DNA of 64,000 nt from an uncultured virus (IMG/VR IMGVR_UViG_3300009164_000062) (taxonomy: Duplodnaviria > Heunggongvirae > Uroviricota > Caudoviricetes). The stretch lies in IMG/VR virus record IMGVR_UViG_3300009164_000062. One strand, written 5' to 3'. Below the pieces are notes generated by a model. The model saw nothing but the letters and a program-made list of their open reading frames with translations, did no database searches and was not told the DNA's origin. The position numbers and the translations under genes are program-made. This document shows, in pieces, positions 1 to 64,000 of this stretch. Numbering within the stretch: position 1 is the stretch's first letter; every line of letters starts with the position of its first letter.

Positions 1-1139
1 GATGATGCAGTGTTTGTCAATTCGATGTAACCATAACGTGTCATGAATGATACGACTGGTTCGAATGTTGCTGGATCTAGAACAACACCAGATGACATCA
101 ATGGGATGTATGGGCAATAGAAAGCTGCCGCATCTGTTTCGCTTGAACCTTTGTAACCAACTAGAACAGCTTGGTCATCATTTGCATAGCTGTTTACGAA
201 TACACGCATAGCACCGTTCAATGTACCAACAAACTTAGTGTTTGTAGGTGCTTCGAATGTACCTTCTGTTGTACGAGCAAAAGCTGATGTTGTTGCTGAC
301 TGTAGAACTGTCAAGGCTGCTGGTGATACAACTGCCCAGTTACCTGCACCACGACGTGTGCGTTGAGCAATCTTGTTAGCAACACGATTGATAAGAACTG
401 CCAAAGCGGCGTGTTCGTCACCAACGAATGTAGCTGTACCAGAAACCGTAGCTTGGTTGTAATATTCTTCTGTAGTTGCCAATGTTGACAATGACAATAG
501 AATTTCTTGGTCAATTTCAGCAGTAATTTCTTGTGCTAAAGCTGCCATGATTTCTGCTTCTACGTCAATACCATGTTGAGACTGAGCATCTTGTGCTGCC
601 TCAAATGTCCAACGTGCTTGTAACTTACGTGACTTAGCTTCAACAGCTTGTCTTAAGATTTGTACGGAAATTTGATTACCGCCATCACCTTCTAAACGTG
701 CTGTAGCTGCACCAGTGTAAGTAGATGTTGCACCTGCACCTTTTGTAGTTGTAGAATAAGCCTGAGCAATTTTGAATGGGCTCAATGCTTCTTCACCAGC
801 TGTTACGTCTGTATTAGCACCGCTTGTGTCATTTAAAGCGTTAGCATAACGAACACGTAGAGTATGAATTTGACCAACTGGACCTGTCATTGGCTGAACA
901 CCAACCAACTCGTTAGCGATAACTGTTGGCATAACACGACGGATAACTGGTAGAATCACACGGTTTAATGTAGCGATGTTACCTGCCATTGTACCACCAG
1001 CAGATGCTGATTCTGACAATAGCGACTTGCGAGTATTTTCTAAAATAACTTGCATTGTTGAGCGGCGATTACCTTTAAGACCTTCAAGTAGGGCTTCTTT
1101 AGTCTCATCCCAACGACTTTCTAATAGAACTTGTGACAT
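1..1139 (-). CDS. gp23: Major capsid protein, T4 gp23-like (3' end runs off the window; absent from the ORF track)
   Basis: Manual translation: MSQVLLESRWDETKEALLEGL...LPVIRRVMPTVIANELVGVQPMTGPVGQIHTLR...AVEAKSRKLQARWTFEAAQD...FYCPYIPL...DPATFEPVVSFMTRYG. AGGAG RBS upstream of the ATG at 1139. Confidence 0.97.
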   Translation of the reverse strand, partial: MSQVLLESRWDETKEALLEGLKGNRRSTMQVILENTRKSLLSESASAGGTMAGNIATLNRVILPVIRRVMPTVIANELVGVQPMTGPVGQIHTLRVRYANALNDTSGANTDVTAGEEALSPFKIAQAYSTTTKGAGATSTYTGAATARLEGDGGNQISVQILRQAVEAKSRKLQARWTFEAAQDAQSQHGIDVEAEIMAALAQEITAEIDQEILLSLSTLATTEEYYNQATVSGTATFVGDEHAALAVLINRVANKIAQRTRRGAGNWAVVSPAALTVLQSATTSAFARTTEGTFEAPTNTKFVGTLNGAMRVFVNSYANDDQAVLVGYKGSSETDAAAFYCPYIPLMSSGVVLDPATFEPVVSFMTRYGYIELTNTAS

Positions 1140-1168
1140 TTTTATATTCTCCTAAATTATGTCTTTAT

Positions 1169-2269
1169 TTAAATCCCCGCCAAACGTCTTAAGTCAATCA
1201 CGTTATCACGTGGCTCAACTTCAACTTTTTGTGTGGCAGATTTATTACCAGTAACTTCTTTAACACTTTCTGAAAGCATAGGTTTTTTAGACTCTTTTCT
1301 TTCATTGATGTTATTTAATACTGCTGGTAGATACTTTTCGAATGCGGCCTGTAGACGAGGTGTCTGGACGCTCTCTAGTAAATCACGCATTATAGTTGCT
1401 TTTTCCTCATTTAGAGGTGATAGCAATTCATCCATAGTTTTTTGACGACTAGTAGATTCTTTGATAATGCGAACTTCACGTTCTTTTGACTCAATCAACT
1501 TTTTAGCGTTGGTGAGTGTTTTAATGGATTCAGCTAATTGTTCATCTTTTTGCATTAGTTGGTTGTACAACTTGCGTGTCTCAGCTTTTTCCTGTAGATA
1601 GGTTGTGCTGAATTCACTTGCGAAAGATTCAAAAATCTTACGACCAAAATCGTTTTCACGTGCGGTCTTAATATCTTCTTTCAATTGGCTCATTTCACCC
1701 TTTAGATGTTTACTTACTGATTCGTTCATTCTCTTAGCACTTTCAGTGACAAATTTCACTTTCAATGCTTCAAGTTGTTTACGACCTTCTGCAACTAACT
1801 TAACTTTTGCTTCAACTACTGCTTGTTTGTCTTGCGAGAATTCTTTAATTTCACGTGCAAGTGCATGAACAATAAATTGCTCTAGCTTTTGCTGACTTTC
1901 CATTTGTAGTTTACGTTCGTTGCGTAGTTCTTTAATTTCTTCGGATAGTTTAGTAACCATGAAATTGTTGAACTTGGCTGCATTTTCATGTAGCTTGCGT
2001 TTAGCGGCAACGCGGTCTTCGTTCATTGCTTGTCTTTCTAGTTGAAATTCGGAAATTTCTTCTGATAGACCATCAGTAACCATTTTATCTAGGGCTTCGA
2101 CCATTACGTTCTTATCGTGTTCATAACGTTGTGCAAATTCTTCTCTCAATTCTGCACGTACTTGCTCTTTGGCTTCATTCAACTTTGATTCCCATGCTTC
2201 GTTTATAGCGATGCTGGTTTCTTCGTTGATGATTCCAGATTCAAGTAATGGTTTGATAGCATCTAACAT
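1169..2269 (-). CDS. gp22: Prohead core scaffolding protein (gp22-like)
   Basis: Glu/Lys-rich coiled coil with GRKIFESFASE; lies between protease and capsid genes. Confidence 0.8.
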   Translation of the reverse strand: MLDAIKPLLESGIINEETSIAINEAWESKLNEAKEQVRAELREEFAQRYEHDKNVMVEALDKMVTDGLSEEISEFQLERQAMNEDRVAAKRKLHENAAKFNNFMVTKLSEEIKELRNERKLQMESQQKLEQFIVHALAREIKEFSQDKQAVVEAKVKLVAEGRKQLEALKVKFVTESAKRMNESVSKHLKGEMSQLKEDIKTARENDFGRKIFESFASEFSTTYLQEKAETRKLYNQLMQKDEQLAESIKTLTNAKKLIESKEREVRIIKESTSRQKTMDELLSPLNEEKATIMRDLLESVQTPRLQAAFEKYLPAVLNNINERKESKKPMLSESVKEVTGNKSATQKVEVEPRDNVIDLRRLAGI

Positions 2270-2271
2270 GC

Positions 2272-2916
2272 TTATTCCCCTTTATTGATTTTGAGATCCT
2301 TGATAAGACGAACCACTTCATCTTTCAGGTATCTCTGTACTTTTCTGTCGCTCTGGGCGTCCTGTGCTATACCTAACATTTTATGTCCATGCTTCATGTT
2401 CATCATGCCTTCATAAATTGCTTTGGGATATGCATTTGGTGCGCTTGGTTGTGCGACAATATCGACAGTGACTATTTCAAAGTCACTAACATGGCCATTA
2501 GCGTCATTAACGTTACCGCTACCTCTGCTACTTACGCCTAGTTTGACACCACTCTCCAACATAGTAGACACTAACTGTCCCATTGGAGTTGGTAGAATCT
2601 TTAATTTGCCAAATCCATTTGCACCATCCATCCACATAGAACTAATCATATGTGATACACGGTCTAAATTGATTTTCAAATCGTCTGGGTGATCTACTTC
2701 ACCTAGTACTGAATACCCTTCAGTAATTTGTTTGTTTAAAGTTTCTACAGCAGTTTCAATTTCAGAAACAGGATACACACGCTCATTGGCGTTGCGTACC
2801 CCACCCTGAATGAAGATCCCTTTCATATAAAGAGACTTCAAACTACCCTCACCAGTACTTTCTACGACCATGCTAGCACGGTCAAAAGTTAGGTGTTCTT
2901 TAAGATACAAAGCCAT
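2272..2916 (-). CDS. gp21: Prohead core protease (gp21-like)
   Basis: GIFIQGGVRNANERVYP, GEVDHP, LDRVSH, GVSSRGSG, DIVAQPSAPNAY motifs. Confidence 0.95.
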   Translation of the reverse strand: MALYLKEHLTFDRASMVVESTGEGSLKSLYMKGIFIQGGVRNANERVYPVSEIETAVETLNKQITEGYSVLGEVDHPDDLKINLDRVSHMISSMWMDGANGFGKLKILPTPMGQLVSTMLESGVKLGVSSRGSGNVNDANGHVSDFEIVTVDIVAQPSAPNAYPKAIYEGMMNMKHGHKMLGIAQDAQSDRKVQRYLKDEVVRLIKDLKINKGE

Positions 2917-2930
2917 TATCTTAGGTATTC

Positions 2931-3755
2931 TTACTTAAATTTCTTAACAGTCTTTTTAGACTCACCAACGATAGACTTAGTGTTTACACCGTCATCACCG
3001 TGTTTTGGTTTAGCAACTGACTCGCCCTTTTCATTAGGACCTTTGCTTTGACCTGGAGCATTTTTATATGTTCCTGTGATATCTTTTGGTGTTGGGTTCA
3101 ATAATCCACCTTGTGTTCCGCCCTTAGTGCTTTCACCTGATGTGAAATTAACTGCTTTTGCACCGTTACCTGGAACTTTTGGTCCACCACTTACTGGACT
3201 TTTTGTATTAGTACCATTGTCACCGTGAACTGGGTTCTTAACAGCAACTAAATTTGTAGCTTCCATCATTGGTTCTTCTTCTTCTGAACCTTCGTCATCT
3301 CCACCGAATGGATTACCTTCTTCAGAGCCTTCTTCGTCTCCACCAAACTCATGACCTTCACCTTCTTCGTCAGCCATTAGTTCTTCAAACTCGGCCATTA
3401 GTTCGTCTAGTTTATCTTCTAGTTCAACTACGCGGTCTTCTAAATCACCCTCTGGAGCTTCGCCATCGTCTTCTGCGTCAACATCGATATCAGCAAATTC
3501 ATCATCTTCTTCAGTCATGCCTTGTTCTTCCATGTTGATTTCGTCTAGCATTCCACCGACTTCATCATGGCCAAAACCTTCTTCAACTGGCTCTTTATCT
3601 TCGTCTTCTTTGGCTTCTTCCAATTCTTCATCCATCATTGATTCATAGATTTCGCGGCTTTTTTCAACTACGATATCGTGAAACAATGCTTTAGCTTGTT
3701 CTTCATTTTCATTGATAATCAAATCAATAAGTTGTTCAAATTTTCTATTATCCAT
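2931..3755 (-). CDS. Highly acidic prohead core/internal protein
   Basis: Asp/Glu-rich N half, Gly/Lys/Pro-rich C half; position in head operon; AGGAG RBS. Confidence 0.6.
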   Translation of the reverse strand: MDNRKFEQLIDLIINENEEQAKALFHDIVVEKSREIYESMMDEELEEAKEDEDKEPVEEGFGHDEVGGMLDEINMEEQGMTEEDDEFADIDVDAEDDGEAPEGDLEDRVVELEDKLDELMAEFEELMADEEGEGHEFGGDEEGSEEGNPFGGDDEGSEEEEPMMEATNLVAVKNPVHGDNGTNTKSPVSGGPKVPGNGAKAVNFTSGESTKGGTQGGLLNPTPKDITGTYKNAPGQSKGPNEKGESVAKPKHGDDGVNTKSIVGESKKTVKKFK

Positions 3756-3787
3756 TGTTAGTCTCCTATAGATTAATGGCTTGTTAT

Positions 3788-3795
3788 ATACTTAG
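3788..3795 (-). promoter_or_regulatory. Putative late promoter variant (GCTAAGTA)
   Basis: Variant of the recurring NATAAATA box, upstream of the core-protease-scaffold-capsid genes. Confidence 0.4.
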
Positions 3796-3805
3796 CAAGT
3801 ATCAT

Positions 3806-3835
3806 AAAAAATAGCACAATAAAGTGCTATTTTTT
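3806..3835. terminator. Intrinsic terminator-like hairpin
   Basis: Perfect inverted repeat AAAAAATAGCAC-aataaa-GTGCTATTTTTT downstream of the 3865..4092 gene. Confidence 0.65.
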
Positions 3836-3864
3836 GCGTTTTTCTTTATTTTATGACAATGTTG

Positions 3865-4092
3865 TTACATTGCTGGTGCGCCTTCTGCTGGCGCTGGCTG
3901 ATATTGTTTACGAATTTTCTTTAAATTTTGACTTTGTTCATAGTTACGAACATCATTCATTTTACGTAATTTACGTACTTGACGTAATGTTAATTTAGTT
4001 TTACGAGTTTGTTTCCACTTAGGTCGGCTACTGTCTTTTTCAACATCCTGATACCCTTGAACGGGTGCGTCAAACATTTCCATTAGTCTCAT
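3865..4092 (-). CDS. Small basic head-associated protein (hypothetical)
   Basis: 75 aa, RKTKLTLRQVRKLRKM; between portal and core genes, with a GATAAATA box just upstream. Confidence 0.6.
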   Translation of the reverse strand: MRLMEMFDAPVQGYQDVEKDSSRPKWKQTRKTKLTLRQVRKLRKMNDVRNYEQSQNLKKIRKQYQPAPAEGAPAM

Positions 4093-4097
4093 AATAA

Positions 4098-4105
4098 TAT
4101 TTATC
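4098..4105 (-). promoter_or_regulatory. T4-type late promoter box GATAAATA
   Basis: 5 nt upstream of the ATG at 4092; resembles the T4 late TATAAATA. Confidence 0.6.
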
Positions 4106-4108
4106 TTT

Positions 4109-5869
4109 TTACATCTGAGGAGCAGGAGCTGCCATACCGGCCATTCCTGCCGGTGCTACAGGAGGTCCTCCCGCCATTGGGTCTGCTGGCATTTGTTCAG
4201 CATTTTCATCTGGAATCTCATCCATTACTTCTGCATCCGCTTCTAAATCACCGGTACTAATACCAATGCTACGTAAGTCACTACCTTTAGCATCATTATC
4301 TTCAGGTGCTTCACGTTCTTCAAACCATAGACGTTGATTTTCTTCGATTTCTTCCTCAGTCAATCCTAAGAAGCGAGTCATTGCAAAACGTTTAGCAATA
4401 TAAGGAAATGCTTCCATTGTTTGAAATACTGTAACACGTGCTGTATCTAATTCACTTTGACGATAAGCCGCAAAGTTTTGTGGAGCATTGAACTTGATGT
4501 CAAATAAACTTGAATCAATATTAAATCCTCTCCAACGCATGAATAGTTTGAATTCATCGTTGAATTTTTGGCTGATATACTTCTGTAGACGTTCACAATA
4601 TTGATTGAAGCGAAACTCTTGAATCATTGCTGTTCCAACACGACCATCACTTAATGGAGTAGGACTATCTTCAGGTCCTTGTGGTAAATATGAACTTGGA
4701 ACACGTAGACCACGTGCTAATCTATTGTTGAAATAACGTAAGTCATCAATCTGACCTAGATTATCACCACCAGGTAATGTTGTAACGTCACTACCACGAC
4801 CATCTGCTGTTACAGGAAAGAAGTAATCTTCGTTCATTGACAATGGATTGTATGTAGCATCCATTATACTTTGTCCACCATTTACACTTGGGATTCTACG
4901 TTGGTGAATTTCATTCTTAATACGGTCAACAAATGCCATAGCCATATGACTTGGCATGTTACCAACGTCAATCTTAAAGACTCTACGTTCCGGAGCACGT
5001 TGCACACGATAGATAAGAATAGCGTCTTCAAGCAATTCTTTTTGCTTGTATACTTTAAAAATGTTTTCTAAAATACTTTGTCCAAAAGGCCAATATCGGT
5101 CTAGACCTTCTGTTAAACTTAGATGAACTACATGTTTAGCGTCAATAGCCGCTTCATTCATACCCAATGTGAAACGACTTCCACTGTTGCCACCTCCACC
5201 ATTAGGTACAGTGTAATTTGAAGTACCTTGATATCCACCGGGACCTTGTGGTGTCATAAAGTCAGTTGTTGTCTTTTCAGCAATACTTAGATTCTGTAAA
5301 TTAATATTAATATCTTTGATAACGTATTGCTCCGGCGATTTACCTTCACTTTCGTTAACAATAACTTTAGTTACTTTGGTCATATCAACCCAATATAACT
5401 TGAAGTTTTCTGGATCACGTACAAAAACTTGATCCCCGTATTTGATAGTATTACGGAAGATTTTAAATGTTCTTGTATCAAACTCATTGAGTTTACACCA
5501 TTGCTGTAATTGCTTTTTAATCAATTCAACTTCATGGGGAGTTGGATCTTCTGAGAATTCTATCTCAAAAGGCGTGTTATTCTGTTCGTTTTTCTGTGTA
5601 CTGAACTCAGCAATAATGTCCAAACATGCATTAATTTCAGCATCTACATCCATCATTTCATATTGATTATATCGTTCAACACGATTTGGGTGACCAGTGT
5701 AAACTTCTGGTAAACGACTTCCGTAGTTTTTATAACCAAAGTCTGTATTATTATAACTACCTGAAGGAGCTACTTGACTATTCCAGGCGCCGCGGTTGCT
5801 ATTTGCACCTGATATTGGGCTCATTGAACCTGCATGATTTGGGGCTTGGAAACGCTTTTTATATGACAT
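4109..5869 (-). CDS. gp20: Portal vertex protein (gp20-like)
   Basis: LLEDAILIYRVQRAPERRVFKIDVGNMP, EDYFFP...GRGSDVTTLPGG, LRVPSSYL. Confidence 0.96.
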   Translation of the reverse strand: MSYKKRFQAPNHAGSMSPISGANSNRGAWNSQVAPSGSYNNTDFGYKNYGSRLPEVYTGHPNRVERYNQYEMMDVDAEINACLDIIAEFSTQKNEQNNTPFEIEFSEDPTPHEVELIKKQLQQWCKLNEFDTRTFKIFRNTIKYGDQVFVRDPENFKLYWVDMTKVTKVIVNESEGKSPEQYVIKDININLQNLSIAEKTTTDFMTPQGPGGYQGTSNYTVPNGGGGNSGSRFTLGMNEAAIDAKHVVHLSLTEGLDRYWPFGQSILENIFKVYKQKELLEDAILIYRVQRAPERRVFKIDVGNMPSHMAMAFVDRIKNEIHQRRIPSVNGGQSIMDATYNPLSMNEDYFFPVTADGRGSDVTTLPGGDNLGQIDDLRYFNNRLARGLRVPSSYLPQGPEDSPTPLSDGRVGTAMIQEFRFNQYCERLQKYISQKFNDEFKLFMRWRGFNIDSSLFDIKFNAPQNFAAYRQSELDTARVTVFQTMEAFPYIAKRFAMTRFLGLTEEEIEENQRLWFEEREAPEDNDAKGSDLRSIGISTGDLEADAEVMDEIPDENAEQMPADPMAGGPPVAPAGMAGMAAPAPQM

Positions 5870-5876
5870 AGTTATA

Positions 5877-5884
5877 TATTTATC
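5877..5884 (-). promoter_or_regulatory. T4-type late promoter box GATAAATA
   Basis: 7 nt upstream of the portal ATG. Confidence 0.6.
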
Positions 5885-5885
5885 A

Positions 5886-8669
5886 TTAAGCCCGTGTATA
5901 GGTTAATAATTCGTCTTGTATATTTCTAGATTGATTAGATATAGAAATTAACGAATCAAATTTATCTGTCAAAGTAGCTATCATATCCATCATTACTTCA
6001 TTATTATTGTTGGATAAACCGGGCAAAGTTGCTGAACTTGATTTGTCCAATCCTAAATCACGCATTAGTTCTTTTTTGTATTCTTCGATACTTGATTTCT
6101 TAACTTCAGCTAATGTTGCTCTTATTTGATCCTCACGCCAAACACTTTCTTTTGTTTGTAATAAAACCGGAAATTCTTTATTTTTAGATCCGTTAAATTT
6201 ACCACCACCATGCGCTACTTCAATATGGAAGTGACCTCCCTTAGTATTATTATCTTTATCCGTAAAATATTCATCTTTAACTAAGGTTGCACCCAATGCT
6301 TTCAATTGTTCTTTAATTTCTGCGGCTTCATATGCATCTTTAGGGGGTACAGGTGGAACGTAATCTAATGCTTTCCCTTGAGTATGCTTACTTTTTGGAT
6401 TATTTTTTTGATGATATACATCATTCATTGCTGTGAAGGTGCCACCCTTAAATTCACTATGAATTCTATCAGCTAACGCAACTAATGAACCTGATGTTTG
6501 TCCACCACCAGTTCTTTCTGATTTAGATCCGCCAAAATTTAACTTGTTAAGTATTTCGTTAACTTTTTGTTTATTTGAATTTAAACTTTCACCTAATTGT
6601 CCTATAGCAACTTGAGACTGCTTTCGTTGTTCTCTTACATTTTCAGATACCTGCTCACCACTTGCATTCTTATCCCAAGTTTCTCCAACATTTTTTTGCA
6701 ATGCTTTTGATCTATCTACTTGTTGTCCTTTAGTATCCGGACCTGTAGCATTTAATTCTTTTTGAAGTTGTTGTAACTCTAAATCTTTTTTAGCAATTTT
6801 TTCATTAATGACATTGATTTCAGCATTCTTTAAAGCATTTACTTGTTCTTGTGTTACAACTTTTTTACCATTCAGAATTAGTTTTCTTTCTTCATCTAGG
6901 TTAAGAGTACTTTGTTCTAAGTTCTTTACTTCGTTATCTAGTGAAGCTATTTTAGCCTCAGCAATCTTTTTTTCTTCAGGATTCATCGCGGCACTAATTT
7001 GTTTAGATGCAAATATTTCTCGTTGAAGTTCTCTTGACTTATCTGCTAAGTCTTGCTGTCTTTGATTTATTTGTGCTTCTTTTAATTTCAATGCATCTTG
7101 TTTAGCATCACCTGTTTGAATTCCTTGTATTGAATTTTTTTGTGCTAATAGTGCATCTCTTTCTTGTGTAGCTTTAGCTAAATCTGCTTTGAAATCATCT
7201 TTATCTTTGAAACCCTCAGCTAAATTAGTTTTTTGTCCAAATATATGAGGAGCTCTAGCAGTTAACCAATCAATAGCTTTAGCTATTGATTTTAATAATT
7301 TAAGCGTGATATCTTGAAGTTTAGAAAACATTTCAATGACCGAGTTACCCACAGCCTCAAGAGTTTTATCTTTGAGAATATTGGCTGCTCTATTCTTTTG
7401 CTCAATTCCAACTAGATATGCCATTTTTTGGTCATATGTCATTGTAGCCATAAGAACTTTTTGCTCATGTGCTGATTTTTTTCTTGACTCTTGTTCTAAA
7501 ACTTTCAATCTAAACTGTTCATCACCTACAATAGAATCCATCATTGATCCAGCAACATCAACAGAATGTTTATGTACCTCAAGATTTTTCTTAGCACCTT
7601 CTTGTAAGTAATCTCCTAACTCACCTATGTTTTTAAAAGCCCCAGACATATATTTTTGATATGCAGATTGCAATCTATTATTAAAGGCCTGATTTGTTTG
7701 GCTGCTTTGTTCCCCAACTACTCTTCCACCATTAACAATAAACTCAGATGCACCTTGAAATGCTTGCTGACCATATTGCTGAATGACTGACATAAACTCC
7801 ATAGATTTTTCAGCATCTTTACCTGCTTTATTAATAAAGTTTGCCCAACGATAGTTGCTTAACTGTTCATCGATTTTCTTTTTAGCTTCGTCCCTACTCA
7901 TCCCAGTGTATTCTTGTAACTCTCTAAGAGTTGTCAAGTATTTCATCGAACCTTTTTCAATGTCTTCCTGAGTTAATTTTTGTCCGTTGCCCAATCTAGT
8001 TTGAATCTGTAAATATCCAGCAACACCTAGTCGTAATCCTTGTAAGTCATACCCAAGTTTTGCGGCTTGCAATTCGTATGGTTTTCCAGCACGAATCATT
8101 GACTCAACTGTTTTTACATATTTTTGTAATCCAGTACTAACACCGTTACCAAATGTTGCTAATGTAGGAGATACTTCAGATAAAACTTTACTAAATTTTT
8201 CATATTGATCAGTAGCTAATCCAACTCTGTGTAAGTTATTAACTACCTCACCCAATGTAGGGCCTAGTGCTCCGGCATCAGCAAATTCTCTGTATGCCTT
8301 CATCATGTTGTCAGCTTGTTTTAAACTTGCGGCTGCAACTTCTCCAAATATTTTTATTAATCCGCCGGCAATTACACCAAGAGCGCCAAAGTTTTTACCA
8401 AGTTCCCATGCGGCGCTACCTGCCCCTTGAGCCGCTTGAGCATACTTTCCTACCCCTTCTTGACTATCAAACAGTGCTTTAGTGTATGAAATGGCAGCAC
8501 CCCTAATTTGGGCTGAAGCATTATTGAATGCTGTTTGTATTTCATTTGCGGCTTGACGCTGGGCATCAGCGTAATCACCTACCCCACGCTGTCCATTTTG
8601 AAAAGCGTTGGACAGTTGTGCAAATGACTGCATTAACTGTTGAACTTCTTGTTGATTTAAATCTGCCAT
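5886..8669 (-). CDS. Tape-measure-like virion protein with C-terminal M15/LAS-type Zn-peptidase-like domain
   Basis: Long helical Ala/Gly/Gln-rich body and coiled coil; C-terminal SKHTQGKALD...HFHIE (H-x6-D...HxH); divergent from a gp26-like gene. Confidence 0.6.
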   Translation of the reverse strand: MADLNQQEVQQLMQSFAQLSNAFQNGQRGVGDYADAQRQAANEIQTAFNNASAQIRGAAISYTKALFDSQEGVGKYAQAAQGAGSAAWELGKNFGALGVIAGGLIKIFGEVAAASLKQADNMMKAYREFADAGALGPTLGEVVNNLHRVGLATDQYEKFSKVLSEVSPTLATFGNGVSTGLQKYVKTVESMIRAGKPYELQAAKLGYDLQGLRLGVAGYLQIQTRLGNGQKLTQEDIEKGSMKYLTTLRELQEYTGMSRDEAKKKIDEQLSNYRWANFINKAGKDAEKSMEFMSVIQQYGQQAFQGASEFIVNGGRVVGEQSSQTNQAFNNRLQSAYQKYMSGAFKNIGELGDYLQEGAKKNLEVHKHSVDVAGSMMDSIVGDEQFRLKVLEQESRKKSAHEQKVLMATMTYDQKMAYLVGIEQKNRAANILKDKTLEAVGNSVIEMFSKLQDITLKLLKSIAKAIDWLTARAPHIFGQKTNLAEGFKDKDDFKADLAKATQERDALLAQKNSIQGIQTGDAKQDALKLKEAQINQRQQDLADKSRELQREIFASKQISAAMNPEEKKIAEAKIASLDNEVKNLEQSTLNLDEERKLILNGKKVVTQEQVNALKNAEINVINEKIAKKDLELQQLQKELNATGPDTKGQQVDRSKALQKNVGETWDKNASGEQVSENVREQRKQSQVAIGQLGESLNSNKQKVNEILNKLNFGGSKSERTGGGQTSGSLVALADRIHSEFKGGTFTAMNDVYHQKNNPKSKHTQGKALDYVPPVPPKDAYEAAEIKEQLKALGATLVKDEYFTDKDNNTKGGHFHIEVAHGGGKFNGSKNKEFPVLLQTKESVWREDQIRATLAEVKKSSIEEYKKELMRDLGLDKSSSATLPGLSNNNNEVMMDMIATLTDKFDSLISISNQSRNIQDELLTYTRA

Positions 8670-8680
8670 ATTTTTTGAGT

Positions 8681-8711
8681 TATAAATACTTTCGGTACTA
8701 ATTGTATTTAG
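8681..8711. promoter_or_regulatory. Face-to-face late promoter boxes for the divergent gp26-like and tape-measure-like genes
   Basis: TATAAATA on + at 8681-8688; CTAAATA on - at 8705-8711. Confidence 0.5.
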
Positions 8712-8744
8712 TATTGAAAATTTACCACTTATTTAGGAATCCAA

Positions 8745-9572
8745 ATGAAGTCAGATAATCCATTAAAACAGTTTTTTCGCCGCCCTGCTTTATACTTAAA
8801 GCTACCTAGCGGGGGAAGAGGATATAGTGAGGGAGACATTGATTTCCCTGACAACGGAGAATTGCCAATTTATCCAATGACAGCAATTGATGAGATAACT
8901 AGCAAAACCCCGGATGCATTGTACAACGGTGTAGCCGTAGTTGAGATTATTAAAAGTTGCGTACCAAGTATTAAAAATCCATGGAAAATATTAAATATTG
9001 ACTTAGATCCTATACTAGTAGCAATTCGTATTGCAACTAACGGTCAGGCAATGGAAATAGATTCACCTTGCCCAGCATGTACTGAAACAAGTAAATTTGA
9101 TATTAACTTAACAGCGTTACTGTCTAAATTTACTGCAGGTGATTATGATACCCCTATAATGTTGAATGAACTAAGCATCAAGTTTAGACCATTGATTTAC
9201 CAAGAAGTTAATAAAGTTGGTGAAAGTCAATTTGAAGTACAAAAGCAATTTTCACAAATTGAATTGATAGAAGATATAGTTGAACGTAACAGAAGAACCA
9301 ATGAAATTGTTCAATTATTGAATAAATTAACGCTAGATGTACTAGTGGATGCTGTTGAATATATCAAAACACCTGAGTCTACAGTTTTTGATAAAGAATT
9401 TATAAGTGAGTTCCTACATAACTGTGATAGAAATACTTATAATATCATAAAAGAGAAAAACGTTGAATTACGAAAAGGTAATGAGATCAAACCACTTGAC
9501 GTAAAGTGCCTACACTGCGGTCACGAACATCAACAACCATTTAATCTGAACATTACTGATTTTTTCGAATGA
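8745..9572 (+). CDS. gp26: Baseplate hub subunit / assembly protein (gp26-like)
   Basis: LKLPSGG, PMTAIDE, DLDPILVAIRIAT, two CxxC (CPAC, CLHC), C-terminal ITDFF. Confidence 0.8.
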   Translation: MKSDNPLKQFFRRPALYLKLPSGGRGYSEGDIDFPDNGELPIYPMTAIDEITSKTPDALYNGVAVVEIIKSCVPSIKNPWKILNIDLDPILVAIRIATNGQAMEIDSPCPACTETSKFDINLTALLSKFTAGDYDTPIMLNELSIKFRPLIYQEVNKVGESQFEVQKQFSQIELIEDIVERNRRTNEIVQLLNKLTLDVLVDAVEYIKTPESTVFDKEFISEFLHNCDRNTYNIIKEKNVELRKGNEIKPLDVKCLHCGHEHQQPFNLNITDFFE

Positions 9573-9796
9573 GGCTTCTTCGCCTTGGTTCCGAGGAGAT
9601 TAAGCGTATGATAAATGATATGGAACGACAATGCCAAGATATTAAGAAGGCAGCACTAAGAATGTCCTGGTATATGAGAGGCGGTGCCACATATGAGGAT
9701 ATACTTAATATGAGTGAATCTGAGAGAGATGCCCTATCCAGTATAATTGAAAGCAACTTAGAAACTACAAAGACTAGTAGATTGCCATTCTTTTAA
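9569..9796 (+). CDS. Small baseplate hub assembly protein (gp51-like position)
   Basis: ATGA overlap with the gp26-like gene; WYMRGGATYEDILNMSESER. Confidence 0.6.
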   Translation: MRLLRLGSEEIKRMINDMERQCQDIKKAALRMSWYMRGGATYEDILNMSESERDALSSIIESNLETTKTSRLPFF

Positions 9797-9834
9797 ACGG
9801 AACTATTCATTTATCAAGTTGTTTTTCTTTGGAG

Positions 9835-10273
9835 AGAAGAACTTTGTTCTTCTAAGAACTCGCTATCGCTCGTTCTTATTTTTACGGTTATATATTCTTT
9901 ATAACTTTTTATATCTAATTATACTATCGGATATATCATGCCGATTAGAAGCCATGGTAGTGCTATTTAAGCACTACCAATGGTGACATGCCACGACCGT
10001 CATCCTAGCCATCTTTACCCGAACAATCAACGTCTTTGTGTCATTGTTCGCCACCGGTTGCCCTGTAAGGTTTGCTGGTCTGTAGTTGAATTACGCACTC
10101 TAGTGTTTCATTCTGCAACGCATGTTCTATAGCATCAAAATGGAGTAGCTATAGACTCATTGAGGGTTCGCTTTGACGAGAGCCCTCTCGGTGTTCCATG
10201 TTATTACTAACATGCATACTCCAGAATCTGACGGCACAGCACAATCTGTACAATCTCAAGGAGGACTGACAAC
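9835..10273 (-). ncRNA. Candidate structured non-coding element (ncRNA or origin)
   Basis: No credible ORF. At least 7 inverted repeats: 9835-9853, 9853-9878, 9952-9983, 10020-10050, 10127-10154, 10162-10187, 10197-10214. Visibly more GC-rich than flanking DNA from ~9950 on. Confidence 0.45.
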
Positions 10274-10846
10274 TCAGCCGGCTAATTGTTCTATGTTATC
10301 ACTAATTTTTATATTGAGATTTGACTTGGTGTCTGTTGTTGTGCCTGAATATATTTTTACTAATTCTGCATTATGTTTGAAAAAACTAGCATGTTCTAAG
10401 ATTACCCAATCACCGTATGTTGGACTGCTATAAAGTAAGCATGTATCTGCTTTCCATGTTAGCTTCCCCTGTACAGCGACATATTGACCTTTACGATTAA
10501 ATTTCATAAAAAGAATATTTAAATCATCAGTGTCTTCTACTTCTAATAACTGCGCTAGCCACGAATCAAGTTGTTTGCATTCACCTGTGAGTAACAGATG
10601 CCACGGGAAGTCCGCATAGAACTTACACTCTGCATTCATTTTGCTGAAACTCTCTCCTGGAACAATATCGCCCTTGAAAGAACGAATTTGCCCCTCATGT
10701 AAGAATTGAGTTCTGGCTTGATTCTTACCACCCACATATGCACCAGACCCAGGAGCACGAATGAAACTCTCACCGTACAACTCTGAGAGAAATTTTGCAA
10801 CTTCTCTTTCATATCCTGAACCTTTTGCTTTTTGTGGACTTGGCAT
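10274..10846 (-). CDS. Holliday junction resolvase-like PD-(D/E)xK nuclease
   Basis: KAKGSGYEREVAKFL, R.PGSGA, GDI, ECK motifs. Confidence 0.75.
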   Translation of the reverse strand: MPSPQKAKGSGYEREVAKFLSELYGESFIRAPGSGAYVGGKNQARTQFLHEGQIRSFKGDIVPGESFSKMNAECKFYADFPWHLLLTGECKQLDSWLAQLLEVEDTDDLNILFMKFNRKGQYVAVQGKLTWKADTCLLYSSPTYGDWVILEHASFFKHNAELVKIYSGTTTDTKSNLNIKISDNIEQLAG

Positions 10847-10851
10847 ATTCT

Positions 10852-10859
10852 TACTTATC
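10852..10859 (-). promoter_or_regulatory. Late promoter variant GATAAGTA
   Basis: 5 nt upstream of the resolvase ATG; overlaps the hldD stop. Confidence 0.45.
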
Positions 10860-11661
10860 TAGTATTTCTTGATTCCAAAAATTCTTCAATTGAGATCCAT
10901 TTTTGAGGCCCTAGTACACTTTCTAACTTTGTATTATCACTGCAAGTTAGTTCCTGATAGCTATATTTCACTTCTTCAGGTATGGGAATGTGTTCTTGCT
11001 TACTAGAAATTAAGTCCGCAACTTGTTGAAAACTATAGGGTTTTCCGGTTCCTACATTAAAAATACCTGATTTTTTAACACTTTTGATGAAGTCAACATG
11101 TACTCTACATACATCTGTAACACAGATAAAATCTCGAAAATACTTGGTTGAACCCTCAAACAACTTGATAGTTTCTTGTTGTCTAAACTTTGAAATAGGA
11201 CTAGCTTGATTACCTTTGTGTTCTTCTCCGTCACCGTAAACGTTAAAATATCTAAATCCGTGAACAATATTTCCACCTTGGTGTGTTCTGTGGTGTCTCT
11301 CTACAAGATACTTGCTCCATGCATACGGAGTCTTTGGATCGGGAGTTGCATCCTCAGTAAAATCTGTGCCAAATCCATATACACTTGCACTACTGGAATA
11401 TTGTAAATTTACCCCGTACGTCTTACAAGCATCAAACAGTTGCCTACTAAAATCAAAGTTTTGGACCATGATTTTATCAATATCACGTTCAGTAGTTGAA
11501 CTGATGGCTCCTAAATGTAGCACCCAATCTTGGTCCATGATTGATGGTAATATCCCACTACTCCAGTCGTAAGTGTCAACTTCCCAATCTGTATTGTCTT
11601 CTATATACTTTATAAGATTTTTTCCTATAAACCCTTTACTTCCAGTCACTAAAAGTTTCAT
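10855..11661 (-). CDS. hldD: ADP-L-glycero-D-manno-heptose 6-epimerase-like (extended SDR)
   Basis: MKLLVTGSKGFIG, HLGAISSTTE, YSSSASVYG, YAWSK, GFRYFNVYG..EEHKGNQAS; start set at ATG 11661. Confidence 0.85.
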   Translation of the reverse strand: MKLLVTGSKGFIGKNLIKYIEDNTDWEVDTYDWSSGILPSIMDQDWVLHLGAISSTTERDIDKIMVQNFDFSRQLFDACKTYGVNLQYSSSASVYGFGTDFTEDATPDPKTPYAWSKYLVERHHRTHQGGNIVHGFRYFNVYGDGEEHKGNQASPISKFRQQETIKLFEGSTKYFRDFICVTDVCRVHVDFIKSVKKSGIFNVGTGKPYSFQQVADLISSKQEHIPIPEEVKYSYQELTCSDNTKLESVLGPQKWISIEEFLESRNTR

Positions 11662-11950
11662 CAAAATATGCCTCACAGTTTATTGCTTTGTCATCAATCC
11701 AAATATCATACGTTGGCTTATGCATAAGCAAACGTGTATACTTTACTTGCCAGTTAAAGAACTGTTGGGTAGTTAAAGTAGTCCAATCGATTCCGGTATT
11801 GCCTCCCCTAGCTGTCCAATAATGTATCTCATGCCCCTCGTCAAACAATTTATTAAAATGATTAATCCGGTCTACGAATGGAACAGCACTCTGGTAATCA
11901 CCGTTAGTATTATTACATATAGTACCGTCGATGTCAATTATATATTTCAT
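11636..11950 (-). CDS. Small HAD-family phosphatase (possible GmhB functional analogue)
   Basis: DIDGT motif I, WTARG motif II, KP..D..IDDKA motifs III/IV. Confidence 0.75.
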   Translation of the reverse strand: MKYIIDIDGTICNNTNGDYQSAVPFVDRINHFNKLFDEGHEIHYWTARGGNTGIDWTTLTTQQFFNWQVKYTRLLMHKPTYDIWIDDKAINCEAYFDETFSDWK

Positions 11951-12702
11951 TTTATTTCCTCTAGTCTAGGTGCGTACACGCCCACATGTTGTACTGTTAT
12001 TGCAGCCGCCTTAATTGCAAACTTTATTGCATCGGGTATGTGATTTGTTTGCAAAAACTTATATACAAGCGCAGCCAAAAATGTATCACCTGCACCGCAT
12101 ACGTCAGTTACATCGCCTGCAATTTCTGCAGGATATACCCAACCATTCCATTCTGCACCATGCCCGCCGTGTGTAACAATTAAATGTTCTGGGTCGGGAA
12201 AACTTGTTGCACGACTTTTTTCTAATGCATTGATCTTTATATAACAACCTGATAGTCTAGCTAGGTCTGTTTTCTTTGTATCAACAAAGACAGGCACGTT
12301 TACTTCTTTGATCAATTCTTCTATCAATTCATAACTTACACTACCTTTGTTGTAGTCGCTGATAACCACAGCATCATACATAGGTGGTATGGCTGTTTCA
12401 AATGTAATAGACTTGCTTTCAACATCATGGTCTATACGTAGTAGCTGTTGTTTAGTACGTTCATCAATCAATCGATTCTTTTTGCTTGTTGCACCATGTA
12501 AAAATCTGACAGTGCATCCTAGTGCTTCTAGGTTCTTGCAGACATTACCAGCCATACCATCTTTGTTGATAGTATAATGCGGTTCAAATACAGGAACAGG
12601 TGCTTCGGGACTGATGCGATTTACATATCCGTATGTGTACACATCGTCACATGCATCACCGATTAATAATATGTTCAATTTTTTCTGTTGTTGAGTATCC
12701 AT
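11947..12702 (-). CDS. rfaE1: Heptose-7-phosphate kinase (HldE/RfaE domain I, PfkB family)
   Basis: RISPEAPVPV, GMAGNV..NL, QQLLRID, ISDYNKG, DVCGAGDTF. Confidence 0.88.
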   Translation of the reverse strand: MDTQQQKKLNILLIGDACDDVYTYGYVNRISPEAPVPVFEPHYTINKDGMAGNVCKNLEALGCTVRFLHGATSKKNRLIDERTKQQLLRIDHDVESKSITFETAIPPMYDAVVISDYNKGSVSYELIEELIKEVNVPVFVDTKKTDLARLSGCYIKINALEKSRATSFPDPEHLIVTHGGHGAEWNGWVYPAEIAGDVTDVCGAGDTFLAALVYKFLQTNHIPDAIKFAIKAAAITVQHVGVYAPRLEEIK

Positions 12703-13048
12703 GTAATCTTTCGAAAAAAACTATTTCTTTGCATATATCTTGACCAACTATATGCTTACCTTTATAATCTGAACCTTTAACCATAATATCACATTCTTGT
12801 ATAAGGTTTATTAAATCAGTATCAGTATCAAATACCAATACTTCGTCTACACTCTTAAGAGCATTGAGTAATGTACTTCGTTCAAGTTCAGAATTTATAG
12901 GTCTACTAGAACCCTTTAGCATTCTAACTCTTTCATCGCTATCGATCCCTACAGTTAACGTATCCCCTAAACTCTTTGCATAATTAAGCAAGGCAATATG
13001 TCCGGTATGCAGTATATCAAATGTTCCGTTGACAAATATTTTTTTCAT
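12656..13048 (-). CDS. rfaE2: Heptose-1-phosphate nucleotidyltransferase (HldE/RfaE domain II)
   Basis: NGTFDILHTGH, VGIDSD..V..LKG..RPIN, VKGSDY, GYSTT. Confidence 0.88.
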   Translation of the reverse strand: MKKIFVNGTFDILHTGHIALLNYAKSLGDTLTVGIDSDERVRMLKGSSRPINSELERSTLLNALKSVDEVLVFDTDTDLINLIQECDIMVKGSDYKGKHIVGQDICKEIVFFERLHGYSTTEKIEHIINR

Positions 13049-15117
13049 TCTATATCCACTGCTGTGTTATATGTTGTAAATCCGTTTTCTTTTACAACTT
13101 TTAATACACTAGGAACACGCCCTGCTAGTTCTTCCCTATGACTAACGAGCCAAATAGATTTCTGTCTCTTACGTGACATATCTTTAAGAATAGCAATAGC
13201 GTTTTCAACACCCATTGTGTCTAGCCCACTGTCAATCAATTCATCAATAAACAATGTATTAATTGGAGAATATAAGTTCTCCCATACATCACGAAAAGCA
13301 AAACTCAATCCTAATATCAACCGATTACGTTCACCACGACTTAAGTTATCAAAGTCAAGTTCACGACCCAACTCTGTAATCTCAACGTTCAAATCATTTT
13401 GAAAGATAACTTGATGAGGTAAGCCAATCTTGTCTAAGTAATGTGTCAACCGACTATTCAAGTATGACAGATTCTGGTCAATGATTTTCTTACGAACAAA
13501 GCTATCCTTACTAGTTAAAATATCTAACAAGAACTTTTGATGTTCCATAGTCTTAGTTAGTTTGTTAATTGCTTCAAAGTCAATTGCTTGTAACGCATTA
13601 CTTTCCATCTCAACTACTTGTTCAGCATATGGGTCAGACTCAACTGCTTTTGTTTCAATCTGTTGTAATAACCCAGATACTTTACTACGATGTTCAATTG
13701 CATGTGCTTCTGTATCATAGTGAGTAACTGGCACGGGACCTACTTCGACTATAGTAAGTTCTGATAGTTGTTCAGCGTATGGATCAACTTCTTTTTCTTT
13801 TTTAAGAATATTGGTACGAATATTTTCTGCTTCACTACCATGACGAATTGCTTCTGCTTCTGTTTTGTAATGTGTCTTTGGCTTATCACCCAACACAATA
13901 TCTTTATCATTTAATTCTTTAAGTTGATTCAATAACGTAGTGACATGAAACTGTGCATCTTCTAGCATCTTTTCTTTGTCTTCTAGAACCTTAGCATGTT
14001 GCTCATCATGGAAGTCTTGCCCGCAAGCATAACATTGATGTGCTAACAACTTTAAGATTTCAACATTTAACTTTTCAATTAACTTGTTTTCTTTATCAAT
14101 GTCCTTATTGATTCGGGTGACTTCTTTATCCCTATCTGCAATTTCTTTTAACTTGTTGTTGTATTCAGTTAATGCTCTATGTGCTAGTATTTCTTGAACA
14201 ATATCAATATGACTCATTTTGATAATAGTTGCTTCTAAATCAAATATGTCTTTATCTTGTTTTTGCTTCCATGCGGTTTGCCGAGCCAACAATGCATCAT
14301 ATGTATCTTTTTGTTTTTTCTTGACATTATAAATGGCTAGGTCTTTGTGTGCTAATAGTTCTTTTTCAATATCAATCTTTGAAAGGTCATCGTATTGTGC
14401 AACTAAGTAAGCTAAGTCACTTTCATGTTTCTTTTGCCAAAGACCTTGTCTACGTTTTAAACTTTCAATTTGTTCTTTTACTCGCTTATTGGCTTCCTCA
14501 ATCGCTTTGACTTTGAATTCCTCACCTTGAATAGCATCTTTGGTATCTTTCAACAATACCTTAATTGTCTCTGCTTTCTCAGACAACAATGTGATACCTA
14601 ACAACTGTTCAATGATTTCACGTTGTTCGTTTGCTTTAAGCGCCAAAAATGGTTCGCTATATGTATTCAATGCTACAATGTGACGGAACATGCTACTAGA
14701 CATACACAGCACTTTTTCAATTGCTATCTGTGTTTCTTTGTTCTCGCCCTGTGCATCGTCTGTACCTTTTTGTAAATCACTGTTTACATAAAACCTCAAT
14801 AGATTCGGCTTACGACCACGTTCAATCTTGTAGTCAATGCCATTCGCACTAAATTCAAGAGTAACTAACATGCCTTTTCCATTTGTACGATTAACTAAAT
14901 TATCTTTTCTGATACTGTTAATGGGCACACCAAACAATGCGTAACTTAGACCTTGAATAAGACTAGTCTTACCTGTACCATTACGAGCACCATCACCACC
15001 TAAGTCTAAGTTCTCACCTAGAATAAGTGTTAAGTCTTGTCGGTTAAAGTCAACTGCTTGTGTGACTTGGCCAATTGATAGAAAGTTTCGTAATGTAATG
15101 TTCTTTAATGTTATCAT
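13045..15117 (-). CDS. gp46: Recombination endonuclease ATPase subunit (gp46/SbcC/Rad50)
   Basis: NFLSIG, Walker A NGTGKTS, zinc hook CYAC, signature LSRGE, Walker B LFIDE, VSH. Confidence 0.95.
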   Translation of the reverse strand: MITLKNITLRNFLSIGQVTQAVDFNRQDLTLILGENLDLGGDGARNGTGKTSLIQGLSYALFGVPINSIRKDNLVNRTNGKGMLVTLEFSANGIDYKIERGRKPNLLRFYVNSDLQKGTDDAQGENKETQIAIEKVLCMSSSMFRHIVALNTYSEPFLALKANEQREIIEQLLGITLLSEKAETIKVLLKDTKDAIQGEEFKVKAIEEANKRVKEQIESLKRRQGLWQKKHESDLAYLVAQYDDLSKIDIEKELLAHKDLAIYNVKKKQKDTYDALLARQTAWKQKQDKDIFDLEATIIKMSHIDIVQEILAHRALTEYNNKLKEIADRDKEVTRINKDIDKENKLIEKLNVEILKLLAHQCYACGQDFHDEQHAKVLEDKEKMLEDAQFHVTTLLNQLKELNDKDIVLGDKPKTHYKTEAEAIRHGSEAENIRTNILKKEKEVDPYAEQLSELTIVEVGPVPVTHYDTEAHAIEHRSKVSGLLQQIETKAVESDPYAEQVVEMESNALQAIDFEAINKLTKTMEHQKFLLDILTSKDSFVRKKIIDQNLSYLNSRLTHYLDKIGLPHQVIFQNDLNVEITELGRELDFDNLSRGERNRLILGLSFAFRDVWENLYSPINTLFIDELIDSGLDTMGVENAIAILKDMSRKRQKSIWLVSHREELAGRVPSVLKVVKENGFTTYNTAVDIE

Positions 15118-15335
15118 TTTAATTTTCTAAAAAAACTGTCTTTGGATGATTTCTCAGCCTGCAATGTTCGTTCTATTATACCTTCTAATTTCAGTTTAAC
15201 TGAAATCAAAGTCTTTTGTTCTCTTAAACTACCCAGATAGGAATGAGTGTTAGTTAACTCAGACAAAGCAATACCCAAATGTTTGTTTACCTTCATTAAC
15301 GATTCTAACTCTCTTACTTCTCTGGGTATCTTCAT
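15114..15335 (-). CDS. Hypothetical protein
   Basis: 73 aa, 4-nt overlaps with both gp47 and gp46. Confidence 0.6.
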   Translation of the reverse strand: MKIPREVRELESLMKVNKHLGIALSELTNTHSYLGSLREQKTLISVKLKLEGIIERTLQAEKSSKDSFFRKLK

Positions 15336-16345
15336 AGGTTATTGTAAATCTCTAACAAAATTCGTTTATCAAATGTGTTTGACTCAATACTGTTAATCTG
15401 GTCAATGACAATCTGGTCCACACTTTCAAACTTTAAGCCACCGTTAGCCGCTTGCTCTACTTGTTCAACTTTCATGGGTATCAATGCCATTTCACGTAGT
15501 TTATGTTCTGGAATAAGTGTCTCCCTAATGAAGTTTGCTTCTTCATAACTGATATCAATGTCAAGATGTACTCTAACATGACTGTCAGGTAATAGCAATC
15601 CTTTAGGATTTTCTAGTATGTCACTGAGTTTATAAACTCTATACATGGGTTGCCCAGGCCAACTACGAAATACAGGGTCTTGTCCCCATTCTAATATCAT
15701 CATACCACGTGCATCATCACCTGCATCTGCATAGTTATGTGGGAAAGCATTTCCTGTATACCAAACATTTTTCTTTGCTTGTCGTTTATGAAAATGACCG
15801 CTGAACACAGTATCAAATCCTGTCATATGGTCAGCACTAATCTCACCATGATCGGGCATCTCTACCATAGCATTCATAAAAAAGTTTGGTAGTTCAAAAT
15901 GACCAAACATATATTTGCCACTTAGTTTTTGAATCTTTTTGTAATCATCTTGTACAAGCCAGGGTGCAATAACTACATCATCTCTAATAAACCAATCATT
16001 GACAATAGTGACGTTGGGCAAATGCCTAGCCCACTCTACACTGTGAATATCTCGCTTGTCTCTGTAATAAAGGTCGTGATTGCCTGGTATAAAATATACT
16101 TGGTCAAATGCCTTATTGAGTTTTTCTAATGCTTGCAAACCAAACTGTAATGTATGAATATTAATACTTGCACGATGATGGTTATAATCGCCCAAGAAAA
16201 AACAAGTCTCACAGTTTTCTTTTTTTGCCTCAGCAATGAACCAATCTACAAAATTGGAACAGTCTTGATTGTGTTGTAAGCTGTTGCTCTTTAAACCGAA
16301 GTGAATGTCAGTAAAGGTTGCGGCTTTCTTAAAAAGGTTAGTCAT
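15332..16345 (-). CDS. gp47: Recombination endonuclease nuclease subunit (gp47/SbcD/Mre11)
   Basis: TDIHFG, GD, GNHD, GHFE, SGHFH metallophosphoesterase motifs. Confidence 0.95.
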   Translation of the reverse strand: MTNLFKKAATFTDIHFGLKSNSLQHNQDCSNFVDWFIAEAKKENCETCFFLGDYNHHRASINIHTLQFGLQALEKLNKAFDQVYFIPGNHDLYYRDKRDIHSVEWARHLPNVTIVNDWFIRDDVVIAPWLVQDDYKKIQKLSGKYMFGHFELPNFFMNAMVEMPDHGEISADHMTGFDTVFSGHFHKRQAKKNVWYTGNAFPHNYADAGDDARGMMILEWGQDPVFRSWPGQPMYRVYKLSDILENPKGLLLPDSHVRVHLDIDISYEEANFIRETLIPEHKLREMALIPMKVEQVEQAANGGLKFESVDQIVIDQINSIESNTFDKRILLEIYNNL

Positions 16346-16351
16346 CTATTG

Positions 16352-16380
16352 ATTATATAGGAGATGGTGTCGCAAAGCAA
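16352..16380 (-). promoter_or_regulatory. Sigma70-type promoter for gp47
   Basis: TTGCTT-17 nt-TATAAT, with the -10 ending 6 nt before the ATG. Confidence 0.65.
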
Positions 16381-16394
16381 CACTGTCGGTTAAA

Positions 16395-17294
16395 TTATTC
16401 TTCGTACATTGTGGAACTAGAACTTTGTCTAGACCACGATGGGTTAAGTCCATTGATTTCTAAAATGTCATCCCGTATGTTTTGATTGCGCTTTTCTGTG
16501 TTCAGTACACGGCAAAAGCTATTAGTAATAGCGGCTGTGTAGTAAGCGAATGGGTTTGCACTTTTGGCTTCATTGAATCTTAATCCAACATATGTAAGTT
16601 GAAGAATGGCACTATTACGCATTTCATCATTGTATGTATAACCACGCCAATTGAATTTCATAGCGTATTTTTCACACATCATAATGTACATCCGGGCGAG
16701 TTTGTTAGTAATATTGCCTTGGTCTTTACTAAACTCACCGTTTTCTAAATCACCTATCCAATGACTTTTGCCGATACATTGAAATGTATTTGTCTTGTCA
16801 ATGCGGAAGTGTTGGAAGGGAGGGAAGTTAACTTTGACATGAACCATATCGTCAATTTCAGCTTTGGTAACTATGTCTTCTAGTTCGGCAAATAGTTCAT
16901 CGGTTTCATCTTCAAATTCTAAAATGTCTTTAGCTGATTTCTTTTTATCTGATTTTCTGGGTTGCTTGGGTGCAACCGGAACATGATCCCAAGTCATCAC
17001 ACGATATACTAAATCAGTGATTGGGATGCTTGTTGGGTCAGTAGTACCTTTCCCAAGTTCTTGTTCTAAATCTATTCGTATTGCCCTAGTTTCTTGGGCT
17101 AATTGAATGTTTTCAGGTTTTAACGCATATTCTAAACTCTTTTCAATGGTCTCTGTGGGCATGTCAACGATGAAATCGTATCTATGATCCTCAGGGGTTA
17201 AAAATGAACAATATGAGTTTTTACTTGAATGAATTTCTTTTAAAATATCCTTATTATTAAGATAGTTTACAGGTTTTTTGACAGCTATAGACAT
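16395..17294 (-). CDS. gp55: Late-transcription sigma factor (gp55-like)
   Basis: YLNNKDILKEI N-terminus; NWRGYTYNDEM, F...KSANPFAYYT, F.R.LN.EK; adjacent to gp47 as in T4-like phages. Confidence 0.85.
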   Translation of the reverse strand: MSIAVKKPVNYLNNKDILKEIHSSKNSYCSFLTPEDHRYDFIVDMPTETIEKSLEYALKPENIQLAQETRAIRIDLEQELGKGTTDPTSIPITDLVYRVMTWDHVPVAPKQPRKSDKKKSAKDILEFEDETDELFAELEDIVTKAEIDDMVHVKVNFPPFQHFRIDKTNTFQCIGKSHWIGDLENGEFSKDQGNITNKLARMYIMMCEKYAMKFNWRGYTYNDEMRNSAILQLTYVGLRFNEAKSANPFAYYTAAITNSFCRVLNTEKRNQNIRDDILEINGLNPSWSRQSSSSTMYEE

Positions 17295-17319
17295 AATTCT
17301 CCGTTGTTATGATGTACTG

Positions 17320-17348
17320 ATTGTAACACATTAGTTGCAGAAGTGCAA
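17320..17348 (-). promoter_or_regulatory. Sigma70-type promoter for gp55
   Basis: TTGCAC-17 nt-TACAAT, followed by a GGAG RBS. Confidence 0.65.
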
Positions 17349-17391
17349 CAGTTTCAGAGTGGAAAAGGTAAAATCACCGCTTTTTAATAGC

Positions 17392-17399
17392 GATAAATA
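17392..17399 (+). promoter_or_regulatory. Late promoter box GATAAATA (start of baseplate operon)
   Basis: Upstream of ATG 17421; context (TTTTTAATA..GATAAATATAT) nearly the same as at 25400. Confidence 0.65.
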
Positions 17400-17420
17400 T
17401 ATTTAGTATAGGAATAACCA

Positions 17421-18518
17421 ATGGCTTTTGAATTCTCAGAGGAACAACTAAAATTTTTAGGTAAAGCGGATAAGACTGATCCGTATATATTGTCACGGAT
17501 GCCCGGTGAAAAACCACCACTGAGTTATTTTACAAACCCATCAGATTTGACAATAGCTAAACGATTTTCACAATTTCAAAATGATATAGATCCGCCAAAA
17601 ACAGAGCAAAAAGCGGTAACGGAAGAACCAACAACAGCCGGACTCACCAGAGGGCTTAACACAAAATCCACGGACGAATCCGCAGATAAAAATCAAAATT
17701 TGTCTACTGGTAATAATGCCGAACCACCTGGACCTATTGATTGGAGAGTTAAACTTTCTCTTTCTAATAATTCTAGCTGGTTATATAACGCACCGGATGC
17801 ATACTTGCTAAAACCCTTAATTAATACTAATGGAGTTATTTTCCCCTACACCCCAACAATACAAATGGGATACAAAGCTAATTATGATAGCCCTGATATC
17901 ACGCATACAAACTATAAATTGAATTTTTATAGAAATAGTTATGTAGACGATCTTACTCTTACCGCTGAATTTACGGCACAAGATACAGTTGAGGCCAATT
18001 ATTTATTTGCGGTAATGCACTTTTTTAAATCAGCTACTAAAATGTTTTATGGTGATGACAAAGACCCGATGGCTGGTACACCTCCTCCGTTATTGTTCTT
18101 ATCTGGGTACGGCAAAGATCAGTTCAAAGACATGCCATTGTTACTGAGTAGTTTTACATATACTCTTCCCAATGATGTAGATTATGTTAGAACAAATACT
18201 GATACAACTTGGTCAGGTACAAGTATCACAAGACAAGAATCTAGTTCAAAACAAGAACCGGCTAAGTCTCCGGTAAGAGATTTTTTAAACTCAGTAAAAA
18301 CACGATTAAGTTCAAACGGATTAAAACCTGGGGCAGAAAAAACACCCCCAAAATTACAATCAACTAGTAAGAACCTTAATAATAATAATTCATCGTTTGT
18401 ACCTACCAAGATTCAACTTAGTTTAACATTAAAACCAGTAGTCACACGTAGAATAATGAGTACTACTTTTAGTTTAAAAGAATATGCTAGGGGTAGTGAA
18501 TTGAAAGGAATGTGGTAA
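17421..18518 (+). CDS. Baseplate / tail-tube initiator-like structural protein
   Basis: DWRVKLSL, GVIFPYTPTI, GTPPPLLFLSGYG, VPTKIQLSLTLKP; first gene of the baseplate operon. Confidence 0.55.
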   Translation: MAFEFSEEQLKFLGKADKTDPYILSRMPGEKPPLSYFTNPSDLTIAKRFSQFQNDIDPPKTEQKAVTEEPTTAGLTRGLNTKSTDESADKNQNLSTGNNAEPPGPIDWRVKLSLSNNSSWLYNAPDAYLLKPLINTNGVIFPYTPTIQMGYKANYDSPDITHTNYKLNFYRNSYVDDLTLTAEFTAQDTVEANYLFAVMHFFKSATKMFYGDDKDPMAGTPPPLLFLSGYGKDQFKDMPLLLSSFTYTLPNDVDYVRTNTDTTWSGTSITRQESSSKQEPAKSPVRDFLNSVKTRLSSNGLKPGAEKTPPKLQSTSKNLNNNNSSFVPTKIQLSLTLKPVVTRRIMSTTFSLKEYARGSELKGMW

Positions 18519-18817
18519 TGAGTTATACTAAATCAAGCCCGTATTATCTTTCAACTATTCAGAATAAACAATTTTTGGATGTGATGATTAATAGACCTAT
18601 ACCTGCTGTAGAAACAGATGAATATTGGGAAATAACACAAACATATAATTTACGACCTGATTTATTAGCGCATGACTTGTATTCTGATAGTAAACTGTGG
18701 TGGGTGTTTGCACAAAGAAATCCAAATAGACTTAAAGATCCTTTGTTTGATTTTGTTGCCGGAACATATATTTACTTACCTAAAATCTCTACTCTGAACC
18801 AAGCGTTAGGATTATAA
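18518..18817 (+). CDS. gp53: Baseplate wedge subunit (gp53/LysM-like)
   Basis: RPDLLAHDLY..SKLWWVFAQRN...G..IYLP; TAATG overlap with the upstream gene. Confidence 0.75.
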   Translation: MSYTKSSPYYLSTIQNKQFLDVMINRPIPAVETDEYWEITQTYNLRPDLLAHDLYSDSKLWWVFAQRNPNRLKDPLFDFVAGTYIYLPKISTLNQALGL

Positions 18818-18818
18818 G

Positions 18819-21431
18819 ATGGCAACCAGAGCTGAACTTCAAAGTCAAATTGATGCGCTTAGAGCCGGCATTGACACCCAAGAAAAACAACAATCTGATC
18901 TTAATACTCAATGGTCTGCTCTTAATAAAGCATTGAAATTAGCTAGACAACAAATAGCACAGACCCCACCGCCACCTGATCTTGCGATTATTGTAGAAGC
19001 GGCTAGAAAATTAGAGCAACAACTTACGCAGTTAGATTCACAGTCACTGGCAATAACTGAACAAATACGGAAAGACTCATCTCAAATAAATACCCTACAA
19101 AGTCAAATCAATACTTTGGCAGATCAAGAAGAAGAAAAGGCAGCCGCGGCTGAAAAAGCAAAAACAAAAGAAGCCCAGGAAAAAGAAAAATCAGAAACAT
19201 CAAATACTACTTCAACTGCAACCGATACAAAAACTAAAGATGATGATAAAGGCCCTGATACGCCTCCCCCGCCTGCTGACAAACAAGAAAATCTACAAGT
19301 AGTAGATTATGACGGCATGATTGGATCACGCACTTTCAATCCGTTATCAAGACATAGTAGCTACACATACAATCTTAGTTTGCGACTAGCGACCCCTAGT
19401 GTATATAATAGATATATGCTTGGAGATAAAAGTGCAGTAACAGATGCTCCTTTACTTATTAGAAGCGGAGGGTCAAGTGAAAAACGTGCCCCTGGATTTG
19501 AATTAGATTTTTTCATTGATGAATTAGAAATGAAAACTAAATCAAGCAGTAAAGAAACTCAAACTGCAACAAATACAATAGATTATAGATTTAAAATTTT
19601 TGAACCTTATGGATTTACTTTTACTAACAATTTAGTGAAACTAAGAAATAACGGGTCTATTGGATTGGGTGCGTTTCGAGGATCATATTTTTTAACAATT
19701 GAATTTTATGGTTATGGAAGTACATACGGAGACATTGGGACTAAAATTGCCGGTGCACCAATACATTCTAGAACCTTTTGCATTTATATAACACAAGTAA
19801 GTTTTAGATTAGAAAGAGGACTAGTAGTATATGATATAACAGCACGACAGTTTGGTCAAGATGTTGCTTATGGTGATTTTGGACTTGTTAAGGGAAATAA
19901 AAGTATTCAAGGAAAATCAGTAGAAGATATTCTTAGGGGGAATAAGTCTAGTAGTTCAGTTATTAGTTTGATAGATGTTTTAAATAAAGACCAAGAAGAT
20001 AAAGTTAAAGCTGGCGAAGTTGAAGTAGCAAACATATATGAAATAGAATTTTGGGATGATGAGATTGCCTCATCGACTTTAGTATCCAAAGAAAATATTT
20101 CAAAAAATAACACCCCCATTGCAAAAATTACAAAGCCTGATCAAGTAAATGAAAGAACTTCATACCAAGTAACGTATGTTGAAAATAGTGCAGTTGATCT
20201 TCAAACTAGGGTAGCAAGTGTTACATCCGGTGAACCTATATTAAAAGTAATTGATAACATAATTTCTCAAAGTAGTTATGTACGAGATTCGCTACGTGCA
20301 TATACAAAAGAGGAACCGACAGACCCAGCAGATGATTTGCCAATTCCAAATACAAGTCAACAAAGATTGACCTGGTATAATGTTTCGCCAAAAGTTCAAT
20401 TTTTGACTAGTGGTTCAGGTCCCGATGGGTTAGATGTTAAACGCAATCAATTTGCTTATAAAATTACATACATTGTTCAGAAATATGAAATTCCCTTTAT
20501 CAGAGCAGTATATTCAGACAACATTCAAACATACTACGGGCCTTATAAACAATATGATTATTGGTACACTGGAAAGAACACAGAAGTACTTTCATTTGAT
20601 GTTACATATAACTATTCTTACCAAATAGAAGTTTCAATGACTTCTGATGTTCCAGTATCAACTTCAAATTTAAATGGTGTACCTGTTCAAACAGGTGGAG
20701 GTGTTTCGGCTGATAATAGTTCAAAAGAGCCCGGTACTAATGAAGAAGTAAATAGCATCCGATCTTGGTTGTATTCTCCCGGAGAACTAACTAAATTTAC
20801 GCTATCGATTTTAGGAGATCCGGATTATTTGATGCCAGCATTCAACGGTACAATTGTAGATCAAGTACAAAGATGGTACGGTGAAGATTTTACTATTAAC
20901 CCAAACACCAGACAGATTTTTATTGAGATTGACTTTAAGCAAGCTGAAGATTATGATCTTAAAACTGGTCTTTTAAAAATTGATGATAAAATAAAGTTTA
21001 TGGATTATGCTGAAAGTATGAATCCAAAACCTAAAGGCATTGTGTTTTGTGTGAATGAAGTCACTAGTACTTTTAGTAGAGGTAGATTTGAACAACGAAT
21101 CACAGGTTCTTTACCTAATTTTACTGGATATGATAAAGGAACTAAAAACACTGATAAAGAAAGAGTATCAGGTGCACCGGGAGAACAAGATAATGTTACT
21201 GGCGTGGACGAAGCGGTTGCCGCACAAGCCGCACAAAATAATGAAACACTTGCTTCAAACCCACCGGCGATAAGCACAACTAGTTCAAGCCAAGATGATG
21301 ATAATCAAAAACCAGTTGCATCTGCACGAAATAGTTATCAAGGTGGAAGAATAGTGAACATACCAAAAACAACATCTACCGGCGGAGAATACTCAGGTGA
21401 TGGCAATGTAACAGACCTGAGTCTTGGATAA
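18819..21431 (+). CDS. Large baseplate hub-like protein
   Basis: N-terminal coiled coil; NPLS..SSYTY, EPYGFTF, LSILGDPDY, VTSTFSRGRFEQ; lies between gp53-like and gp5-like genes. Confidence 0.55.
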   Translation: MATRAELQSQIDALRAGIDTQEKQQSDLNTQWSALNKALKLARQQIAQTPPPPDLAIIVEAARKLEQQLTQLDSQSLAITEQIRKDSSQINTLQSQINTLADQEEEKAAAAEKAKTKEAQEKEKSETSNTTSTATDTKTKDDDKGPDTPPPPADKQENLQVVDYDGMIGSRTFNPLSRHSSYTYNLSLRLATPSVYNRYMLGDKSAVTDAPLLIRSGGSSEKRAPGFELDFFIDELEMKTKSSSKETQTATNTIDYRFKIFEPYGFTFTNNLVKLRNNGSIGLGAFRGSYFLTIEFYGYGSTYGDIGTKIAGAPIHSRTFCIYITQVSFRLERGLVVYDITARQFGQDVAYGDFGLVKGNKSIQGKSVEDILRGNKSSSSVISLIDVLNKDQEDKVKAGEVEVANIYEIEFWDDEIASSTLVSKENISKNNTPIAKITKPDQVNERTSYQVTYVENSAVDLQTRVASVTSGEPILKVIDNIISQSSYVRDSLRAYTKEEPTDPADDLPIPNTSQQRLTWYNVSPKVQFLTSGSGPDGLDVKRNQFAYKITYIVQKYEIPFIRAVYSDNIQTYYGPYKQYDYWYTGKNTEVLSFDVTYNYSYQIEVSMTSDVPVSTSNLNGVPVQTGGGVSADNSSKEPGTNEEVNSIRSWLYSPGELTKFTLSILGDPDYLMPAFNGTIVDQVQRWYGEDFTINPNTRQIFIEIDFKQAEDYDLKTGLLKIDDKIKFMDYAESMNPKPKGIVFCVNEVTSTFSRGRFEQRITGSLPNFTGYDKGTKNTDKERVSGAPGEQDNVTGVDEAVAAQAAQNNETLASNPPAISTTSSSQDDDNQKPVASARNSYQGGRIVNIPKTTSTGGEYSGDGNVTDLSLG

Positions 21432-21442
21432 GGAATATAAAA

Positions 21443-22588
21443 ATGGCAACAAATCGATATTTTAACGGACCTAGTAAAAATTATAAAGATGATAGAGGAA
21501 AAACTAATTTAATTCCTAGTGCCGTAGTTGGTGTAGTTAAGCATAATATTGATCCTAAGAAATCAGGTCAGTTAAAAGTTTTTCTAAAAAGATTAGATGC
21601 CGGGGACGAAAACAATCCGGACAACTGGACAACGGTGGATTATCTAAGTCCGTTCTTTGGATCTACTCCTAACACAGGAAGTTCAGCTAGCGAATACGGA
21701 ACGTTTAAAGATAATCCACAGAGTTATGGCTTTTGGTTTACGCCGCCGGATATAGGAACTGAAGTAGTTTGTTTGTTCAACAACGGTGTTTCAAACTTTG
21801 GATGGTATATTGGCAGCATCCCCACACCCGGTACGATGCATATGGTTCCTGCAATAGGATCTAGTCAAAACATTGTTCCTGGAACTGAAGCAGAAGCAAA
21901 AAACTATGGCGGTGCAACACTTCTTCCGGTTGGTGAAATAAACAACAAGAATTCTGGTAGAAAAAATGATCCGCAGATGACTGATCAACCTAGACCTATT
22001 CATAGTATTCAAGCAGCCATCTTAAACAATCAAGGATTAATACGTGACCCGGATAGAGGAACTATTAGTAGCAGTAGTAGTCGAGAGAGCCCTAGTAAAG
22101 TATTTGGTATAAGCACTCCTGGTAGACCAATTTATGAAGGTGGATATGATGATTCCACTATTATGGATGCAGTAAAAGATTCAACTATCCCTGCTAGTAA
22201 TTTTAAAGTAGTCGGTAGAAGAGGCGGACACACAATTGTAATGGATGACGGTGACCTGCAAGGCAAGGATCAATTATTGAGATTCAGAACGGCTGCCGGT
22301 CATATGATTATGATGAATGATACAATCGGAACATTCTTTATTATTCATGCAAGTGGCAAGAGTTACATCGAGATGGGCAAAGAAGGCACCATTGATATGT
22401 ATTCTACTAATAGTGTTAATATCAGAACTCAGGGTGATTTGAACTTGCATGCCGATAATAACATCAACATTAATGCTAAAAAAGATTTAAACATTTCTGC
22501 TGAGAATATAAACATAGAAAGTTTTCAAGCTACTAATCAATTTACAGGTACAAATTTTTCACAGCAAACTAAAGGTGATCACACTTAA
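21443..22588 (+). CDS. gp5: Baseplate central spike gp5/VgrG-like, N-terminal part (OB fold and start of beta-helix)
   Basis: DP.KSGQLKVF, W.TV.Y.SPFFG, SYGFWF.PPDIGTEV, GHTIVMDDG, RTAAGH.I.MND, periodic beta-helix repeats. Confidence 0.8.
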   Translation: MATNRYFNGPSKNYKDDRGKTNLIPSAVVGVVKHNIDPKKSGQLKVFLKRLDAGDENNPDNWTTVDYLSPFFGSTPNTGSSASEYGTFKDNPQSYGFWFTPPDIGTEVVCLFNNGVSNFGWYIGSIPTPGTMHMVPAIGSSQNIVPGTEAEAKNYGGATLLPVGEINNKNSGRKNDPQMTDQPRPIHSIQAAILNNQGLIRDPDRGTISSSSSRESPSKVFGISTPGRPIYEGGYDDSTIMDAVKDSTIPASNFKVVGRRGGHTIVMDDGDLQGKDQLLRFRTAAGHMIMMNDTIGTFFIIHASGKSYIEMGKEGTIDMYSTNSVNIRTQGDLNLHADNNININAKKDLNISAENINIESFQATNQFTGTNFSQQTKGDHT

Positions 22589-22602
22589 AAGTTGATAGCA
22601 AG

Positions 22603-24909
22603 ATGACGTTTGAAAGTTCTAGTGATAGTATGATAAAAAGCGGAGGAACTAATTACGTCAAGGGTGGACCAAATGTAAAATTAAATACAGGTGAAAGTTC
22701 ACTTATTCCGCAAGAAGTTAAAGCTATACCTAAAGTCGCACACACTGATACATTGTTTGACAAAGAAAAGGGTTATATGTCTGCACCGGCAAAACTACCT
22801 AGCATTGTCAGTAGAGCCCCAGCACATAGTCCATGGGCAAACGCTAATCAAGGAGTAAATGTAAAAACTGACTTAGGTGCTGACAACAACTTGCCACCTG
22901 CACCGCCGCCGGCAGTGGCATCAGTAAATGCATCATCAAGTGCCGCCTCAAATGCGACTTCAGCAACTGTTACTCAAACTGCAACAGTACCTGGCAATTC
23001 AGAAAACAATGCTTTGATTTCTCAGATGGCAGTGAATGCACAGGCTAATGATCAAAAAGCAGGACTTAATAATGATCAAGTTTCTGCTTTACAAGCTGAT
23101 GTAAAAAATGTAGACGGGACAAAAGTTCCTGTTATTGGTGATGCAAAAATTAATCCTTATCAACTTCAGGCCGCTGGGTATATCAAACCAGGAACAGCAG
23201 ATGCAATGGTTGCAGGAACTACTAAGGGTCTTGGATTAAAAGCCGCTATGCCAGACAATTGGTTTACTGGCAAAGACGGTGTAAAATCTGTAGGTGATTT
23301 AGTAAACAATACTCCTGCTCAAGTTAATGTTTTAGATAATGTATTAACTAAATCAAAAGATTCATTAGTAGCGGCAGGAGCCATTACCGGTAAAGAAAGC
23401 CCGGGACAGATAGGTGGATTAGTAGTAGCTACAGCGCAATCAGGTACAAAATCAACTTTAGATTTCCTCAAGACAGCTTCTTCGGCAACTAACACAGCTA
23501 ACCCACTTTCTTCAGCAAATGCAGGTACTGCTTTAGCCGCAGGTGCCGCCCTTCTTGCATCTAAAGGGATATCTGTTCCGTCGGGAGTTAGCGGCATTGC
23601 AGGTTCAATCAAGGATGCAATAAGTTCAGGAAACAAAGCAGCCGATGGAGTAGAAAAGGCTGCCGGACCACTAAGTGGAGCACAAATTGCTGACAATTTA
23701 AAAGGTGCAGTATCATCAGCATTTGATGCTGTTAAGAAAGGATTTAAAGCACTGACTGTTGGCAAACCCCAAAGTCTAACTGCTATAAATGCGGCCAATG
23801 CAGAAGAAAAAGCCGCTAAGGATGCAGGTGAACAAATGGCAGTAGACTCAGCGGCTCCTAAACTTCCGGAATCTAGCCCATTAAGTTCATTGAAGACATC
23901 ACTTACTAGTCTAGGGGATAAAATAAAAACAGCAGTTAGTGCAAAGAGTCCTAGTGGTATGGAAAATTTACCCGGAGGTTCAGCACTTGCCGGAAATATA
24001 ATCAATACAACCGGAGTATCAACTAACCCTAGTGACACAGTTCCAGTAACGAGTGACCCTTATGCAGGACTAACCCCTGAACAAATAAAATCACTTGGTA
24101 AAGCAGATCCAACAGATCCGTATATACGTGGTAATTTAGGATTACCTACATTAGCCGGAACAAAGCCATTGCCTAATGGAGATATATCTTCATTGTCAAA
24201 GATTCCGGGACTGGGTGCAGTCGCTGGAATGTTAAGTTCAATCAAATCCGGCATCTCAGGTGGCGGAGACAAACTTTCTGGAACTATCTCAGCATTGAAA
24301 GATAAAGCTACTTCTCAGAAAAAACTTACTGAAATTGCCGGTGATTCATTAAGTCCAGGAGAATCAGCAAAACTAAATGCAGCCTTATCTTCATTACCAA
24401 CGGGCGGAGCACCCATATCATTACCAACTGTTGGGAAAGATACTTTTGACATGAGTGCAATGTTAGCTCAATCTAGCAGTTTACTCGGTGATGCAAAAAT
24501 ACCGGGAGTAAATTTAGGCGGAGGATTGCCTCCTGGGGCATTTAAAATGCCGTCAGCCGCACAAGCAAAAGAGTATGATAAATTAAAAGCAGAAAAAACA
24601 AAACAAGAAGATTTACAATGGGATTTACGTAAGAAGTATTTTGACCTTAAGAAAAAGAACGGAGAAGAAGATTCAACAACTATCGCTGCCAAAGAAGAAT
24701 GGCAAACATGTGTCAAACGTATTGAAGAAATTAAGGGTGAGATGTATGCAAATACAACCGGAAATCCTGCCCCAACTCAGATGCCTCCACCAGATGCACC
24801 GGTAGACATTAATCAAAAACTAACAGTTGCGTCTGGTATGCAGCCAGGTGGCGCCGGACAAAAAGCAGTAGAAGATATAGGAGCTTCATTTAAGAATCTT
24901 CTTAGATAA
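22603..24909 (+). CDS. gp5-like spike C-terminal part (probable frameshifted continuation) with lysozyme-like remnant and Ala/Gly/Ser-rich tail
   Basis: Frame -1 relative to the upstream ORF; beta-helix pattern continues (LKVDSKMTFESSSDSMIKSGG...VKLNTG); RAPAHSPW; QLQAAGYIKPG...WFTGKDG. Confidence 0.65.
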   Translation: MTFESSSDSMIKSGGTNYVKGGPNVKLNTGESSLIPQEVKAIPKVAHTDTLFDKEKGYMSAPAKLPSIVSRAPAHSPWANANQGVNVKTDLGADNNLPPAPPPAVASVNASSSAASNATSATVTQTATVPGNSENNALISQMAVNAQANDQKAGLNNDQVSALQADVKNVDGTKVPVIGDAKINPYQLQAAGYIKPGTADAMVAGTTKGLGLKAAMPDNWFTGKDGVKSVGDLVNNTPAQVNVLDNVLTKSKDSLVAAGAITGKESPGQIGGLVVATAQSGTKSTLDFLKTASSATNTANPLSSANAGTALAAGAALLASKGISVPSGVSGIAGSIKDAISSGNKAADGVEKAAGPLSGAQIADNLKGAVSSAFDAVKKGFKALTVGKPQSLTAINAANAEEKAAKDAGEQMAVDSAAPKLPESSPLSSLKTSLTSLGDKIKTAVSAKSPSGMENLPGGSALAGNIINTTGVSTNPSDTVPVTSDPYAGLTPEQIKSLGKADPTDPYIRGNLGLPTLAGTKPLPNGDISSLSKIPGLGAVAGMLSSIKSGISGGGDKLSGTISALKDKATSQKKLTEIAGDSLSPGESAKLNAALSSLPTGGAPISLPTVGKDTFDMSAMLAQSSSLLGDAKIPGVNLGGGLPPGAFKMPSAAQAKEYDKLKAEKTKQEDLQWDLRKKYFDLKKKNGEEDSTTIAAKEEWQTCVKRIEEIKGEMYANTTGNPAPTQMPPPDAPVDINQKLTVASGMQPGGAGQKAVEDIGASFKNLLR

Positions 24910-24927
24910 TAACATATAGGAAAAACT

Positions 24928-25380
24928 ATGGCAACATATATTGGATTTAGCACACAACATGTTAATGAGGTGAGACAAACAAGAGACTCTAACAACAATG
25001 GAGTCAATGGTAGTATCCCTTTAAATTCTCCACTGAAGTCAAAGAATAAATTTAGAACGCTTGACGAAGAATTAGTACTTCAAGATTTCATAAATGCATT
25101 GAACATACAGCAAGGAACAAAACCAGGTAACCCTGGATACGGGACTTCTCTTTGGAGTTTTATTTTCGAACCAAATACGGCTGATGTTAGATATGAATTA
25201 GAACAAGAAATTAAAAGAATTGCTTTGACTGACCCTAGGATTGCATTAGAAGTGGTTGATATTGTGTCTAGCGAAAACGGAATTGCTATGGCCCTTCAAA
25301 TGTATATTTTACCGTTTAATAATCCAGTTGATTTAACTATTTCTTTTGATAAGAATAGTTCAATGGCAGGACTGAGTTAA
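24928..25380 (+). CDS. gp25: Baseplate wedge subunit (gp25-like)
   Basis: LVLQDFINALNIQQG.K..NP.YGT.LW..IFEP, DPRI. Confidence 0.88.
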   Translation: MATYIGFSTQHVNEVRQTRDSNNNGVNGSIPLNSPLKSKNKFRTLDEELVLQDFINALNIQQGTKPGNPGYGTSLWSFIFEPNTADVRYELEQEIKRIALTDPRIALEVVDIVSSENGIAMALQMYILPFNNPVDLTISFDKNSSMAGLS

Positions 25381-25399
25381 AATAGCCATTTTTTAATAA

Positions 25400-25407
25400 G
25401 ATAAATA
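25400..25407 (+). promoter_or_regulatory. Late promoter box GATAAATA
   Basis: Upstream of the gp6-like gene. Confidence 0.65.
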
Positions 25408-25427
25408 TATAAAAGAGATTATTTACT

Positions 25428-28400
25428 ATGGCCACAAGTTCAAGACAAACAGCAATTTTTGGGGTAAACGACTGGAAATCCATCTACAAAACGTATAGAC
25501 AAGCGGATTTACAAAGTTACGATTATGAGACCCTACGCAAAACCTTTGTGGACTACTTACGAACATATTATCCAGAGACTTTTAATGATTATGTCGAATC
25601 TAGTGAATATGTTGCATTGCTAGATGTAATAGCTTTTATGGGCCAAGGTCTTGCCTTCCGTGATGACTTGAATGCCCGTGAAAATTTTATCGATACGGCT
25701 GAACGCAGGGACAGCGTTATCAAACTAGCTAATTTAGTAGGATATACTCCAAAAAGAAATCTTGCCGCTCAAGGTTATTTAAAAATTTCCTCAATACAGA
25801 CTACAGAACAAGTTAAAGACGTTAACGGATTAAACCTTAGTAATGTATTGATATTATGGAATGACCCGGCAAATCCAAACTGGCAAGAGCAATTCAATAG
25901 CATCGTTAATGCCGCATTGATTTCTTCTCAGCGTGTAGGTAGACCCGGAAATAGTAATACTATTTTAGGTGTGAAAACCGAAGAATATACAATACAACGA
26001 CCACGTGGAACTCTACCAACCGCATCTTTCAGTGGGATAGTTCAGGGCACCAATATGAATTTTGAATGTGTTAGTGTCACTAGTTTAAATTCTGATAATA
26101 TATATGAAACTGGTCCTAATTTAAATTCGAACTTTACTATTGTTTATAGAAATGATAAGTTGGGTTATGGTAGTGTTGATACGGGCTTCTTTGTTTATTT
26201 TAAACAGGGAGTACTAAAGACATTTAATTTTAACATTACCGAACAACTTAGCAATCAATTAGTTGATATTGATATTCAAGGTATAAACAATAGTGACACA
26301 TGGTTGTATAAAATTGATCCTATTACCGGAACCGAAACAGTTTGGACACAAGTTGAAAATATATACGACAATACACGAAATGTACAAAATGCAAACAATA
26401 AACAAATTTTCAGTGTAACTTCTAGATTCAATGATCAAGTAAGTTATACTTTTGGTGACGGAGTATTTGGTAAAATTCCAAATGGTAATTTTAGAGCATA
26501 TGTAAGATCCAGTAATGCATTAACATATACAATCAATCCAGATGAATTACAAGGAACTGCAATTAGCCTAACATATGTTGGTAAGACGGGTAGAACAGAA
26601 ACATTATCTATGACATTAGAACTAATGACACCTGTTAATAACGGTCAAGGTAGAGAATCTTTAGCCAACATTAAGCAACGTGCTCCACAAAGATACTATA
26701 GTCAAAACCGTATGGTTAATGGAGAAGATTATAATAATTTCCCATTCACACTTTATAATAGTATTATTAAAAGTAAAGCACTAAATCGAAGTAGCGTGGG
26801 GGTAAGTAGAAATTTTGATTTGCTAGACCCAACTGGAAAATATTCTAGTACAAATCTTTTTGCTGAAGATGGTGGATTATATTTGGATGATACCGACGGA
26901 ACTTTAGTTTTCAATGCTAACTCAACTAATGATATATTGATGTTTTTGACGGATACTATTTCTAATGAACTAAACAGTCATAAAGTTTTTCAATATTATT
27001 CTCAACATTTTACCAGATATAAAACAGATATTAGTTCAGGTGACGGGGAAATATTATGGAAACAAAGTTCATTTAATGAATTAGAGTCTACTGGGTATTT
27101 TTATAATGCGTACGGGCCTGTATCAATTGGTGTTTATACTACAGGAAATACAAAATATCTAACACCGAGTGCATTGTTAAAATTTAAAGCGCCTGATGGT
27201 TTTTACTTCAATAAAGAAAATAAACTTGTTGCCGGGATACCCGGAGTTGCAGACAACATTTATCTTTGGACAAGTATTTCAAACATTGTCGGTGAGGGGT
27301 CAAATAATGGAGAAGGTAATTTGATTACTGGTTATGGACCGGTCACTCTTAACAATGCATTACAAACTGGATTAATTTTAAAAGAAGTTCTACCTTCATT
27401 TACTAATTCATTCCCAACAACTCTTATACAAGATGTAACTAATCAAGTATTACTAGGGCAAAATTTTACTTTAGTTTTTAGAAATGACCTGTTAGCCAAT
27501 CAAGATCGTTGGTTATTAAGTACATTTACAGACAGTAGATATTTTGTAAAATTTGAAAGTTTAGGTAACGGTAGATATAAAGCAAATTACAAAGCTATTT
27601 CTTATTATTTTGCAAGTTCTTCAAGTGTAAGATTTACATTTACAAAAAATCAAATAATTTATGATCCTGCAACAGGTAAGTTATTGCAAGATTATATTAA
27701 TATTCTTAAAGTAAATAGTTATCCGGACAGCAACTACCCGTTTCCCAATGACACTAAATTAAGTGTAGTAGGACAACTAACAGAAGCAGACGGCTATGTT
27801 GATGATTATTGTGTAGAAGTGGCAAGCACGGATCCAAATACCTCAGGGTCTATCAAAAACCCTGACTTCTTCTATCTCACAACTGGATACGCAACAGGAG
27901 CAACTAACTGGTTTAAGTATGTATTTTTTGAATTGATTACTGACAGTAGTTTATTGTCAAGATATCAAATGGTTGAGACTAACGCAATCATCTCTGCATA
28001 CACTACTAAGCAAGAAATTGCATTAGTTAGATATGAATATTCTCCTAATACAGTATTTTTTGCAGGTAAAGAAAAAACATTTTATAAAACAGTTCAAAGT
28101 ACATATAGTAAAAATGTAATCGAATTAGTGCAAGTTGATAATTACATTGCTAAAATAGGTCGTCAAGGATTAGCTTTTCAATACAAACATATTTCCGGAA
28201 ATACTACAAGAATAGATCCTGCTACAACAAACATCATTGATTTGTATATCGTTACTCAGAGTTACTACACTCAGTATCAAAATTGGATTAAAGATTCTAC
28301 TGGTAAAATATCAGAACCAGAAAAACCTACTCTCAACGAATTAAATTTAGTTTATTCTAAAATGAATGACTATAAAATGTTGACTGACAGTTTAATTTTA

Positions 28401-28784
28401 AATAGCGTTATTTTTAAACCATTGTTTGGTAACAAAGCAGAACCAAAGTTGAGAGCAACGATAAAAATTATCAAATCTAGTTTGACAACTGCAAGTGATA
28501 GTGAAATACGTTCAGCAGTATTAACTACTATGAATTCATATTTTCAAATTGAAAATTGGAATTTTGGAGATACCTTTTATTTCAGCGAGTTGAGTGCATA
28601 TGTTCACAGTATCATCGGTGATCTAGTAAGTTCGATAGTATTGGTTCCAAATGACCCATCAATGAAGTTTGGAGATTTATACGAAATACACAGTTCTCCG
28701 TATGAGATTTTTGTTAATGCAACACAAGCAACAGACATTATGGTGATTTCATCTTTGTCCCCGTCAGAATTACAGATAGTTTAA
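25428..28784 (+). CDS. gp6: Baseplate wedge protein (gp6-like)
   Basis: DYETLR, ALLDVIAF, ENFIDTAERRDSVIKLANLVGY.PKR, FGDGVFGKIP, ESL..IK.RAP..YYSQNRMVNGEDY. Confidence 0.9.
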   Translation: MATSSRQTAIFGVNDWKSIYKTYRQADLQSYDYETLRKTFVDYLRTYYPETFNDYVESSEYVALLDVIAFMGQGLAFRDDLNARENFIDTAERRDSVIKLANLVGYTPKRNLAAQGYLKISSIQTTEQVKDVNGLNLSNVLILWNDPANPNWQEQFNSIVNAALISSQRVGRPGNSNTILGVKTEEYTIQRPRGTLPTASFSGIVQGTNMNFECVSVTSLNSDNIYETGPNLNSNFTIVYRNDKLGYGSVDTGFFVYFKQGVLKTFNFNITEQLSNQLVDIDIQGINNSDTWLYKIDPITGTETVWTQVENIYDNTRNVQNANNKQIFSVTSRFNDQVSYTFGDGVFGKIPNGNFRAYVRSSNALTYTINPDELQGTAISLTYVGKTGRTETLSMTLELMTPVNNGQGRESLANIKQRAPQRYYSQNRMVNGEDYNNFPFTLYNSIIKSKALNRSSVGVSRNFDLLDPTGKYSSTNLFAEDGGLYLDDTDGTLVFNANSTNDILMFLTDTISNELNSHKVFQYYSQHFTRYKTDISSGDGEILWKQSSFNELESTGYFYNAYGPVSIGVYTTGNTKYLTPSALLKFKAPDGFYFNKENKLVAGIPGVADNIYLWTSISNIVGEGSNNGEGNLITGYGPVTLNNALQTGLILKEVLPSFTNSFPTTLIQDVTNQVLLGQNFTLVFRNDLLANQDRWLLSTFTDSRYFVKFESLGNGRYKANYKAISYYFASSSSVRFTFTKNQIIYDPATGKLLQDYINILKVNSYPDSNYPFPNDTKLSVVGQLTEADGYVDDYCVEVASTDPNTSGSIKNPDFFYLTTGYATGATNWFKYVFFELITDSSLLSRYQMVETNAIISAYTTKQEIALVRYEYSPNTVFFAGKEKTFYKTVQSTYSKNVIELVQVDNYIAKIGRQGLAFQYKHISGNTTRIDPATTNIIDLYIVTQSYYTQYQNWIKDSTGKISEPEKPTLNELNLVYSKMNDYKMLTDSLILNSVIFKPLFGNKAEPKLRATIKIIKSSLTTASDSEIRSAVLTTMNSYFQIENWNFGDTFYFSELSAYVHSIIGDLVSSIVLVPNDPSMKFGDLYEIHSSPYEIFVNATQATDIMVISSLSPSELQIV

Positions 28785-28798
28785 TATAGGCAACCACA

Positions 28799-31700
28799 AT
28801 GGCAACACAAGTTAGAACAATTGATTTTTTACCTGAGATTTTTAAAACTAAATCCAATGAACAATTTTTGGCTGCAACACTAGATCAAATTGCACAACAG
28901 CCTGATTTTGTTAAAGTTCAGGGATTTGTCGGGAGTAAATTTGGTTACGGAGTTCAAGCTACTGATGGGTACTTATCAGAACCTACAAAAGAAAGAGCAG
29001 ATTATCAATTAGAACCGTCGGTAGTTTTTAAAAAGAAAGATACTAGTATTGCTGTTGATACTATTCCCTATTCAGGTTTAATTAATGGCTTAGATATTGA
29101 AGGTGCTTTAGTAAGTAAACACGGCAGACTCTTTAGTAATGAATTTTATTCTTGGGATAGTTTCACTGATTTAGATAAGATAATTAACTATAGTCAATAT
29201 TATTGGTTACCCCAAGGACCTGATATGGTCACTGTATCTACTATTGATGATTTTTTTAATTTAGATTTTACTGTTAGTAATATTTTTGCGGCATACAAAA
29301 TCTCATCGTTAGAAAAATCTTATAGCGAATCTAATCCTACACTGACATTAATTAGAGGCGGAACATATACATTTAATGTTAACCAAAATTCAAATTTTTG
29401 GATTCAAACTGAACCCGGTGTTGATGGAGTACAGAAAGCAAATCCTAATATATCAACTAGAGTTGTATATGGTGTAGATGGAAATGGATTAAGTGAGGGT
29501 CAAATAACCTTTACAGTACCATTATCAACAGATCAAAATGATAACATCTATGCAGGTGATGTTTCATTAGATTTAGCAACCACTAAAAAGTTTGATGAAA
29601 TTCATGGCAAAACATTAAATGAGATTAAAGACATTGACGGAGTTGTAAATTTAAATAGCAAAACGTTGCTGTTTTATAAATCTTTGCCAACCAATAGTTA
29701 CTTTCGCGGTACTTTTCTAGATGAATATGAATTTGATAGTGATGCTCCTGGTAATGTGCTAAAATCAACAGTTGAAATTACACAAACATCAGCGTCAGGT
29801 AATTTACTTCATACCACATCAACTATAGGCTTACGTGCCGGGGCAGACATTACTTTCTCCGGAATACCTTTTGGTGGAATAGTAGTAAACCGCACCTATT
29901 ATATTAAACAAATAATAGATTCTACTACTTTTACAATTTCAGAGTCATTCAACGGACCTCTTCCAATTGACGGAGTAACCTTTCACGTTACCAATGGATC
30001 AACCGATCCTAATGCACCCCTACTAGCAAATGCTAACGTGGGTGGGTTAGAAGAAGGTAAGTATACTAGAGTAAATAATAACTTTTATAGAATAAAATAT
30101 GTTGGGGATTCAAATAACCCTACTATTTATTTAGAAGAAGAAGGCGTTTTGCCAACTAATGAAAAGATATATATCACCGGCGGTACAGAATATACTGCAC
30201 GATATTTTGTAAGAAATTTCTATGGTGAGATTTCATTAGTTAACGTCATTACCTCAACATTGAGTACACTATATTATCAAGACGGTAGTAATATTGACCA
30301 ATATGGAAAAATTAATATCATTGATAAAGATAATCCATCAGACATTGATATTGAAAATGATATTTTAGGGAAGAAGACATATACTAGCCCTAACGGTATA
30401 GTCTTTACTAATGGATTAAAAGTTAAGTTTTTTGGTGGTGTTTCCCCTATTTCATACTTAAATGACTCTTACTATATAGAAGGCGTGGGGTCTAGCATCA
30501 GATTAGTTCCAGCATCAGAACAATTGGTTCCAGAACCCTTCACTGAAGGGGCGGCTATTCCTTTTGAATCAGGTGGATTTGATACTAGTCCATATAGTGA
30601 TAGTGCATTGGTTCCTGAATTACCGGACTATATTACTATTCAAAGAGGTAGTAAAAACAAAAATGCATGGAGTCGTAGTAACAGATGGTTTCACGTAGAT
30701 GTATTAAATGCTACACTTGCTAGTAATCCAAATAGCCAACTAGTATTAAATGCATTCAGTAATTCAAAGTACAGAGCAAAAAGACCTATTATTGAATTCT
30801 ATCCCGATCTAAAATTATTCAAATCCGGTTCTGTAGCTAAGGCTCCGGTAGACTTTATTGATTTTACTGTTACTAATGCATTTACACAAGTTTACGGAAA
30901 ACTTGAAAGTTCTTATTCACCTGACGGATCTTCTTCTAGTTTATTTGACGGTGCTAGAATTATTTTTGCGAATGACGCAGACCCACTAGTAAGAAATCAA
31001 ATATTTGTTGTTGCACTAAATGATATTAATTCTGACAATAGTTTTAAAATTAATTTAACCAGAGCAGTTGATAACCCGGTACAATATAATGATCAGGTTG
31101 TCATCACCAAAGGCGAGTATGCTAAAGGATTGACATATTACTTTGATGGGCTAAACTGGAACGAAGGCCAATCTAAATCAACCATCAATCAACAACCTTT
31201 GTTTGACATTTTTGATGCCAATGGAAATAGCTTTGGCGATGAAAAATATTATCCCGGAACAGACTTTATTGGTACAAAGTTATTTTCATATGCAATTGGA
31301 TCGGGGGAAGACGATTCGATATTGAAATTCCCTATCAAATACAGTTCGATAGTTAATATCGGTGATATCGTATTTGAATCATTTATTAATAGTCAAACCT
31401 TTAATTTTATCAATGAAGATACTTCAATCTCGCTTGCCATTAATAATGGATATATTCATTCATATACCTCTAATACTGATTTTACTAGATTGATAGGATG
31501 GCAGACAGCAGTAGAAAATAGTTTCCAATATCAAATTTTTAACTTAATTTACAATGATGCACCTTTATTATGTGACATTGCTGCCAAGAATGCCTCTGAG
31601 ACAAAATGGCCTTCAATTGTTGTGTATGAAAATAATGAAAGAATAACAGATTATACGTTCACCGTTACATCTGATACTACCGAAATTACTTTACTAACTC

Positions 31701-34700
31701 CGCCTGCGACAGGCACTCCTGTAGAAATTCTTATATACAGTGATCAGGTAAGTAATGTTGGATATTATCAAATACCAAGTAATTTTGACCATAATCCCTT
31801 TAATGAAGAAGTTACTAACATTAACTTAGGTGACTTGCGTGGTCATTATAAGAGTATTTGCAACAATATAACAACCTTAACAGGTAATGCATTTGGACCT
31901 AACAACTTCAGAGATTTGGGTAATTTAGTACCATATGGAACACGAATCGTTCAGAATAGTGCTCCGCTAACTATTCCTGCAATGTTTACAAAAAAATCTA
32001 AATTTAATTTTTTAGATTCTTTAAAATATAATAGAAATCAATATACAAAGTTTAAAATAGCATTGGTAGATATTGTTAATCAAACTGACTATCTTTCTAC
32101 TGATTTAGAATCTTATATTTTGGATGACGCTATCGGAAAACTTTCACTGAATAAAAATGAAGCAAATAGTTTCTTCTATAGTGATATGTTACCCGCATCT
32201 TTAACAACTACTACACGTTCATATGTATTCAATAGTTCTGTTGACACATCTGTTTTCCCGTTAACTAGATATTATGATTTTGCTAATGCAAACTATTATT
32301 CTGTTTTAGTTTATTTAGGTAGAAAAGTTGACGGAGTAACTCGTAACATTCAACTATTAAAAGACATTGATTATACTATCAGACCAGATGAAAAATTACT
32401 AAGAATCAGTACAGATTTGTTACCAAATGATGTTATTACTGTAAAAGAATATTCACAGTCATATGGTAGTTTTGTACCAAATACTCCAAGTAAATTAGGT
32501 TTCTATCCCTCATTCGTACCGGAAATCGTATTTGATACTTCATACATGACCCCTACATATTTTATTAAAGGGCACGATGGATCTCTTACTAAATTATACG
32601 GGGAATATATTAACGGTTTCTTAGTTGATAATAGAGATAGAGCATTGTTCGAATTTGAAAAAAGAGTTTATAATAACTTAAAAGTCAATGCAAAAATACC
32701 GATAGAATATGACGAAGTGTTTCCGGGATATTATAGAAAAACAGATTATTCATTAAGAGAATTAAATGCAATCTATTCAAGTGAATTTTTAAATTGGGCA
32801 GGGACTAATAATATTGACTATAAGAGTCAACGATATCTTGACACCAAAGAATTTACTTGGAACTATAAAGGTAGTAAACACAAAGTAGATAATTCAATAA
32901 TTGAACAGGGTAACTGGCGTGGTATATATCTTTGGATGTACGATTCAGCTACACCTCATTCAACCCCTTGGGAAATTTTAGGTCTATATAGTAAACCAGC
33001 ATGGTGGGATAGTAGATATGGTGAAGCACCATACACTAGTGAAAATACATTATTGTGGGGTGATATTAGTAACGGTTATATTTGGAATAACGGTGAACCA
33101 TACATCAATAAAAGACGAATCCGTAACAATTTATTGAATGCATTACCAGTAGATACGTATGGTAAATTGCTCTCACCGTTTGATAGTGTAGTAGGTAATT
33201 ATGCACGTGAAAATTTTAAAAATGACTGGAATGTTTTTGATTTTGGTCCTGCAGAATATGCATATAGAACAAGTAGTAACTGGCCATTTGATTTGTTAAG
33301 AATATTTGCATTAACAAAACCGGCACAATTTTTTAGTCTAGGCATTGATTTAGACTCATACAAATATAACACTGAGTTTAATCAATATTTGGTCAACAAT
33401 AGAAAACGCCAGACTAATAATGATAGTCCAATATACGGCTCAGGTACAGCTACCCATAGTTTATATAATTGGGTAGTTGATTATGCAAATTTAAACGGAG
33501 TTAATAACTACAGCGAATTAGTTGATTATATAGCAAATATCGATGTAAGACTTTCATATAGATTGGCAGGATTTAGTGATAAGTCTTTATTGAAATTCTT
33601 TGCTGAAAAGGGAAGCCCTAACAGTAGAAATGCTAGCTTACTCATACCTGATGAAAGTTTTACTATATTATTAAATGAAACACAACCATATAAGAACATC
33701 ATTTATAGTAGTGTTATCATTCAAAAAACCAATGCGGGTTTTAGAGTATACGGTAATGATAGAGAAAGATCATATTTTATAGCAAACGATGCTAGATCGG
33801 ATGGTCAATATGAAAATATTACTGTTGGTAGTCAGACCGTTAATTTATCAACTAACTTCTTTAATACTACCTCATTGTACTCTTATGGATACGAATTCAC
33901 AACAGTTAAATCTTTAGCAAATTTCTTGAATGGGTATGGTTACTATCTACAGTCTTTGGGACTAGTATTTGAAGGGATAGAAAACGGTATAGAAATCAAC
34001 TGGAGACAAATGGTTGTGGAACTTCTATATTGGATTGATTCTGGGTGGGAAGAGGGCAGTGTAATCAACTTAAACCCAAGCGCATCATCTATTTCTATTA
34101 CAAATAAGATAGGTGTAATGCAATCAATGAGTGATGCTCAAAGCAGTATTTTGAATCAAAACTTGATTAACATACCAATAAGAGATTTAGGGATCACTAG
34201 AATAGGAACTAAGTTTACTGCAAAGGCATTGAATTCTGGTGACTCTATTAGCTTTTTTAAATCTAATGTAACTAGTTTTGAACATGTGGTGGTTTTTGAT
34301 AACGTTACTGTTTTCAACGATACAATTTTTAACTTAATTTCTGGGTTAAGACAACAACGACTTTTTATTAAAGGCAGCAAAACTGCTACTTGGGACGGAA
34401 CTCTAAATGCACCCGGTTTTGTTATCAATCAAGATAATGTTCCTGAATGGCAACAAAATACAAAATATAACAGAGGGTCAATAGTAAAATACAAAAATTC
34501 TTATTGGTCATATATTCCTGCGTTAAGCAATTCTTCTTCAACTTTTAAAACAGAAGACTGGAATGCAGTTGACTATCATTTAATGCAAAAAGGTTTATTA
34601 CCAAATGCGAGTACTAGAGCAAAAGAATCTACTTTATATTATGATAGCAATATAACTAATTTAAAGAAAGACGCAGACCTATTAAGTTTCTCATTAATAG

Positions 34701-37700
34701 GATATCGACCACGATCTTACTTTAGTGAAATCAATTTGAATGACAATACTCAAGTTAATTTATACAAGAGTATGTTAGTAAACAAGGGAACAAAAAATTC
34801 TTTAAATATCCTATTAGGTGCAACATTACAAGAAACTGATTTAGATTATACGTTCCATGAAAACTGGGCTATCAAAAATTCTGACTTTGGCGGCACGATG
34901 AACAAAAACTTCATCGAAGTTACTCTTGATCAATCACTGTTACCGGGTAATCCTGCAATAGTATCAATTGTTAGAGGAACTACTGAAGCCGGGGCCCAAC
35001 AAGAAATTCAATTTAATAACTTGAAAAATTACGGAACTGTACCAAAAGATGCTAACTTCTTACCTACAATTTCTGCAACTTCTTCAAGTAAGTTACCATC
35101 AGCTGGTTATGTAAATATTGATGACGTAGAAACTTATTCGTACTATCCAGGTACATTAAATGGAAGTACAATTGGAGACATATATAAGAATGATTATATC
35201 TGGGTGGCTGACGTTGTTGGTGAATGGAAAGTATATACTCCTATTAGAACAGGAGTCAATCTAATAACTGTGCGTAATAGCTTAAATAATCAAGCGTTAT
35301 TTATTTTTGATAAGCCACACGATTTAGTAAAAGATACCTTATTTGGAATAATAAATTTTGGTACAAGTGTTAACGGTTACTATACTGTTATGGAAGTTAT
35401 TTCTTTAACTTCAATATTAGTTATCAAAACGTTAGATAAGGCAGTCACTTCATTATCCGGCACCGGTATAATGTTTAAATTAGGTAATCAACGTGTTGAA
35501 AAAGCCAAAGACATTCTTGGATTACCTTTATTAAATTCAGAGTATGTAAAAAATAAAGTTTGGGTTGATAAAGATGTCAACGGCGAATGGAATGTCTTAC
35601 AGAAATCAAATGTATACTCATACAAAACTTCTAACACGCCTAATGGTTCGTTATCATTTGGTGCAACTGTTTGTGCAACTGAGGGAGGATATTTAATCGC
35701 CGACCCCGATGTAGGTACACTTTACTATTATATCGATTCTCCATTATCAGCTACTGAGTGGAGATTGTATAAGAAGTTAGTAGGAAGACCTGGTTTTGGT
35801 CAAGCAATGGCAACCAATGACGAAATACTAGTAGTATCTCAGCCAGACCCGTTTGGTGACTTAAGCAAAATTTATATCTATAGAAAAATAGTAAATGATA
35901 AACTTAATGTACTTGTAGAAGAACAAGTGATGAGTTTTACTAATAGTATGTTTGGTGAAGGTATTATTGTAGGTGCTGTGGGAAGTTCTCTTGCACTATC
36001 AGGTGATGGAAATTACTTATATATTGGTGCTACTGATTTGACAGTAGTTGGAGCTCCGTCTAACTTAGGCTTATTCTTCTCTTTCCAATTAGATCAAGGT
36101 TTACTGTTCTATGATGTTGGCTTTACAATTAGTTCAACTGTTTCACCTGGGGCAACTCAATTTGAAATTTACGGAGATGTAGGTGCGTATGGTGCCGGAC
36201 GTAGAGTTTCGTTTACTACTTACGGGGTAGGTGATAACCTTTATACCATTATCACTACACAGTATAATGCAAGTAAACAAACCACTACAATTTATATACT
36301 TGAAACAATTCCATATACCATTAGTACAGGTAGTACTATGTATTTGGCAGTGTTAAATTATAGTTTAGTTGGTGCTGTATCAAGCGAAAACTTAGGTGGT
36401 GTCCCAGACAGATTTGGAAATTCTCTTGCTACAAACTACGACGGTACTAAGTTATTTGTTGGAGCTCCTTTAGCAGATTTTAATTATGTTCCGGATACTG
36501 GAACAGTACTTACATACAATCGTTTAGTAGAGTCATGGGAAGTAGTTGGCGATAGTCCTAGAAATAGTGTAGCATTATTCTTTATATCATGGACACCAAA
36601 CTATGGTTCTGCTATATACATCAATGATGTTAGACTTCATCCTTCATACTATGTACTAATTAGCAATGTATTAATAACTTTTGTGGAGTTAAAGTCCGGT
36701 GATATAATCACAGTGAGCAGTGGTAACGTAGTATTAATGCAAAAACTACTAGGTGGAACTCTTACACAAGATTTTTCAAATGGAGAAAAATTTGGCTTCT
36801 CATTAGACTGTAACGTTTCCGGAACTGACTTGATTGTTGGTAGTCCAAATAATTTAGATAATTTAGGTAATGAGGGTGCAGTGTTCCGATTTACCAATGA
36901 GGGCAAACGCACGGGCACGATTAGTGGTTTGTTTGATTGTCGCTTGTTATACCCAGTTGATATTTTAATTAATGGGTATAGAGTTCAGTTAGGTGACCCG
37001 GATCCATATGAAGGCATTGTTGGTGATGCCTACTATGTTGCTAATAGAATTAATTTGTCAGTAGTAAACAATGTGTTTGCTTATGCATTCACTGATGATG
37101 GTGGTCAAACTTATTTAAGAATTCGCCTACGTGATTTTAATTTAGGACCAGTTAATAACAAATTGAATATAACTGTCTTTGGTTCTAACTACTATCATGA
37201 AGATAAGTTCACCGGTGATGCATCTACCCTTTCTTTTGTATTAGCACATGCACCACCAAACAAATCATATCTAACAGTTACAATAGACGATTATGTAATC
37301 CCTAGTTATAACTATAGTTTGTCAGGTAATACATTGACTTTTGCTTCAGCTCCTTGGGATGACGGAAAAGTTGTAGTTAACTGGACTGAAGCACTTGCCG
37401 GTCCTTCTATAATTATGACACAACTAGGTATTGCCGAATATATTACAACAGAAGTCATAACTGATCCTAGACCAAACTCAAGAACTAGTTTTGGTTATAG
37501 CGTGAAGTTTAGCGAGTTAAATAGTTTTATTGTAGGTGCTCCTACTACAGACAGATATTTGAATACAACGTTTGACTTTACCGATGATACAAACAACCAC
37601 AATGATTGTGTATTTGATAATAACTTCACTCAATGGGAAGATAATTATAAAAATGCAGGACAAGCCTACGTGTATGAATACATTGACTCACAAGGTGAAA

Positions 37701-40700
37701 CGCTACTTTCTTTAGGTAATTATATATATTCACAATCTTTACCGGACTTAGAAACATCTTACGGCAAACAACCTTACTATGGTAAAGCAGTTGCATTAAG
37801 AAATAACCGAGCCATCATTGGTGCCCCAAATCATAAGTATAGTTCAGGTACTACTACTGGACGAGCAGTTGCTTATCAGAATTTATCCGGTGACAAGCAC
37901 TGGTCTGTATTTAGAAAGTCATCTGAAATTACAGATGTGAATAAAATTCAAAAAGTTCAGTTGTACGATAATACTACTAATTTGACTTTAGACTCACTTG
38001 ATTACTTTGACCCGTTACAAGGTAAATTATTAGGAACTATTGCAGTCAATCTCGACTACATTGCCGGTGTAGATCCTGCAGGGTATAACAATGACATAGC
38101 CACCGGTAACGTAGTCTGGTCAAAAAACAAAATAGGAACAATGTGGTTTGATATCTCTAGTACTAAATTCATTAATTACCATCAAGATGATATTGAATAT
38201 AACAGTAAGTATTGGGGTTCCGTATTTCCGGGAAGTATTGTAACAGTTTACAGCTGGATAGAAAGCGATGTACTGCCTATTAATTATATTGGAGGAGGTA
38301 CTCCGTATGATTTTGCAAGTTATAGCGTATCATATGAAACTGACGCTGGCGGAAATTTAAATGTTAGATATTACTATTGGGTAAGAAATACTAATATCCT
38401 ATTCAGTGCTAAAGGAAAAACATTAACAGATACGGTAATTGAAAATTATATTCTAAACCCGCTTGGATCTGGTATTAGTTATTTTACAGCACTAAAATCA
38501 AATGTATTTGGATTATACAATATTCGTGATTCGTTGAGAGGAACCAAAACTAATTTACATATTGGTTATAGTTCAACATCAGTTGATATACCAATACACA
38601 GTGAAGTCAAGTTAATCCGATCAGATTTCCCTAGTGATTTCTTGCCTGGTTTACCTGATGGTAAAAATTATTTGATTCCAGAAGGATTGTACAAAAAGTT
38701 CATTGAAAGTTTAGCAGGGCAAGATGATAATGGTCAAGTTTTACCTAATTCAAATGTTCCTAAATTAGTTCAAATAGGTACAGGAGTACGTCCTGGACAA
38801 ACTATGTTTATTAATAGAACTGAAGCGTTGAAGAATTATATAAAATATGCTAACAGTGTATTGAAGGGTTATCCGATAACTGAATTGCCTAATTTAACTT
38901 TTTTAAGTGATTCAGGTGACAATTATGACACTACTAAATATTGGAACTACACTTATTGGTGGGCTGAAGGATATTCAGACACAGTTAAACCAATATTTGA
39001 AGTCAACACATATCCTGATTTAATAAAAGAAACTGTAGCTGACGGCGCAATTGTGGGCGTCATTAAAAACCTTCAAGGGCATCGAGAGGTATATAAATTT
39101 ACTTTTGGTTCATGGCAACGCATTGGACTTGAAAATGGAACTATAGAAATATCATCTAAGATTTGGAATCCTATAGGAGATGATATTGGCTATGGTGATA
39201 ATTTCTTTGACGTACTAAGTTTTGATTCTTATCCAGTAACTGAAACAAAAAATATAATACGTGCATTAAATGAACAGATTTATGTAGGTGAGTTGCTAGA
39301 ACATAGAAACAAAAGCCTAATATTGATGTTTGAATATATTCAAAGTGAAAATATTGAATCACAAAATTATCTTCCTTGGTTAAATAAAACAAGTTTAGCG
39401 GATGTAAGTTATCAAGTAAGAGAATTGAAATCTTATCAAAAATATCAAACTGAAAATATTAATTTATTAGAAGGATTTATCAACGAAGTAAAACCTTATC
39501 ACACCGTATTGAAAGAGTTTTATTTTACATATTTTGGTACTGATGTGTACCAAGGTAGTATTTTTGACTTTGACTTACCAGCCAAATACAATGTAGATAC
39601 AAGTAAATTTGAGTCTCCAAAATTAAAAAATACTAACTTTAATACTGAGAGTGATATTGTTGCTACTGATAACCTTTGGTCAACTGATACTGAAAACAAG
39701 TCTTGGTATGAAAATTATGGATTAAAAATAGATTCCGGAAAAGATCAAGTTATTGGCATATTAGGCAAGTATATGTCTACCTCATCACAAGAAATTATTC
39801 TAGAAACTGCGTATGGCGTACCAGTAACTGGCTTAATCAAAATTGATGATGAACTAATACGATACACTCAAGTTGATAGAGAACACAAGAAATTGTTTGG
39901 CATAAGCAGAGGGGTTGAAAATACAACCGTAACCGAGCACTTACCGGGCACAAAAGTATTCTCAGATTTGTCAGGTATTGTTGTAATTTTTGGTGGCAGA
40001 GGTTATGTTGACGCTCCTATTGTGAAAGCCAAAATAGACCTTACAAAATATTCTGCACCAAGAAAAGAAGCATCATTAAAGGCAGTCCTAATAGAAGACA
40101 GGGTAGTAGAGGTGCAAGTTTTAGATCCGGGGGAAGGTTACGTAGTTACCCCTGATATTGTATTTGAGCCTGCGTTTACAATAGATTTTAATAATACGCA
40201 ATTAAATTATGAATATGATTTACTAGTAATTGACTCTGATCAATTGCAAACTGGCGATCAGGTAAAGATTGTATCAAACTCAAATACATTTGAGTCTATC
40301 TTACCGGGTTATTACTATGTAAAAGTATTGGGTTTTAACCAAGCATCAATACGATCAAATAAACCTGTTATTTCGTTGCATTATTCATTGAGAGAAGCAC
40401 TATCAGGTGACCACAGAGTCTCATTTAAAACAAACAGATTAAATGTTTCATTATCATATACTCTTGAAATGGTTCCTAGAGCAATAGTTATTACCAATAA
40501 TTCCATTGTACGAGGAATATCTCCAAAGTTAAGATTTGATCGAACCAGTTATAAATCATTAGTTGTTCCTTGGGAGTCCGGTATTTTTTGGCCTAGCATC
40601 TTTGTTAGTTTAGGAAATGACTCAAGTTCTAATTTAACGATGAGTTCTAGTACTGAGTATAAATTTGATCAATATACTGCTACATTAGATAATACAATTT

Positions 40701-43700
40701 CTATATCATCTTTTGCTGGTTTGGGATTAAAATTTAGCGTGTTTAATGAAATAGCTATTGGTGAATATTATGTAACTATAACCTCACCTGGAGTAGGATT
40801 TAGAGTTAATGACACTATTACTATTACCGGAGACAATTTGGGTGGCTCTACGCCATCAAACGATGTTATAATTACGATTACTCAAATTACAGGAACAGGA
40901 TCAGCTGGGCCGATCAAAACAGTTAGCGTTAGCGGCGACCCGTACATTCCAGAAGATATCAATGCTAACGAATTACTACTACAAAGCAAAATACTTACAG
41001 CTAGTTTGCAAGGTGCAGTTATGCCTATTGTCAGTGCTAGTTTAGATCCATCAGATGACGGGGCAATAATAAAAGTTAACTATGTTCCTAGTAACTTAAA
41101 ACCAGGACAAGTTAAAGGACTAAAAACTCAATTCTTTAGAAATCTGCCATCTTACACATATAATGATACCGGTGCAAATTTTAAAGCAACATTTGAAATT
41201 GGAGAAACTTCAACTTTTCAAGGAACCATTGCAGGTACAACACTAACAGTAACTTCAGCACCTGTGAGTATAGGTATCAGTATCGGTGATTTACTAACCG
41301 GTGGTTCAATTGCGACGGATGTTTATATCGTAGAAAGAAAAACAGGTACAAGTATAAGTACAAATAGTTCTTGGACTATTAGTTCGCCAGTAACACAAGT
41401 GTCTACTGTAACTTTTACAGTTACACCAGTGACCATGACAGTAACAGAAGTTACTAAAGGTAAGTTGAGTGCTGGACAAACGTTATCAAATAGTGAACTT
41501 GTTTCGGGTACTAAAATAGCTTCAGTTATTGTAGGAACAACGGGCGGCGTAGGTTACTATAAAGTAACTAAAGCACAAACAATTACAACCCCAATAAGTA
41601 TTCAAACAAACGGCGGCGCTATTTTTGAAATACACAGACCAAACTTTGATCCACAAATTATTGTTAACAGATACTATTTAAAAATAATTGACCCCGGCAC
41701 TATCTATAAAGACGGGGACGTTATAATTATACCCGGAAATGATTTAGGTGGTGTTACCGGAACAAATGATGCTGTTATTGATATTAACTATGCAAACGAT
41801 ACCACTGGTGAAATTCAAATATCTAAAATTAGTGGTCTATCAGTTGGCTTTACTGCAAACTATTATATTTTCCCAGTAACTCCAACAGAGTTAAAAATAT
41901 TTAGTGATTCAGGACTAATCAAACCAACACCATTCACTGACTTTATTTTTAAGAGTGACGGCACTTCTGATTTTGCATATTTAGCAGAACCACTAATTAC
42001 TAGTGGTGGGTATAAGTATGTTGTATCTGCGTTAGTGTCTTATAATAAAAAGGTATATCGTTGTATCGAAAGTAACAGTGATGATTATTTTGATTACAAA
42101 AAATGGCAAGAAGTTAATGTCGATGACCGTTCATTAAATGCAGTTGATCGTATTGCAGGTTATTATGAGCCTACAATTAATATGCCTGCAAAAGATTTGG
42201 GACAGCTATTATTGGGTGTAACTAATCCTAATCCAACATATCTTGGCAATAGTTTTGCACCTGACGAAGTGCTTCCGTTAGATTCTATTATTAAGGATAC
42301 TAGATTCTATCCAAGAGACATCAATATAAATGCTATGATACCTATTTTAATCTATGATCAGTCACATACTTTGATTAGAACAGAATACGTAGCTATCGGA
42401 GAAGCTAATAACGAATCATTACTAATGGCAAGCGACAATGGTACAGTATGGTTAAAAACTACATTAATTGATTGGTCATTTAAAGATTTTCATATCGGTG
42501 ATATTGGCGTGAGTGATATAGCATTCAATGGTTTCTTCTATGTAGCAACAACTACTAATGCAAAAACCGGATTACTTGTAAGTCCTAATAAAGTTAATTG
42601 GGTTACTATCGGAGAACAAATCACATTTGATTTTGGCGGCTACAGCAATGCTGGGTATGATGAGTTGCAAATTGATTGTCCTGAAACCCCACTAAACTCT
42701 ATAATTACTTCAGGTGAATCATTCATTGCATGCGGCATGTACCAAATTGTTAAGAGTGATGATGGAATATTGTGGAGAAGTGTTTATACTAATACAAGTA
42801 GACTATATCAAAATTTAAATGATATAAAGTATGTTGAAACTACTGGCTATGCAGGATTCCTTGCTGTGGGTATTGGAAATAAAGTAGTATCTGGTAACGA
42901 AACTGCTGCCCCTGTTATTGAGAGTTATGGTAAAATACTGCTTAGTGATTCCGGAGAAACGTGGGGAGAAAGTTCAGTACAGTTTACAACTAATGAATTC
43001 TTTGGTGTAGCGTCATCTAATCAATTGATTGTTGTTGTCGGTTCCGGCGGAGATTTGTGGATAAGTTTGAATGCTAGTAACTGGGGACAAGTAACAGTAG
43101 ATGACTATAATGGAGATCCTATAACCTCTACATTACGAGATGTAATTTATGCAAACAATACTTTTATTGCTGTGGGCGATAATGGAATAATTATTACTTC
43201 TAGTGACGGATATGTTTGGCAAGCTAGCAACACTAATGGTCTAACTAACAATCTAATCAATATATCATATGACGGAACACATTTCTTTATAGTAGGTTCA
43301 AATGGTTCGATGTTCAGAAGTTTAACCGGAGACTTGTGGACTGATATTAGTAATGTTGTTGTTACTCAACCTTATTATGAAATTAAAGGTAGTGATTTCT
43401 TAACTGGTTATGGTCCTGAAGAAATGATACCCGGAGTAGTTAGTGATACTATTTCATTTAGAGTAACGACAAGACCTGGATCTTGGTGGGATGTTGAAAC
43501 TGTTTCTCAAAGTAAACTTTATGGTTATACTGGTTTCAATATGAAATCTAGAATCGATAGTAGCGGTGACTCTGTATTGAGTTTTGCTGATATGGTTACT
43601 ACCCCTGCACAACTATCAGTATTTGTAGTTGACAATGACACCTTTATGGGACCTAGAATCTATCAAGGTTTTGATTATACTGTTAATTGGATTACTAAAG

Positions 43701-45310
43701 AAATAACTTTAATTAATGCTCTATCTCCAAATACTTCATTGTTGATAGAAGTATACGAAATAGGTAACGGCAATCAAATCGCAAGGGGAACTACTGATAA
43801 TGTTCCGTTAAAAACAAATTCTATGACAGGAAATAGCGAAATTGAATTAAATTCATGGTATATATTACTTGAAACTCCGCTGGTATATCATAATGGATCT
43901 CGTTTAGTATATGGAACCGATTACACAGTTGAGTTAAGTGATAATAATCTAATGTCAATTCTGTTCGATAATGTATATGATCCAGAAGTTGATTTCATAT
44001 CATTTGCTATCCTTCAGGATAGCACAACTATAAATGATTATAATACTGACGATCATTTTGGATATAGTATTCCGGAGACACAAGTATTTGAGTACACCTC
44101 ATCAACTACATTTACTTTATCAAATAATCTTAACTATCTTGGGTCAGCTTCAGACAATGAAGACAATGCAATCATTGAATTAAATGGATTAAGATTAAAA
44201 CCGGCAGATTATACCATTAATGCAGTAGCAGGTACAGTAACTGTACCAAGTGCCGGATCAGGAGATATTGTTGCTGTTACATCTTACCATGAAACAAAAC
44301 GACAATATTTAAACACTGATACTACGACTTCTTTTGTAAGTGTTCCAATTTCATATGTTGATAACAGTTCGTTTGTTGATGTTTCTGTTGTGTTTTTAGG
44401 TAATCCTGGATTTGTCACTGGTGATTATGTTGTCTTAGATGGATTTAGCTCATCACCTCAATTGAATAATATACAAGTATATCTATTTGCTAATAGTTCT
44501 TTTGTGAACGGCGGAGACACATATTACCCGTACACATTATATACCGATAGCGGATTAACAACTCCTATTCGTAGTGTAAATGTAAGCGTTAACCAATATG
44601 AACAACCTCTTGGATTTGTTACTAAAGTTAGCAACTTGATTCCAATTACAATTTCTTCGGTGGCCATTACAAAAACTGCTCAAACTTTCTATGTTGTGCC
44701 AAAAGATACAAACAGAACTTGGGTCACAATTAATGGAAATAGAGTTTCTCCTAGCCAGTTAAGATTTGTCCCAGGAGAAAATTCAACTAAGTTGAACATA
44801 TTAACGACAGTTAATTCAGGTGATCAAATAATAGTAACTTCAATGGTTCCGGGTGCTTCTCCAAATAGCAACACATATCTGTTAGATATTAATAAGTCAC
44901 ATGAGGCATCAGTATATCAAGCTGATATTAAGAAGACTGCTTGGATAGTACCGTCACGCCGTACTGAGGGCGGAAGCCCAGATTTTATTGCGTCAGATGA
45001 CACTATTTACTTGAACAATGTTTCATATGTTGTACATCCCGACACTAAGATAATACAGATTAATGGAGAGAAAATTCGATTTACTACGGTAGACTATGCA
45101 GAAAATACAATATCAGGATTGACTCGAGGAATAGAAGGAACCGGACAGGTATTAATACATAAGGTTAATACTACGGTATTCTCAATATCTGCGTCAACTA
45201 AATTAGAAAACGATTATTATAATAGACTTTGGTACAATAAACAAGCCGGGGATCCTATTCAACTCAGTGATAATATCCCGGTAAAATTCTTAAATATCGG
45301 TCTACAATGA
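28799..45310 (+). CDS. Giant (5503 aa) baseplate-wedge/fibre protein, gp7-like N-terminus, multi-domain
   Basis: Uninterrupted 16.5 kb ORF after gp6. DKIINYSQYYWLPQGP; FG-GAP-like repeats; VG..G.I..S.DG..W propeller repeats; INEVKPYHT. Confidence 0.8.
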   Translation: MATQVRTIDFLPEIFKTKSNEQFLAATLDQIAQQPDFVKVQGFVGSKFGYGVQATDGYLSEPTKERADYQLEPSVVFKKKDTSIAVDTIPYSGLINGLDIEGALVSKHGRLFSNEFYSWDSFTDLDKIINYSQYYWLPQGPDMVTVSTIDDFFNLDFTVSNIFAAYKISSLEKSYSESNPTLTLIRGGTYTFNVNQNSNFWIQTEPGVDGVQKANPNISTRVVYGVDGNGLSEGQITFTVPLSTDQNDNIYAGDVSLDLATTKKFDEIHGKTLNEIKDIDGVVNLNSKTLLFYKSLPTNSYFRGTFLDEYEFDSDAPGNVLKSTVEITQTSASGNLLHTTSTIGLRAGADITFSGIPFGGIVVNRTYYIKQIIDSTTFTISESFNGPLPIDGVTFHVTNGSTDPNAPLLANANVGGLEEGKYTRVNNNFYRIKYVGDSNNPTIYLEEEGVLPTNEKIYITGGTEYTARYFVRNFYGEISLVNVITSTLSTLYYQDGSNIDQYGKINIIDKDNPSDIDIENDILGKKTYTSPNGIVFTNGLKVKFFGGVSPISYLNDSYYIEGVGSSIRLVPASEQLVPEPFTEGAAIPFESGGFDTSPYSDSALVPELPDYITIQRGSKNKNAWSRSNRWFHVDVLNATLASNPNSQLVLNAFSNSKYRAKRPIIEFYPDLKLFKSGSVAKAPVDFIDFTVTNAFTQVYGKLESSYSPDGSSSSLFDGARIIFANDADPLVRNQIFVVALNDINSDNSFKINLTRAVDNPVQYNDQVVITKGEYAKGLTYYFDGLNWNEGQSKSTINQQPLFDIFDANGNSFGDEKYYPGTDFIGTKLFSYAIGSGEDDSILKFPIKYSSIVNIGDIVFESFINSQTFNFINEDTSISLAINNGYIHSYTSNTDFTRLIGWQTAVENSFQYQIFNLIYNDAPLLCDIAAKNASETKWPSIVVYENNERITDYTFTVTSDTTEITLLTPPATGTPVEILIYSDQVSNVGYYQIPSNFDHNPFNEEVTNINLGDLRGHYKSICNNITTLTGNAFGPNNFRDLGNLVPYGTRIVQNSAPLTIPAMFTKKSKFNFLDSLKYNRNQYTKFKIALVDIVNQTDYLSTDLESYILDDAIGKLSLNKNEANSFFYSDMLPASLTTTTRSYVFNSSVDTSVFPLTRYYDFANANYYSVLVYLGRKVDGVTRNIQLLKDIDYTIRPDEKLLRISTDLLPNDVITVKEYSQSYGSFVPNTPSKLGFYPSFVPEIVFDTSYMTPTYFIKGHDGSLTKLYGEYINGFLVDNRDRALFEFEKRVYNNLKVNAKIPIEYDEVFPGYYRKTDYSLRELNAIYSSEFLNWAGTNNIDYKSQRYLDTKEFTWNYKGSKHKVDNSIIEQGNWRGIYLWMYDSATPHSTPWEILGLYSKPAWWDSRYGEAPYTSENTLLWGDISNGYIWNNGEPYINKRRIRNNLLNALPVDTYGKLLSPFDSVVGNYARENFKNDWNVFDFGPAEYAYRTSSNWPFDLLRIFALTKPAQFFSLGIDLDSYKYNTEFNQYLVNNRKRQTNNDSPIYGSGTATHSLYNWVVDYANLNGVNNYSELVDYIANIDVRLSYRLAGFSDKSLLKFFAEKGSPNSRNASLLIPDESFTILLNETQPYKNIIYSSVIIQKTNAGFRVYGNDRERSYFIANDARSDGQYENITVGSQTVNLSTNFFNTTSLYSYGYEFTTVKSLANFLNGYGYYLQSLGLVFEGIENGIEINWRQMVVELLYWIDSGWEEGSVINLNPSASSISITNKIGVMQSMSDAQSSILNQNLINIPIRDLGITRIGTKFTAKALNSGDSISFFKSNVTSFEHVVVFDNVTVFNDTIFNLISGLRQQRLFIKGSKTATWDGTLNAPGFVINQDNVPEWQQNTKYNRGSIVKYKNSYWSYIPALSNSSSTFKTEDWNAVDYHLMQKGLLPNASTRAKESTLYYDSNITNLKKDADLLSFSLIGYRPRSYFSEINLNDNTQVNLYKSMLVNKGTKNSLNILLGATLQETDLDYTFHENWAIKNSDFGGTMNKNFIEVTLDQSLLPGNPAIVSIVRGTTEAGAQQEIQFNNLKNYGTVPKDANFLPTISATSSSKLPSAGYVNIDDVETYSYYPGTLNGSTIGDIYKNDYIWVADVVGEWKVYTPIRTGVNLITVRNSLNNQALFIFDKPHDLVKDTLFGIINFGTSVNGYYTVMEVISLTSILVIKTLDKAVTSLSGTGIMFKLGNQRVEKAKDILGLPLLNSEYVKNKVWVDKDVNGEWNVLQKSNVYSYKTSNTPNGSLSFGATVCATEGGYLIADPDVGTLYYYIDSPLSATEWRLYKKLVGRPGFGQAMATNDEILVVSQPDPFGDLSKIYIYRKIVNDKLNVLVEEQVMSFTNSMFGEGIIVGAVGSSLALSGDGNYLYIGATDLTVVGAPSNLGLFFSFQLDQGLLFYDVGFTISSTVSPGATQFEIYGDVGAYGAGRRVSFTTYGVGDNLYTIITTQYNASKQTTTIYILETIPYTISTGSTMYLAVLNYSLVGAVSSENLGGVPDRFGNSLATNYDGTKLFVGAPLADFNYVPDTGTVLTYNRLVESWEVVGDSPRNSVALFFISWTPNYGSAIYINDVRLHPSYYVLISNVLITFVELKSGDIITVSSGNVVLMQKLLGGTLTQDFSNGEKFGFSLDCNVSGTDLIVGSPNNLDNLGNEGAVFRFTNEGKRTGTISGLFDCRLLYPVDILINGYRVQLGDPDPYEGIVGDAYYVANRINLSVVNNVFAYAFTDDGGQTYLRIRLRDFNLGPVNNKLNITVFGSNYYHEDKFTGDASTLSFVLAHAPPNKSYLTVTIDDYVIPSYNYSLSGNTLTFASAPWDDGKVVVNWTEALAGPSIIMTQLGIAEYITTEVITDPRPNSRTSFGYSVKFSELNSFIVGAPTTDRYLNTTFDFTDDTNNHNDCVFDNNFTQWEDNYKNAGQAYVYEYIDSQGETLLSLGNYIYSQSLPDLETSYGKQPYYGKAVALRNNRAIIGAPNHKYSSGTTTGRAVAYQNLSGDKHWSVFRKSSEITDVNKIQKVQLYDNTTNLTLDSLDYFDPLQGKLLGTIAVNLDYIAGVDPAGYNNDIATGNVVWSKNKIGTMWFDISSTKFINYHQDDIEYNSKYWGSVFPGSIVTVYSWIESDVLPINYIGGGTPYDFASYSVSYETDAGGNLNVRYYYWVRNTNILFSAKGKTLTDTVIENYILNPLGSGISYFTALKSNVFGLYNIRDSLRGTKTNLHIGYSSTSVDIPIHSEVKLIRSDFPSDFLPGLPDGKNYLIPEGLYKKFIESLAGQDDNGQVLPNSNVPKLVQIGTGVRPGQTMFINRTEALKNYIKYANSVLKGYPITELPNLTFLSDSGDNYDTTKYWNYTYWWAEGYSDTVKPIFEVNTYPDLIKETVADGAIVGVIKNLQGHREVYKFTFGSWQRIGLENGTIEISSKIWNPIGDDIGYGDNFFDVLSFDSYPVTETKNIIRALNEQIYVGELLEHRNKSLILMFEYIQSENIESQNYLPWLNKTSLADVSYQVRELKSYQKYQTENINLLEGFINEVKPYHTVLKEFYFTYFGTDVYQGSIFDFDLPAKYNVDTSKFESPKLKNTNFNTESDIVATDNLWSTDTENKSWYENYGLKIDSGKDQVIGILGKYMSTSSQEIILETAYGVPVTGLIKIDDELIRYTQVDREHKKLFGISRGVENTTVTEHLPGTKVFSDLSGIVVIFGGRGYVDAPIVKAKIDLTKYSAPRKEASLKAVLIEDRVVEVQVLDPGEGYVVTPDIVFEPAFTIDFNNTQLNYEYDLLVIDSDQLQTGDQVKIVSNSNTFESILPGYYYVKVLGFNQASIRSNKPVISLHYSLREALSGDHRVSFKTNRLNVSLSYTLEMVPRAIVITNNSIVRGISPKLRFDRTSYKSLVVPWESGIFWPSIFVSLGNDSSSNLTMSSSTEYKFDQYTATLDNTISISSFAGLGLKFSVFNEIAIGEYYVTITSPGVGFRVNDTITITGDNLGGSTPSNDVIITITQITGTGSAGPIKTVSVSGDPYIPEDINANELLLQSKILTASLQGAVMPIVSASLDPSDDGAIIKVNYVPSNLKPGQVKGLKTQFFRNLPSYTYNDTGANFKATFEIGETSTFQGTIAGTTLTVTSAPVSIGISIGDLLTGGSIATDVYIVERKTGTSISTNSSWTISSPVTQVSTVTFTVTPVTMTVTEVTKGKLSAGQTLSNSELVSGTKIASVIVGTTGGVGYYKVTKAQTITTPISIQTNGGAIFEIHRPNFDPQIIVNRYYLKIIDPGTIYKDGDVIIIPGNDLGGVTGTNDAVIDINYANDTTGEIQISKISGLSVGFTANYYIFPVTPTELKIFSDSGLIKPTPFTDFIFKSDGTSDFAYLAEPLITSGGYKYVVSALVSYNKKVYRCIESNSDDYFDYKKWQEVNVDDRSLNAVDRIAGYYEPTINMPAKDLGQLLLGVTNPNPTYLGNSFAPDEVLPLDSIIKDTRFYPRDININAMIPILIYDQSHTLIRTEYVAIGEANNESLLMASDNGTVWLKTTLIDWSFKDFHIGDIGVSDIAFNGFFYVATTTNAKTGLLVSPNKVNWVTIGEQITFDFGGYSNAGYDELQIDCPETPLNSIITSGESFIACGMYQIVKSDDGILWRSVYTNTSRLYQNLNDIKYVETTGYAGFLAVGIGNKVVSGNETAAPVIESYGKILLSDSGETWGESSVQFTTNEFFGVASSNQLIVVVGSGGDLWISLNASNWGQVTVDDYNGDPITSTLRDVIYANNTFIAVGDNGIIITSSDGYVWQASNTNGLTNNLINISYDGTHFFIVGSNGSMFRSLTGDLWTDISNVVVTQPYYEIKGSDFLTGYGPEEMIPGVVSDTISFRVTTRPGSWWDVETVSQSKLYGYTGFNMKSRIDSSGDSVLSFADMVTTPAQLSVFVVDNDTFMGPRIYQGFDYTVNWITKEITLINALSPNTSLLIEVYEIGNGNQIARGTTDNVPLKTNSMTGNSEIELNSWYILLETPLVYHNGSRLVYGTDYTVELSDNNLMSILFDNVYDPEVDFISFAILQDSTTINDYNTDDHFGYSIPETQVFEYTSSTTFTLSNNLNYLGSASDNEDNAIIELNGLRLKPADYTINAVAGTVTVPSAGSGDIVAVTSYHETKRQYLNTDTTTSFVSVPISYVDNSSFVDVSVVFLGNPGFVTGDYVVLDGFSSSPQLNNIQVYLFANSSFVNGGDTYYPYTLYTDSGLTTPIRSVNVSVNQYEQPLGFVTKVSNLIPITISSVAITKTAQTFYVVPKDTNRTWVTINGNRVSPSQLRFVPGENSTKLNILTTVNSGDQIIVTSMVPGASPNSNTYLLDINKSHEASVYQADIKKTAWIVPSRRTEGGSPDFIASDDTIYLNNVSYVVHPDTKIIQINGEKIRFTTVDYAENTISGLTRGIEGTGQVLIHKVNTTVFSISASTKLENDYYNRLWYNKQAGDPIQLSDNIPVKFLNIGLQ

Positions 45311-45312
45311 GA

Positions 45313-45320
45313 GATAAATA
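45313..45320 (+). promoter_or_regulatory. Late promoter box GATAAATA
   Basis: Just after the giant gene stop, 7 nt before ATG 45328. Confidence 0.55.
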
Positions 45321-45327
45321 AATGATT

Positions 45328-45477
45328 ATGAACGAAAAACCCATTGATGTAGAGCAACCCCAACAAGATTCTACCCCTGCCCCAAATGAGCAGGGAGGGT
45401 TTATCTTTAGTTCTAGTATTAAGATATCTGATCCTAATACCAAAGAGATTATATTACATATGCGAGGCGACGATTAA
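45328..45477 (+). CDS. Small hypothetical virion protein (49 aa; not in ORF track)
   Basis: MNEKPIDVEQPQQDSTPAPNEQGGFIFSSSIKISDPNTKEIILHMRGDD*; TAATG overlap with the next gene. Confidence 0.7.
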   Translation: MNEKPIDVEQPQQDSTPAPNEQGGFIFSSSIKISDPNTKEIILHMRGDD

Positions 45478-46097
45478 TGTCACAAGTAACAATTCCTATT
45501 CAAATTGAGGGCTTTTTGAAAGTTTTCGACCCCAACAACGGGGAAGTTTTTTATGACGGACACAATGCTATTCACTATGAAAATATCAGTGTAGCAATTG
45601 CAGATACACTAAGCAGTCGAGGTTACGGTAGTATTCTTAGAATGGGTTTTGGTAACGGTGGCGCAAGCGTAGACGAAACCGGAGTTATCACATATTTACC
45701 TACTAACACTACTGGACAAAATGCTTCATTGTATAATCAAACTTACGTAAAAGTTATCGATGATACTAGTATTTTAAACACAGACCCTAGTAGAAATAAA
45801 ATGATTGTAAATCACCCTACAGGTAAGGTGTTTTCTGATATTATCATTGAATGTATATTAGATTACGGCGAGCCTCCAGGACAATTAGCATTTGATAATG
45901 GAACTAGAAATGCTTCATCGTTTGTTTTTGATGAAATAGGACTAATTGCAGATTATGGAAGCGATGCTAACGGAAATGAACTTACTAAACTTTTGACTCA
46001 TGTGATTTTTCACCCAATTCAAAAGAGTTTGAATAGACAAATTCAGATTGACTATACAATCCGAATTCAAAGTTTGACCAACTTAATCACGGTTTAA
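45477..46097 (+). CDS. Baseplate/tail-fibre attachment structural protein (hypothetical)
   Basis: NAIHYENIS, FGNGG, LDYGEP, FDEIGL, LLTHVIFHPIQKSLNR.I.I.YT.RI. Confidence 0.6.
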   Translation: MSQVTIPIQIEGFLKVFDPNNGEVFYDGHNAIHYENISVAIADTLSSRGYGSILRMGFGNGGASVDETGVITYLPTNTTGQNASLYNQTYVKVIDDTSILNTDPSRNKMIVNHPTGKVFSDIIIECILDYGEPPGQLAFDNGTRNASSFVFDEIGLIADYGSDANGNELTKLLTHVIFHPIQKSLNRQIQIDYTIRIQSLTNLITV

Positions 46098-46098
46098 A

Positions 46099-46106
46099 GA
46101 TAAATA
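46099..46106 (+). promoter_or_regulatory. Late promoter box GATAAATA
   Basis: Upstream of the fibre gene, followed by a GGAG RBS. Confidence 0.6.
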
Positions 46107-46130
46107 TATTAATATTGCGGAGTAAAATAA

Positions 46131-47339
46131 ATGGCATACCAAATACTTAGAACTAATGGATCAACCCTGACAACAATTCAGGATGGTACTATTAATACTA
46201 CTAGCACATCACTACAATTACCAGGACGAAATAAAGCAGGGTATGGTCAAGCATTGAACCAAAACTTTGTCCGACTAACTGAAAATTTTGCTAGTGACGC
46301 ACCCCCACCAAATGCGTTAAAAGGTCAACTTTGGTATGATACTTCCGGTGCAGAATTATACGTTTGTCCAGCTGACGGACTAACTTCTAAAAGTTCTTGG
46401 AGCAAACTAGCTAGCACAGGTGGATCCGGTGGTCTTGTAACAATTGGAGCGTTACATGTAACTGGTGATTCTGAAATCAACGGTAATCTTTCTGTTGATG
46501 GTTTTATTCTCGGGGACTCTATTACTGCCGCTACTGGTACTATTACAGACTTGAGTGGCACTTCTATTGATTATTCTACTGGTACTATACTTACTTTAAA
46601 TAGTCAAGCAATTTCAACCGGCTCTGCTAGTACTGATGGTACTCTAACTGGTAAATGGGCTGTAATTGGTCCTACTAGTGGTAACGCAATGACACTAACT
46701 GGTAATTTACGCTTTTCTGCAAGCACGTATGGCATTAGATCAGACAACTATATGTACGCAAATGGTGCGGCCTTTACACCAACAGGTACCTATAATAGTT
46801 CTAACGTTGCGCTTTATTTAGCCGACGATAACGTCAGTGGATTTAAGGGTAATATTGCTCCTAACAAGGTTACCACTAATTTCTTGGCAGGTGGAGGCAA
46901 GATTCAGGGTACTTGGACGTTAGATGCTAACGCAAGATTTCAAGCAACATACGCTGACTTAGCTGAAAGATTTGAAGCAGATGCAGTATATGATCCGGGT
47001 ACGGTTGTCGAACTTGGTGGTGAGAAAGAAATCACTGCTGTAGTTGAAGATTTAAGTGATACCGTGTTTGGAGTTGTAAGCAACACGGCAGCTTATTTAA
47101 TGAATAGCAAATCAGGGTATACAGATGCAACTCATCCTCCGATTGCAATTAGCGGTCGTGTCCAAGTAAAGGTAAAAGGATCAGTTAAAAAGGGTGATAG
47201 ACTTGTTAGCGCAGGAAGTGGGTATGCAAGGTCAGCAAATAAAGAAGAAGTGACAGCATTTAATACTATCGGTCGTTCGCTAGGTGATAAATTAGATGAT
47301 ACAGATGGAACTGTTGAAGCAGTTGTAATGTTGAAATAA
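46131..47339 (+). CDS. Tail fibre protein with C-terminal intramolecular-chaperone/autoproteolytic-like domain
   Basis: N-terminal L.GRN..GYG..LNQNF..L.ENFA...GQLWYD; Thr/Gly/Ser-rich shaft; C-terminal YADLAERF...GTVV..GG.KE...GVVS...GRV.VKV.G...KGD.LV. Confidence 0.75.
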   Translation: MAYQILRTNGSTLTTIQDGTINTTSTSLQLPGRNKAGYGQALNQNFVRLTENFASDAPPPNALKGQLWYDTSGAELYVCPADGLTSKSSWSKLASTGGSGGLVTIGALHVTGDSEINGNLSVDGFILGDSITAATGTITDLSGTSIDYSTGTILTLNSQAISTGSASTDGTLTGKWAVIGPTSGNAMTLTGNLRFSASTYGIRSDNYMYANGAAFTPTGTYNSSNVALYLADDNVSGFKGNIAPNKVTTNFLAGGGKIQGTWTLDANARFQATYADLAERFEADAVYDPGTVVELGGEKEITAVVEDLSDTVFGVVSNTAAYLMNSKSGYTDATHPPIAISGRVQVKVKGSVKKGDRLVSAGSGYARSANKEEVTAFNTIGRSLGDKLDDTDGTVEAVVMLK

Positions 47340-47351
47340 GAAGGAAAAATA

Positions 47352-48308
47352 ATGGCATATCAAAAAAGCGGAAAAATCGAAGCAGAAGACTTAAACCAAA
47401 TTCTGTTAAATGTTAATTCAGTACTTAGTTCCTTAGGTCAAACTACTATTTCTAACGTAGTTCCATTTAATAAGATGACATATACTGAATGGAAAAACGT
47501 AATTGAAACAATTTCTAATCTTGCAAATCAGCAAGGAACAACCATAACTAGTTTAAGTTCACCTATATTAGGGGATACAGCAACTTATGCTGCCGCATTG
47601 ATGACAAATCAAAGTACTATTGTTACTAATAAATTTAATGCAAAACTTCTTGGAACATTTGTATATAACGGTACCGAAGTCCCGTCAGCTTGGAAGGAGT
47701 ATGCAACATTTACTCAAAGCGTAACTTTTACCAATGCAACAATGGCTCAATATTATTTTAATGCAGGAGGTCAACTTGCATTACAGTTTGTTCACCCAGC
47801 TAGTAGTACTGGTATTGACGGAGTATTTAATGGACTAGCCACTAATTGCGGCACAATTGTATTAAGCGGTCATAGTTCAGGCACAAGAAGTATTGCCGAC
47901 GTAATTTATAACGGTGTTACCTCGATTCCCAACCAAATACCGAGGCAAGGCAATACACCTACTATTGGTACTAATTTGGGCTACGCTGGATTAACTACAA
48001 CTCGACAGTCAATATTTAAACAAATTGGTGCAACATACACGAATCCGGCAGTCGGCGGCGGAACATATAGTCAAAACAGTATTGAAGTTTTTGCTTATAC
48101 TTCAAATAACGGAGCAACAATTAATTTTGAAACAACTTGGGATGAAGTTCCTAATGGTTTAAACACAGGTGCAGGATCATATACTGGTCCTGATTCAGTG
48201 ACTAGAGCCAGAACTACTACGTATCTAGTTATTAGACCGCCGGCAACAACCTATATCACCAAGTCTTGGGGAACAATAGTGTTTGCCGGTTCAGTTGTTA
48301 AAGCATAA
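47352..48308 (+). CDS. Putative tail/fibre-associated structural protein
   Basis: MAYQKSGKIEAEDLN N-terminus, YYFNAGGQL, Thr/Gly-rich. Confidence 0.55.
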   Translation: MAYQKSGKIEAEDLNQILLNVNSVLSSLGQTTISNVVPFNKMTYTEWKNVIETISNLANQQGTTITSLSSPILGDTATYAAALMTNQSTIVTNKFNAKLLGTFVYNGTEVPSAWKEYATFTQSVTFTNATMAQYYFNAGGQLALQFVHPASSTGIDGVFNGLATNCGTIVLSGHSSGTRSIADVIYNGVTSIPNQIPRQGNTPTIGTNLGYAGLTTTRQSIFKQIGATYTNPAVGGGTYSQNSIEVFAYTSNNGATINFETTWDEVPNGLNTGAGSYTGPDSVTRARTTTYLVIRPPATTYITKSWGTIVFAGSVVKA

Positions 48309-48333
48309 AATTCTTTAGTATTGATTACATCCA

Positions 48334-48340
48334 GTAAATA
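48334..48340 (+). promoter_or_regulatory. Late promoter variant GTAAATA heading the modification operon
   Basis: Followed by AGGAG and ATG 48356. Confidence 0.45.
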
Positions 48341-48355
48341 CTTTCAGGAGTATAC

Positions 48356-48661
48356 ATGGATACTAAAGAACTAATCAATGAAGCTAAAGCACGGTTTAAT
48401 CATAATTCGGCTAAGGCTTATCTAAAAAGCAAATACCAAAGCAAATTAATAGTCGCTGACCAAGGCGGGCTATGGACAGCAACTCCCGAACTAATAGGAT
48501 TTTTATCTAGTATCAACAATAGGTATGTAGTTATATTAGATTCATACGAAAATCCTATTCGTGTTGATATTAACAAATTACAAATAAAATTAACAGAAAC
48601 TTATAACATTGTTATGGAACAATGGCATACTGAGTTATCAACATTAGAGAAGATTAGATGA
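48356..48661 (+). CDS. Hypothetical protein
   Basis: 101 aa, strong RBS, ATGA overlap with the next gene. Confidence 0.7.
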   Translation: MDTKELINEAKARFNHNSAKAYLKSKYQSKLIVADQGGLWTATPELIGFLSSINNRYVVILDSYENPIRVDINKLQIKLTETYNIVMEQWHTELSTLEKIR

Positions 48662-49461
48662 GTAAGGGTGTGTTGTTATTTGCATTTAACAACGGAACTA
48701 CTGACTATTTTAAAATGGCAGTAGCCACTGCAAACAGAGCCCGTGAATTCTTAAATCTAAAAACCACAGTAGTTACAGATTCCAATACAATTTTAGAGAA
48801 TTATTCTCATAATTTTGAGAATGTGATATTGGTTGATTCTGACAAAAGCAATAAAAATGTAGACAATCAAATATGGATCAACAAGGGAAGATATCAAGCA
48901 TATGACCTATCTCCGTATGATGAAACATTATTATTGGATACAGATTATCTTATCAATAGTGATACATTACTAAAACCATTTGAGTTATATGAAGATTTCA
49001 TGTGTCATAATACCACTGAGTTTTTAATGAAACCAGAGGCCGAGCAAGAGAAAATAAGCAAGTACTCTTTCAACACACTTTGGGCAACAGTGATTTACTT
49101 TAAAAAAACAAAAAAAACTAAACTAATATTCGACACTATAAAGATGGTTCAAGAAAACTATCAACATTATGTCAATATATATAACCCTACAGTAGGATTC
49201 TTTCGTAATGATTTTGCTTTGACCTTTGCACTACGTATAGTTAATGGGCAAACTGAGGATAAGAATAATTATATCCCTTGGCCACTAACACACGCGGATA
49301 AGGATGTTACAGTTATCTCAAATAATAATCATCCTTATAATGTTTCATATGCTTTATTATATGATAACCATACCCGACATAAAGTAAAGAAAGAATATAT
49401 TACGATTAAAGACAAAGACTTTCATATGCTCAGTAAAGAAAACTTTATGGAGGTAGTATGA
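48658..49461 (+). CDS. Putative GT-A fold glycosyltransferase
   Basis: GVLLFAFN...DY..MA, SPYDETLLLDTDY (DxD), WATVIYFKK, RNDFA. Confidence 0.6.
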   Translation: MSKGVLLFAFNNGTTDYFKMAVATANRAREFLNLKTTVVTDSNTILENYSHNFENVILVDSDKSNKNVDNQIWINKGRYQAYDLSPYDETLLLDTDYLINSDTLLKPFELYEDFMCHNTTEFLMKPEAEQEKISKYSFNTLWATVIYFKKTKKTKLIFDTIKMVQENYQHYVNIYNPTVGFFRNDFALTFALRIVNGQTEDKNNYIPWPLTHADKDVTVISNNNHPYNVSYALLYDNHTRHKVKKEYITIKDKDFHMLSKENFMEVV

Positions 49462-50222
49462 GTCATGGCTTTGTAATTATGGCACAGAACACATCATCTG
49501 TTGATTATGTAAAATGTGCAGAGCATTTATCTAAAAGTATTACTAGGGTCATGCCTGATGCCAGTATAACTATTATTACAGAAAACTTATTACCTTACGG
49601 GGACTTAGCTAAAGATAGTGATTGGAAACTAATCAATGATTGGCAAGTATATGAAGCCAGTCCATATGAATACACTATCAAACTTGAAGCGGATATGTTT
49701 ATTCCAAAAGATATTTCATATTGGTGGGAAGTATTAAAATCACGTGATTTAGTAGTAAGTAGTACGATTAGGGATTATACTAACCAAATCTCAGATGTTA
49801 AAGTATATAGAAATTTTATAACTAACAATCAATTACCAGACGTGTATAACGCAATCACATACTTTAAAAAGTCAGAGACCGCAGACAAGTTTTATAAAAT
49901 AGTACGACATGTTTTTGAGAATTGGGACGACTTCAAATCTATGCTAAAATGTGATGTTTCAGAAGTAGCAACTACAGATTGGGTATATAGTATTGCTTGT
50001 CATATTATGGGCGTAGAAAATACTACAATGCCCAATTTTAGCGAGTTTAGTTTTATACATATGAAATCTTTCATAAATAATCTTACAATGGATGATTGGA
50101 CTAAAGAATTGATATACGAATTTCAACCCGTACTTAAAATCGGGACGATTGTGCAAGAATATCCATTTCATTATCATATTAAATCGTTTAGTGATGTTAT
50201 AGGAGAACATAATGGAAAATGA
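49458..50222 (+). CDS. Putative GT-A fold glycosyltransferase (paralogue of the upstream gene)
   Basis: GFVIMAQN...DY..CA, SPYEYTIKLEADM, YNAITYFKKS, TDWVYS, F.HMK. Confidence 0.6.
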   Translation: MSHGFVIMAQNTSSVDYVKCAEHLSKSITRVMPDASITIITENLLPYGDLAKDSDWKLINDWQVYEASPYEYTIKLEADMFIPKDISYWWEVLKSRDLVVSSTIRDYTNQISDVKVYRNFITNNQLPDVYNAITYFKKSETADKFYKIVRHVFENWDDFKSMLKCDVSEVATTDWVYSIACHIMGVENTTMPNFSEFSFIHMKSFINNLTMDDWTKELIYEFQPVLKIGTIVQEYPFHYHIKSFSDVIGEHNGK

Positions 50223-50586
50223 AGAATTAGACCTTGGCGCAATGTTGTTTGAATATTCTAAAACTATTGAACCTAAATTACCCGTTCCCACGGAATTTAG
50301 GTTGTATTACAGTGAGGATGGTAGTATAATAACTTATTCATGTGAGGAAATTGAGGGTAATTATATTGTCATTGACGCTGAAACATTTGCTATAGGTAGG
50401 CAAGATATAAAAATAATGGACGGGAAGATTCAAGTTATGGAACCTACATTTATAGTAACTAAGTTAGTTGAAGCAGACAATGGAATTTCCTGTGCAGCCG
50501 AAGATATTAGTATTCCGGTTTCTGATGACCATGAAGGTGATAGCAAGAAATGGGAAATAAAACAAGATGAGTTCAAGTTTAATTGA
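50212..50586 (+). CDS. Hypothetical protein
   Basis: 124 aa acidic, FRLYY..DG.I..YS; overlaps both neighbours. Confidence 0.65.
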   Translation: MENEELDLGAMLFEYSKTIEPKLPVPTEFRLYYSEDGSIITYSCEEIEGNYIVIDAETFAIGRQDIKIMDGKIQVMEPTFIVTKLVEADNGISCAAEDISIPVSDDHEGDSKKWEIKQDEFKFN

Positions 50587-51514
50587 TGTAGCAGATTTAG
50601 ATTGTATTTACCTAAGTTATGACGAGCCACAAAAAGAAGAATTCTGGTTAAAAATTAAAAATATGGTGCCATGGGCACGTAGAGTAGACGGAGTTAAAGG
50701 TAGTGACGCCGCACATAAGGCAGCAGCCGAAGCAAGTGATACTGAACGTTTCATATTGATTGACGGGGACAACATGCCTAACATGGAGTTCTTCAATCTT
50801 ACCCTAGACTTCACAGACAAGCACGAAGATTACAAAAAAGCACAATATCGTTGGAGAGCAGTTAATGCTATCAACGGGTTGCGCTATGGAAACGGCGGCA
50901 TGAGTAGTTGGACAAAAGAGTACGTAATGAACATGCGTACACACGAAGCAAGTGATGGTAATGATACTCATACAGTTGACTTTTGTTTAGACTATAACAA
51001 CAGTTTGTATTGGAGTATGTACGATTGTTACAGCACAACTCACCCTAACGGTACACCTTTTCAAGCATGGCGCGCCGGATTTCGTGAGGGTGTAAAAATG
51101 TGTTTAGTCAACGGACGCAAACCTGAGATAGAAGAATTCAAACGCAATGTATCCGGTCGTAATTTCAATCACTTAACTATTTGGCACAATGTAGGTGCTG
51201 ATGTAGAGAACGGAGAATGGGCTATTTTAGGAGCACGTATGGGAACATATATGACTATGTTAACAGATTGGAATAGCAAACAAGTCCAATGGTTCGATAA
51301 CTACCCGTCAATGTGGGAAGAATGTAAAGATAAAGATCCTGTACGTGAATCTGCTTTGTTTGGAGTCTCATTAAGTGATAAGCTAGGCTTACCAATGTGT
51401 ACATTAGACGAATACCAAAGTAAATTTTTTAAGCGTCATTATAATAGTGACAAACACAATCTAGGTCCTCTAGTGCGTGAGATAGATGTAATACGAAAAA
51501 TAGAAGGTTGGTAA
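50567..51514 (+). CDS. Putative glycosyltransferase (GT2-like)
   Basis: YLSYDEP, RVDGVKGSDAAHKAAA, FILIDGDN (DxD), NGLRYGNGG, AWRAGFREGVK. Confidence 0.65.
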   Translation: MSSSLIDVADLDCIYLSYDEPQKEEFWLKIKNMVPWARRVDGVKGSDAAHKAAAEASDTERFILIDGDNMPNMEFFNLTLDFTDKHEDYKKAQYRWRAVNAINGLRYGNGGMSSWTKEYVMNMRTHEASDGNDTHTVDFCLDYNNSLYWSMYDCYSTTHPNGTPFQAWRAGFREGVKMCLVNGRKPEIEEFKRNVSGRNFNHLTIWHNVGADVENGEWAILGARMGTYMTMLTDWNSKQVQWFDNYPSMWEECKDKDPVRESALFGVSLSDKLGLPMCTLDEYQSKFFKRHYNSDKHNLGPLVREIDVIRKIEGW

Positions 51515-51517
51515 ACA

Positions 51518-52927
51518 ATGGATAATTATAAAAATCATTTAAATAATGTAAAACAAAAACTAGATGAGGTGAGCCCTAGTTTCTGTGTGGCAAAATGGAA
51601 GCAAGTTACAATGCATTTACAGAATGGACATACTCATAGTTGCCATCACCCTAGCACACATCTAGTGCCATTGGATGAGATTGCAGTTAATCCTTCTGCA
51701 CTTCACAATACTAATTTTAAAAAGCAACAACGCAAAATGATGTTAGAAGGAACTCGTCCTAGTGAATGTGACTATTGCTGGAGAGTAGAAGATAATTCTA
51801 CTGACAGTTTTTCGGATAGAGTATATAAAAGTGCAGACCAATGGGCATTTCCTCACGTAGCCGATATCACTAATAAATCATGGGATGATAATGTTGACCC
51901 TAGCTATGTAGAAGTATCATTTGGTAATGTCTGTAACTTCAAATGTAGTTATTGTGCCCCTCATATTAGCAGTCAGTGGATGGAAGAAATCGAACGTCAC
52001 GGTCCATATCCAACTGTCAATAAATTCAATAACTTGAATTGGATCAAAAGTCAAAATATGATGCCTATTGCTAACAAGGATGAAAACCCATACATAGATG
52101 CATTCTGGGCTTGGTGGCCTAAGATGTATTCTAGCCTACATCATTTTAGAATCACCGGCGGAGAACCATTATTAAACAAGAACACTTTCAAAGTGTTAGA
52201 TTATATTATTGCCAACCCTAATCCTAACTTAGAAGTTTCTATTAATACGAACATGAATCCTCCTGATGATTTGTTTGACAAGTTCCTAGAGAAATTGAAA
52301 ATCATTGTTGACGAGAAAAAACTTAAAAAGATTAAGATATTCACTAGTGCTGAGGCGCATGGTAAGCGAAGTGAATATATTAGATTTGGTATGGACTATG
52401 ATAAGTGGCTTAGTAATATTCACAAGACATACGAAACTATACCCACTATTCAGTTTACTGTAATGAGCACCTATAATATTTTAAGTGTGACTAGTTATAT
52501 TGAATTCTTAAATGATATATTACACATTAAACGCAAGTATGGTAAGTCTGATAGCAACAAGACCCCTATGTTGCTAGATATTCCTTATCTAAGATTCCCC
52601 GAACATCAGACTATATTTTTAGCAGACGAGGCTATGCTTCCGTTGATTCACGATCAAGTAACACACATGTATCGTAATCTAGAGTGTAAGAGTTGGGAAG
52701 GCACTGCTAATAAAGGATTTTATGAGCATGAAGCTGACAAACTAAAGCGCATCTATGAAATGGCAAAGAATGCAGTAGAAAACAAAAATGAATTTGTAGA
52801 CTGGAATCGTCACGATTTGGTTAAATTTGTAGATGAACATGACCTTCGTAGGGGAACAAACTTCTTAGAAACTTTTCCTGAAATGGAAAACTTTTATAAC
52901 ATGTGTAAGGAGGCGGCATTATTATGA
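51518..52927 (+). CDS. Radical SAM protein with extra Cys cluster (twitch/SPASM-like)
   Basis: CNFKCSYC (CxxxCxxC), TGGEPLL, NTN; N-terminal C...SCHH...CDYCW. Confidence 0.9.
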   Translation: MDNYKNHLNNVKQKLDEVSPSFCVAKWKQVTMHLQNGHTHSCHHPSTHLVPLDEIAVNPSALHNTNFKKQQRKMMLEGTRPSECDYCWRVEDNSTDSFSDRVYKSADQWAFPHVADITNKSWDDNVDPSYVEVSFGNVCNFKCSYCAPHISSQWMEEIERHGPYPTVNKFNNLNWIKSQNMMPIANKDENPYIDAFWAWWPKMYSSLHHFRITGGEPLLNKNTFKVLDYIIANPNPNLEVSINTNMNPPDDLFDKFLEKLKIIVDEKKLKKIKIFTSAEAHGKRSEYIRFGMDYDKWLSNIHKTYETIPTIQFTVMSTYNILSVTSYIEFLNDILHIKRKYGKSDSNKTPMLLDIPYLRFPEHQTIFLADEAMLPLIHDQVTHMYRNLECKSWEGTANKGFYEHEADKLKRIYEMAKNAVENKNEFVDWNRHDLVKFVDEHDLRRGTNFLETFPEMENFYNMCKEAALL

Positions 52928-53355
52928 AATTTATAGCACATAGAGGTAATATTCTAGGACCAAACGTTGAGTATGAAAATACTCCCGGCTACATACTATC
53001 AGCAATTGATAGTGGGTATGATGTAGAAGTAGATGTATGGTATATTAATGGTAAGATTATGTTAGGTCATGATGAACCTACACATGAAACAACATTAGAC
53101 TTTTTACAACGTGATGAAATTTGGGCACACGCTAAAAATTTACCATCATTAGAATACCTATTAAACAACACTGTTCATTGTTTTTGGCATGAGAATGATG
53201 AGAGAACATTGACTAGCAGAAACTATATTTGGACATACCCTGACAAAGATACTGTACCGAATAGTGTTTTGGTAGTGTTAACTGAACATCTAAATTTAAA
53301 AGATAAAAATATTTACGCAGTATGTGGGGATTATATTGAAACCTGGAAATCTTAA
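52924..53355 (+). CDS. Small GDPD/PLC-like phosphodiesterase-fold protein
   Basis: IAHRGN, ENTP, GYDVEVDVW, LGHD, WAHAKN, IWTYP, VCGDY. Confidence 0.7.
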   Translation: MKFIAHRGNILGPNVEYENTPGYILSAIDSGYDVEVDVWYINGKIMLGHDEPTHETTLDFLQRDEIWAHAKNLPSLEYLLNNTVHCFWHENDERTLTSRNYIWTYPDKDTVPNSVLVVLTEHLNLKDKNIYAVCGDYIETWKS

Positions 53356-54094
53356 AATAGCATTATGCTTCAGTGGTCAGCCTAGGACTTGGAGAAAATG
53401 TATTGAATCTTGGAAGCAACATGTTATCCAGAATAATAATGTTGACATATTTTGTCACCTTTGGGACTATAATTCTATACCAAACTCAATAGCAGATGGT
53501 CCTGCTGATACTTGGTTATCCCCCGAAGGTGATTTGGCTGAGTTAATTGGTATACTAAATCCAAAAAAATATATAATAGAACCGGCAAAAACTTTCGTTC
53601 CCATCAGAAAAAATCAGCCTATTGTTTTTTCTAACTTTTTAAGTCAGTACTATGGTATCATGTCAAGTGCTAGAATAAAAAGAGAATACGAAATTGAAAA
53701 CATGATTCAATATGATATAGTAATAAGAATGAGATATGATGCATTCTTTACGGCTCCTGTAATATATAACCAACATCCGAGTGTTATAGAAGATAACTCA
53801 ATGTACTGTTTTCACGTTGGTTGGGATCATCTTACCAATAGCGGTCGTTTAGGGGATATATTTTGGTATTCTGATTCACAGACTTATGATATCCTTGCTG
53901 ATTATTATTTAAACATACATACTATAAAATTGAAATATAGCTTTAATAGGAAACCTGATATGCACCAATTATTTTTTCACTACGCTAAAAAGAATAATAT
54001 CAAGTTAATTGTAAATCATTGGGATATCAAATTATTCCGTGAGTCAGCCGAACTAGCATTTTCCAAGGGCAAAGATGGATTCGAAATCTGGTAA
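53324..54094 (+). CDS. Putative glycosyltransferase-like protein
   Basis: KIALCFSGQPR, DIFCHLW, YDIVIRMRYD, D.FWY. Confidence 0.55.
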   Translation: MGIILKPGNLKIALCFSGQPRTWRKCIESWKQHVIQNNNVDIFCHLWDYNSIPNSIADGPADTWLSPEGDLAELIGILNPKKYIIEPAKTFVPIRKNQPIVFSNFLSQYYGIMSSARIKREYEIENMIQYDIVIRMRYDAFFTAPVIYNQHPSVIEDNSMYCFHVGWDHLTNSGRLGDIFWYSDSQTYDILADYYLNIHTIKLKYSFNRKPDMHQLFFHYAKKNNIKLIVNHWDIKLFRESAELAFSKGKDGFEIW

Positions 54095-54812
54095 AATTGC
54101 AATATGTATTAGTGGATTACTTAGAACGGGGATAAAAGCACATCCTTGTTTTAAAAATTTCTTTGGCGATTTAAATGCAGATATATTCTATCATACATGG
54201 GGATTGGATGACGAAACGCATAGAACAGTCAACGACCTATATAAGCCTACTAGTTATATCAACCAACAACCATTTGAATTGAATTCAATGGGGTCATTTG
54301 GAAACATGTTTTATAGCATAATGATGGCAAATGAATTGAAGAAGAAACATGAAATAAAAAATAACTTTCGGTATGACTTAGTAATCAAAACTAGGTTTGA
54401 TTTAGTTTTTCCAGAATTTAATAAATTTAGTAACTCAAAAATCGATCCTAGAACAATTTACAGTTCAGGTGGAGACAACGGAATCAATCATACTGATTAT
54501 GAACATCACGGAATAGCTGATTTAATTTTTTGGGGTGATAGTGAATCTATGGATATTGCTACTAATACGTTTATGTATTATAAGCATAAAGCATTACCCA
54601 ATAATCAGTTACTAATATCTGGTGTTAAATTTGATCCTGAGTCTAGTTTCTATAGTCCGGGTAATATGATTTATAATAGATGTATTATGCAAAATATTCA
54701 TGTAGTTAAGTTTGCTGCCTGGCTTGGTGAAGTGCCGTGGCGAGATGACGTAAGTGATTTAGATCCTTTTCGGGATTATACTTTAATAAGAGAAAGATAT
54801 CAAAGATTATGA
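54075..54812 (+). CDS. Putative glycosyltransferase-like protein (paralogue of the upstream gene)
   Basis: KIAICISGLLR, DIFYHTW, MFYSI..AN.LK, YDLVIKTRFD, DLIFWG. Confidence 0.55.
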   Translation: MDSKSGKIAICISGLLRTGIKAHPCFKNFFGDLNADIFYHTWGLDDETHRTVNDLYKPTSYINQQPFELNSMGSFGNMFYSIMMANELKKKHEIKNNFRYDLVIKTRFDLVFPEFNKFSNSKIDPRTIYSSGGDNGINHTDYEHHGIADLIFWGDSESMDIATNTFMYYKHKALPNNQLLISGVKFDPESSFYSPGNMIYNRCIMQNIHVVKFAAWLGEVPWRDDVSDLDPFRDYTLIRERYQRL

Positions 54813-55609
54813 AAAAACTAGTAGTAGTGGGAGATAGTTGGACATACGGTAGTGAGATGAAAGATCCAACACTTCCTACCACTGTCAATGACTGGGACGC
54901 AGAAAATGATACATATCGGAGTACTAGAATATGGCCTACAAAACTTGGTAATATGTTTGGGACCTCAGACGTAGTTAATCTAAGCTATCCTGCAGGTAGC
55001 AATGATAGAAGTGTTAGACTTTTAGTAGGATGGTTGACACAAGAATATCTAAGTAAAGGTAAAGATACAAGCGAATTATTTGTTGTAGTAGGGTTGACCA
55101 GTCCGGAACGAAAAGACTTCTTTTATGTAGATGAAAAAATACGTAACTGGATTACTATATGGCCAATGTGGTCACATGATTACATGCAAGAACCACTGCG
55201 TAGATTTGGTAGATTATATGCTGAATATTTTTGGAATGTAGAAGAATCTACACACAGATATCTGCAACAAATTTTCTATCTACAAACATTATTCAAACAT
55301 TATAATATTAAATTTTTGTTCTTTCAAGCATTCTATCAACGCCAAGATATGCATATTAAACAATGGACTGATGATCCTTATGCTAGACATTATCAAAGTC
55401 AACCGGATGGAATGGTATGGGACCTTATTGATGAAAAAACTTTTATGCATAAGAATGATGAGATCCATAGTTTTCACAACTATATTACAAGCCATGATCC
55501 TGATCCTGAAAAGAAATCAGTTATTCTAAATATGCATCCCAGTGAGTTAGGACACACACTGTGGGCAGAGCATATGAGAGATTATATTACGGAGAATAAT
55601 TTATGGTAA
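54809..55609 (+). CDS. SGNH/GDSL-like hydrolase or acyltransferase
   Basis: VGDSWTYG, NLS..AGSNDR, C-terminal HPSELGH..WA. Confidence 0.65.
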   Translation: MKKLVVVGDSWTYGSEMKDPTLPTTVNDWDAENDTYRSTRIWPTKLGNMFGTSDVVNLSYPAGSNDRSVRLLVGWLTQEYLSKGKDTSELFVVVGLTSPERKDFFYVDEKIRNWITIWPMWSHDYMQEPLRRFGRLYAEYFWNVEESTHRYLQQIFYLQTLFKHYNIKFLFFQAFYQRQDMHIKQWTDDPYARHYQSQPDGMVWDLIDEKTFMHKNDEIHSFHNYITSHDPDPEKKSVILNMHPSELGHTLWAEHMRDYITENNLW

Positions 55610-56379
55610 CACACATTGCAATATGCGGAGATAGTTTTGGCGTAGGTACTGGATTACCTGATGATAGATGTTTTGAAGATAGTTTCGGTGGAGTCGTTGC
55701 AAGTCATTTTGATTTACCTTTAAAAGTATATGCACGTGCAGGCTGTTGTAATTTTGTAATTTATCTTCAAGTAAAAAAGATTATAGAACAAATTCGCCGC
55801 GATCCATCTTATAAACCGTTAGTGGTAATCACTACTACATTCCATGAAAGATTAATTTTTCCATTAGATGACGGTACAAAATATAAAAAGCCAAACTTGT
55901 CAGATGTTGAATATAAATCATATATTCCATACCATGGTACAACACCTACTAACGGTAGAGAATTAGCATTTGGATCAAACGATGCAAGATTGATATCCGA
56001 AACAATCTCAAATATTAATTACTTTCAATGTGGAAAGGCACCGGGCATTGCTAAACTATTTGAAAAAGTTAATAAATCAAAATTTGAAGCAATCAAGTAT
56101 TATTATACCGAATTATTTGACACTGGTGTTAAAGGTGAGTATGATCAAGCATTAATAATTACGATGCATTTTTTGCTGAAAAAATTTAACATACCGCATA
56201 TGATTATGGGTTTCCCATCATTAGAACTTACTTATATTGAAAACTTCATGCCAAATGAATGGGGATATTATACAAGATTATATCCTGATACTATGGGTAG
56301 TTCACATTGTAATGAAGAGGGCAATAGGCTCGTAGGTGAAAATGTTATTAACTTTATTAAAGAACATCACTTGATATGA
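55603..56379 (+). CDS. SGNH/GDSL-like protein (second copy)
   Basis: CGDSFGVG, ARAGCCN, C-terminal D...SSHCNEEGN. Confidence 0.6.
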   Translation: MVTHIAICGDSFGVGTGLPDDRCFEDSFGGVVASHFDLPLKVYARAGCCNFVIYLQVKKIIEQIRRDPSYKPLVVITTTFHERLIFPLDDGTKYKKPNLSDVEYKSYIPYHGTTPTNGRELAFGSNDARLISETISNINYFQCGKAPGIAKLFEKVNKSKFEAIKYYYTELFDTGVKGEYDQALIITMHFLLKKFNIPHMIMGFPSLELTYIENFMPNEWGYYTRLYPDTMGSSHCNEEGNRLVGENVINFIKEHHLI

Positions 56380-57104
56380 ATATATTGTTTGGATTATGTG
56401 GCGCGGGTAAACGTTTTCGTGATGTGGGTTATACTATACCTAAATACATCATTGATGTTAATGGATCTCCCATGATTGAACATGCAGTAAAGACTTTAAA
56501 AATTTTGGGCGATGTATTTTTTATTGTATTGAAAGAACACATAGATCAATACCCGCAAATTAAAGATATATTGTCACCTATGGGTACTATCATAGTTAGC
56601 GAATTTACTACCCAGGGCGCCGCGCAAACATTGTTACTAGCCAAAGATTATATTGATTTAACTAAGCCCTTGATATCAGTTAACGGAGATCAATATTTAG
56701 ATTGGGACTCTAGTTGCTTTAATTCAATGCTATGCGATTATCCTAATACTTCATATATTTTAACATACAAGGAAAATGATACTAAGTGCAGTTATATTAA
56801 AAAAAATGAAAAAGGTGATATTATTGAAGTTAGAGAGAAACAAGTTATAAGCAATGACGCAACTGTAGGAGTGTATCATTGGGCAAAAGCATCTGATTTC
56901 TTTACGGATGCGGAAACAATGATTGCAGAAGATCACAAAGAGAATGGTGAATACTATGTTGCACCAGTTTATAATTATTCGATAAAGCGTGGGCTAAAAG
57001 TAAAAAATTATGAATTGCATAGTAAAGAGTTCTGGCCAATTGGCACACCAAAAGATTTAGAAAACTTTATTAACCGTAATGCCTATATGAATTTTGGAAA
57101 ATAG
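56376..57104 (+). CDS. Sugar-phosphate nucleotidyltransferase (NTP_transferase family)
   Basis: GAGKRF...GY..PK..I.V.G.PMI, TQGAAQT, NGDQ, EVREK..IS..AT.G.Y.W, NGEYYVAPVYN, GTP.DL. Confidence 0.82.
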   Translation: MNILFGLCGAGKRFRDVGYTIPKYIIDVNGSPMIEHAVKTLKILGDVFFIVLKEHIDQYPQIKDILSPMGTIIVSEFTTQGAAQTLLLAKDYIDLTKPLISVNGDQYLDWDSSCFNSMLCDYPNTSYILTYKENDTKCSYIKKNEKGDIIEVREKQVISNDATVGVYHWAKASDFFTDAETMIAEDHKENGEYYVAPVYNYSIKRGLKVKNYELHSKEFWPIGTPKDLENFINRNAYMNFGK

Positions 57105-57106
57105 AT

Positions 57107-57433
57107 ATGAAAATAGCACACATAGAACAATTCACAAAGGGTTGGTTTGTTGGTAACTTTGATCCTAGCTTGTTGAAAGCTGATTTTGAAGTAGGACTAC
57201 ATCAACACAAAGCCGGAGAATTCCACCAAGATCATTTTCATAAATTAGGTACAGAGATTAATGTTATAATAGAAGGTCACTTACTATTAAACGGAAATGA
57301 GTTCGGCCCGGGTGAAATTTTTGTATTAGAGCCATACGAAATTAGTCAAGTAGAGTATCTAACAGATGTTAAATTAATCGTAGTTAGAGATATTAGCGAT
57401 CCTAATGACAAATATGAAGTAGAAATAAAATGA
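57107..57433 (+). CDS. Cupin-fold protein (possible epimerase/isomerase)
   Basis: KGWFVGNF.P, H.H....E...IIEG...G.IF...P.E. Confidence 0.75.
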   Translation: MKIAHIEQFTKGWFVGNFDPSLLKADFEVGLHQHKAGEFHQDHFHKLGTEINVIIEGHLLLNGNEFGPGEIFVLEPYEISQVEYLTDVKLIVVRDISDPNDKYEVEIK

Positions 57434-58548
57434 ACATTTATATCAATGAGATACCCACAGACCATATTAAAGTAACATATCAAGTTACCTCTACTAAAAA
57501 TCTATCTATTGCGGCAGAGGCAATTGCTATAGGACAGAGTATCGGCAATCCATCTGTGCGAAATGAGTTTGAATCACCTGAATTAGTTAGTAATCATTCT
57601 GCTAAAATATTAGGAGATAAAAATGAATGGTCTAAAATAACTGATGGTGAAATAATTATTGGTTATCCGTTAGTAAATATTGATTGGGATGAAGATGGTG
57701 TATCACAACTACTTTGTATGATTCAAGGTGGACAGCTTGACATAGATCATGTAGTTAAGTGTAGAGTAACCGACATTGATATAACTAATTTGCCTATGCT
57801 TAAGCCAAAGTTTGGTCTTTCGGGTATAAGAGAATTAACTAAAACATATGATCGACCTTTATTAGGATGTATATTAAAACCTAAGACAGGACTACGCCCT
57901 AAAGAACTATCATTATTAGTTAAGGAAATGATTGATGGTGGGGCTAACATTATTAAAGAAGATGAAATTTTAGGATCACCCTCATACTGCAATTTAGAAT
58001 CACGCTTACCCTACATTAGAGATATTATACAAGATAAGAATGTAGTTTATCTTACTTGCATTAACAGCAATCCAGACAAACTTATAGAAAAGACTAATAC
58101 TGTTAAGATGCTAGGGGTTAATGGTATACATATTAATATCTGGAGTGGTTTAGGTAGTTATGCCGCTGTTCGAAATAAAAATTATCCACTAGTCATGCAT
58201 TACCAAAAGAGTGGTGATAAGATTTTAACCAATATACATAATCCATATGGTATCGATTGGATAGTTCTATGCAAGTTAGCAATCATTAGTGGTATCGATA
58301 CTATACATGCCGGAATGTGGGGCGGATACTTAAGTGATGATCCTGTGTACCTTAAAAATATTATGGACACATTAACTAGTCACAATGTAGTCCCTGCATT
58401 GAGTTGTGGAATGAATGCAACATTAATACCACAAGTTACCGATAAGTTTGGTGTTGATTACTTAGCGAATGTAGGCGGGGCATGTCACACACATCCTGAT
58501 GGAATTAAGGCTGCTGTACGGGAATTACGAAATGCCATCGACAGATAA
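57430..58548 (+). CDS. RuBisCO-like protein (form IV RLP)
   Basis: PKFGLSGIR...RPLLGCILKPKTGL, GGANIIKEDE (carbamylation Lys motif), HYQKSG, DTIHAG, PALSCGM, NVGGACHTHPDGIKAAV. Confidence 0.9.
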   Translation: MNIYINEIPTDHIKVTYQVTSTKNLSIAAEAIAIGQSIGNPSVRNEFESPELVSNHSAKILGDKNEWSKITDGEIIIGYPLVNIDWDEDGVSQLLCMIQGGQLDIDHVVKCRVTDIDITNLPMLKPKFGLSGIRELTKTYDRPLLGCILKPKTGLRPKELSLLVKEMIDGGANIIKEDEILGSPSYCNLESRLPYIRDIIQDKNVVYLTCINSNPDKLIEKTNTVKMLGVNGIHINIWSGLGSYAAVRNKNYPLVMHYQKSGDKILTNIHNPYGIDWIVLCKLAIISGIDTIHAGMWGGYLSDDPVYLKNIMDTLTSHNVVPALSCGMNATLIPQVTDKFGVDYLANVGGACHTHPDGIKAAVRELRNAIDR

Positions 58549-59485
58549 CATCACAATACTTAAAGGCGGTTCTTTAAATTCAACATGTCTACATGAAAAC
58601 TCTATGGGTAAGTTTGTTAGAAAAAAAATAGCTACAGATAAGAATAGAGAATATGGATATGTTCGATGGTATAGTCAGCTAAAGAAATTACAACGTTATA
58701 ATAGTATGTTTCCTGGATTTGTTCCAAAGGTCTTGGATGCAGGAGTTAATGATAATGAAGCATACTTTGATATTGAATATATTGATGGTATAGATATTAA
58801 AACTTTGTTTAAGAATAATCTAATAGATGATGTAGAAAAGTTGAATCAATCATTATGGGAAGCGTTTGACTTGATACATCATAGGTCATATAGTCCACTG
58901 CGTAGTTCTCTTATGCTTTACTTTATGGAAGAAGTAGAACAGAAACTACATGATGCACTAGAGTTCCCAGAGTTCAGAGACTTTTACATGATGGATGTAT
59001 ATGAGTATAGGGGTGAAACATTTAGGGGCATGATCGGACAGCACGATAAGTTCAAAAAACTATTCAATAGAGATATTACTAGTGAAGGCTATGTCCACGG
59101 CAATCCCACACTTGAAAACATACTATACAATACTGATACAAACAAAATAACCTTTATTGATTTATATGAAGAAGGGATAGTTGATAGTAGATATTCAGAT
59201 TATAGTCAGGTGTTACAATGCAGTAATAGTCACTATGGATTGATAAATGATTCAATAGTAACAATTAATGATAATCAGATTATGTCCAATTATATTATAC
59301 CAAATAAATTAGCAGAGTTCAATTCGTTGTTTATAGAAAATATTGAAGATAACACATCGTTGGTAATGCTATTTGAGGCTACCCAATATTTTAGAATGTT
59401 ACCGTTTAAGTGTCATAGTGGTAACATATCTCACGCTAAGTTTTTTTATGGGTATGGATGCTATCTAGTAAATAAATTACTATGA
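58532..59485 (+). CDS. Aminoglycoside/choline phosphotransferase-fold kinase-like protein
   Basis: LKGGSLNST...FVRK, P.V....FDIEYIDG, HGNPTLENILY, FIDL; start set at ATG 58532. Confidence 0.7.
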   Translation: MPSTDNITILKGGSLNSTCLHENSMGKFVRKKIATDKNREYGYVRWYSQLKKLQRYNSMFPGFVPKVLDAGVNDNEAYFDIEYIDGIDIKTLFKNNLIDDVEKLNQSLWEAFDLIHHRSYSPLRSSLMLYFMEEVEQKLHDALEFPEFRDFYMMDVYEYRGETFRGMIGQHDKFKKLFNRDITSEGYVHGNPTLENILYNTDTNKITFIDLYEEGIVDSRYSDYSQVLQCSNSHYGLINDSIVTINDNQIMSNYIIPNKLAEFNSLFIENIEDNTSLVMLFEATQYFRMLPFKCHSGNISHAKFFYGYGCYLVNKLL

Positions 59486-60573
59486 TATGTAACATAAAAA
59501 CATCACTCTTGATTGAATTTGAAATCCGTAAAGCTGTCAATGTATTATCGTTATCCGAGGTTACTAGTAAAAGAAAAATTGTTATAATTGACAGAAATGT
59601 TTATGAGTTATATTCCGATCAACTATTTGATGACGTAGATTCGTTGTTATTTATAGACTCGTCCGAAGAAAACAAAGATTGGGCAAATGCGGAAATGGTA
59701 CTAACCTTCTTAGAAGAAAATAAAATATTACGTAGGTCAGAACCAGTCATAGCAATAGGTGGCGGAGTCTTATTAGACTTAGTAGGATTTTGCTGTAGTA
59801 TATATCGTAGGGGTATTCCTTACATTCGTATACCCACGACATTACTAGCAATCGTTGACGCTAGTGTGGGAGCAAAAACAAGCATAAATCATTTTAATAG
59901 AAGAAATCGTTTGGGTAGTTTTTATCCACCACAACTAACATTGATTGACACTACGTTTATCAAAACACAATCCGATAGAGAAATATCTAATGGCTTTGCA
60001 GAGATATTGAAATTAGCAATCGTGTTAGATAGTAAGTTGTTTGAATTAATAGAAACAGATTCAGATAAGTTACTACAGTGCAAATTTCAAAATACCACAC
60101 ATTCAACTGAAATAATTGAACGGGCAATTGCAGGTATGACCAAAGAACTTAATGATAATTTGTGGGAGCAAGAATTAGAAAGACCAGTAGATTTTGGTCA
60201 TTCATTCAGTCCTCTAATTGAAATGAAGAACCTACCTAATCTACTTCACGGAGAAGCAGTTATACTAGATTGTTTATTAAGTTGCTGTATATCAACTGTT
60301 AGAAACCTTCTTTCAGCGGATGAGTTAACTAGAATATTTAATTTGACTAGAAAAATGAATCTACCTGTAACTCATACTGATTTTTTAAATAGCACATTAT
60401 TGTTAGAAGGCTTGTCTGATGTAATGAAGCACAGAAACGGAAATCAATACTTACCTATACCAGCATCTATTGGACAGTGTAAAATCATCAATGACCTAAC
60501 ACCTACTGAATTAGAATCAGCAATACAACTAATGAGATTATATGAAAAAGACCATATTGATTACTGGCACTAG
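59482..60573 (+). CDS. Sugar-phosphate cyclase, EEVS-like (2-epi-5-epi-valiolone synthase; DHQS superfamily)
   Basis: AIGGGVLLDLVGF, RRGIPYIRIPTTLLAIVDASVGAKT, RNRLGSF, NGFAEILK, EL..NLWE..L.R.VDFGHSFSP, LLHGEAV. Confidence 0.8.
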   Translation: MICNIKTSLLIEFEIRKAVNVLSLSEVTSKRKIVIIDRNVYELYSDQLFDDVDSLLFIDSSEENKDWANAEMVLTFLEENKILRRSEPVIAIGGGVLLDLVGFCCSIYRRGIPYIRIPTTLLAIVDASVGAKTSINHFNRRNRLGSFYPPQLTLIDTTFIKTQSDREISNGFAEILKLAIVLDSKLFELIETDSDKLLQCKFQNTTHSTEIIERAIAGMTKELNDNLWEQELERPVDFGHSFSPLIEMKNLPNLLHGEAVILDCLLSCCISTVRNLLSADELTRIFNLTRKMNLPVTHTDFLNSTLLLEGLSDVMKHRNGNQYLPIPASIGQCKIINDLTPTELESAIQLMRLYEKDHIDYWH

Positions 60574-61207
60574 TAGTGGTCTAGGTTTAGCTCTGGCAAA
60601 ACACTATAGCAAGAATCACAATGTTATTGGATTAAGTAGAACCAATGTAGAAATGCCTAATTATACTCATCATATTTGTGATATTAGTAACTTTGATAAC
60701 GTATCTAAAACATTTTATTCCATCGGTGATAGTGAAATTGATTTACTGATTAATAATGCAGGGGTATTTGATATGGTCAAGTTTACTCAAACATCTATCC
60801 ATACTATTGACCGTGTTATTAATACTAACCTGTCAGGTGCCATGTATGTAACCAGATTAGCATTAGAGTCAATGCCAGATCATAGTAAAATAGTCTTTAT
60901 CAATAGTGTAGCAGGATTAGAAGAATTAGAGAATCAAAGTATATATTGTGCTAGTAAGTATGGTCTAACTGCATTTGCTGGAATACTTGGTAAAGAACTA
61001 AGAGACAGACATATCAAAGTCTCTAGCATACACCCCGGTGGGATTAATACTCCATTATGGGATAATACCCCATACCCGTTAGGAGATGCTACTAATGCAA
61101 TGGATCCAAATTCTATAATAGAAATTATCGACCTAATTGTAAACAGTAAATATGATATTGATTACAAAACTGTCAAAATGTTTCCGTCTATTGAATGGCA
61201 TAACTGA
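60542..61207 (+). CDS. Short-chain dehydrogenase/reductase
   Basis: TGTSSGLG, LINNAG, NSVAG, YCASK, PGGINT. Confidence 0.92.
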   Translation: MKKTILITGTSSGLGLALAKHYSKNHNVIGLSRTNVEMPNYTHHICDISNFDNVSKTFYSIGDSEIDLLINNAGVFDMVKFTQTSIHTIDRVINTNLSGAMYVTRLALESMPDHSKIVFINSVAGLEELENQSIYCASKYGLTAFAGILGKELRDRHIKVSSIHPGGINTPLWDNTPYPLGDATNAMDPNSIIEIIDLIVNSKYDIDYKTVKMFPSIEWHN

Positions 61208-61217
61208 AAGATAAACT

Positions 61218-61334
61218 ATGAGAAACTTATTTCAAACACTATATTATAATACAATTGGAAAATTAGTTAGAGAATACAAATATCGTAAACGACTTAAAGA
61301 GTTGAAGAAACGAGATCCATTTATCTATAAGTGA
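61218..61334 (+). CDS. Small basic peptide (38 aa; not in ORF track)
   Basis: MRNLFQTLYYNTIGKLVREYKYRKRLKELKKRDPFIYK*; fills the gap between the SDR and carbamoyltransferase genes. Confidence 0.65.
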   Translation: MRNLFQTLYYNTIGKLVREYKYRKRLKELKKRDPFIYK

Positions 61335-61336
61335 CA

Positions 61337-62827
61337 ATGAAAAATACAAATTACATAGGAATATCCGCTGGATTCCATGATGCATCTTTAGCTGTAATCA
61401 AAGACGGCGACATATTATTTGCGGGTCATAATGAACGATATAGCGGGATAAAAAATGATAAAGATATAGGCTCTGCAATAGTCAAAGATGCATTGCAATA
61501 TGTTCAAGGTGACTATGAGTTACATTACTATGAACGTCCTTGGTTAAAGTACTTGAGACAATTACGCTCAGGGGAAAATCCAAATTTAAACACATTATTT
61601 CCTAGCAGATACTTAGCTCAAGGTGCTTACAAGAGCCTAGGTAAAAAGAAAATACATACTCATGGTCATCATCTTTGCCATGCGGCTGCTGGGTTTCAAA
61701 CAAGTAATTTTACAGAAGCCACAGTATTGATAATTGATGCCATTGGGGAGTTTGACACTATAAGCGTCTGGGATGCTAGATACGATAACAATCATAAAGC
61801 TGTGTATAAAAAAATATACAGTAAAAAATACCCTGACAGTTTAGGTTTATTTTACAGTTCGTTAACAGATAGGATTGGATTAAAACCAAACGAAGAAGAA
61901 TACATTACAATGGGTATGGCAGCATATGGTGATAGTAAATACTATCCACAGATGCATATGGATCTGCTATCCGATAGTTACAACATAGATTTTAAAGACA
62001 ATTTACATTTGGGATTTCCGGGTGAATATTTACCAGATGCTAGTAATGAAGATTTAGCCGCCAGTGGACAATTACTATTAGAAGTCTTATTAAAAAATAT
62101 ATTACAACGTGCAAAAATTAACGGTTGTAGTAAGAATCTAGTATACGGCGGCGGTGTAGCACTAAACTGTTTAGCAAATAGATTTCTAGGAGAATACTTT
62201 GATAATATATGGATTATGCCTAGCCCCGGTGATAGTGGTAGTAGCCTTGGTGCTGCCGCTCTGGCTTTTGGGGGTAGAGTTAACTGGACCAATTCTTATC
62301 TCGGGTATGATATTCCTGGCCCTTATCCCGTTAATCAGTTATTGGATAGGCTACTTACTGAACAAATTGTGGGAGTTGCCTCAGGACGAGCCGAGTTCGG
62401 CCCCCGCGCACTCGGAAACCGTAGCCTCCTTGCAGACCCTAGAGGCAGCAAGATTAAGGAGAAAGTAAATGAAATTAAACGAAGACAGAAGTTCAGACCC
62501 TTTGCGCCAGTCATTCTGGAAGAGTATGTTCATAATTATTTTAACATGCCTGTCAATTGGCGTGATAGTCAGTATATGCAAGTCATCAGTACTTGTAGGT
62601 ATCCTGACTTATATCCTGCTATCGTCCATGTTGACGGCACTAGTCGTGTCCAAACTGTCCCGAATGATGGTAGCGGAATCAGAGAACTCCTTGAAAAATG
62701 GTATGTCTTAACTGGTTGTCCTATGTTGCTTAACACATCACTAAACATTAGGGGTGAGCCAATGGTTAATACTAGATTAGATGCAGATAGATTTGAAATG
62801 CATTATGGTATAAAGGTTCTTTCGTGA
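61337..62827 (+). CDS. Carbamoyltransferase (NodU/CmcH/TobZ family)
   Basis: GIS..FHDAS, ERYS..KND, HHLCHAA, DAIGE, MGMAAYG, GGVALNC, PGDSGS.LG, EFGPRALGNRS, FRPFAP, HVDGTSR.QTV, LNTSLN..GEP. Confidence 0.95.
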   Translation: MKNTNYIGISAGFHDASLAVIKDGDILFAGHNERYSGIKNDKDIGSAIVKDALQYVQGDYELHYYERPWLKYLRQLRSGENPNLNTLFPSRYLAQGAYKSLGKKKIHTHGHHLCHAAAGFQTSNFTEATVLIIDAIGEFDTISVWDARYDNNHKAVYKKIYSKKYPDSLGLFYSSLTDRIGLKPNEEEYITMGMAAYGDSKYYPQMHMDLLSDSYNIDFKDNLHLGFPGEYLPDASNEDLAASGQLLLEVLLKNILQRAKINGCSKNLVYGGGVALNCLANRFLGEYFDNIWIMPSPGDSGSSLGAAALAFGGRVNWTNSYLGYDIPGPYPVNQLLDRLLTEQIVGVASGRAEFGPRALGNRSLLADPRGSKIKEKVNEIKRRQKFRPFAPVILEEYVHNYFNMPVNWRDSQYMQVISTCRYPDLYPAIVHVDGTSRVQTVPNDGSGIRELLEKWYVLTGCPMLLNTSLNIRGEPMVNTRLDADRFEMHYGIKVLS

Positions 62828-64000
62828 TTGATTCGTCAGAATTAGATAGAAGGGAACAATTATGGTCAAGTGGTTATTGGGATATCCCTGAAAACATTGA
62901 TACTAGTAATTTTGATTTTGATTGGAGACCATTCAAGTATGACAGACCATACATACATCAGTTTGGTACACAACATCAAAAGACAGGTGGACCAAGATTT
63001 GTAATACCAAAAAACGAAGGTATAAAATATCAAACAAGCCAACATGCAATAAGATTACCTACGCCAGACTTAAGAAATTGGAGACCACTAATAGCAAACG
63101 TAGAGTTTGATTATAGCTGGCATCCTGATGAAACAGAACCGCCTTTCGTGTATGTATTTGGAAATCAATGGTATGACTCAGTTACAATGCCAACTATGCA
63201 GTACAAAATTTCAGGTGCAACTGAAAAAAAATATATTGATACAATTAAAGCCACATTAACACCTGATAAAACTAATTGGATTATTCCAGATGATATAGAA
63301 GATGATTTTGATTATAGTTGGGTACCGAGTCCTACAGAGCCACCACTAATCTGGGAATTCGGAACACAACATCAAAAGACAGGTGGTCCTAGTTATGTTG
63401 CAAAAAACGGAGTTCATACTAAGTACTCATCGGCACTAATTGCTACTAAGAAAGACAATAAAGAAGATAGATGCTGGAGACCTTTATTACCTAACATTGA
63501 TTTTGATTTTAGTTGGCATCCAGATAAAAATGATCCGCCCTACATATATGTGTTTGGCAATCAATGGTATGATAGTCTAACAATGCCTACGTTACTGTAT
63601 CGTGTAAAGGGTGCTACTGAAAAGAAGTATATGACTGATATCAAAGTCACATTAACTCCTAATAAATCTATGTGGACTATACCAGATGACATAGAAGATG
63701 ACTTTGATTATAGCTGGCTACCGCACCCAGACGAACCAGCATATATATGGCAGTTTGGAACACAATGGCAAAAAAATGGCGGCCCCAAATACAATGCGCC
63801 TAACGCAACTGTAATAAAACATTTTGATTTGCTCAGAGCAACTAAAAAAAATAATAAAGATAATCGTGCATATAGACCAGTGGTCTCAAATGTAGAGTTT
63901 GATTATAGCTGGCATCCTGATGAAGACGAACCTCCTTACATATATGTATTTGGAAATCAATGGCATAACTCAGAAGATATGCCTACTATTTTGTATCGTG
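62824..64000 (+). CDS. Tandem-repeat protein (FDYSWxP repeats), runs off the window; not in ORF track
   Basis: GTG start in a GTGA overlap with the carbamoyltransferase stop; open frame to 64000. Confidence 0.8.
   Translation, partial: MIDSSELDRREQLWSSGYWDIPENIDTSNFDFDWRPFKYDRPYIHQFGTQHQKTGGPRFVIPKNEGIKYQTSQHAIRLPTPDLRNWRPLIANVEFDYSWHPDETEPPFVYVFGNQWYDSVTMPTMQYKISGATEKKYIDTIKATLTPDKTNWIIPDDIEDDFDYSWVPSPTEPPLIWEFGTQHQKTGGPSYVAKNGVHTKYSSALIATKKDNKEDRCWRPLLPNIDFDFSWHPDKNDPPYIYVFGNQWYDSLTMPTLLYRVKGATEKKYMTDIKVTLTPNKSMWTIPDDIEDDFDYSWLPHPDEPAYIWQFGTQWQKNGGPKYNAPNATVIKHFDLLRATKKNNKDNRAYRPVVSNVEFDYSWHPDEDEPPYIYVFGNQWHNSEDMPTILYR
62911..64000 (+). repeat. Alternating 65/67-codon repeat units (396-nt higher-order period)
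   Basis: FD(Y/F)xW starts at 62911, 63106, 63307, 63502, 63703, 63898. Confidence 0.9.

Follow-up and report, generated by a model that had tools for sequence, protein, structure and literature searches.

A putative glycan-building phage operon joining an EEVS-type cyclase cassette to a RuBisCO-like protein cassette

Gene array and setting

The window analysed here is the whole 64,000-nt stretch of DNA from an uncultured virus, a large lake phage with T4-like core genes. Its tail and baseplate module occupies 17421-47339, and eight genes at 56376..62827 lie downstream of it, as the preliminary description had placed them. Plus-strand ORFs match that description exactly for all eight genes, which sit in a gap-free, co-directional array of at least 19 same-strand genes. 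Junctions measure −50 to +10 nt throughout 48658-63999, including a 50-nt overlap between the stop of the RuBisCO-like protein (RLP) and the kinase-like start. The features of the array are as follows.

51518..52927, + strand: Twitch-domain radical SAM protein (NCBIfam NF033640, 7.8e-98, 328 bits, cutoff 170)
52924..53355, + strand: small protein, 143 aa, with a GDPD/PLC-like phosphodiesterase motif (a lead only)
53324..54094, + strand: GT-A-fold transferase, phrog_13607 (AlphaFold model, pLDDT 79.5)
54075..54812, + strand: second GT-A-like paralogue, phrog_13607 (PHROG 6.1e-11; aligns with the family)
54809..55609, + strand: DUF6071 protein, GDS-type motif at the N terminus (Pfam DUF6071, 1.7e-18)
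55603..56379, + strand: protein bearing G-D-S at its N terminus and a D...H pair at its C terminus (residue conservation)
56376..57104, + strand: sugar-1-phosphate-type nucleotidyltransferase (NTase), RLP-linked "A" type (Pfam NTP_transferase, 2.6e-08)
57107..57433, + strand: small metal-site cupin, 108 aa (complete cupin motif 1, G-x5-HxH-x4-E-x6-G)
57430..58548, + strand: non-carboxylating RLP, 372 aa (Pfam RuBisCO_large, 2.3e-33)
58499..59485, + strand: APH/protein-kinase-fold protein, putative cyclitol kinase (weak Pfam APH, E 0.0035; fold match)
59482..60573, + strand: EEVS-type sedoheptulose-7-phosphate cyclase (Pfam DHQ_synthase and DHQS_C)
60542..61207, + strand: classical SDR, putative ketoreductase for a cyclitol ketone (Pfam adh_short, 1.7e-35)
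61218..61334, + strand: 38-aa basic ORF, previously noted as a small peptide (ORF call)
61331..62827, + strand: NodU/CmcH-type O-carbamoyltransferase (Carbam_trans_C 2.5e-48, Carbam_trans_N 7.3e-33, phrog_1601 3.5e-89)
62824..63999, + strand: unknown protein, next gene of the array, with a 4-nt overlap with the carbamoyltransferase stop, running off the window

The last of these gave no match in family searches of the window. HldE- and HldD-like genes are also present in the window. All 23 ORFs of 45477-63999 lack a transmembrane-like segment, the sole 19-residue window above 1.6 being the glycine-rich loop of the EEVS, which fits cytoplasmic glycosylation. Lake and freshwater metagenomes yielded 14 more DNA runs that share 0.37-0.61 of the words sampled from the stretch. 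In four metatranscriptome libraries, short contigs that are 90-99% alike span every gene between the NTase and the SDR, both included, and cross the junctions RLP/kinase, kinase/EEVS and EEVS/SDR, with the proviso that RNA-library contigs can hold DNA. Chance is ruled out as the source of the arrangement because its synteny is kept in dozens of other contigs. By sequence comparison, the predicted operon is two joined cassettes: A (NTase, cupin and RLP) and B (kinase-like protein, EEVS and SDR; 58499-61207).

The upstream glycosyltransferase-like genes noted earlier are supported at the fold level, with moderate matches. The model of the 53324..54094 protein aligns with BoGT6a (Foldseek, 8.4e-07, TM 0.43-0.50) and, VIA-wide, with Mnn9 (Z 11.9) and ColGalT1 (Z 11.1); the 54075-54812 gene is its paralogue. 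The two proteins that follow carry invariant residues: G8, S10, H243 and H249 in the DUF6071 protein, which from its motifs may be an SGNH-type esterase or acyltransferase, and G9, D10, S11, D229 and H235 (7/7) in the 55603 protein. The latter, whose sole PDB profile match is an acetyl xylan esterase (E 0.17), is possibly SGNH-like, a lead from conserved residues. The 38-aa ORF is 97% conserved in two near-identical contigs and has weak matches in other glycan islands (L018, 47%, E 9e-06; L009, 46%, E 1e-04). Six of 79 RLP loci have a carbamoyltransferase close to the RLP; in L009 it directly follows the RLP, with no EEVS.

The cyclase cassette

The preliminary description took the cyclase to be EEVS-type, and both alignment scores and residues agree. 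Among PDB entries it scores best with ValA (4P53, 282.9 bits), ahead of DDGS (5TPR, 187.9), DHQS (3OKF, 154.1) and DOIS (2D2X, 81.4). It shares with ValA the Asp of "VDFGH" and the His of "KHR", where DDGS has Ala and Thr; these are sites that we take to be the EEVS fingerprint. E174, D237, H240, H256 and H317 are invariant in 21/21 relatives; three of them are the metal ligands and the other two the EEVS-type Asp and His. An aroB-type 3-dehydroquinate synthase, encoded as an auxiliary gene to help make aromatic amino acids, is extremely improbable: aroB is the best NCBIfam model (216 bits, under the cutoff of 305) and most relatives carry 3-dehydroquinate synthase as an automatic source name, but ValA outscores the best DHQS by 283 to 154 bits, the DHQS Asn and "GH" His are replaced by Asp and Pro as in ValA, and Pfam and NCBIfam scans of the window found no further shikimate gene nearby. 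The sequence therefore identifies a predicted EEVS-type enzyme rather than a DHQS, at a resolution that covers EEVS and EVS stereochemistry alike.

The kinase-like protein (AlphaFold model pLDDT 89.3) matches APH(2'')-IVa, APH(4)-Ia and fructosamine-3-kinase (FN3K) at E ~1e-08 in Foldseek. The catalytic loop, HGNPTLEN, has Asn at the position of the catalytic Asp of kinases, and K42, N202, N207 and D221 are invariant in 14/14 relatives. HGN occurs in 79 and HGD in 0 of the first 95 representatives in the library; every one of the 27 proteins with HGD is only distantly related. An invariant Asn at the catalytic Asp site means that kinase activity is not assured, and the protein may use ATP other than for phosphorylation. 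Protein P0306 is a fusion of the kinase-like protein and the EEVS, and more distant relatives with the canonical HGD fuse NTase, HAD and kinase domains, as would be expected of the successive steps that activate a sugar.

Gene linkage ties these enzymes together. Of 108 viral contigs identified, we surveyed the kinase-like loci in 80, with near-duplicate contigs included in the counts. In all 79 uncut loci the kinase-like gene is followed by an EEVS (none absent, one cut), and an SDR follows the EEVS in 77/77 (none absent, three cut). An NTase lies upstream in 75/78 (three absent, two cut), and 64/80 loci contain a relative of the 53324..54094 GT-A-like protein. Cellular copies were found on four MAG/SAG contigs among the genomes of 185,579 species. 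All four carry the kinase-like gene, EEVS and SDR, and two also an NTase; the fourth, L049, is only 4 kb. On the three long contigs, cassette B lies amid GT2, GtrA, Wzx-type flippase, PMT_2 and GT1 genes, with housekeeping genes beside it. The neighbourhood conservation that had been put forward as a check is found for cassette B, in viral loci and, for three of four MAG contigs, in surface-polysaccharide loci. Making, activating and transferring a cyclitol calls for just these classes of enzyme, the GT-A-fold transferase being a usual companion. Given the fixed linkage of kinase-like protein, EEVS, SDR and NTase, a predicted route to an activated C7-cyclitol is well supported by comparison.

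The same linkage bears on what the cyclitol is for. It might be a free small molecule (an inhibitor, signal, osmolyte or sunscreen precursor) that manipulates the host or competitors during infection rather than a glycan unit. The characterised EEVS products named in the available part of a 2026 review are all small molecules (acarbose, validamycin, kirkamide and gadusol), and the odd kinase-like active site leaves space for a non-activating role. We nevertheless consider this unlikely, given the NTase and GT-A-like genes of the viral loci, the flippase, GT2, GT1 and PMT genes around the cellular copies, and Pfam scans of the window that found no methyltransferase-oxidase, aminotransferase or pseudo-glycosyltransferase. 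T4-type phages glycosylate their DNA, and the T4-like core genes would suit modification of phage DNA by the activated cyclitol or by the product of the RLP cassette. This we regard as very improbable: window scans revealed no hydroxymethylase or DNA glycosyltransferase families, the cellular homologues reside in surface-glycan loci, and the glycan island adjoins tail and baseplate genes.

The RuBisCO-like protein cassette

In the alignment with form III enzymes, the RLP keeps K-x-K, K-E-D-E and the equivalents of H327, S379/G381 and G403, in what we take to be the matching RuBisCO numbering. It differs from them by H294 to Q, R295 to K and H298 to D, lacks the loop-6 Lys, and has E60, T65, W66 and N123 replaced. 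The cupin retains H43, H45 and E50 in 9/9 relatives, and its profile search of the PDB returned quercetin 2,3-dioxygenase (3.6e-05) and also Cupin_2. The cassette A NTase has 4EVW as its best PDB match (9.9e-17). The small 52924 protein has H6, R7, E35, D37, H49 and D50 invariant (8/8) and a weak PDB profile match to a GDPD-like N-terminal stretch (E 0.046). It gave no match in a Pfam search, and its nearest named Atlas clusters, GDPD (0.85) and Menorin_N (0.81), both fall under the 0.9 level.

Across 79 RLP loci, near-duplicate contigs included, an NTase adjoins the RLP in 75, a cupin is present in 68, the 52924-type protein in 53, an EEVS in 8 and, in some lineages, the radical SAM protein in 8. 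NTase-RLP fusions make up 27/29 longer RLP relatives, a count based on the proteins alone. By this fusion evidence the window's NTase belongs with the RLP, as a sequence-based assignment. 

The preliminary description had offered the RLP and cupin as isomerase or epimerase steps of the cyclitol route. Its EEVS-type cyclase and the fixed unit with kinase-fold, SDR and NTase genes stand, but this part does not: an RLP is present in only 17/78 uncut kinase-like loci, the cyclitol unit lacks RLP or cupin in 58/78, which have their own NTase, and EEVS is absent from 71/79 RLP loci. Nor do active-site residues of the RLP or catalytic residues of the cupin differ between EEVS-linked and EEVS-free loci, giving no sign of a new substrate. 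The RLP and cupin probably belong to a separate sugar-activation unit beside the cyclitol genes.

One integrated pathway, in which RLP and cupin act on a phosphorylated keto-cyclitol before a single NTase, for example by epimerisation through an enediol beside the ring ketone, has several observations in its favour. The 50-nt overlap joins the two cassettes, the window holds no second NTase or extra glycosyltransferase, and 16/78 uncut kinase/EEVS loci have the RLP-type NTase alone nearby with the RLP directly upstream. The arrangement is kept within one clade, in which EEVS identity falls as low as 57-64%, and a keto-cyclitol would fit RLP substrates, which are alpha-hydroxy-ketones with a phosphate a few atoms away. 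Against the separate occurrence of the two units, the NTase-RLP fusions and the unchanged catalytic residues, we find this quite unlikely. RLP-linked EEVS sequences fall on one side of one branch (support 89/84, 88% of bootstrap trees), in line with a single insertion of cassette B directly behind the RLP in this phage lineage.

Proposed route and relation to known systems

Assigned families and folds, residues of the active sites, linkage of the genes and their fusions lead us to judge it fairly probable that this co-directional region is an operon of soluble proteins for building a glycan, in which two cassettes that are separate elsewhere have been joined. The chemical steps that we infer are as follows. 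The EEVS would convert host sedoheptulose 7-phosphate to 2-epi-5-epi-valiolone, or a close stereoisomer, and phosphate. The SDR would reduce the ring ketone, and the kinase-fold protein would phosphorylate a hydroxyl of the ring, with the new pseudo-anomeric one as the likeliest site. An NTase would then form an NDP-cyclitol, from which a GT-A-fold enzyme would transfer cyclitol or cyclitol phosphate to an acceptor, likely either a structural protein of the phage or an intermediate of a host glycan in the cytoplasm. Searches of the window found no second RmlA/GlmU-like NTase and no extra transferase; the cassette B type is absent and the sole copy is RLP-linked. Since cassette B lacks its usual NTase here, the RLP-type enzyme (56376-57104) is presumed to serve. 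4EVW is the best solved-structure match for both NTase types, A and B, so either could take the other's place. Cassette A, with the 52924 protein, would make a different activated sugar, its RLP enolising or isomerising a ketose phosphate beside the nucleotidyl transfer step, and the SGNH-like proteins and carbamoyltransferase would decorate the glycan.

The acarbose and validamycin pathways of actinomycetes, as described in the available part of PMC9200736, have a GDP-valienol branch with the EEVS AcbC/ValA, the kinases AcbM/ValC and AcbU and the phosphatase AcbJ, followed by the NTase AcbR/VldB and the pseudo-glycosyltransferases AcbS/VldE. The predicted phage route shares with that account the sedoheptulose 7-phosphate start, the EEVS and the progression from cyclitol through cyclitol phosphate and NDP-cyclitol to transfer. 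The resemblance first proposed holds for enzyme classes and stops there: the phage unit has three or four genes only, its putative kinase is not ROK-type but resembles APH and protein kinases and carries Asn in the catalytic loop, and no 2-epimerase, dehydratase, 7-phosphatase or pseudo-glycosyltransferase was found, nor any enzyme of the AcbO, AcbL or AcbJ type. The phage transferase candidates are instead of GT-A fold, and the setting is a phage/cell-surface glycan locus, not an antibiotic cluster. The phage product, unlike GDP-valienol, is probably saturated. Saturated carbasugar-NDPs donate poorly in glycosyl transfer. The known pseudo-glycosyltransferases use unsaturated GDP-valienol, as described in part in the available portion of PMC9200736; cyclitol-phosphate transfer or an unseen dehydration may be needed for this product. 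The ADP- and GDP-heptose pathways (GmhA, HldE/HddA, GmhB, HddC, HldD) also start from sedoheptulose 7-phosphate and follow a kinase, phosphatase and NTase logic, but they yield a true heptose via an isomerase, whereas the phage would form a carbocycle via a cyclase, with phosphate removed first.

For the RLP, the available part of PMC5893883 describes an MTA-isoprenoid shunt in which the RLP, a ketose-1-phosphate 1,3-isomerase, makes the substrate of an adjacent cupin in Rhodospirillum rubrum and in R. palustris (RPA2169/RPA2170). The phage RLP likewise adjoins a cupin, but its partners are an NTase and glycosyltransferases instead of MtnP/MtnA. Methylsulfurylase is not among the matches of the phage cupin profile search of solved structures, and the phage RLP is no closer to solved RLPs than to form III enzymes.

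Judged by title and abstract, our literature search turned up no description of an EEVS from a phage, and for the EEVS part this is in keeping with the earlier statement that no such described phage system was known; phage RLPs, however, were already published in 2019. In the available part of that report, Jaffe, Castelle, Dupont and Banfield described "Form IV-like" RuBisCO-related proteins in phages and Beckwithbacteria and left their function open (PMC6389311). The present RLP resembles those proteins as far as that part describes them, being divergent and non-carboxylating and found on large myovirus-type contigs from many environments. Beyond that work, our comparison gives the phage RLP fixed partners, namely the NTase (75/79), the cupin (68/79) and the phosphodiesterase-like protein (53/79), together with NTase fusions in 27/29 longer relatives.

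Composition and linkage of the gene array

Judged by its sequence and neighbourhoods, the region would comprise two cassettes rather than a single pathway. Cassette A holds a nucleotidyltransferase (NTase), a cupin and a RuBisCO-like protein (RLP), and cassette B a kinase-like protein, a cyclase and an SDR. ORF calls and family scans place the eight genes exactly where the preliminary description had put them.

Genes of the array
56376-57104, +, NTase (cassette A)
57107-57433, +, cupin (cassette A)
57430-58548, +, RLP (cassette A)
58499-59485, +, kinase-like protein (cassette B)
59482-60573, +, putative EEVS-type cyclase (cassette B)
60542-61207, +, SDR (cassette B)
61218-61334, +, 38-aa basic ORF
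61331-62827, +, carbamoyltransferase
62824-63999, +, next gene, leaving the window

A profile of the kinase-like protein matched 108 viral contigs, and the linkage counts cover 80 loci of these. EEVS follows the kinase-like gene in 79/80 loci and the SDR follows in 77/80, the remaining one and three loci, respectively, being cut; an NTase lies upstream in 75/78, and a GT-A-like gene is found in 64/80. In 58 loci, a distinct NTase, 21–28% identical to that of the window, occurs and RLP is lacking, and 16 contain RLP and the window-type NTase together. The remainder comprise one locus with a window-type NTase without RLP, one with RLP without an NTase, two with neither and two that are cut.

The reciprocal search with an RLP profile matched 401 viral contigs. 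Counts were made on 79 loci, drawn from the best 80 plus earlier ones. L004, L008 and L011 were omitted because they nearly duplicate other loci, and L013-L015 and L017 because they repeat contigs already in the set; some near-duplicates are still among those counted. Here the partners of RLP are an NTase (75 loci), the cupin (68), a phosphodiesterase-like gene (53) and EEVS with the kinase-like gene (8). The preliminary description had proposed one NDP-cyclitol pathway in which RLP and cupin serve as isomerase/epimerase steps. That assignment is not supported: 58/78 uncut kinase-like/EEVS loci have a different NTase and no RLP, and EEVS is present in only 8/79 RLP loci. Gene neighbourhoods therefore bear out the kinase-like/EEVS/SDR part of the proposal as a co-occurring unit and mostly separate RLP and cupin from EEVS.

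In the nearest RLP-only loci (L006, L007 and L009), the upstream gene order is that of the window, and in L009 the carbamoyltransferase directly follows RLP. In an EEVS tree of 28 rows, rooted at the midpoint with no outgroup and excluding partial and near-duplicate loci, one branch has the sequences of RLP-linked loci all on the same side (support 89/84; 88% of bootstrap trees). The simplest account would be one insertion of kinase-like gene, EEVS and SDR behind RLP, minus the unit's usual NTase and transferase. The catalytic residues of RLP and cupin are identical between EEVS-linked and EEVS-free loci, and nothing in these residues suggests that RLP has taken on a new substrate.

Other RLP cassettes lie in large phage glycan islands beside tail sheath and tube genes (L010 3556-18241, L012 2194-13793 and L006 1130-3954), together with GDP-mannose 4,6-dehydratase, C-/O-methyltransferases, GT6, GT7, GT11, GT25 and UDP-GlcNAc 2-epimerase. 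The 38-aa basic ORF has weak matches elsewhere in two glycan islands, L018 and L009. In two related loci (L003/L004), the stretch from NTase to SDR is 95–99% identical to the window, yet the carbamoyltransferase is only 58% identical, which suggests that this gene may have been swapped locally by recombination.

The array belongs to a large T4-core myovirus, of which the window is a part. The window encodes a major head protein, prohead protease, portal, late sigma factor, and baseplate hub and wedge proteins; the portal shares ~50–55% identity with its counterparts in jumbo phages, Atu_ph07 and PA5oct among them, and GC is 31–40%. All genes between 48658 and the window end share the + strand, and adjacent ones are spaced by -50 to +10 nt. 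No transmembrane-like segment was found in the 23 ORFs of 45477-63999; hydrophobicity exceeds 1.6 in one place alone, which corresponds to the cyclase's glycine-rich NAD loop. Promoter-like sites (88 against 84.7 expected) and terminator-like sites (7 against 6.1) occur at shuffle level. The operon DNA has no match in the GenBank phage collection, as searched with near-identical records possibly withheld. Elsewhere, the closest sequence is G001, a fragment of 44 kb in which the operon is identical. Downstream of the baseplate wedge genes, a single + strand ORF (28799-45310) encodes a 5503-aa protein in which Pfam detects nothing but an FG-GAP repeat, possibly a giant fibre and candidate glycan acceptor.

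The window also carries a four-gene ADP-heptose-like set at 10855-13048 (-), every score of which is below the NCBIfam cutoff. After EEVS, this set would be the second in the phage to consume sedoheptulose 7-phosphate, and it brings a second, unrelated kind of nucleotidyltransferase.

ADP-heptose-like set
12656-13048, -, HldE domain II-like adenylyltransferase (1.6e-36)
11947-12702, -, HldE domain I-like PfkB kinase (3.1e-38)
11636-11950, -, small HAD phosphatase
10855-11676, -, HldD-like epimerase (6.9e-59)

Predicted activities of the encoded proteins

The RLP has the RuBisCO large-subunit fold (Pfam 2.3e-33). Its carbamate-Lys/Mg motif is kept, K176-E-D178-E179 aligning with K-D-D-E and unchanged in 24/24, and the Lys-x-Lys and phosphate-binding Ser/Gly residues are retained. 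In the alignments, the carboxylation residues H294, R295 and H298 are replaced by Q, K and D, the loop-6 Lys is missing, and the N-terminal catalytic residues E60, T65, W66 and N123 are all substituted; the numbers of these carboxylation residues are those we presume. These features would make it a form IV, non-carboxylating protein. By tblastn the RLP has no match in the GenBank phage collection. NTP_transferase-RuBisCO_large fusions account for 27 of 29 longer RLP relatives, and the other two (library representatives P0121 and P0122; 813–817 aa, 46–47% identical) have an extra region without a known domain.

The 108-aa protein contains a full cupin motif 1, G37...H43-x-H45...E50...G57 (consensus G-x5-H-x-H-x3,4-E-x6-G), and its PDB profile matches are cupins, at weak scores. 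The RLP-linked NTase (56376-57104) is the sole RmlA/GlmU-type NTase of the window, and 4EVW is the best solved relative of both the RLP-type and the cassette-B-type NTases. In L012 (7877-9235) and L045 (2425-3795), a HAD phosphatase is fused to an RLP-type NTase; these proteins of 452–456 aa are ~40% identical to the window NTase and occur in RLP or related cassettes.

The cyclase has a DHQS-like two-domain architecture (Pfam DHQ_synthase 3.5e-36 and DHQS_C 3.3e-22). Against all solved structures, the validamycin EEVS ValA (4P53) is the top match by far (282.9 bits, E 3.3e-83), followed by the DDGS 5TPR (187.9 bits), the best DHQS (154.1) and DOIS (81.4). We take the sites that separate EEVS from DDGS to be the Asp before the first His ligand and the His of the C-terminal K-H-R. 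The cyclase shares 'VDFGHSFSP' with ValA, the Asp of which aligns with Ala in DDGS and Asn in DHQS, and also shares 'KHR', where DDGS has Thr. The Glu-His-His metal ligands and those Asp and His residues are unchanged in 21/21 relatives from phages and MAGs. EEVS fingerprint sites were reportedly set out by Kean and colleagues in 2014. Osborn et al. 2015 (eLife) supports the existence of such sites and no more. NCBIfam has no EEVS model, and its aroB model scores 216 bits against a cutoff of 305; cyclase matches in the GenBank phage collection are aroB only, in host-like or contaminating records at 27–34% identity. The highest score to ValA and the ValA-type residues at both sites uphold the earlier call of a probable EEVS-type cyclase, a label that covers either EEVS or EVS stereochemistry, with 2-epi-5-epi-valiolone or 2-epi-valiolone, respectively, as the predicted product from sedoheptulose 7-phosphate.

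The kinase-fold protein is nearly invisible by sequence (Pfam APH E 0.0035; family profile against PDB E ~0.1, to protein kinases) and was recognised only through a fold search of its predicted model (pLDDT 89.3). Foldseek identified a bilobal kinase fold, matching APH(2'')-IVa (2.7e-08) and also APH(4)-Ia and fructosamine-3-kinase (FN3K). The canonical catalytic loop H-x-D-x4-N, which provides the Asp base, is absent; the protein reads HGNPTLEN, and N202, the Asn in place of Asp, is unchanged in 14/14 phage sequences. K42, N207 and D221 are unchanged in its relatives, and we take them to be the beta-3 Lys, the loop Asn and, by motif position, the Mg-binding Asp. Because these ATP/Mg residues are intact, we expect the protein to be catalytically active. 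Of everything in the proposed route, its absent catalytic base is the least secure point.

Searching a library of 1.84 billion proteins with the kinase-like profile gave 835 representatives at E <=0.001, 95 of them at <=1e-30. Among the best 150 of the 835, the loop could be aligned in 125 and reads HGN in 93, HGD in 27 and otherwise in 5. The best 95 include 79 HGN and no HGD, and HGD is confined to distant relatives among the matches listed. Several HGD relatives are fusions, joining NTase, HAD and kinase, HAD and kinase, LPG_synthase_TM and kinase, or Radical-SAM and kinase; in P0306, a library protein of the HGN type, the kinase-like domain is joined to EEVS. Another representative, P0286, ends in a GIY-YIG/NUMOD3 homing-endonuclease module at its C-terminus and has the loop AGN, not HGN. 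The subfamily stands out for a non-canonical active site that is conserved.

Structure matches assign a GT-A Rossmann-like fold to the paralogues within 53324-54812. The match list also includes the NTases GlmU (Z 9.8) and IspD (Z 9.6), and because NTases share the GT-A fold, a transferase function is something we only infer. The GT-A-like sequence profile found no match in the PDB. A weak glycerophosphodiester-phosphodiesterase-like motif is present in 52924-53355. A phosphodiesterase-like/GT-A fusion was considered and rejected: the 386-aa protein of L105 matches the phosphodiesterase-like domain only, at its C-terminus, and a single ORF (in L107) matches both domains, single-linkage clustering having exaggerated the link. 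The two proteins of 54809-56379 have GDS-type N-termini and may be SGNH-like. The last complete gene encodes a NodU/CmcH-type carbamoyltransferase (Pfam N domain 7.3e-33, C domain 2.5e-48). Pfam gave no match at E up to 1 for 52924-53355, 55603-56379, 49458-51514 and 62824-63999.

Relation to known systems

The preliminary description had likened the operon to acarbose/validamycin pathways. The EEVS-type cyclase agrees with this likeness. Pfam and NCBIfam scans of 49458-63999 detect no ROK-type cyclitol 7-kinase, 2-epimerase, dehydrogenase/dehydratase or 7-phosphatase of that pathway. Unlike in the acarbose/validamycin NDP-valienol pathway, the only kinase candidate of the phage has an APH/protein-kinase fold. 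For the actinomycete enzymes, some family types are our presumption and others follow PMC9200736, which gives unsaturated GDP-valienol as the donor in known pseudo-glycosyl transfers. No AcbS/VldE-type pseudo-glycosyltransferase was found, and the phage transferase candidates have a GT-A fold. A saturated NDP-carbasugar may instead be handed on as the cyclitol phosphate, in the manner of CDP-alcohol donors.

C7-cyclitols have been known in free form, as natural products such as acarbose, validamycin, gadusol and kirkamide. The operon had been thought to resemble no described phage system. This stands for EEVS, for which no phage report was found by title or abstract, and fails for RLP, since Jaffe et al. 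2019 (PMC6389311) describe ~80 phage RLPs without explained function, some on Myoviridae. The window RLP is likened to the phage/Beckwithbacteria 'form IV-like' clade of that study by shared description only. In a 2026 review of the C7-cyclitol field, the words 'phage' and 'polysaccharide' do not occur.

Occurrence in cells and environments

In cells, the kinase-like protein was found on only four contigs (185,579 species' genomes), all MAGs or SAGs. Kinase-like gene, EEVS and SDR occur together in 4/4, with the NTase too in two. Neighbouring genes mark the three long contigs as cellular (citrate synthase; HhH-GPD; an AI-2E transporter and form III RuBisCO with isomerase), and cassette B is surrounded there by GT2, GT1, GtrA, a Wzx-type flippase and PMT_2. 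A candidate phage-type RLP beside the cassette in Woesearchaeota L051 proved to be an ordinary form III RuBisCO, neighbouring ribose-1,5-bisphosphate isomerase.

Sampled words of the stretch are present at fractions of 0.37–0.61 in 14 further DNA runs from lake and freshwater metagenomes. In four metatranscriptome libraries (<=3 studies), contigs 90–99% alike cover the genes from NTase to SDR and connect neighbouring genes at three junctions; within 51000-56200 and 61400-62280, some parts are uncovered. These contigs are a mere hint that the operon is expressed, because RNA libraries can contain DNA.

One far-reaching reading, which we regard as quite improbable in its entirety, is that glycans of phages, and of some bacteria and archaea of the plankton, contain a C7-carbasugar ('pseudo-heptose') made from sedoheptulose 7-phosphate via the kinase-like protein, EEVS, SDR and NTase, with RLP and cupin in this lineage also acting on a phosphorylated keto-cyclitol and the Asn-type kinase-like enzyme performing a non-canonical phosphoryl or nucleotidyl transfer. 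If so, the pseudo-heptose linkage would be uncleavable by glycosidases in the usual way, and the keto-cyclitol would be the first carbocyclic substrate of the RuBisCO superfamily. Apart from this reading, the fixed composition of cassette B and its wide spread in viral and cellular glycan loci point to an unrecognised surface-glycan building block. During infection, cassette B would place a new demand on the host's pentose-phosphate pool, and phage RLPs gain a concrete setting in sugar activation rather than carbon fixation.
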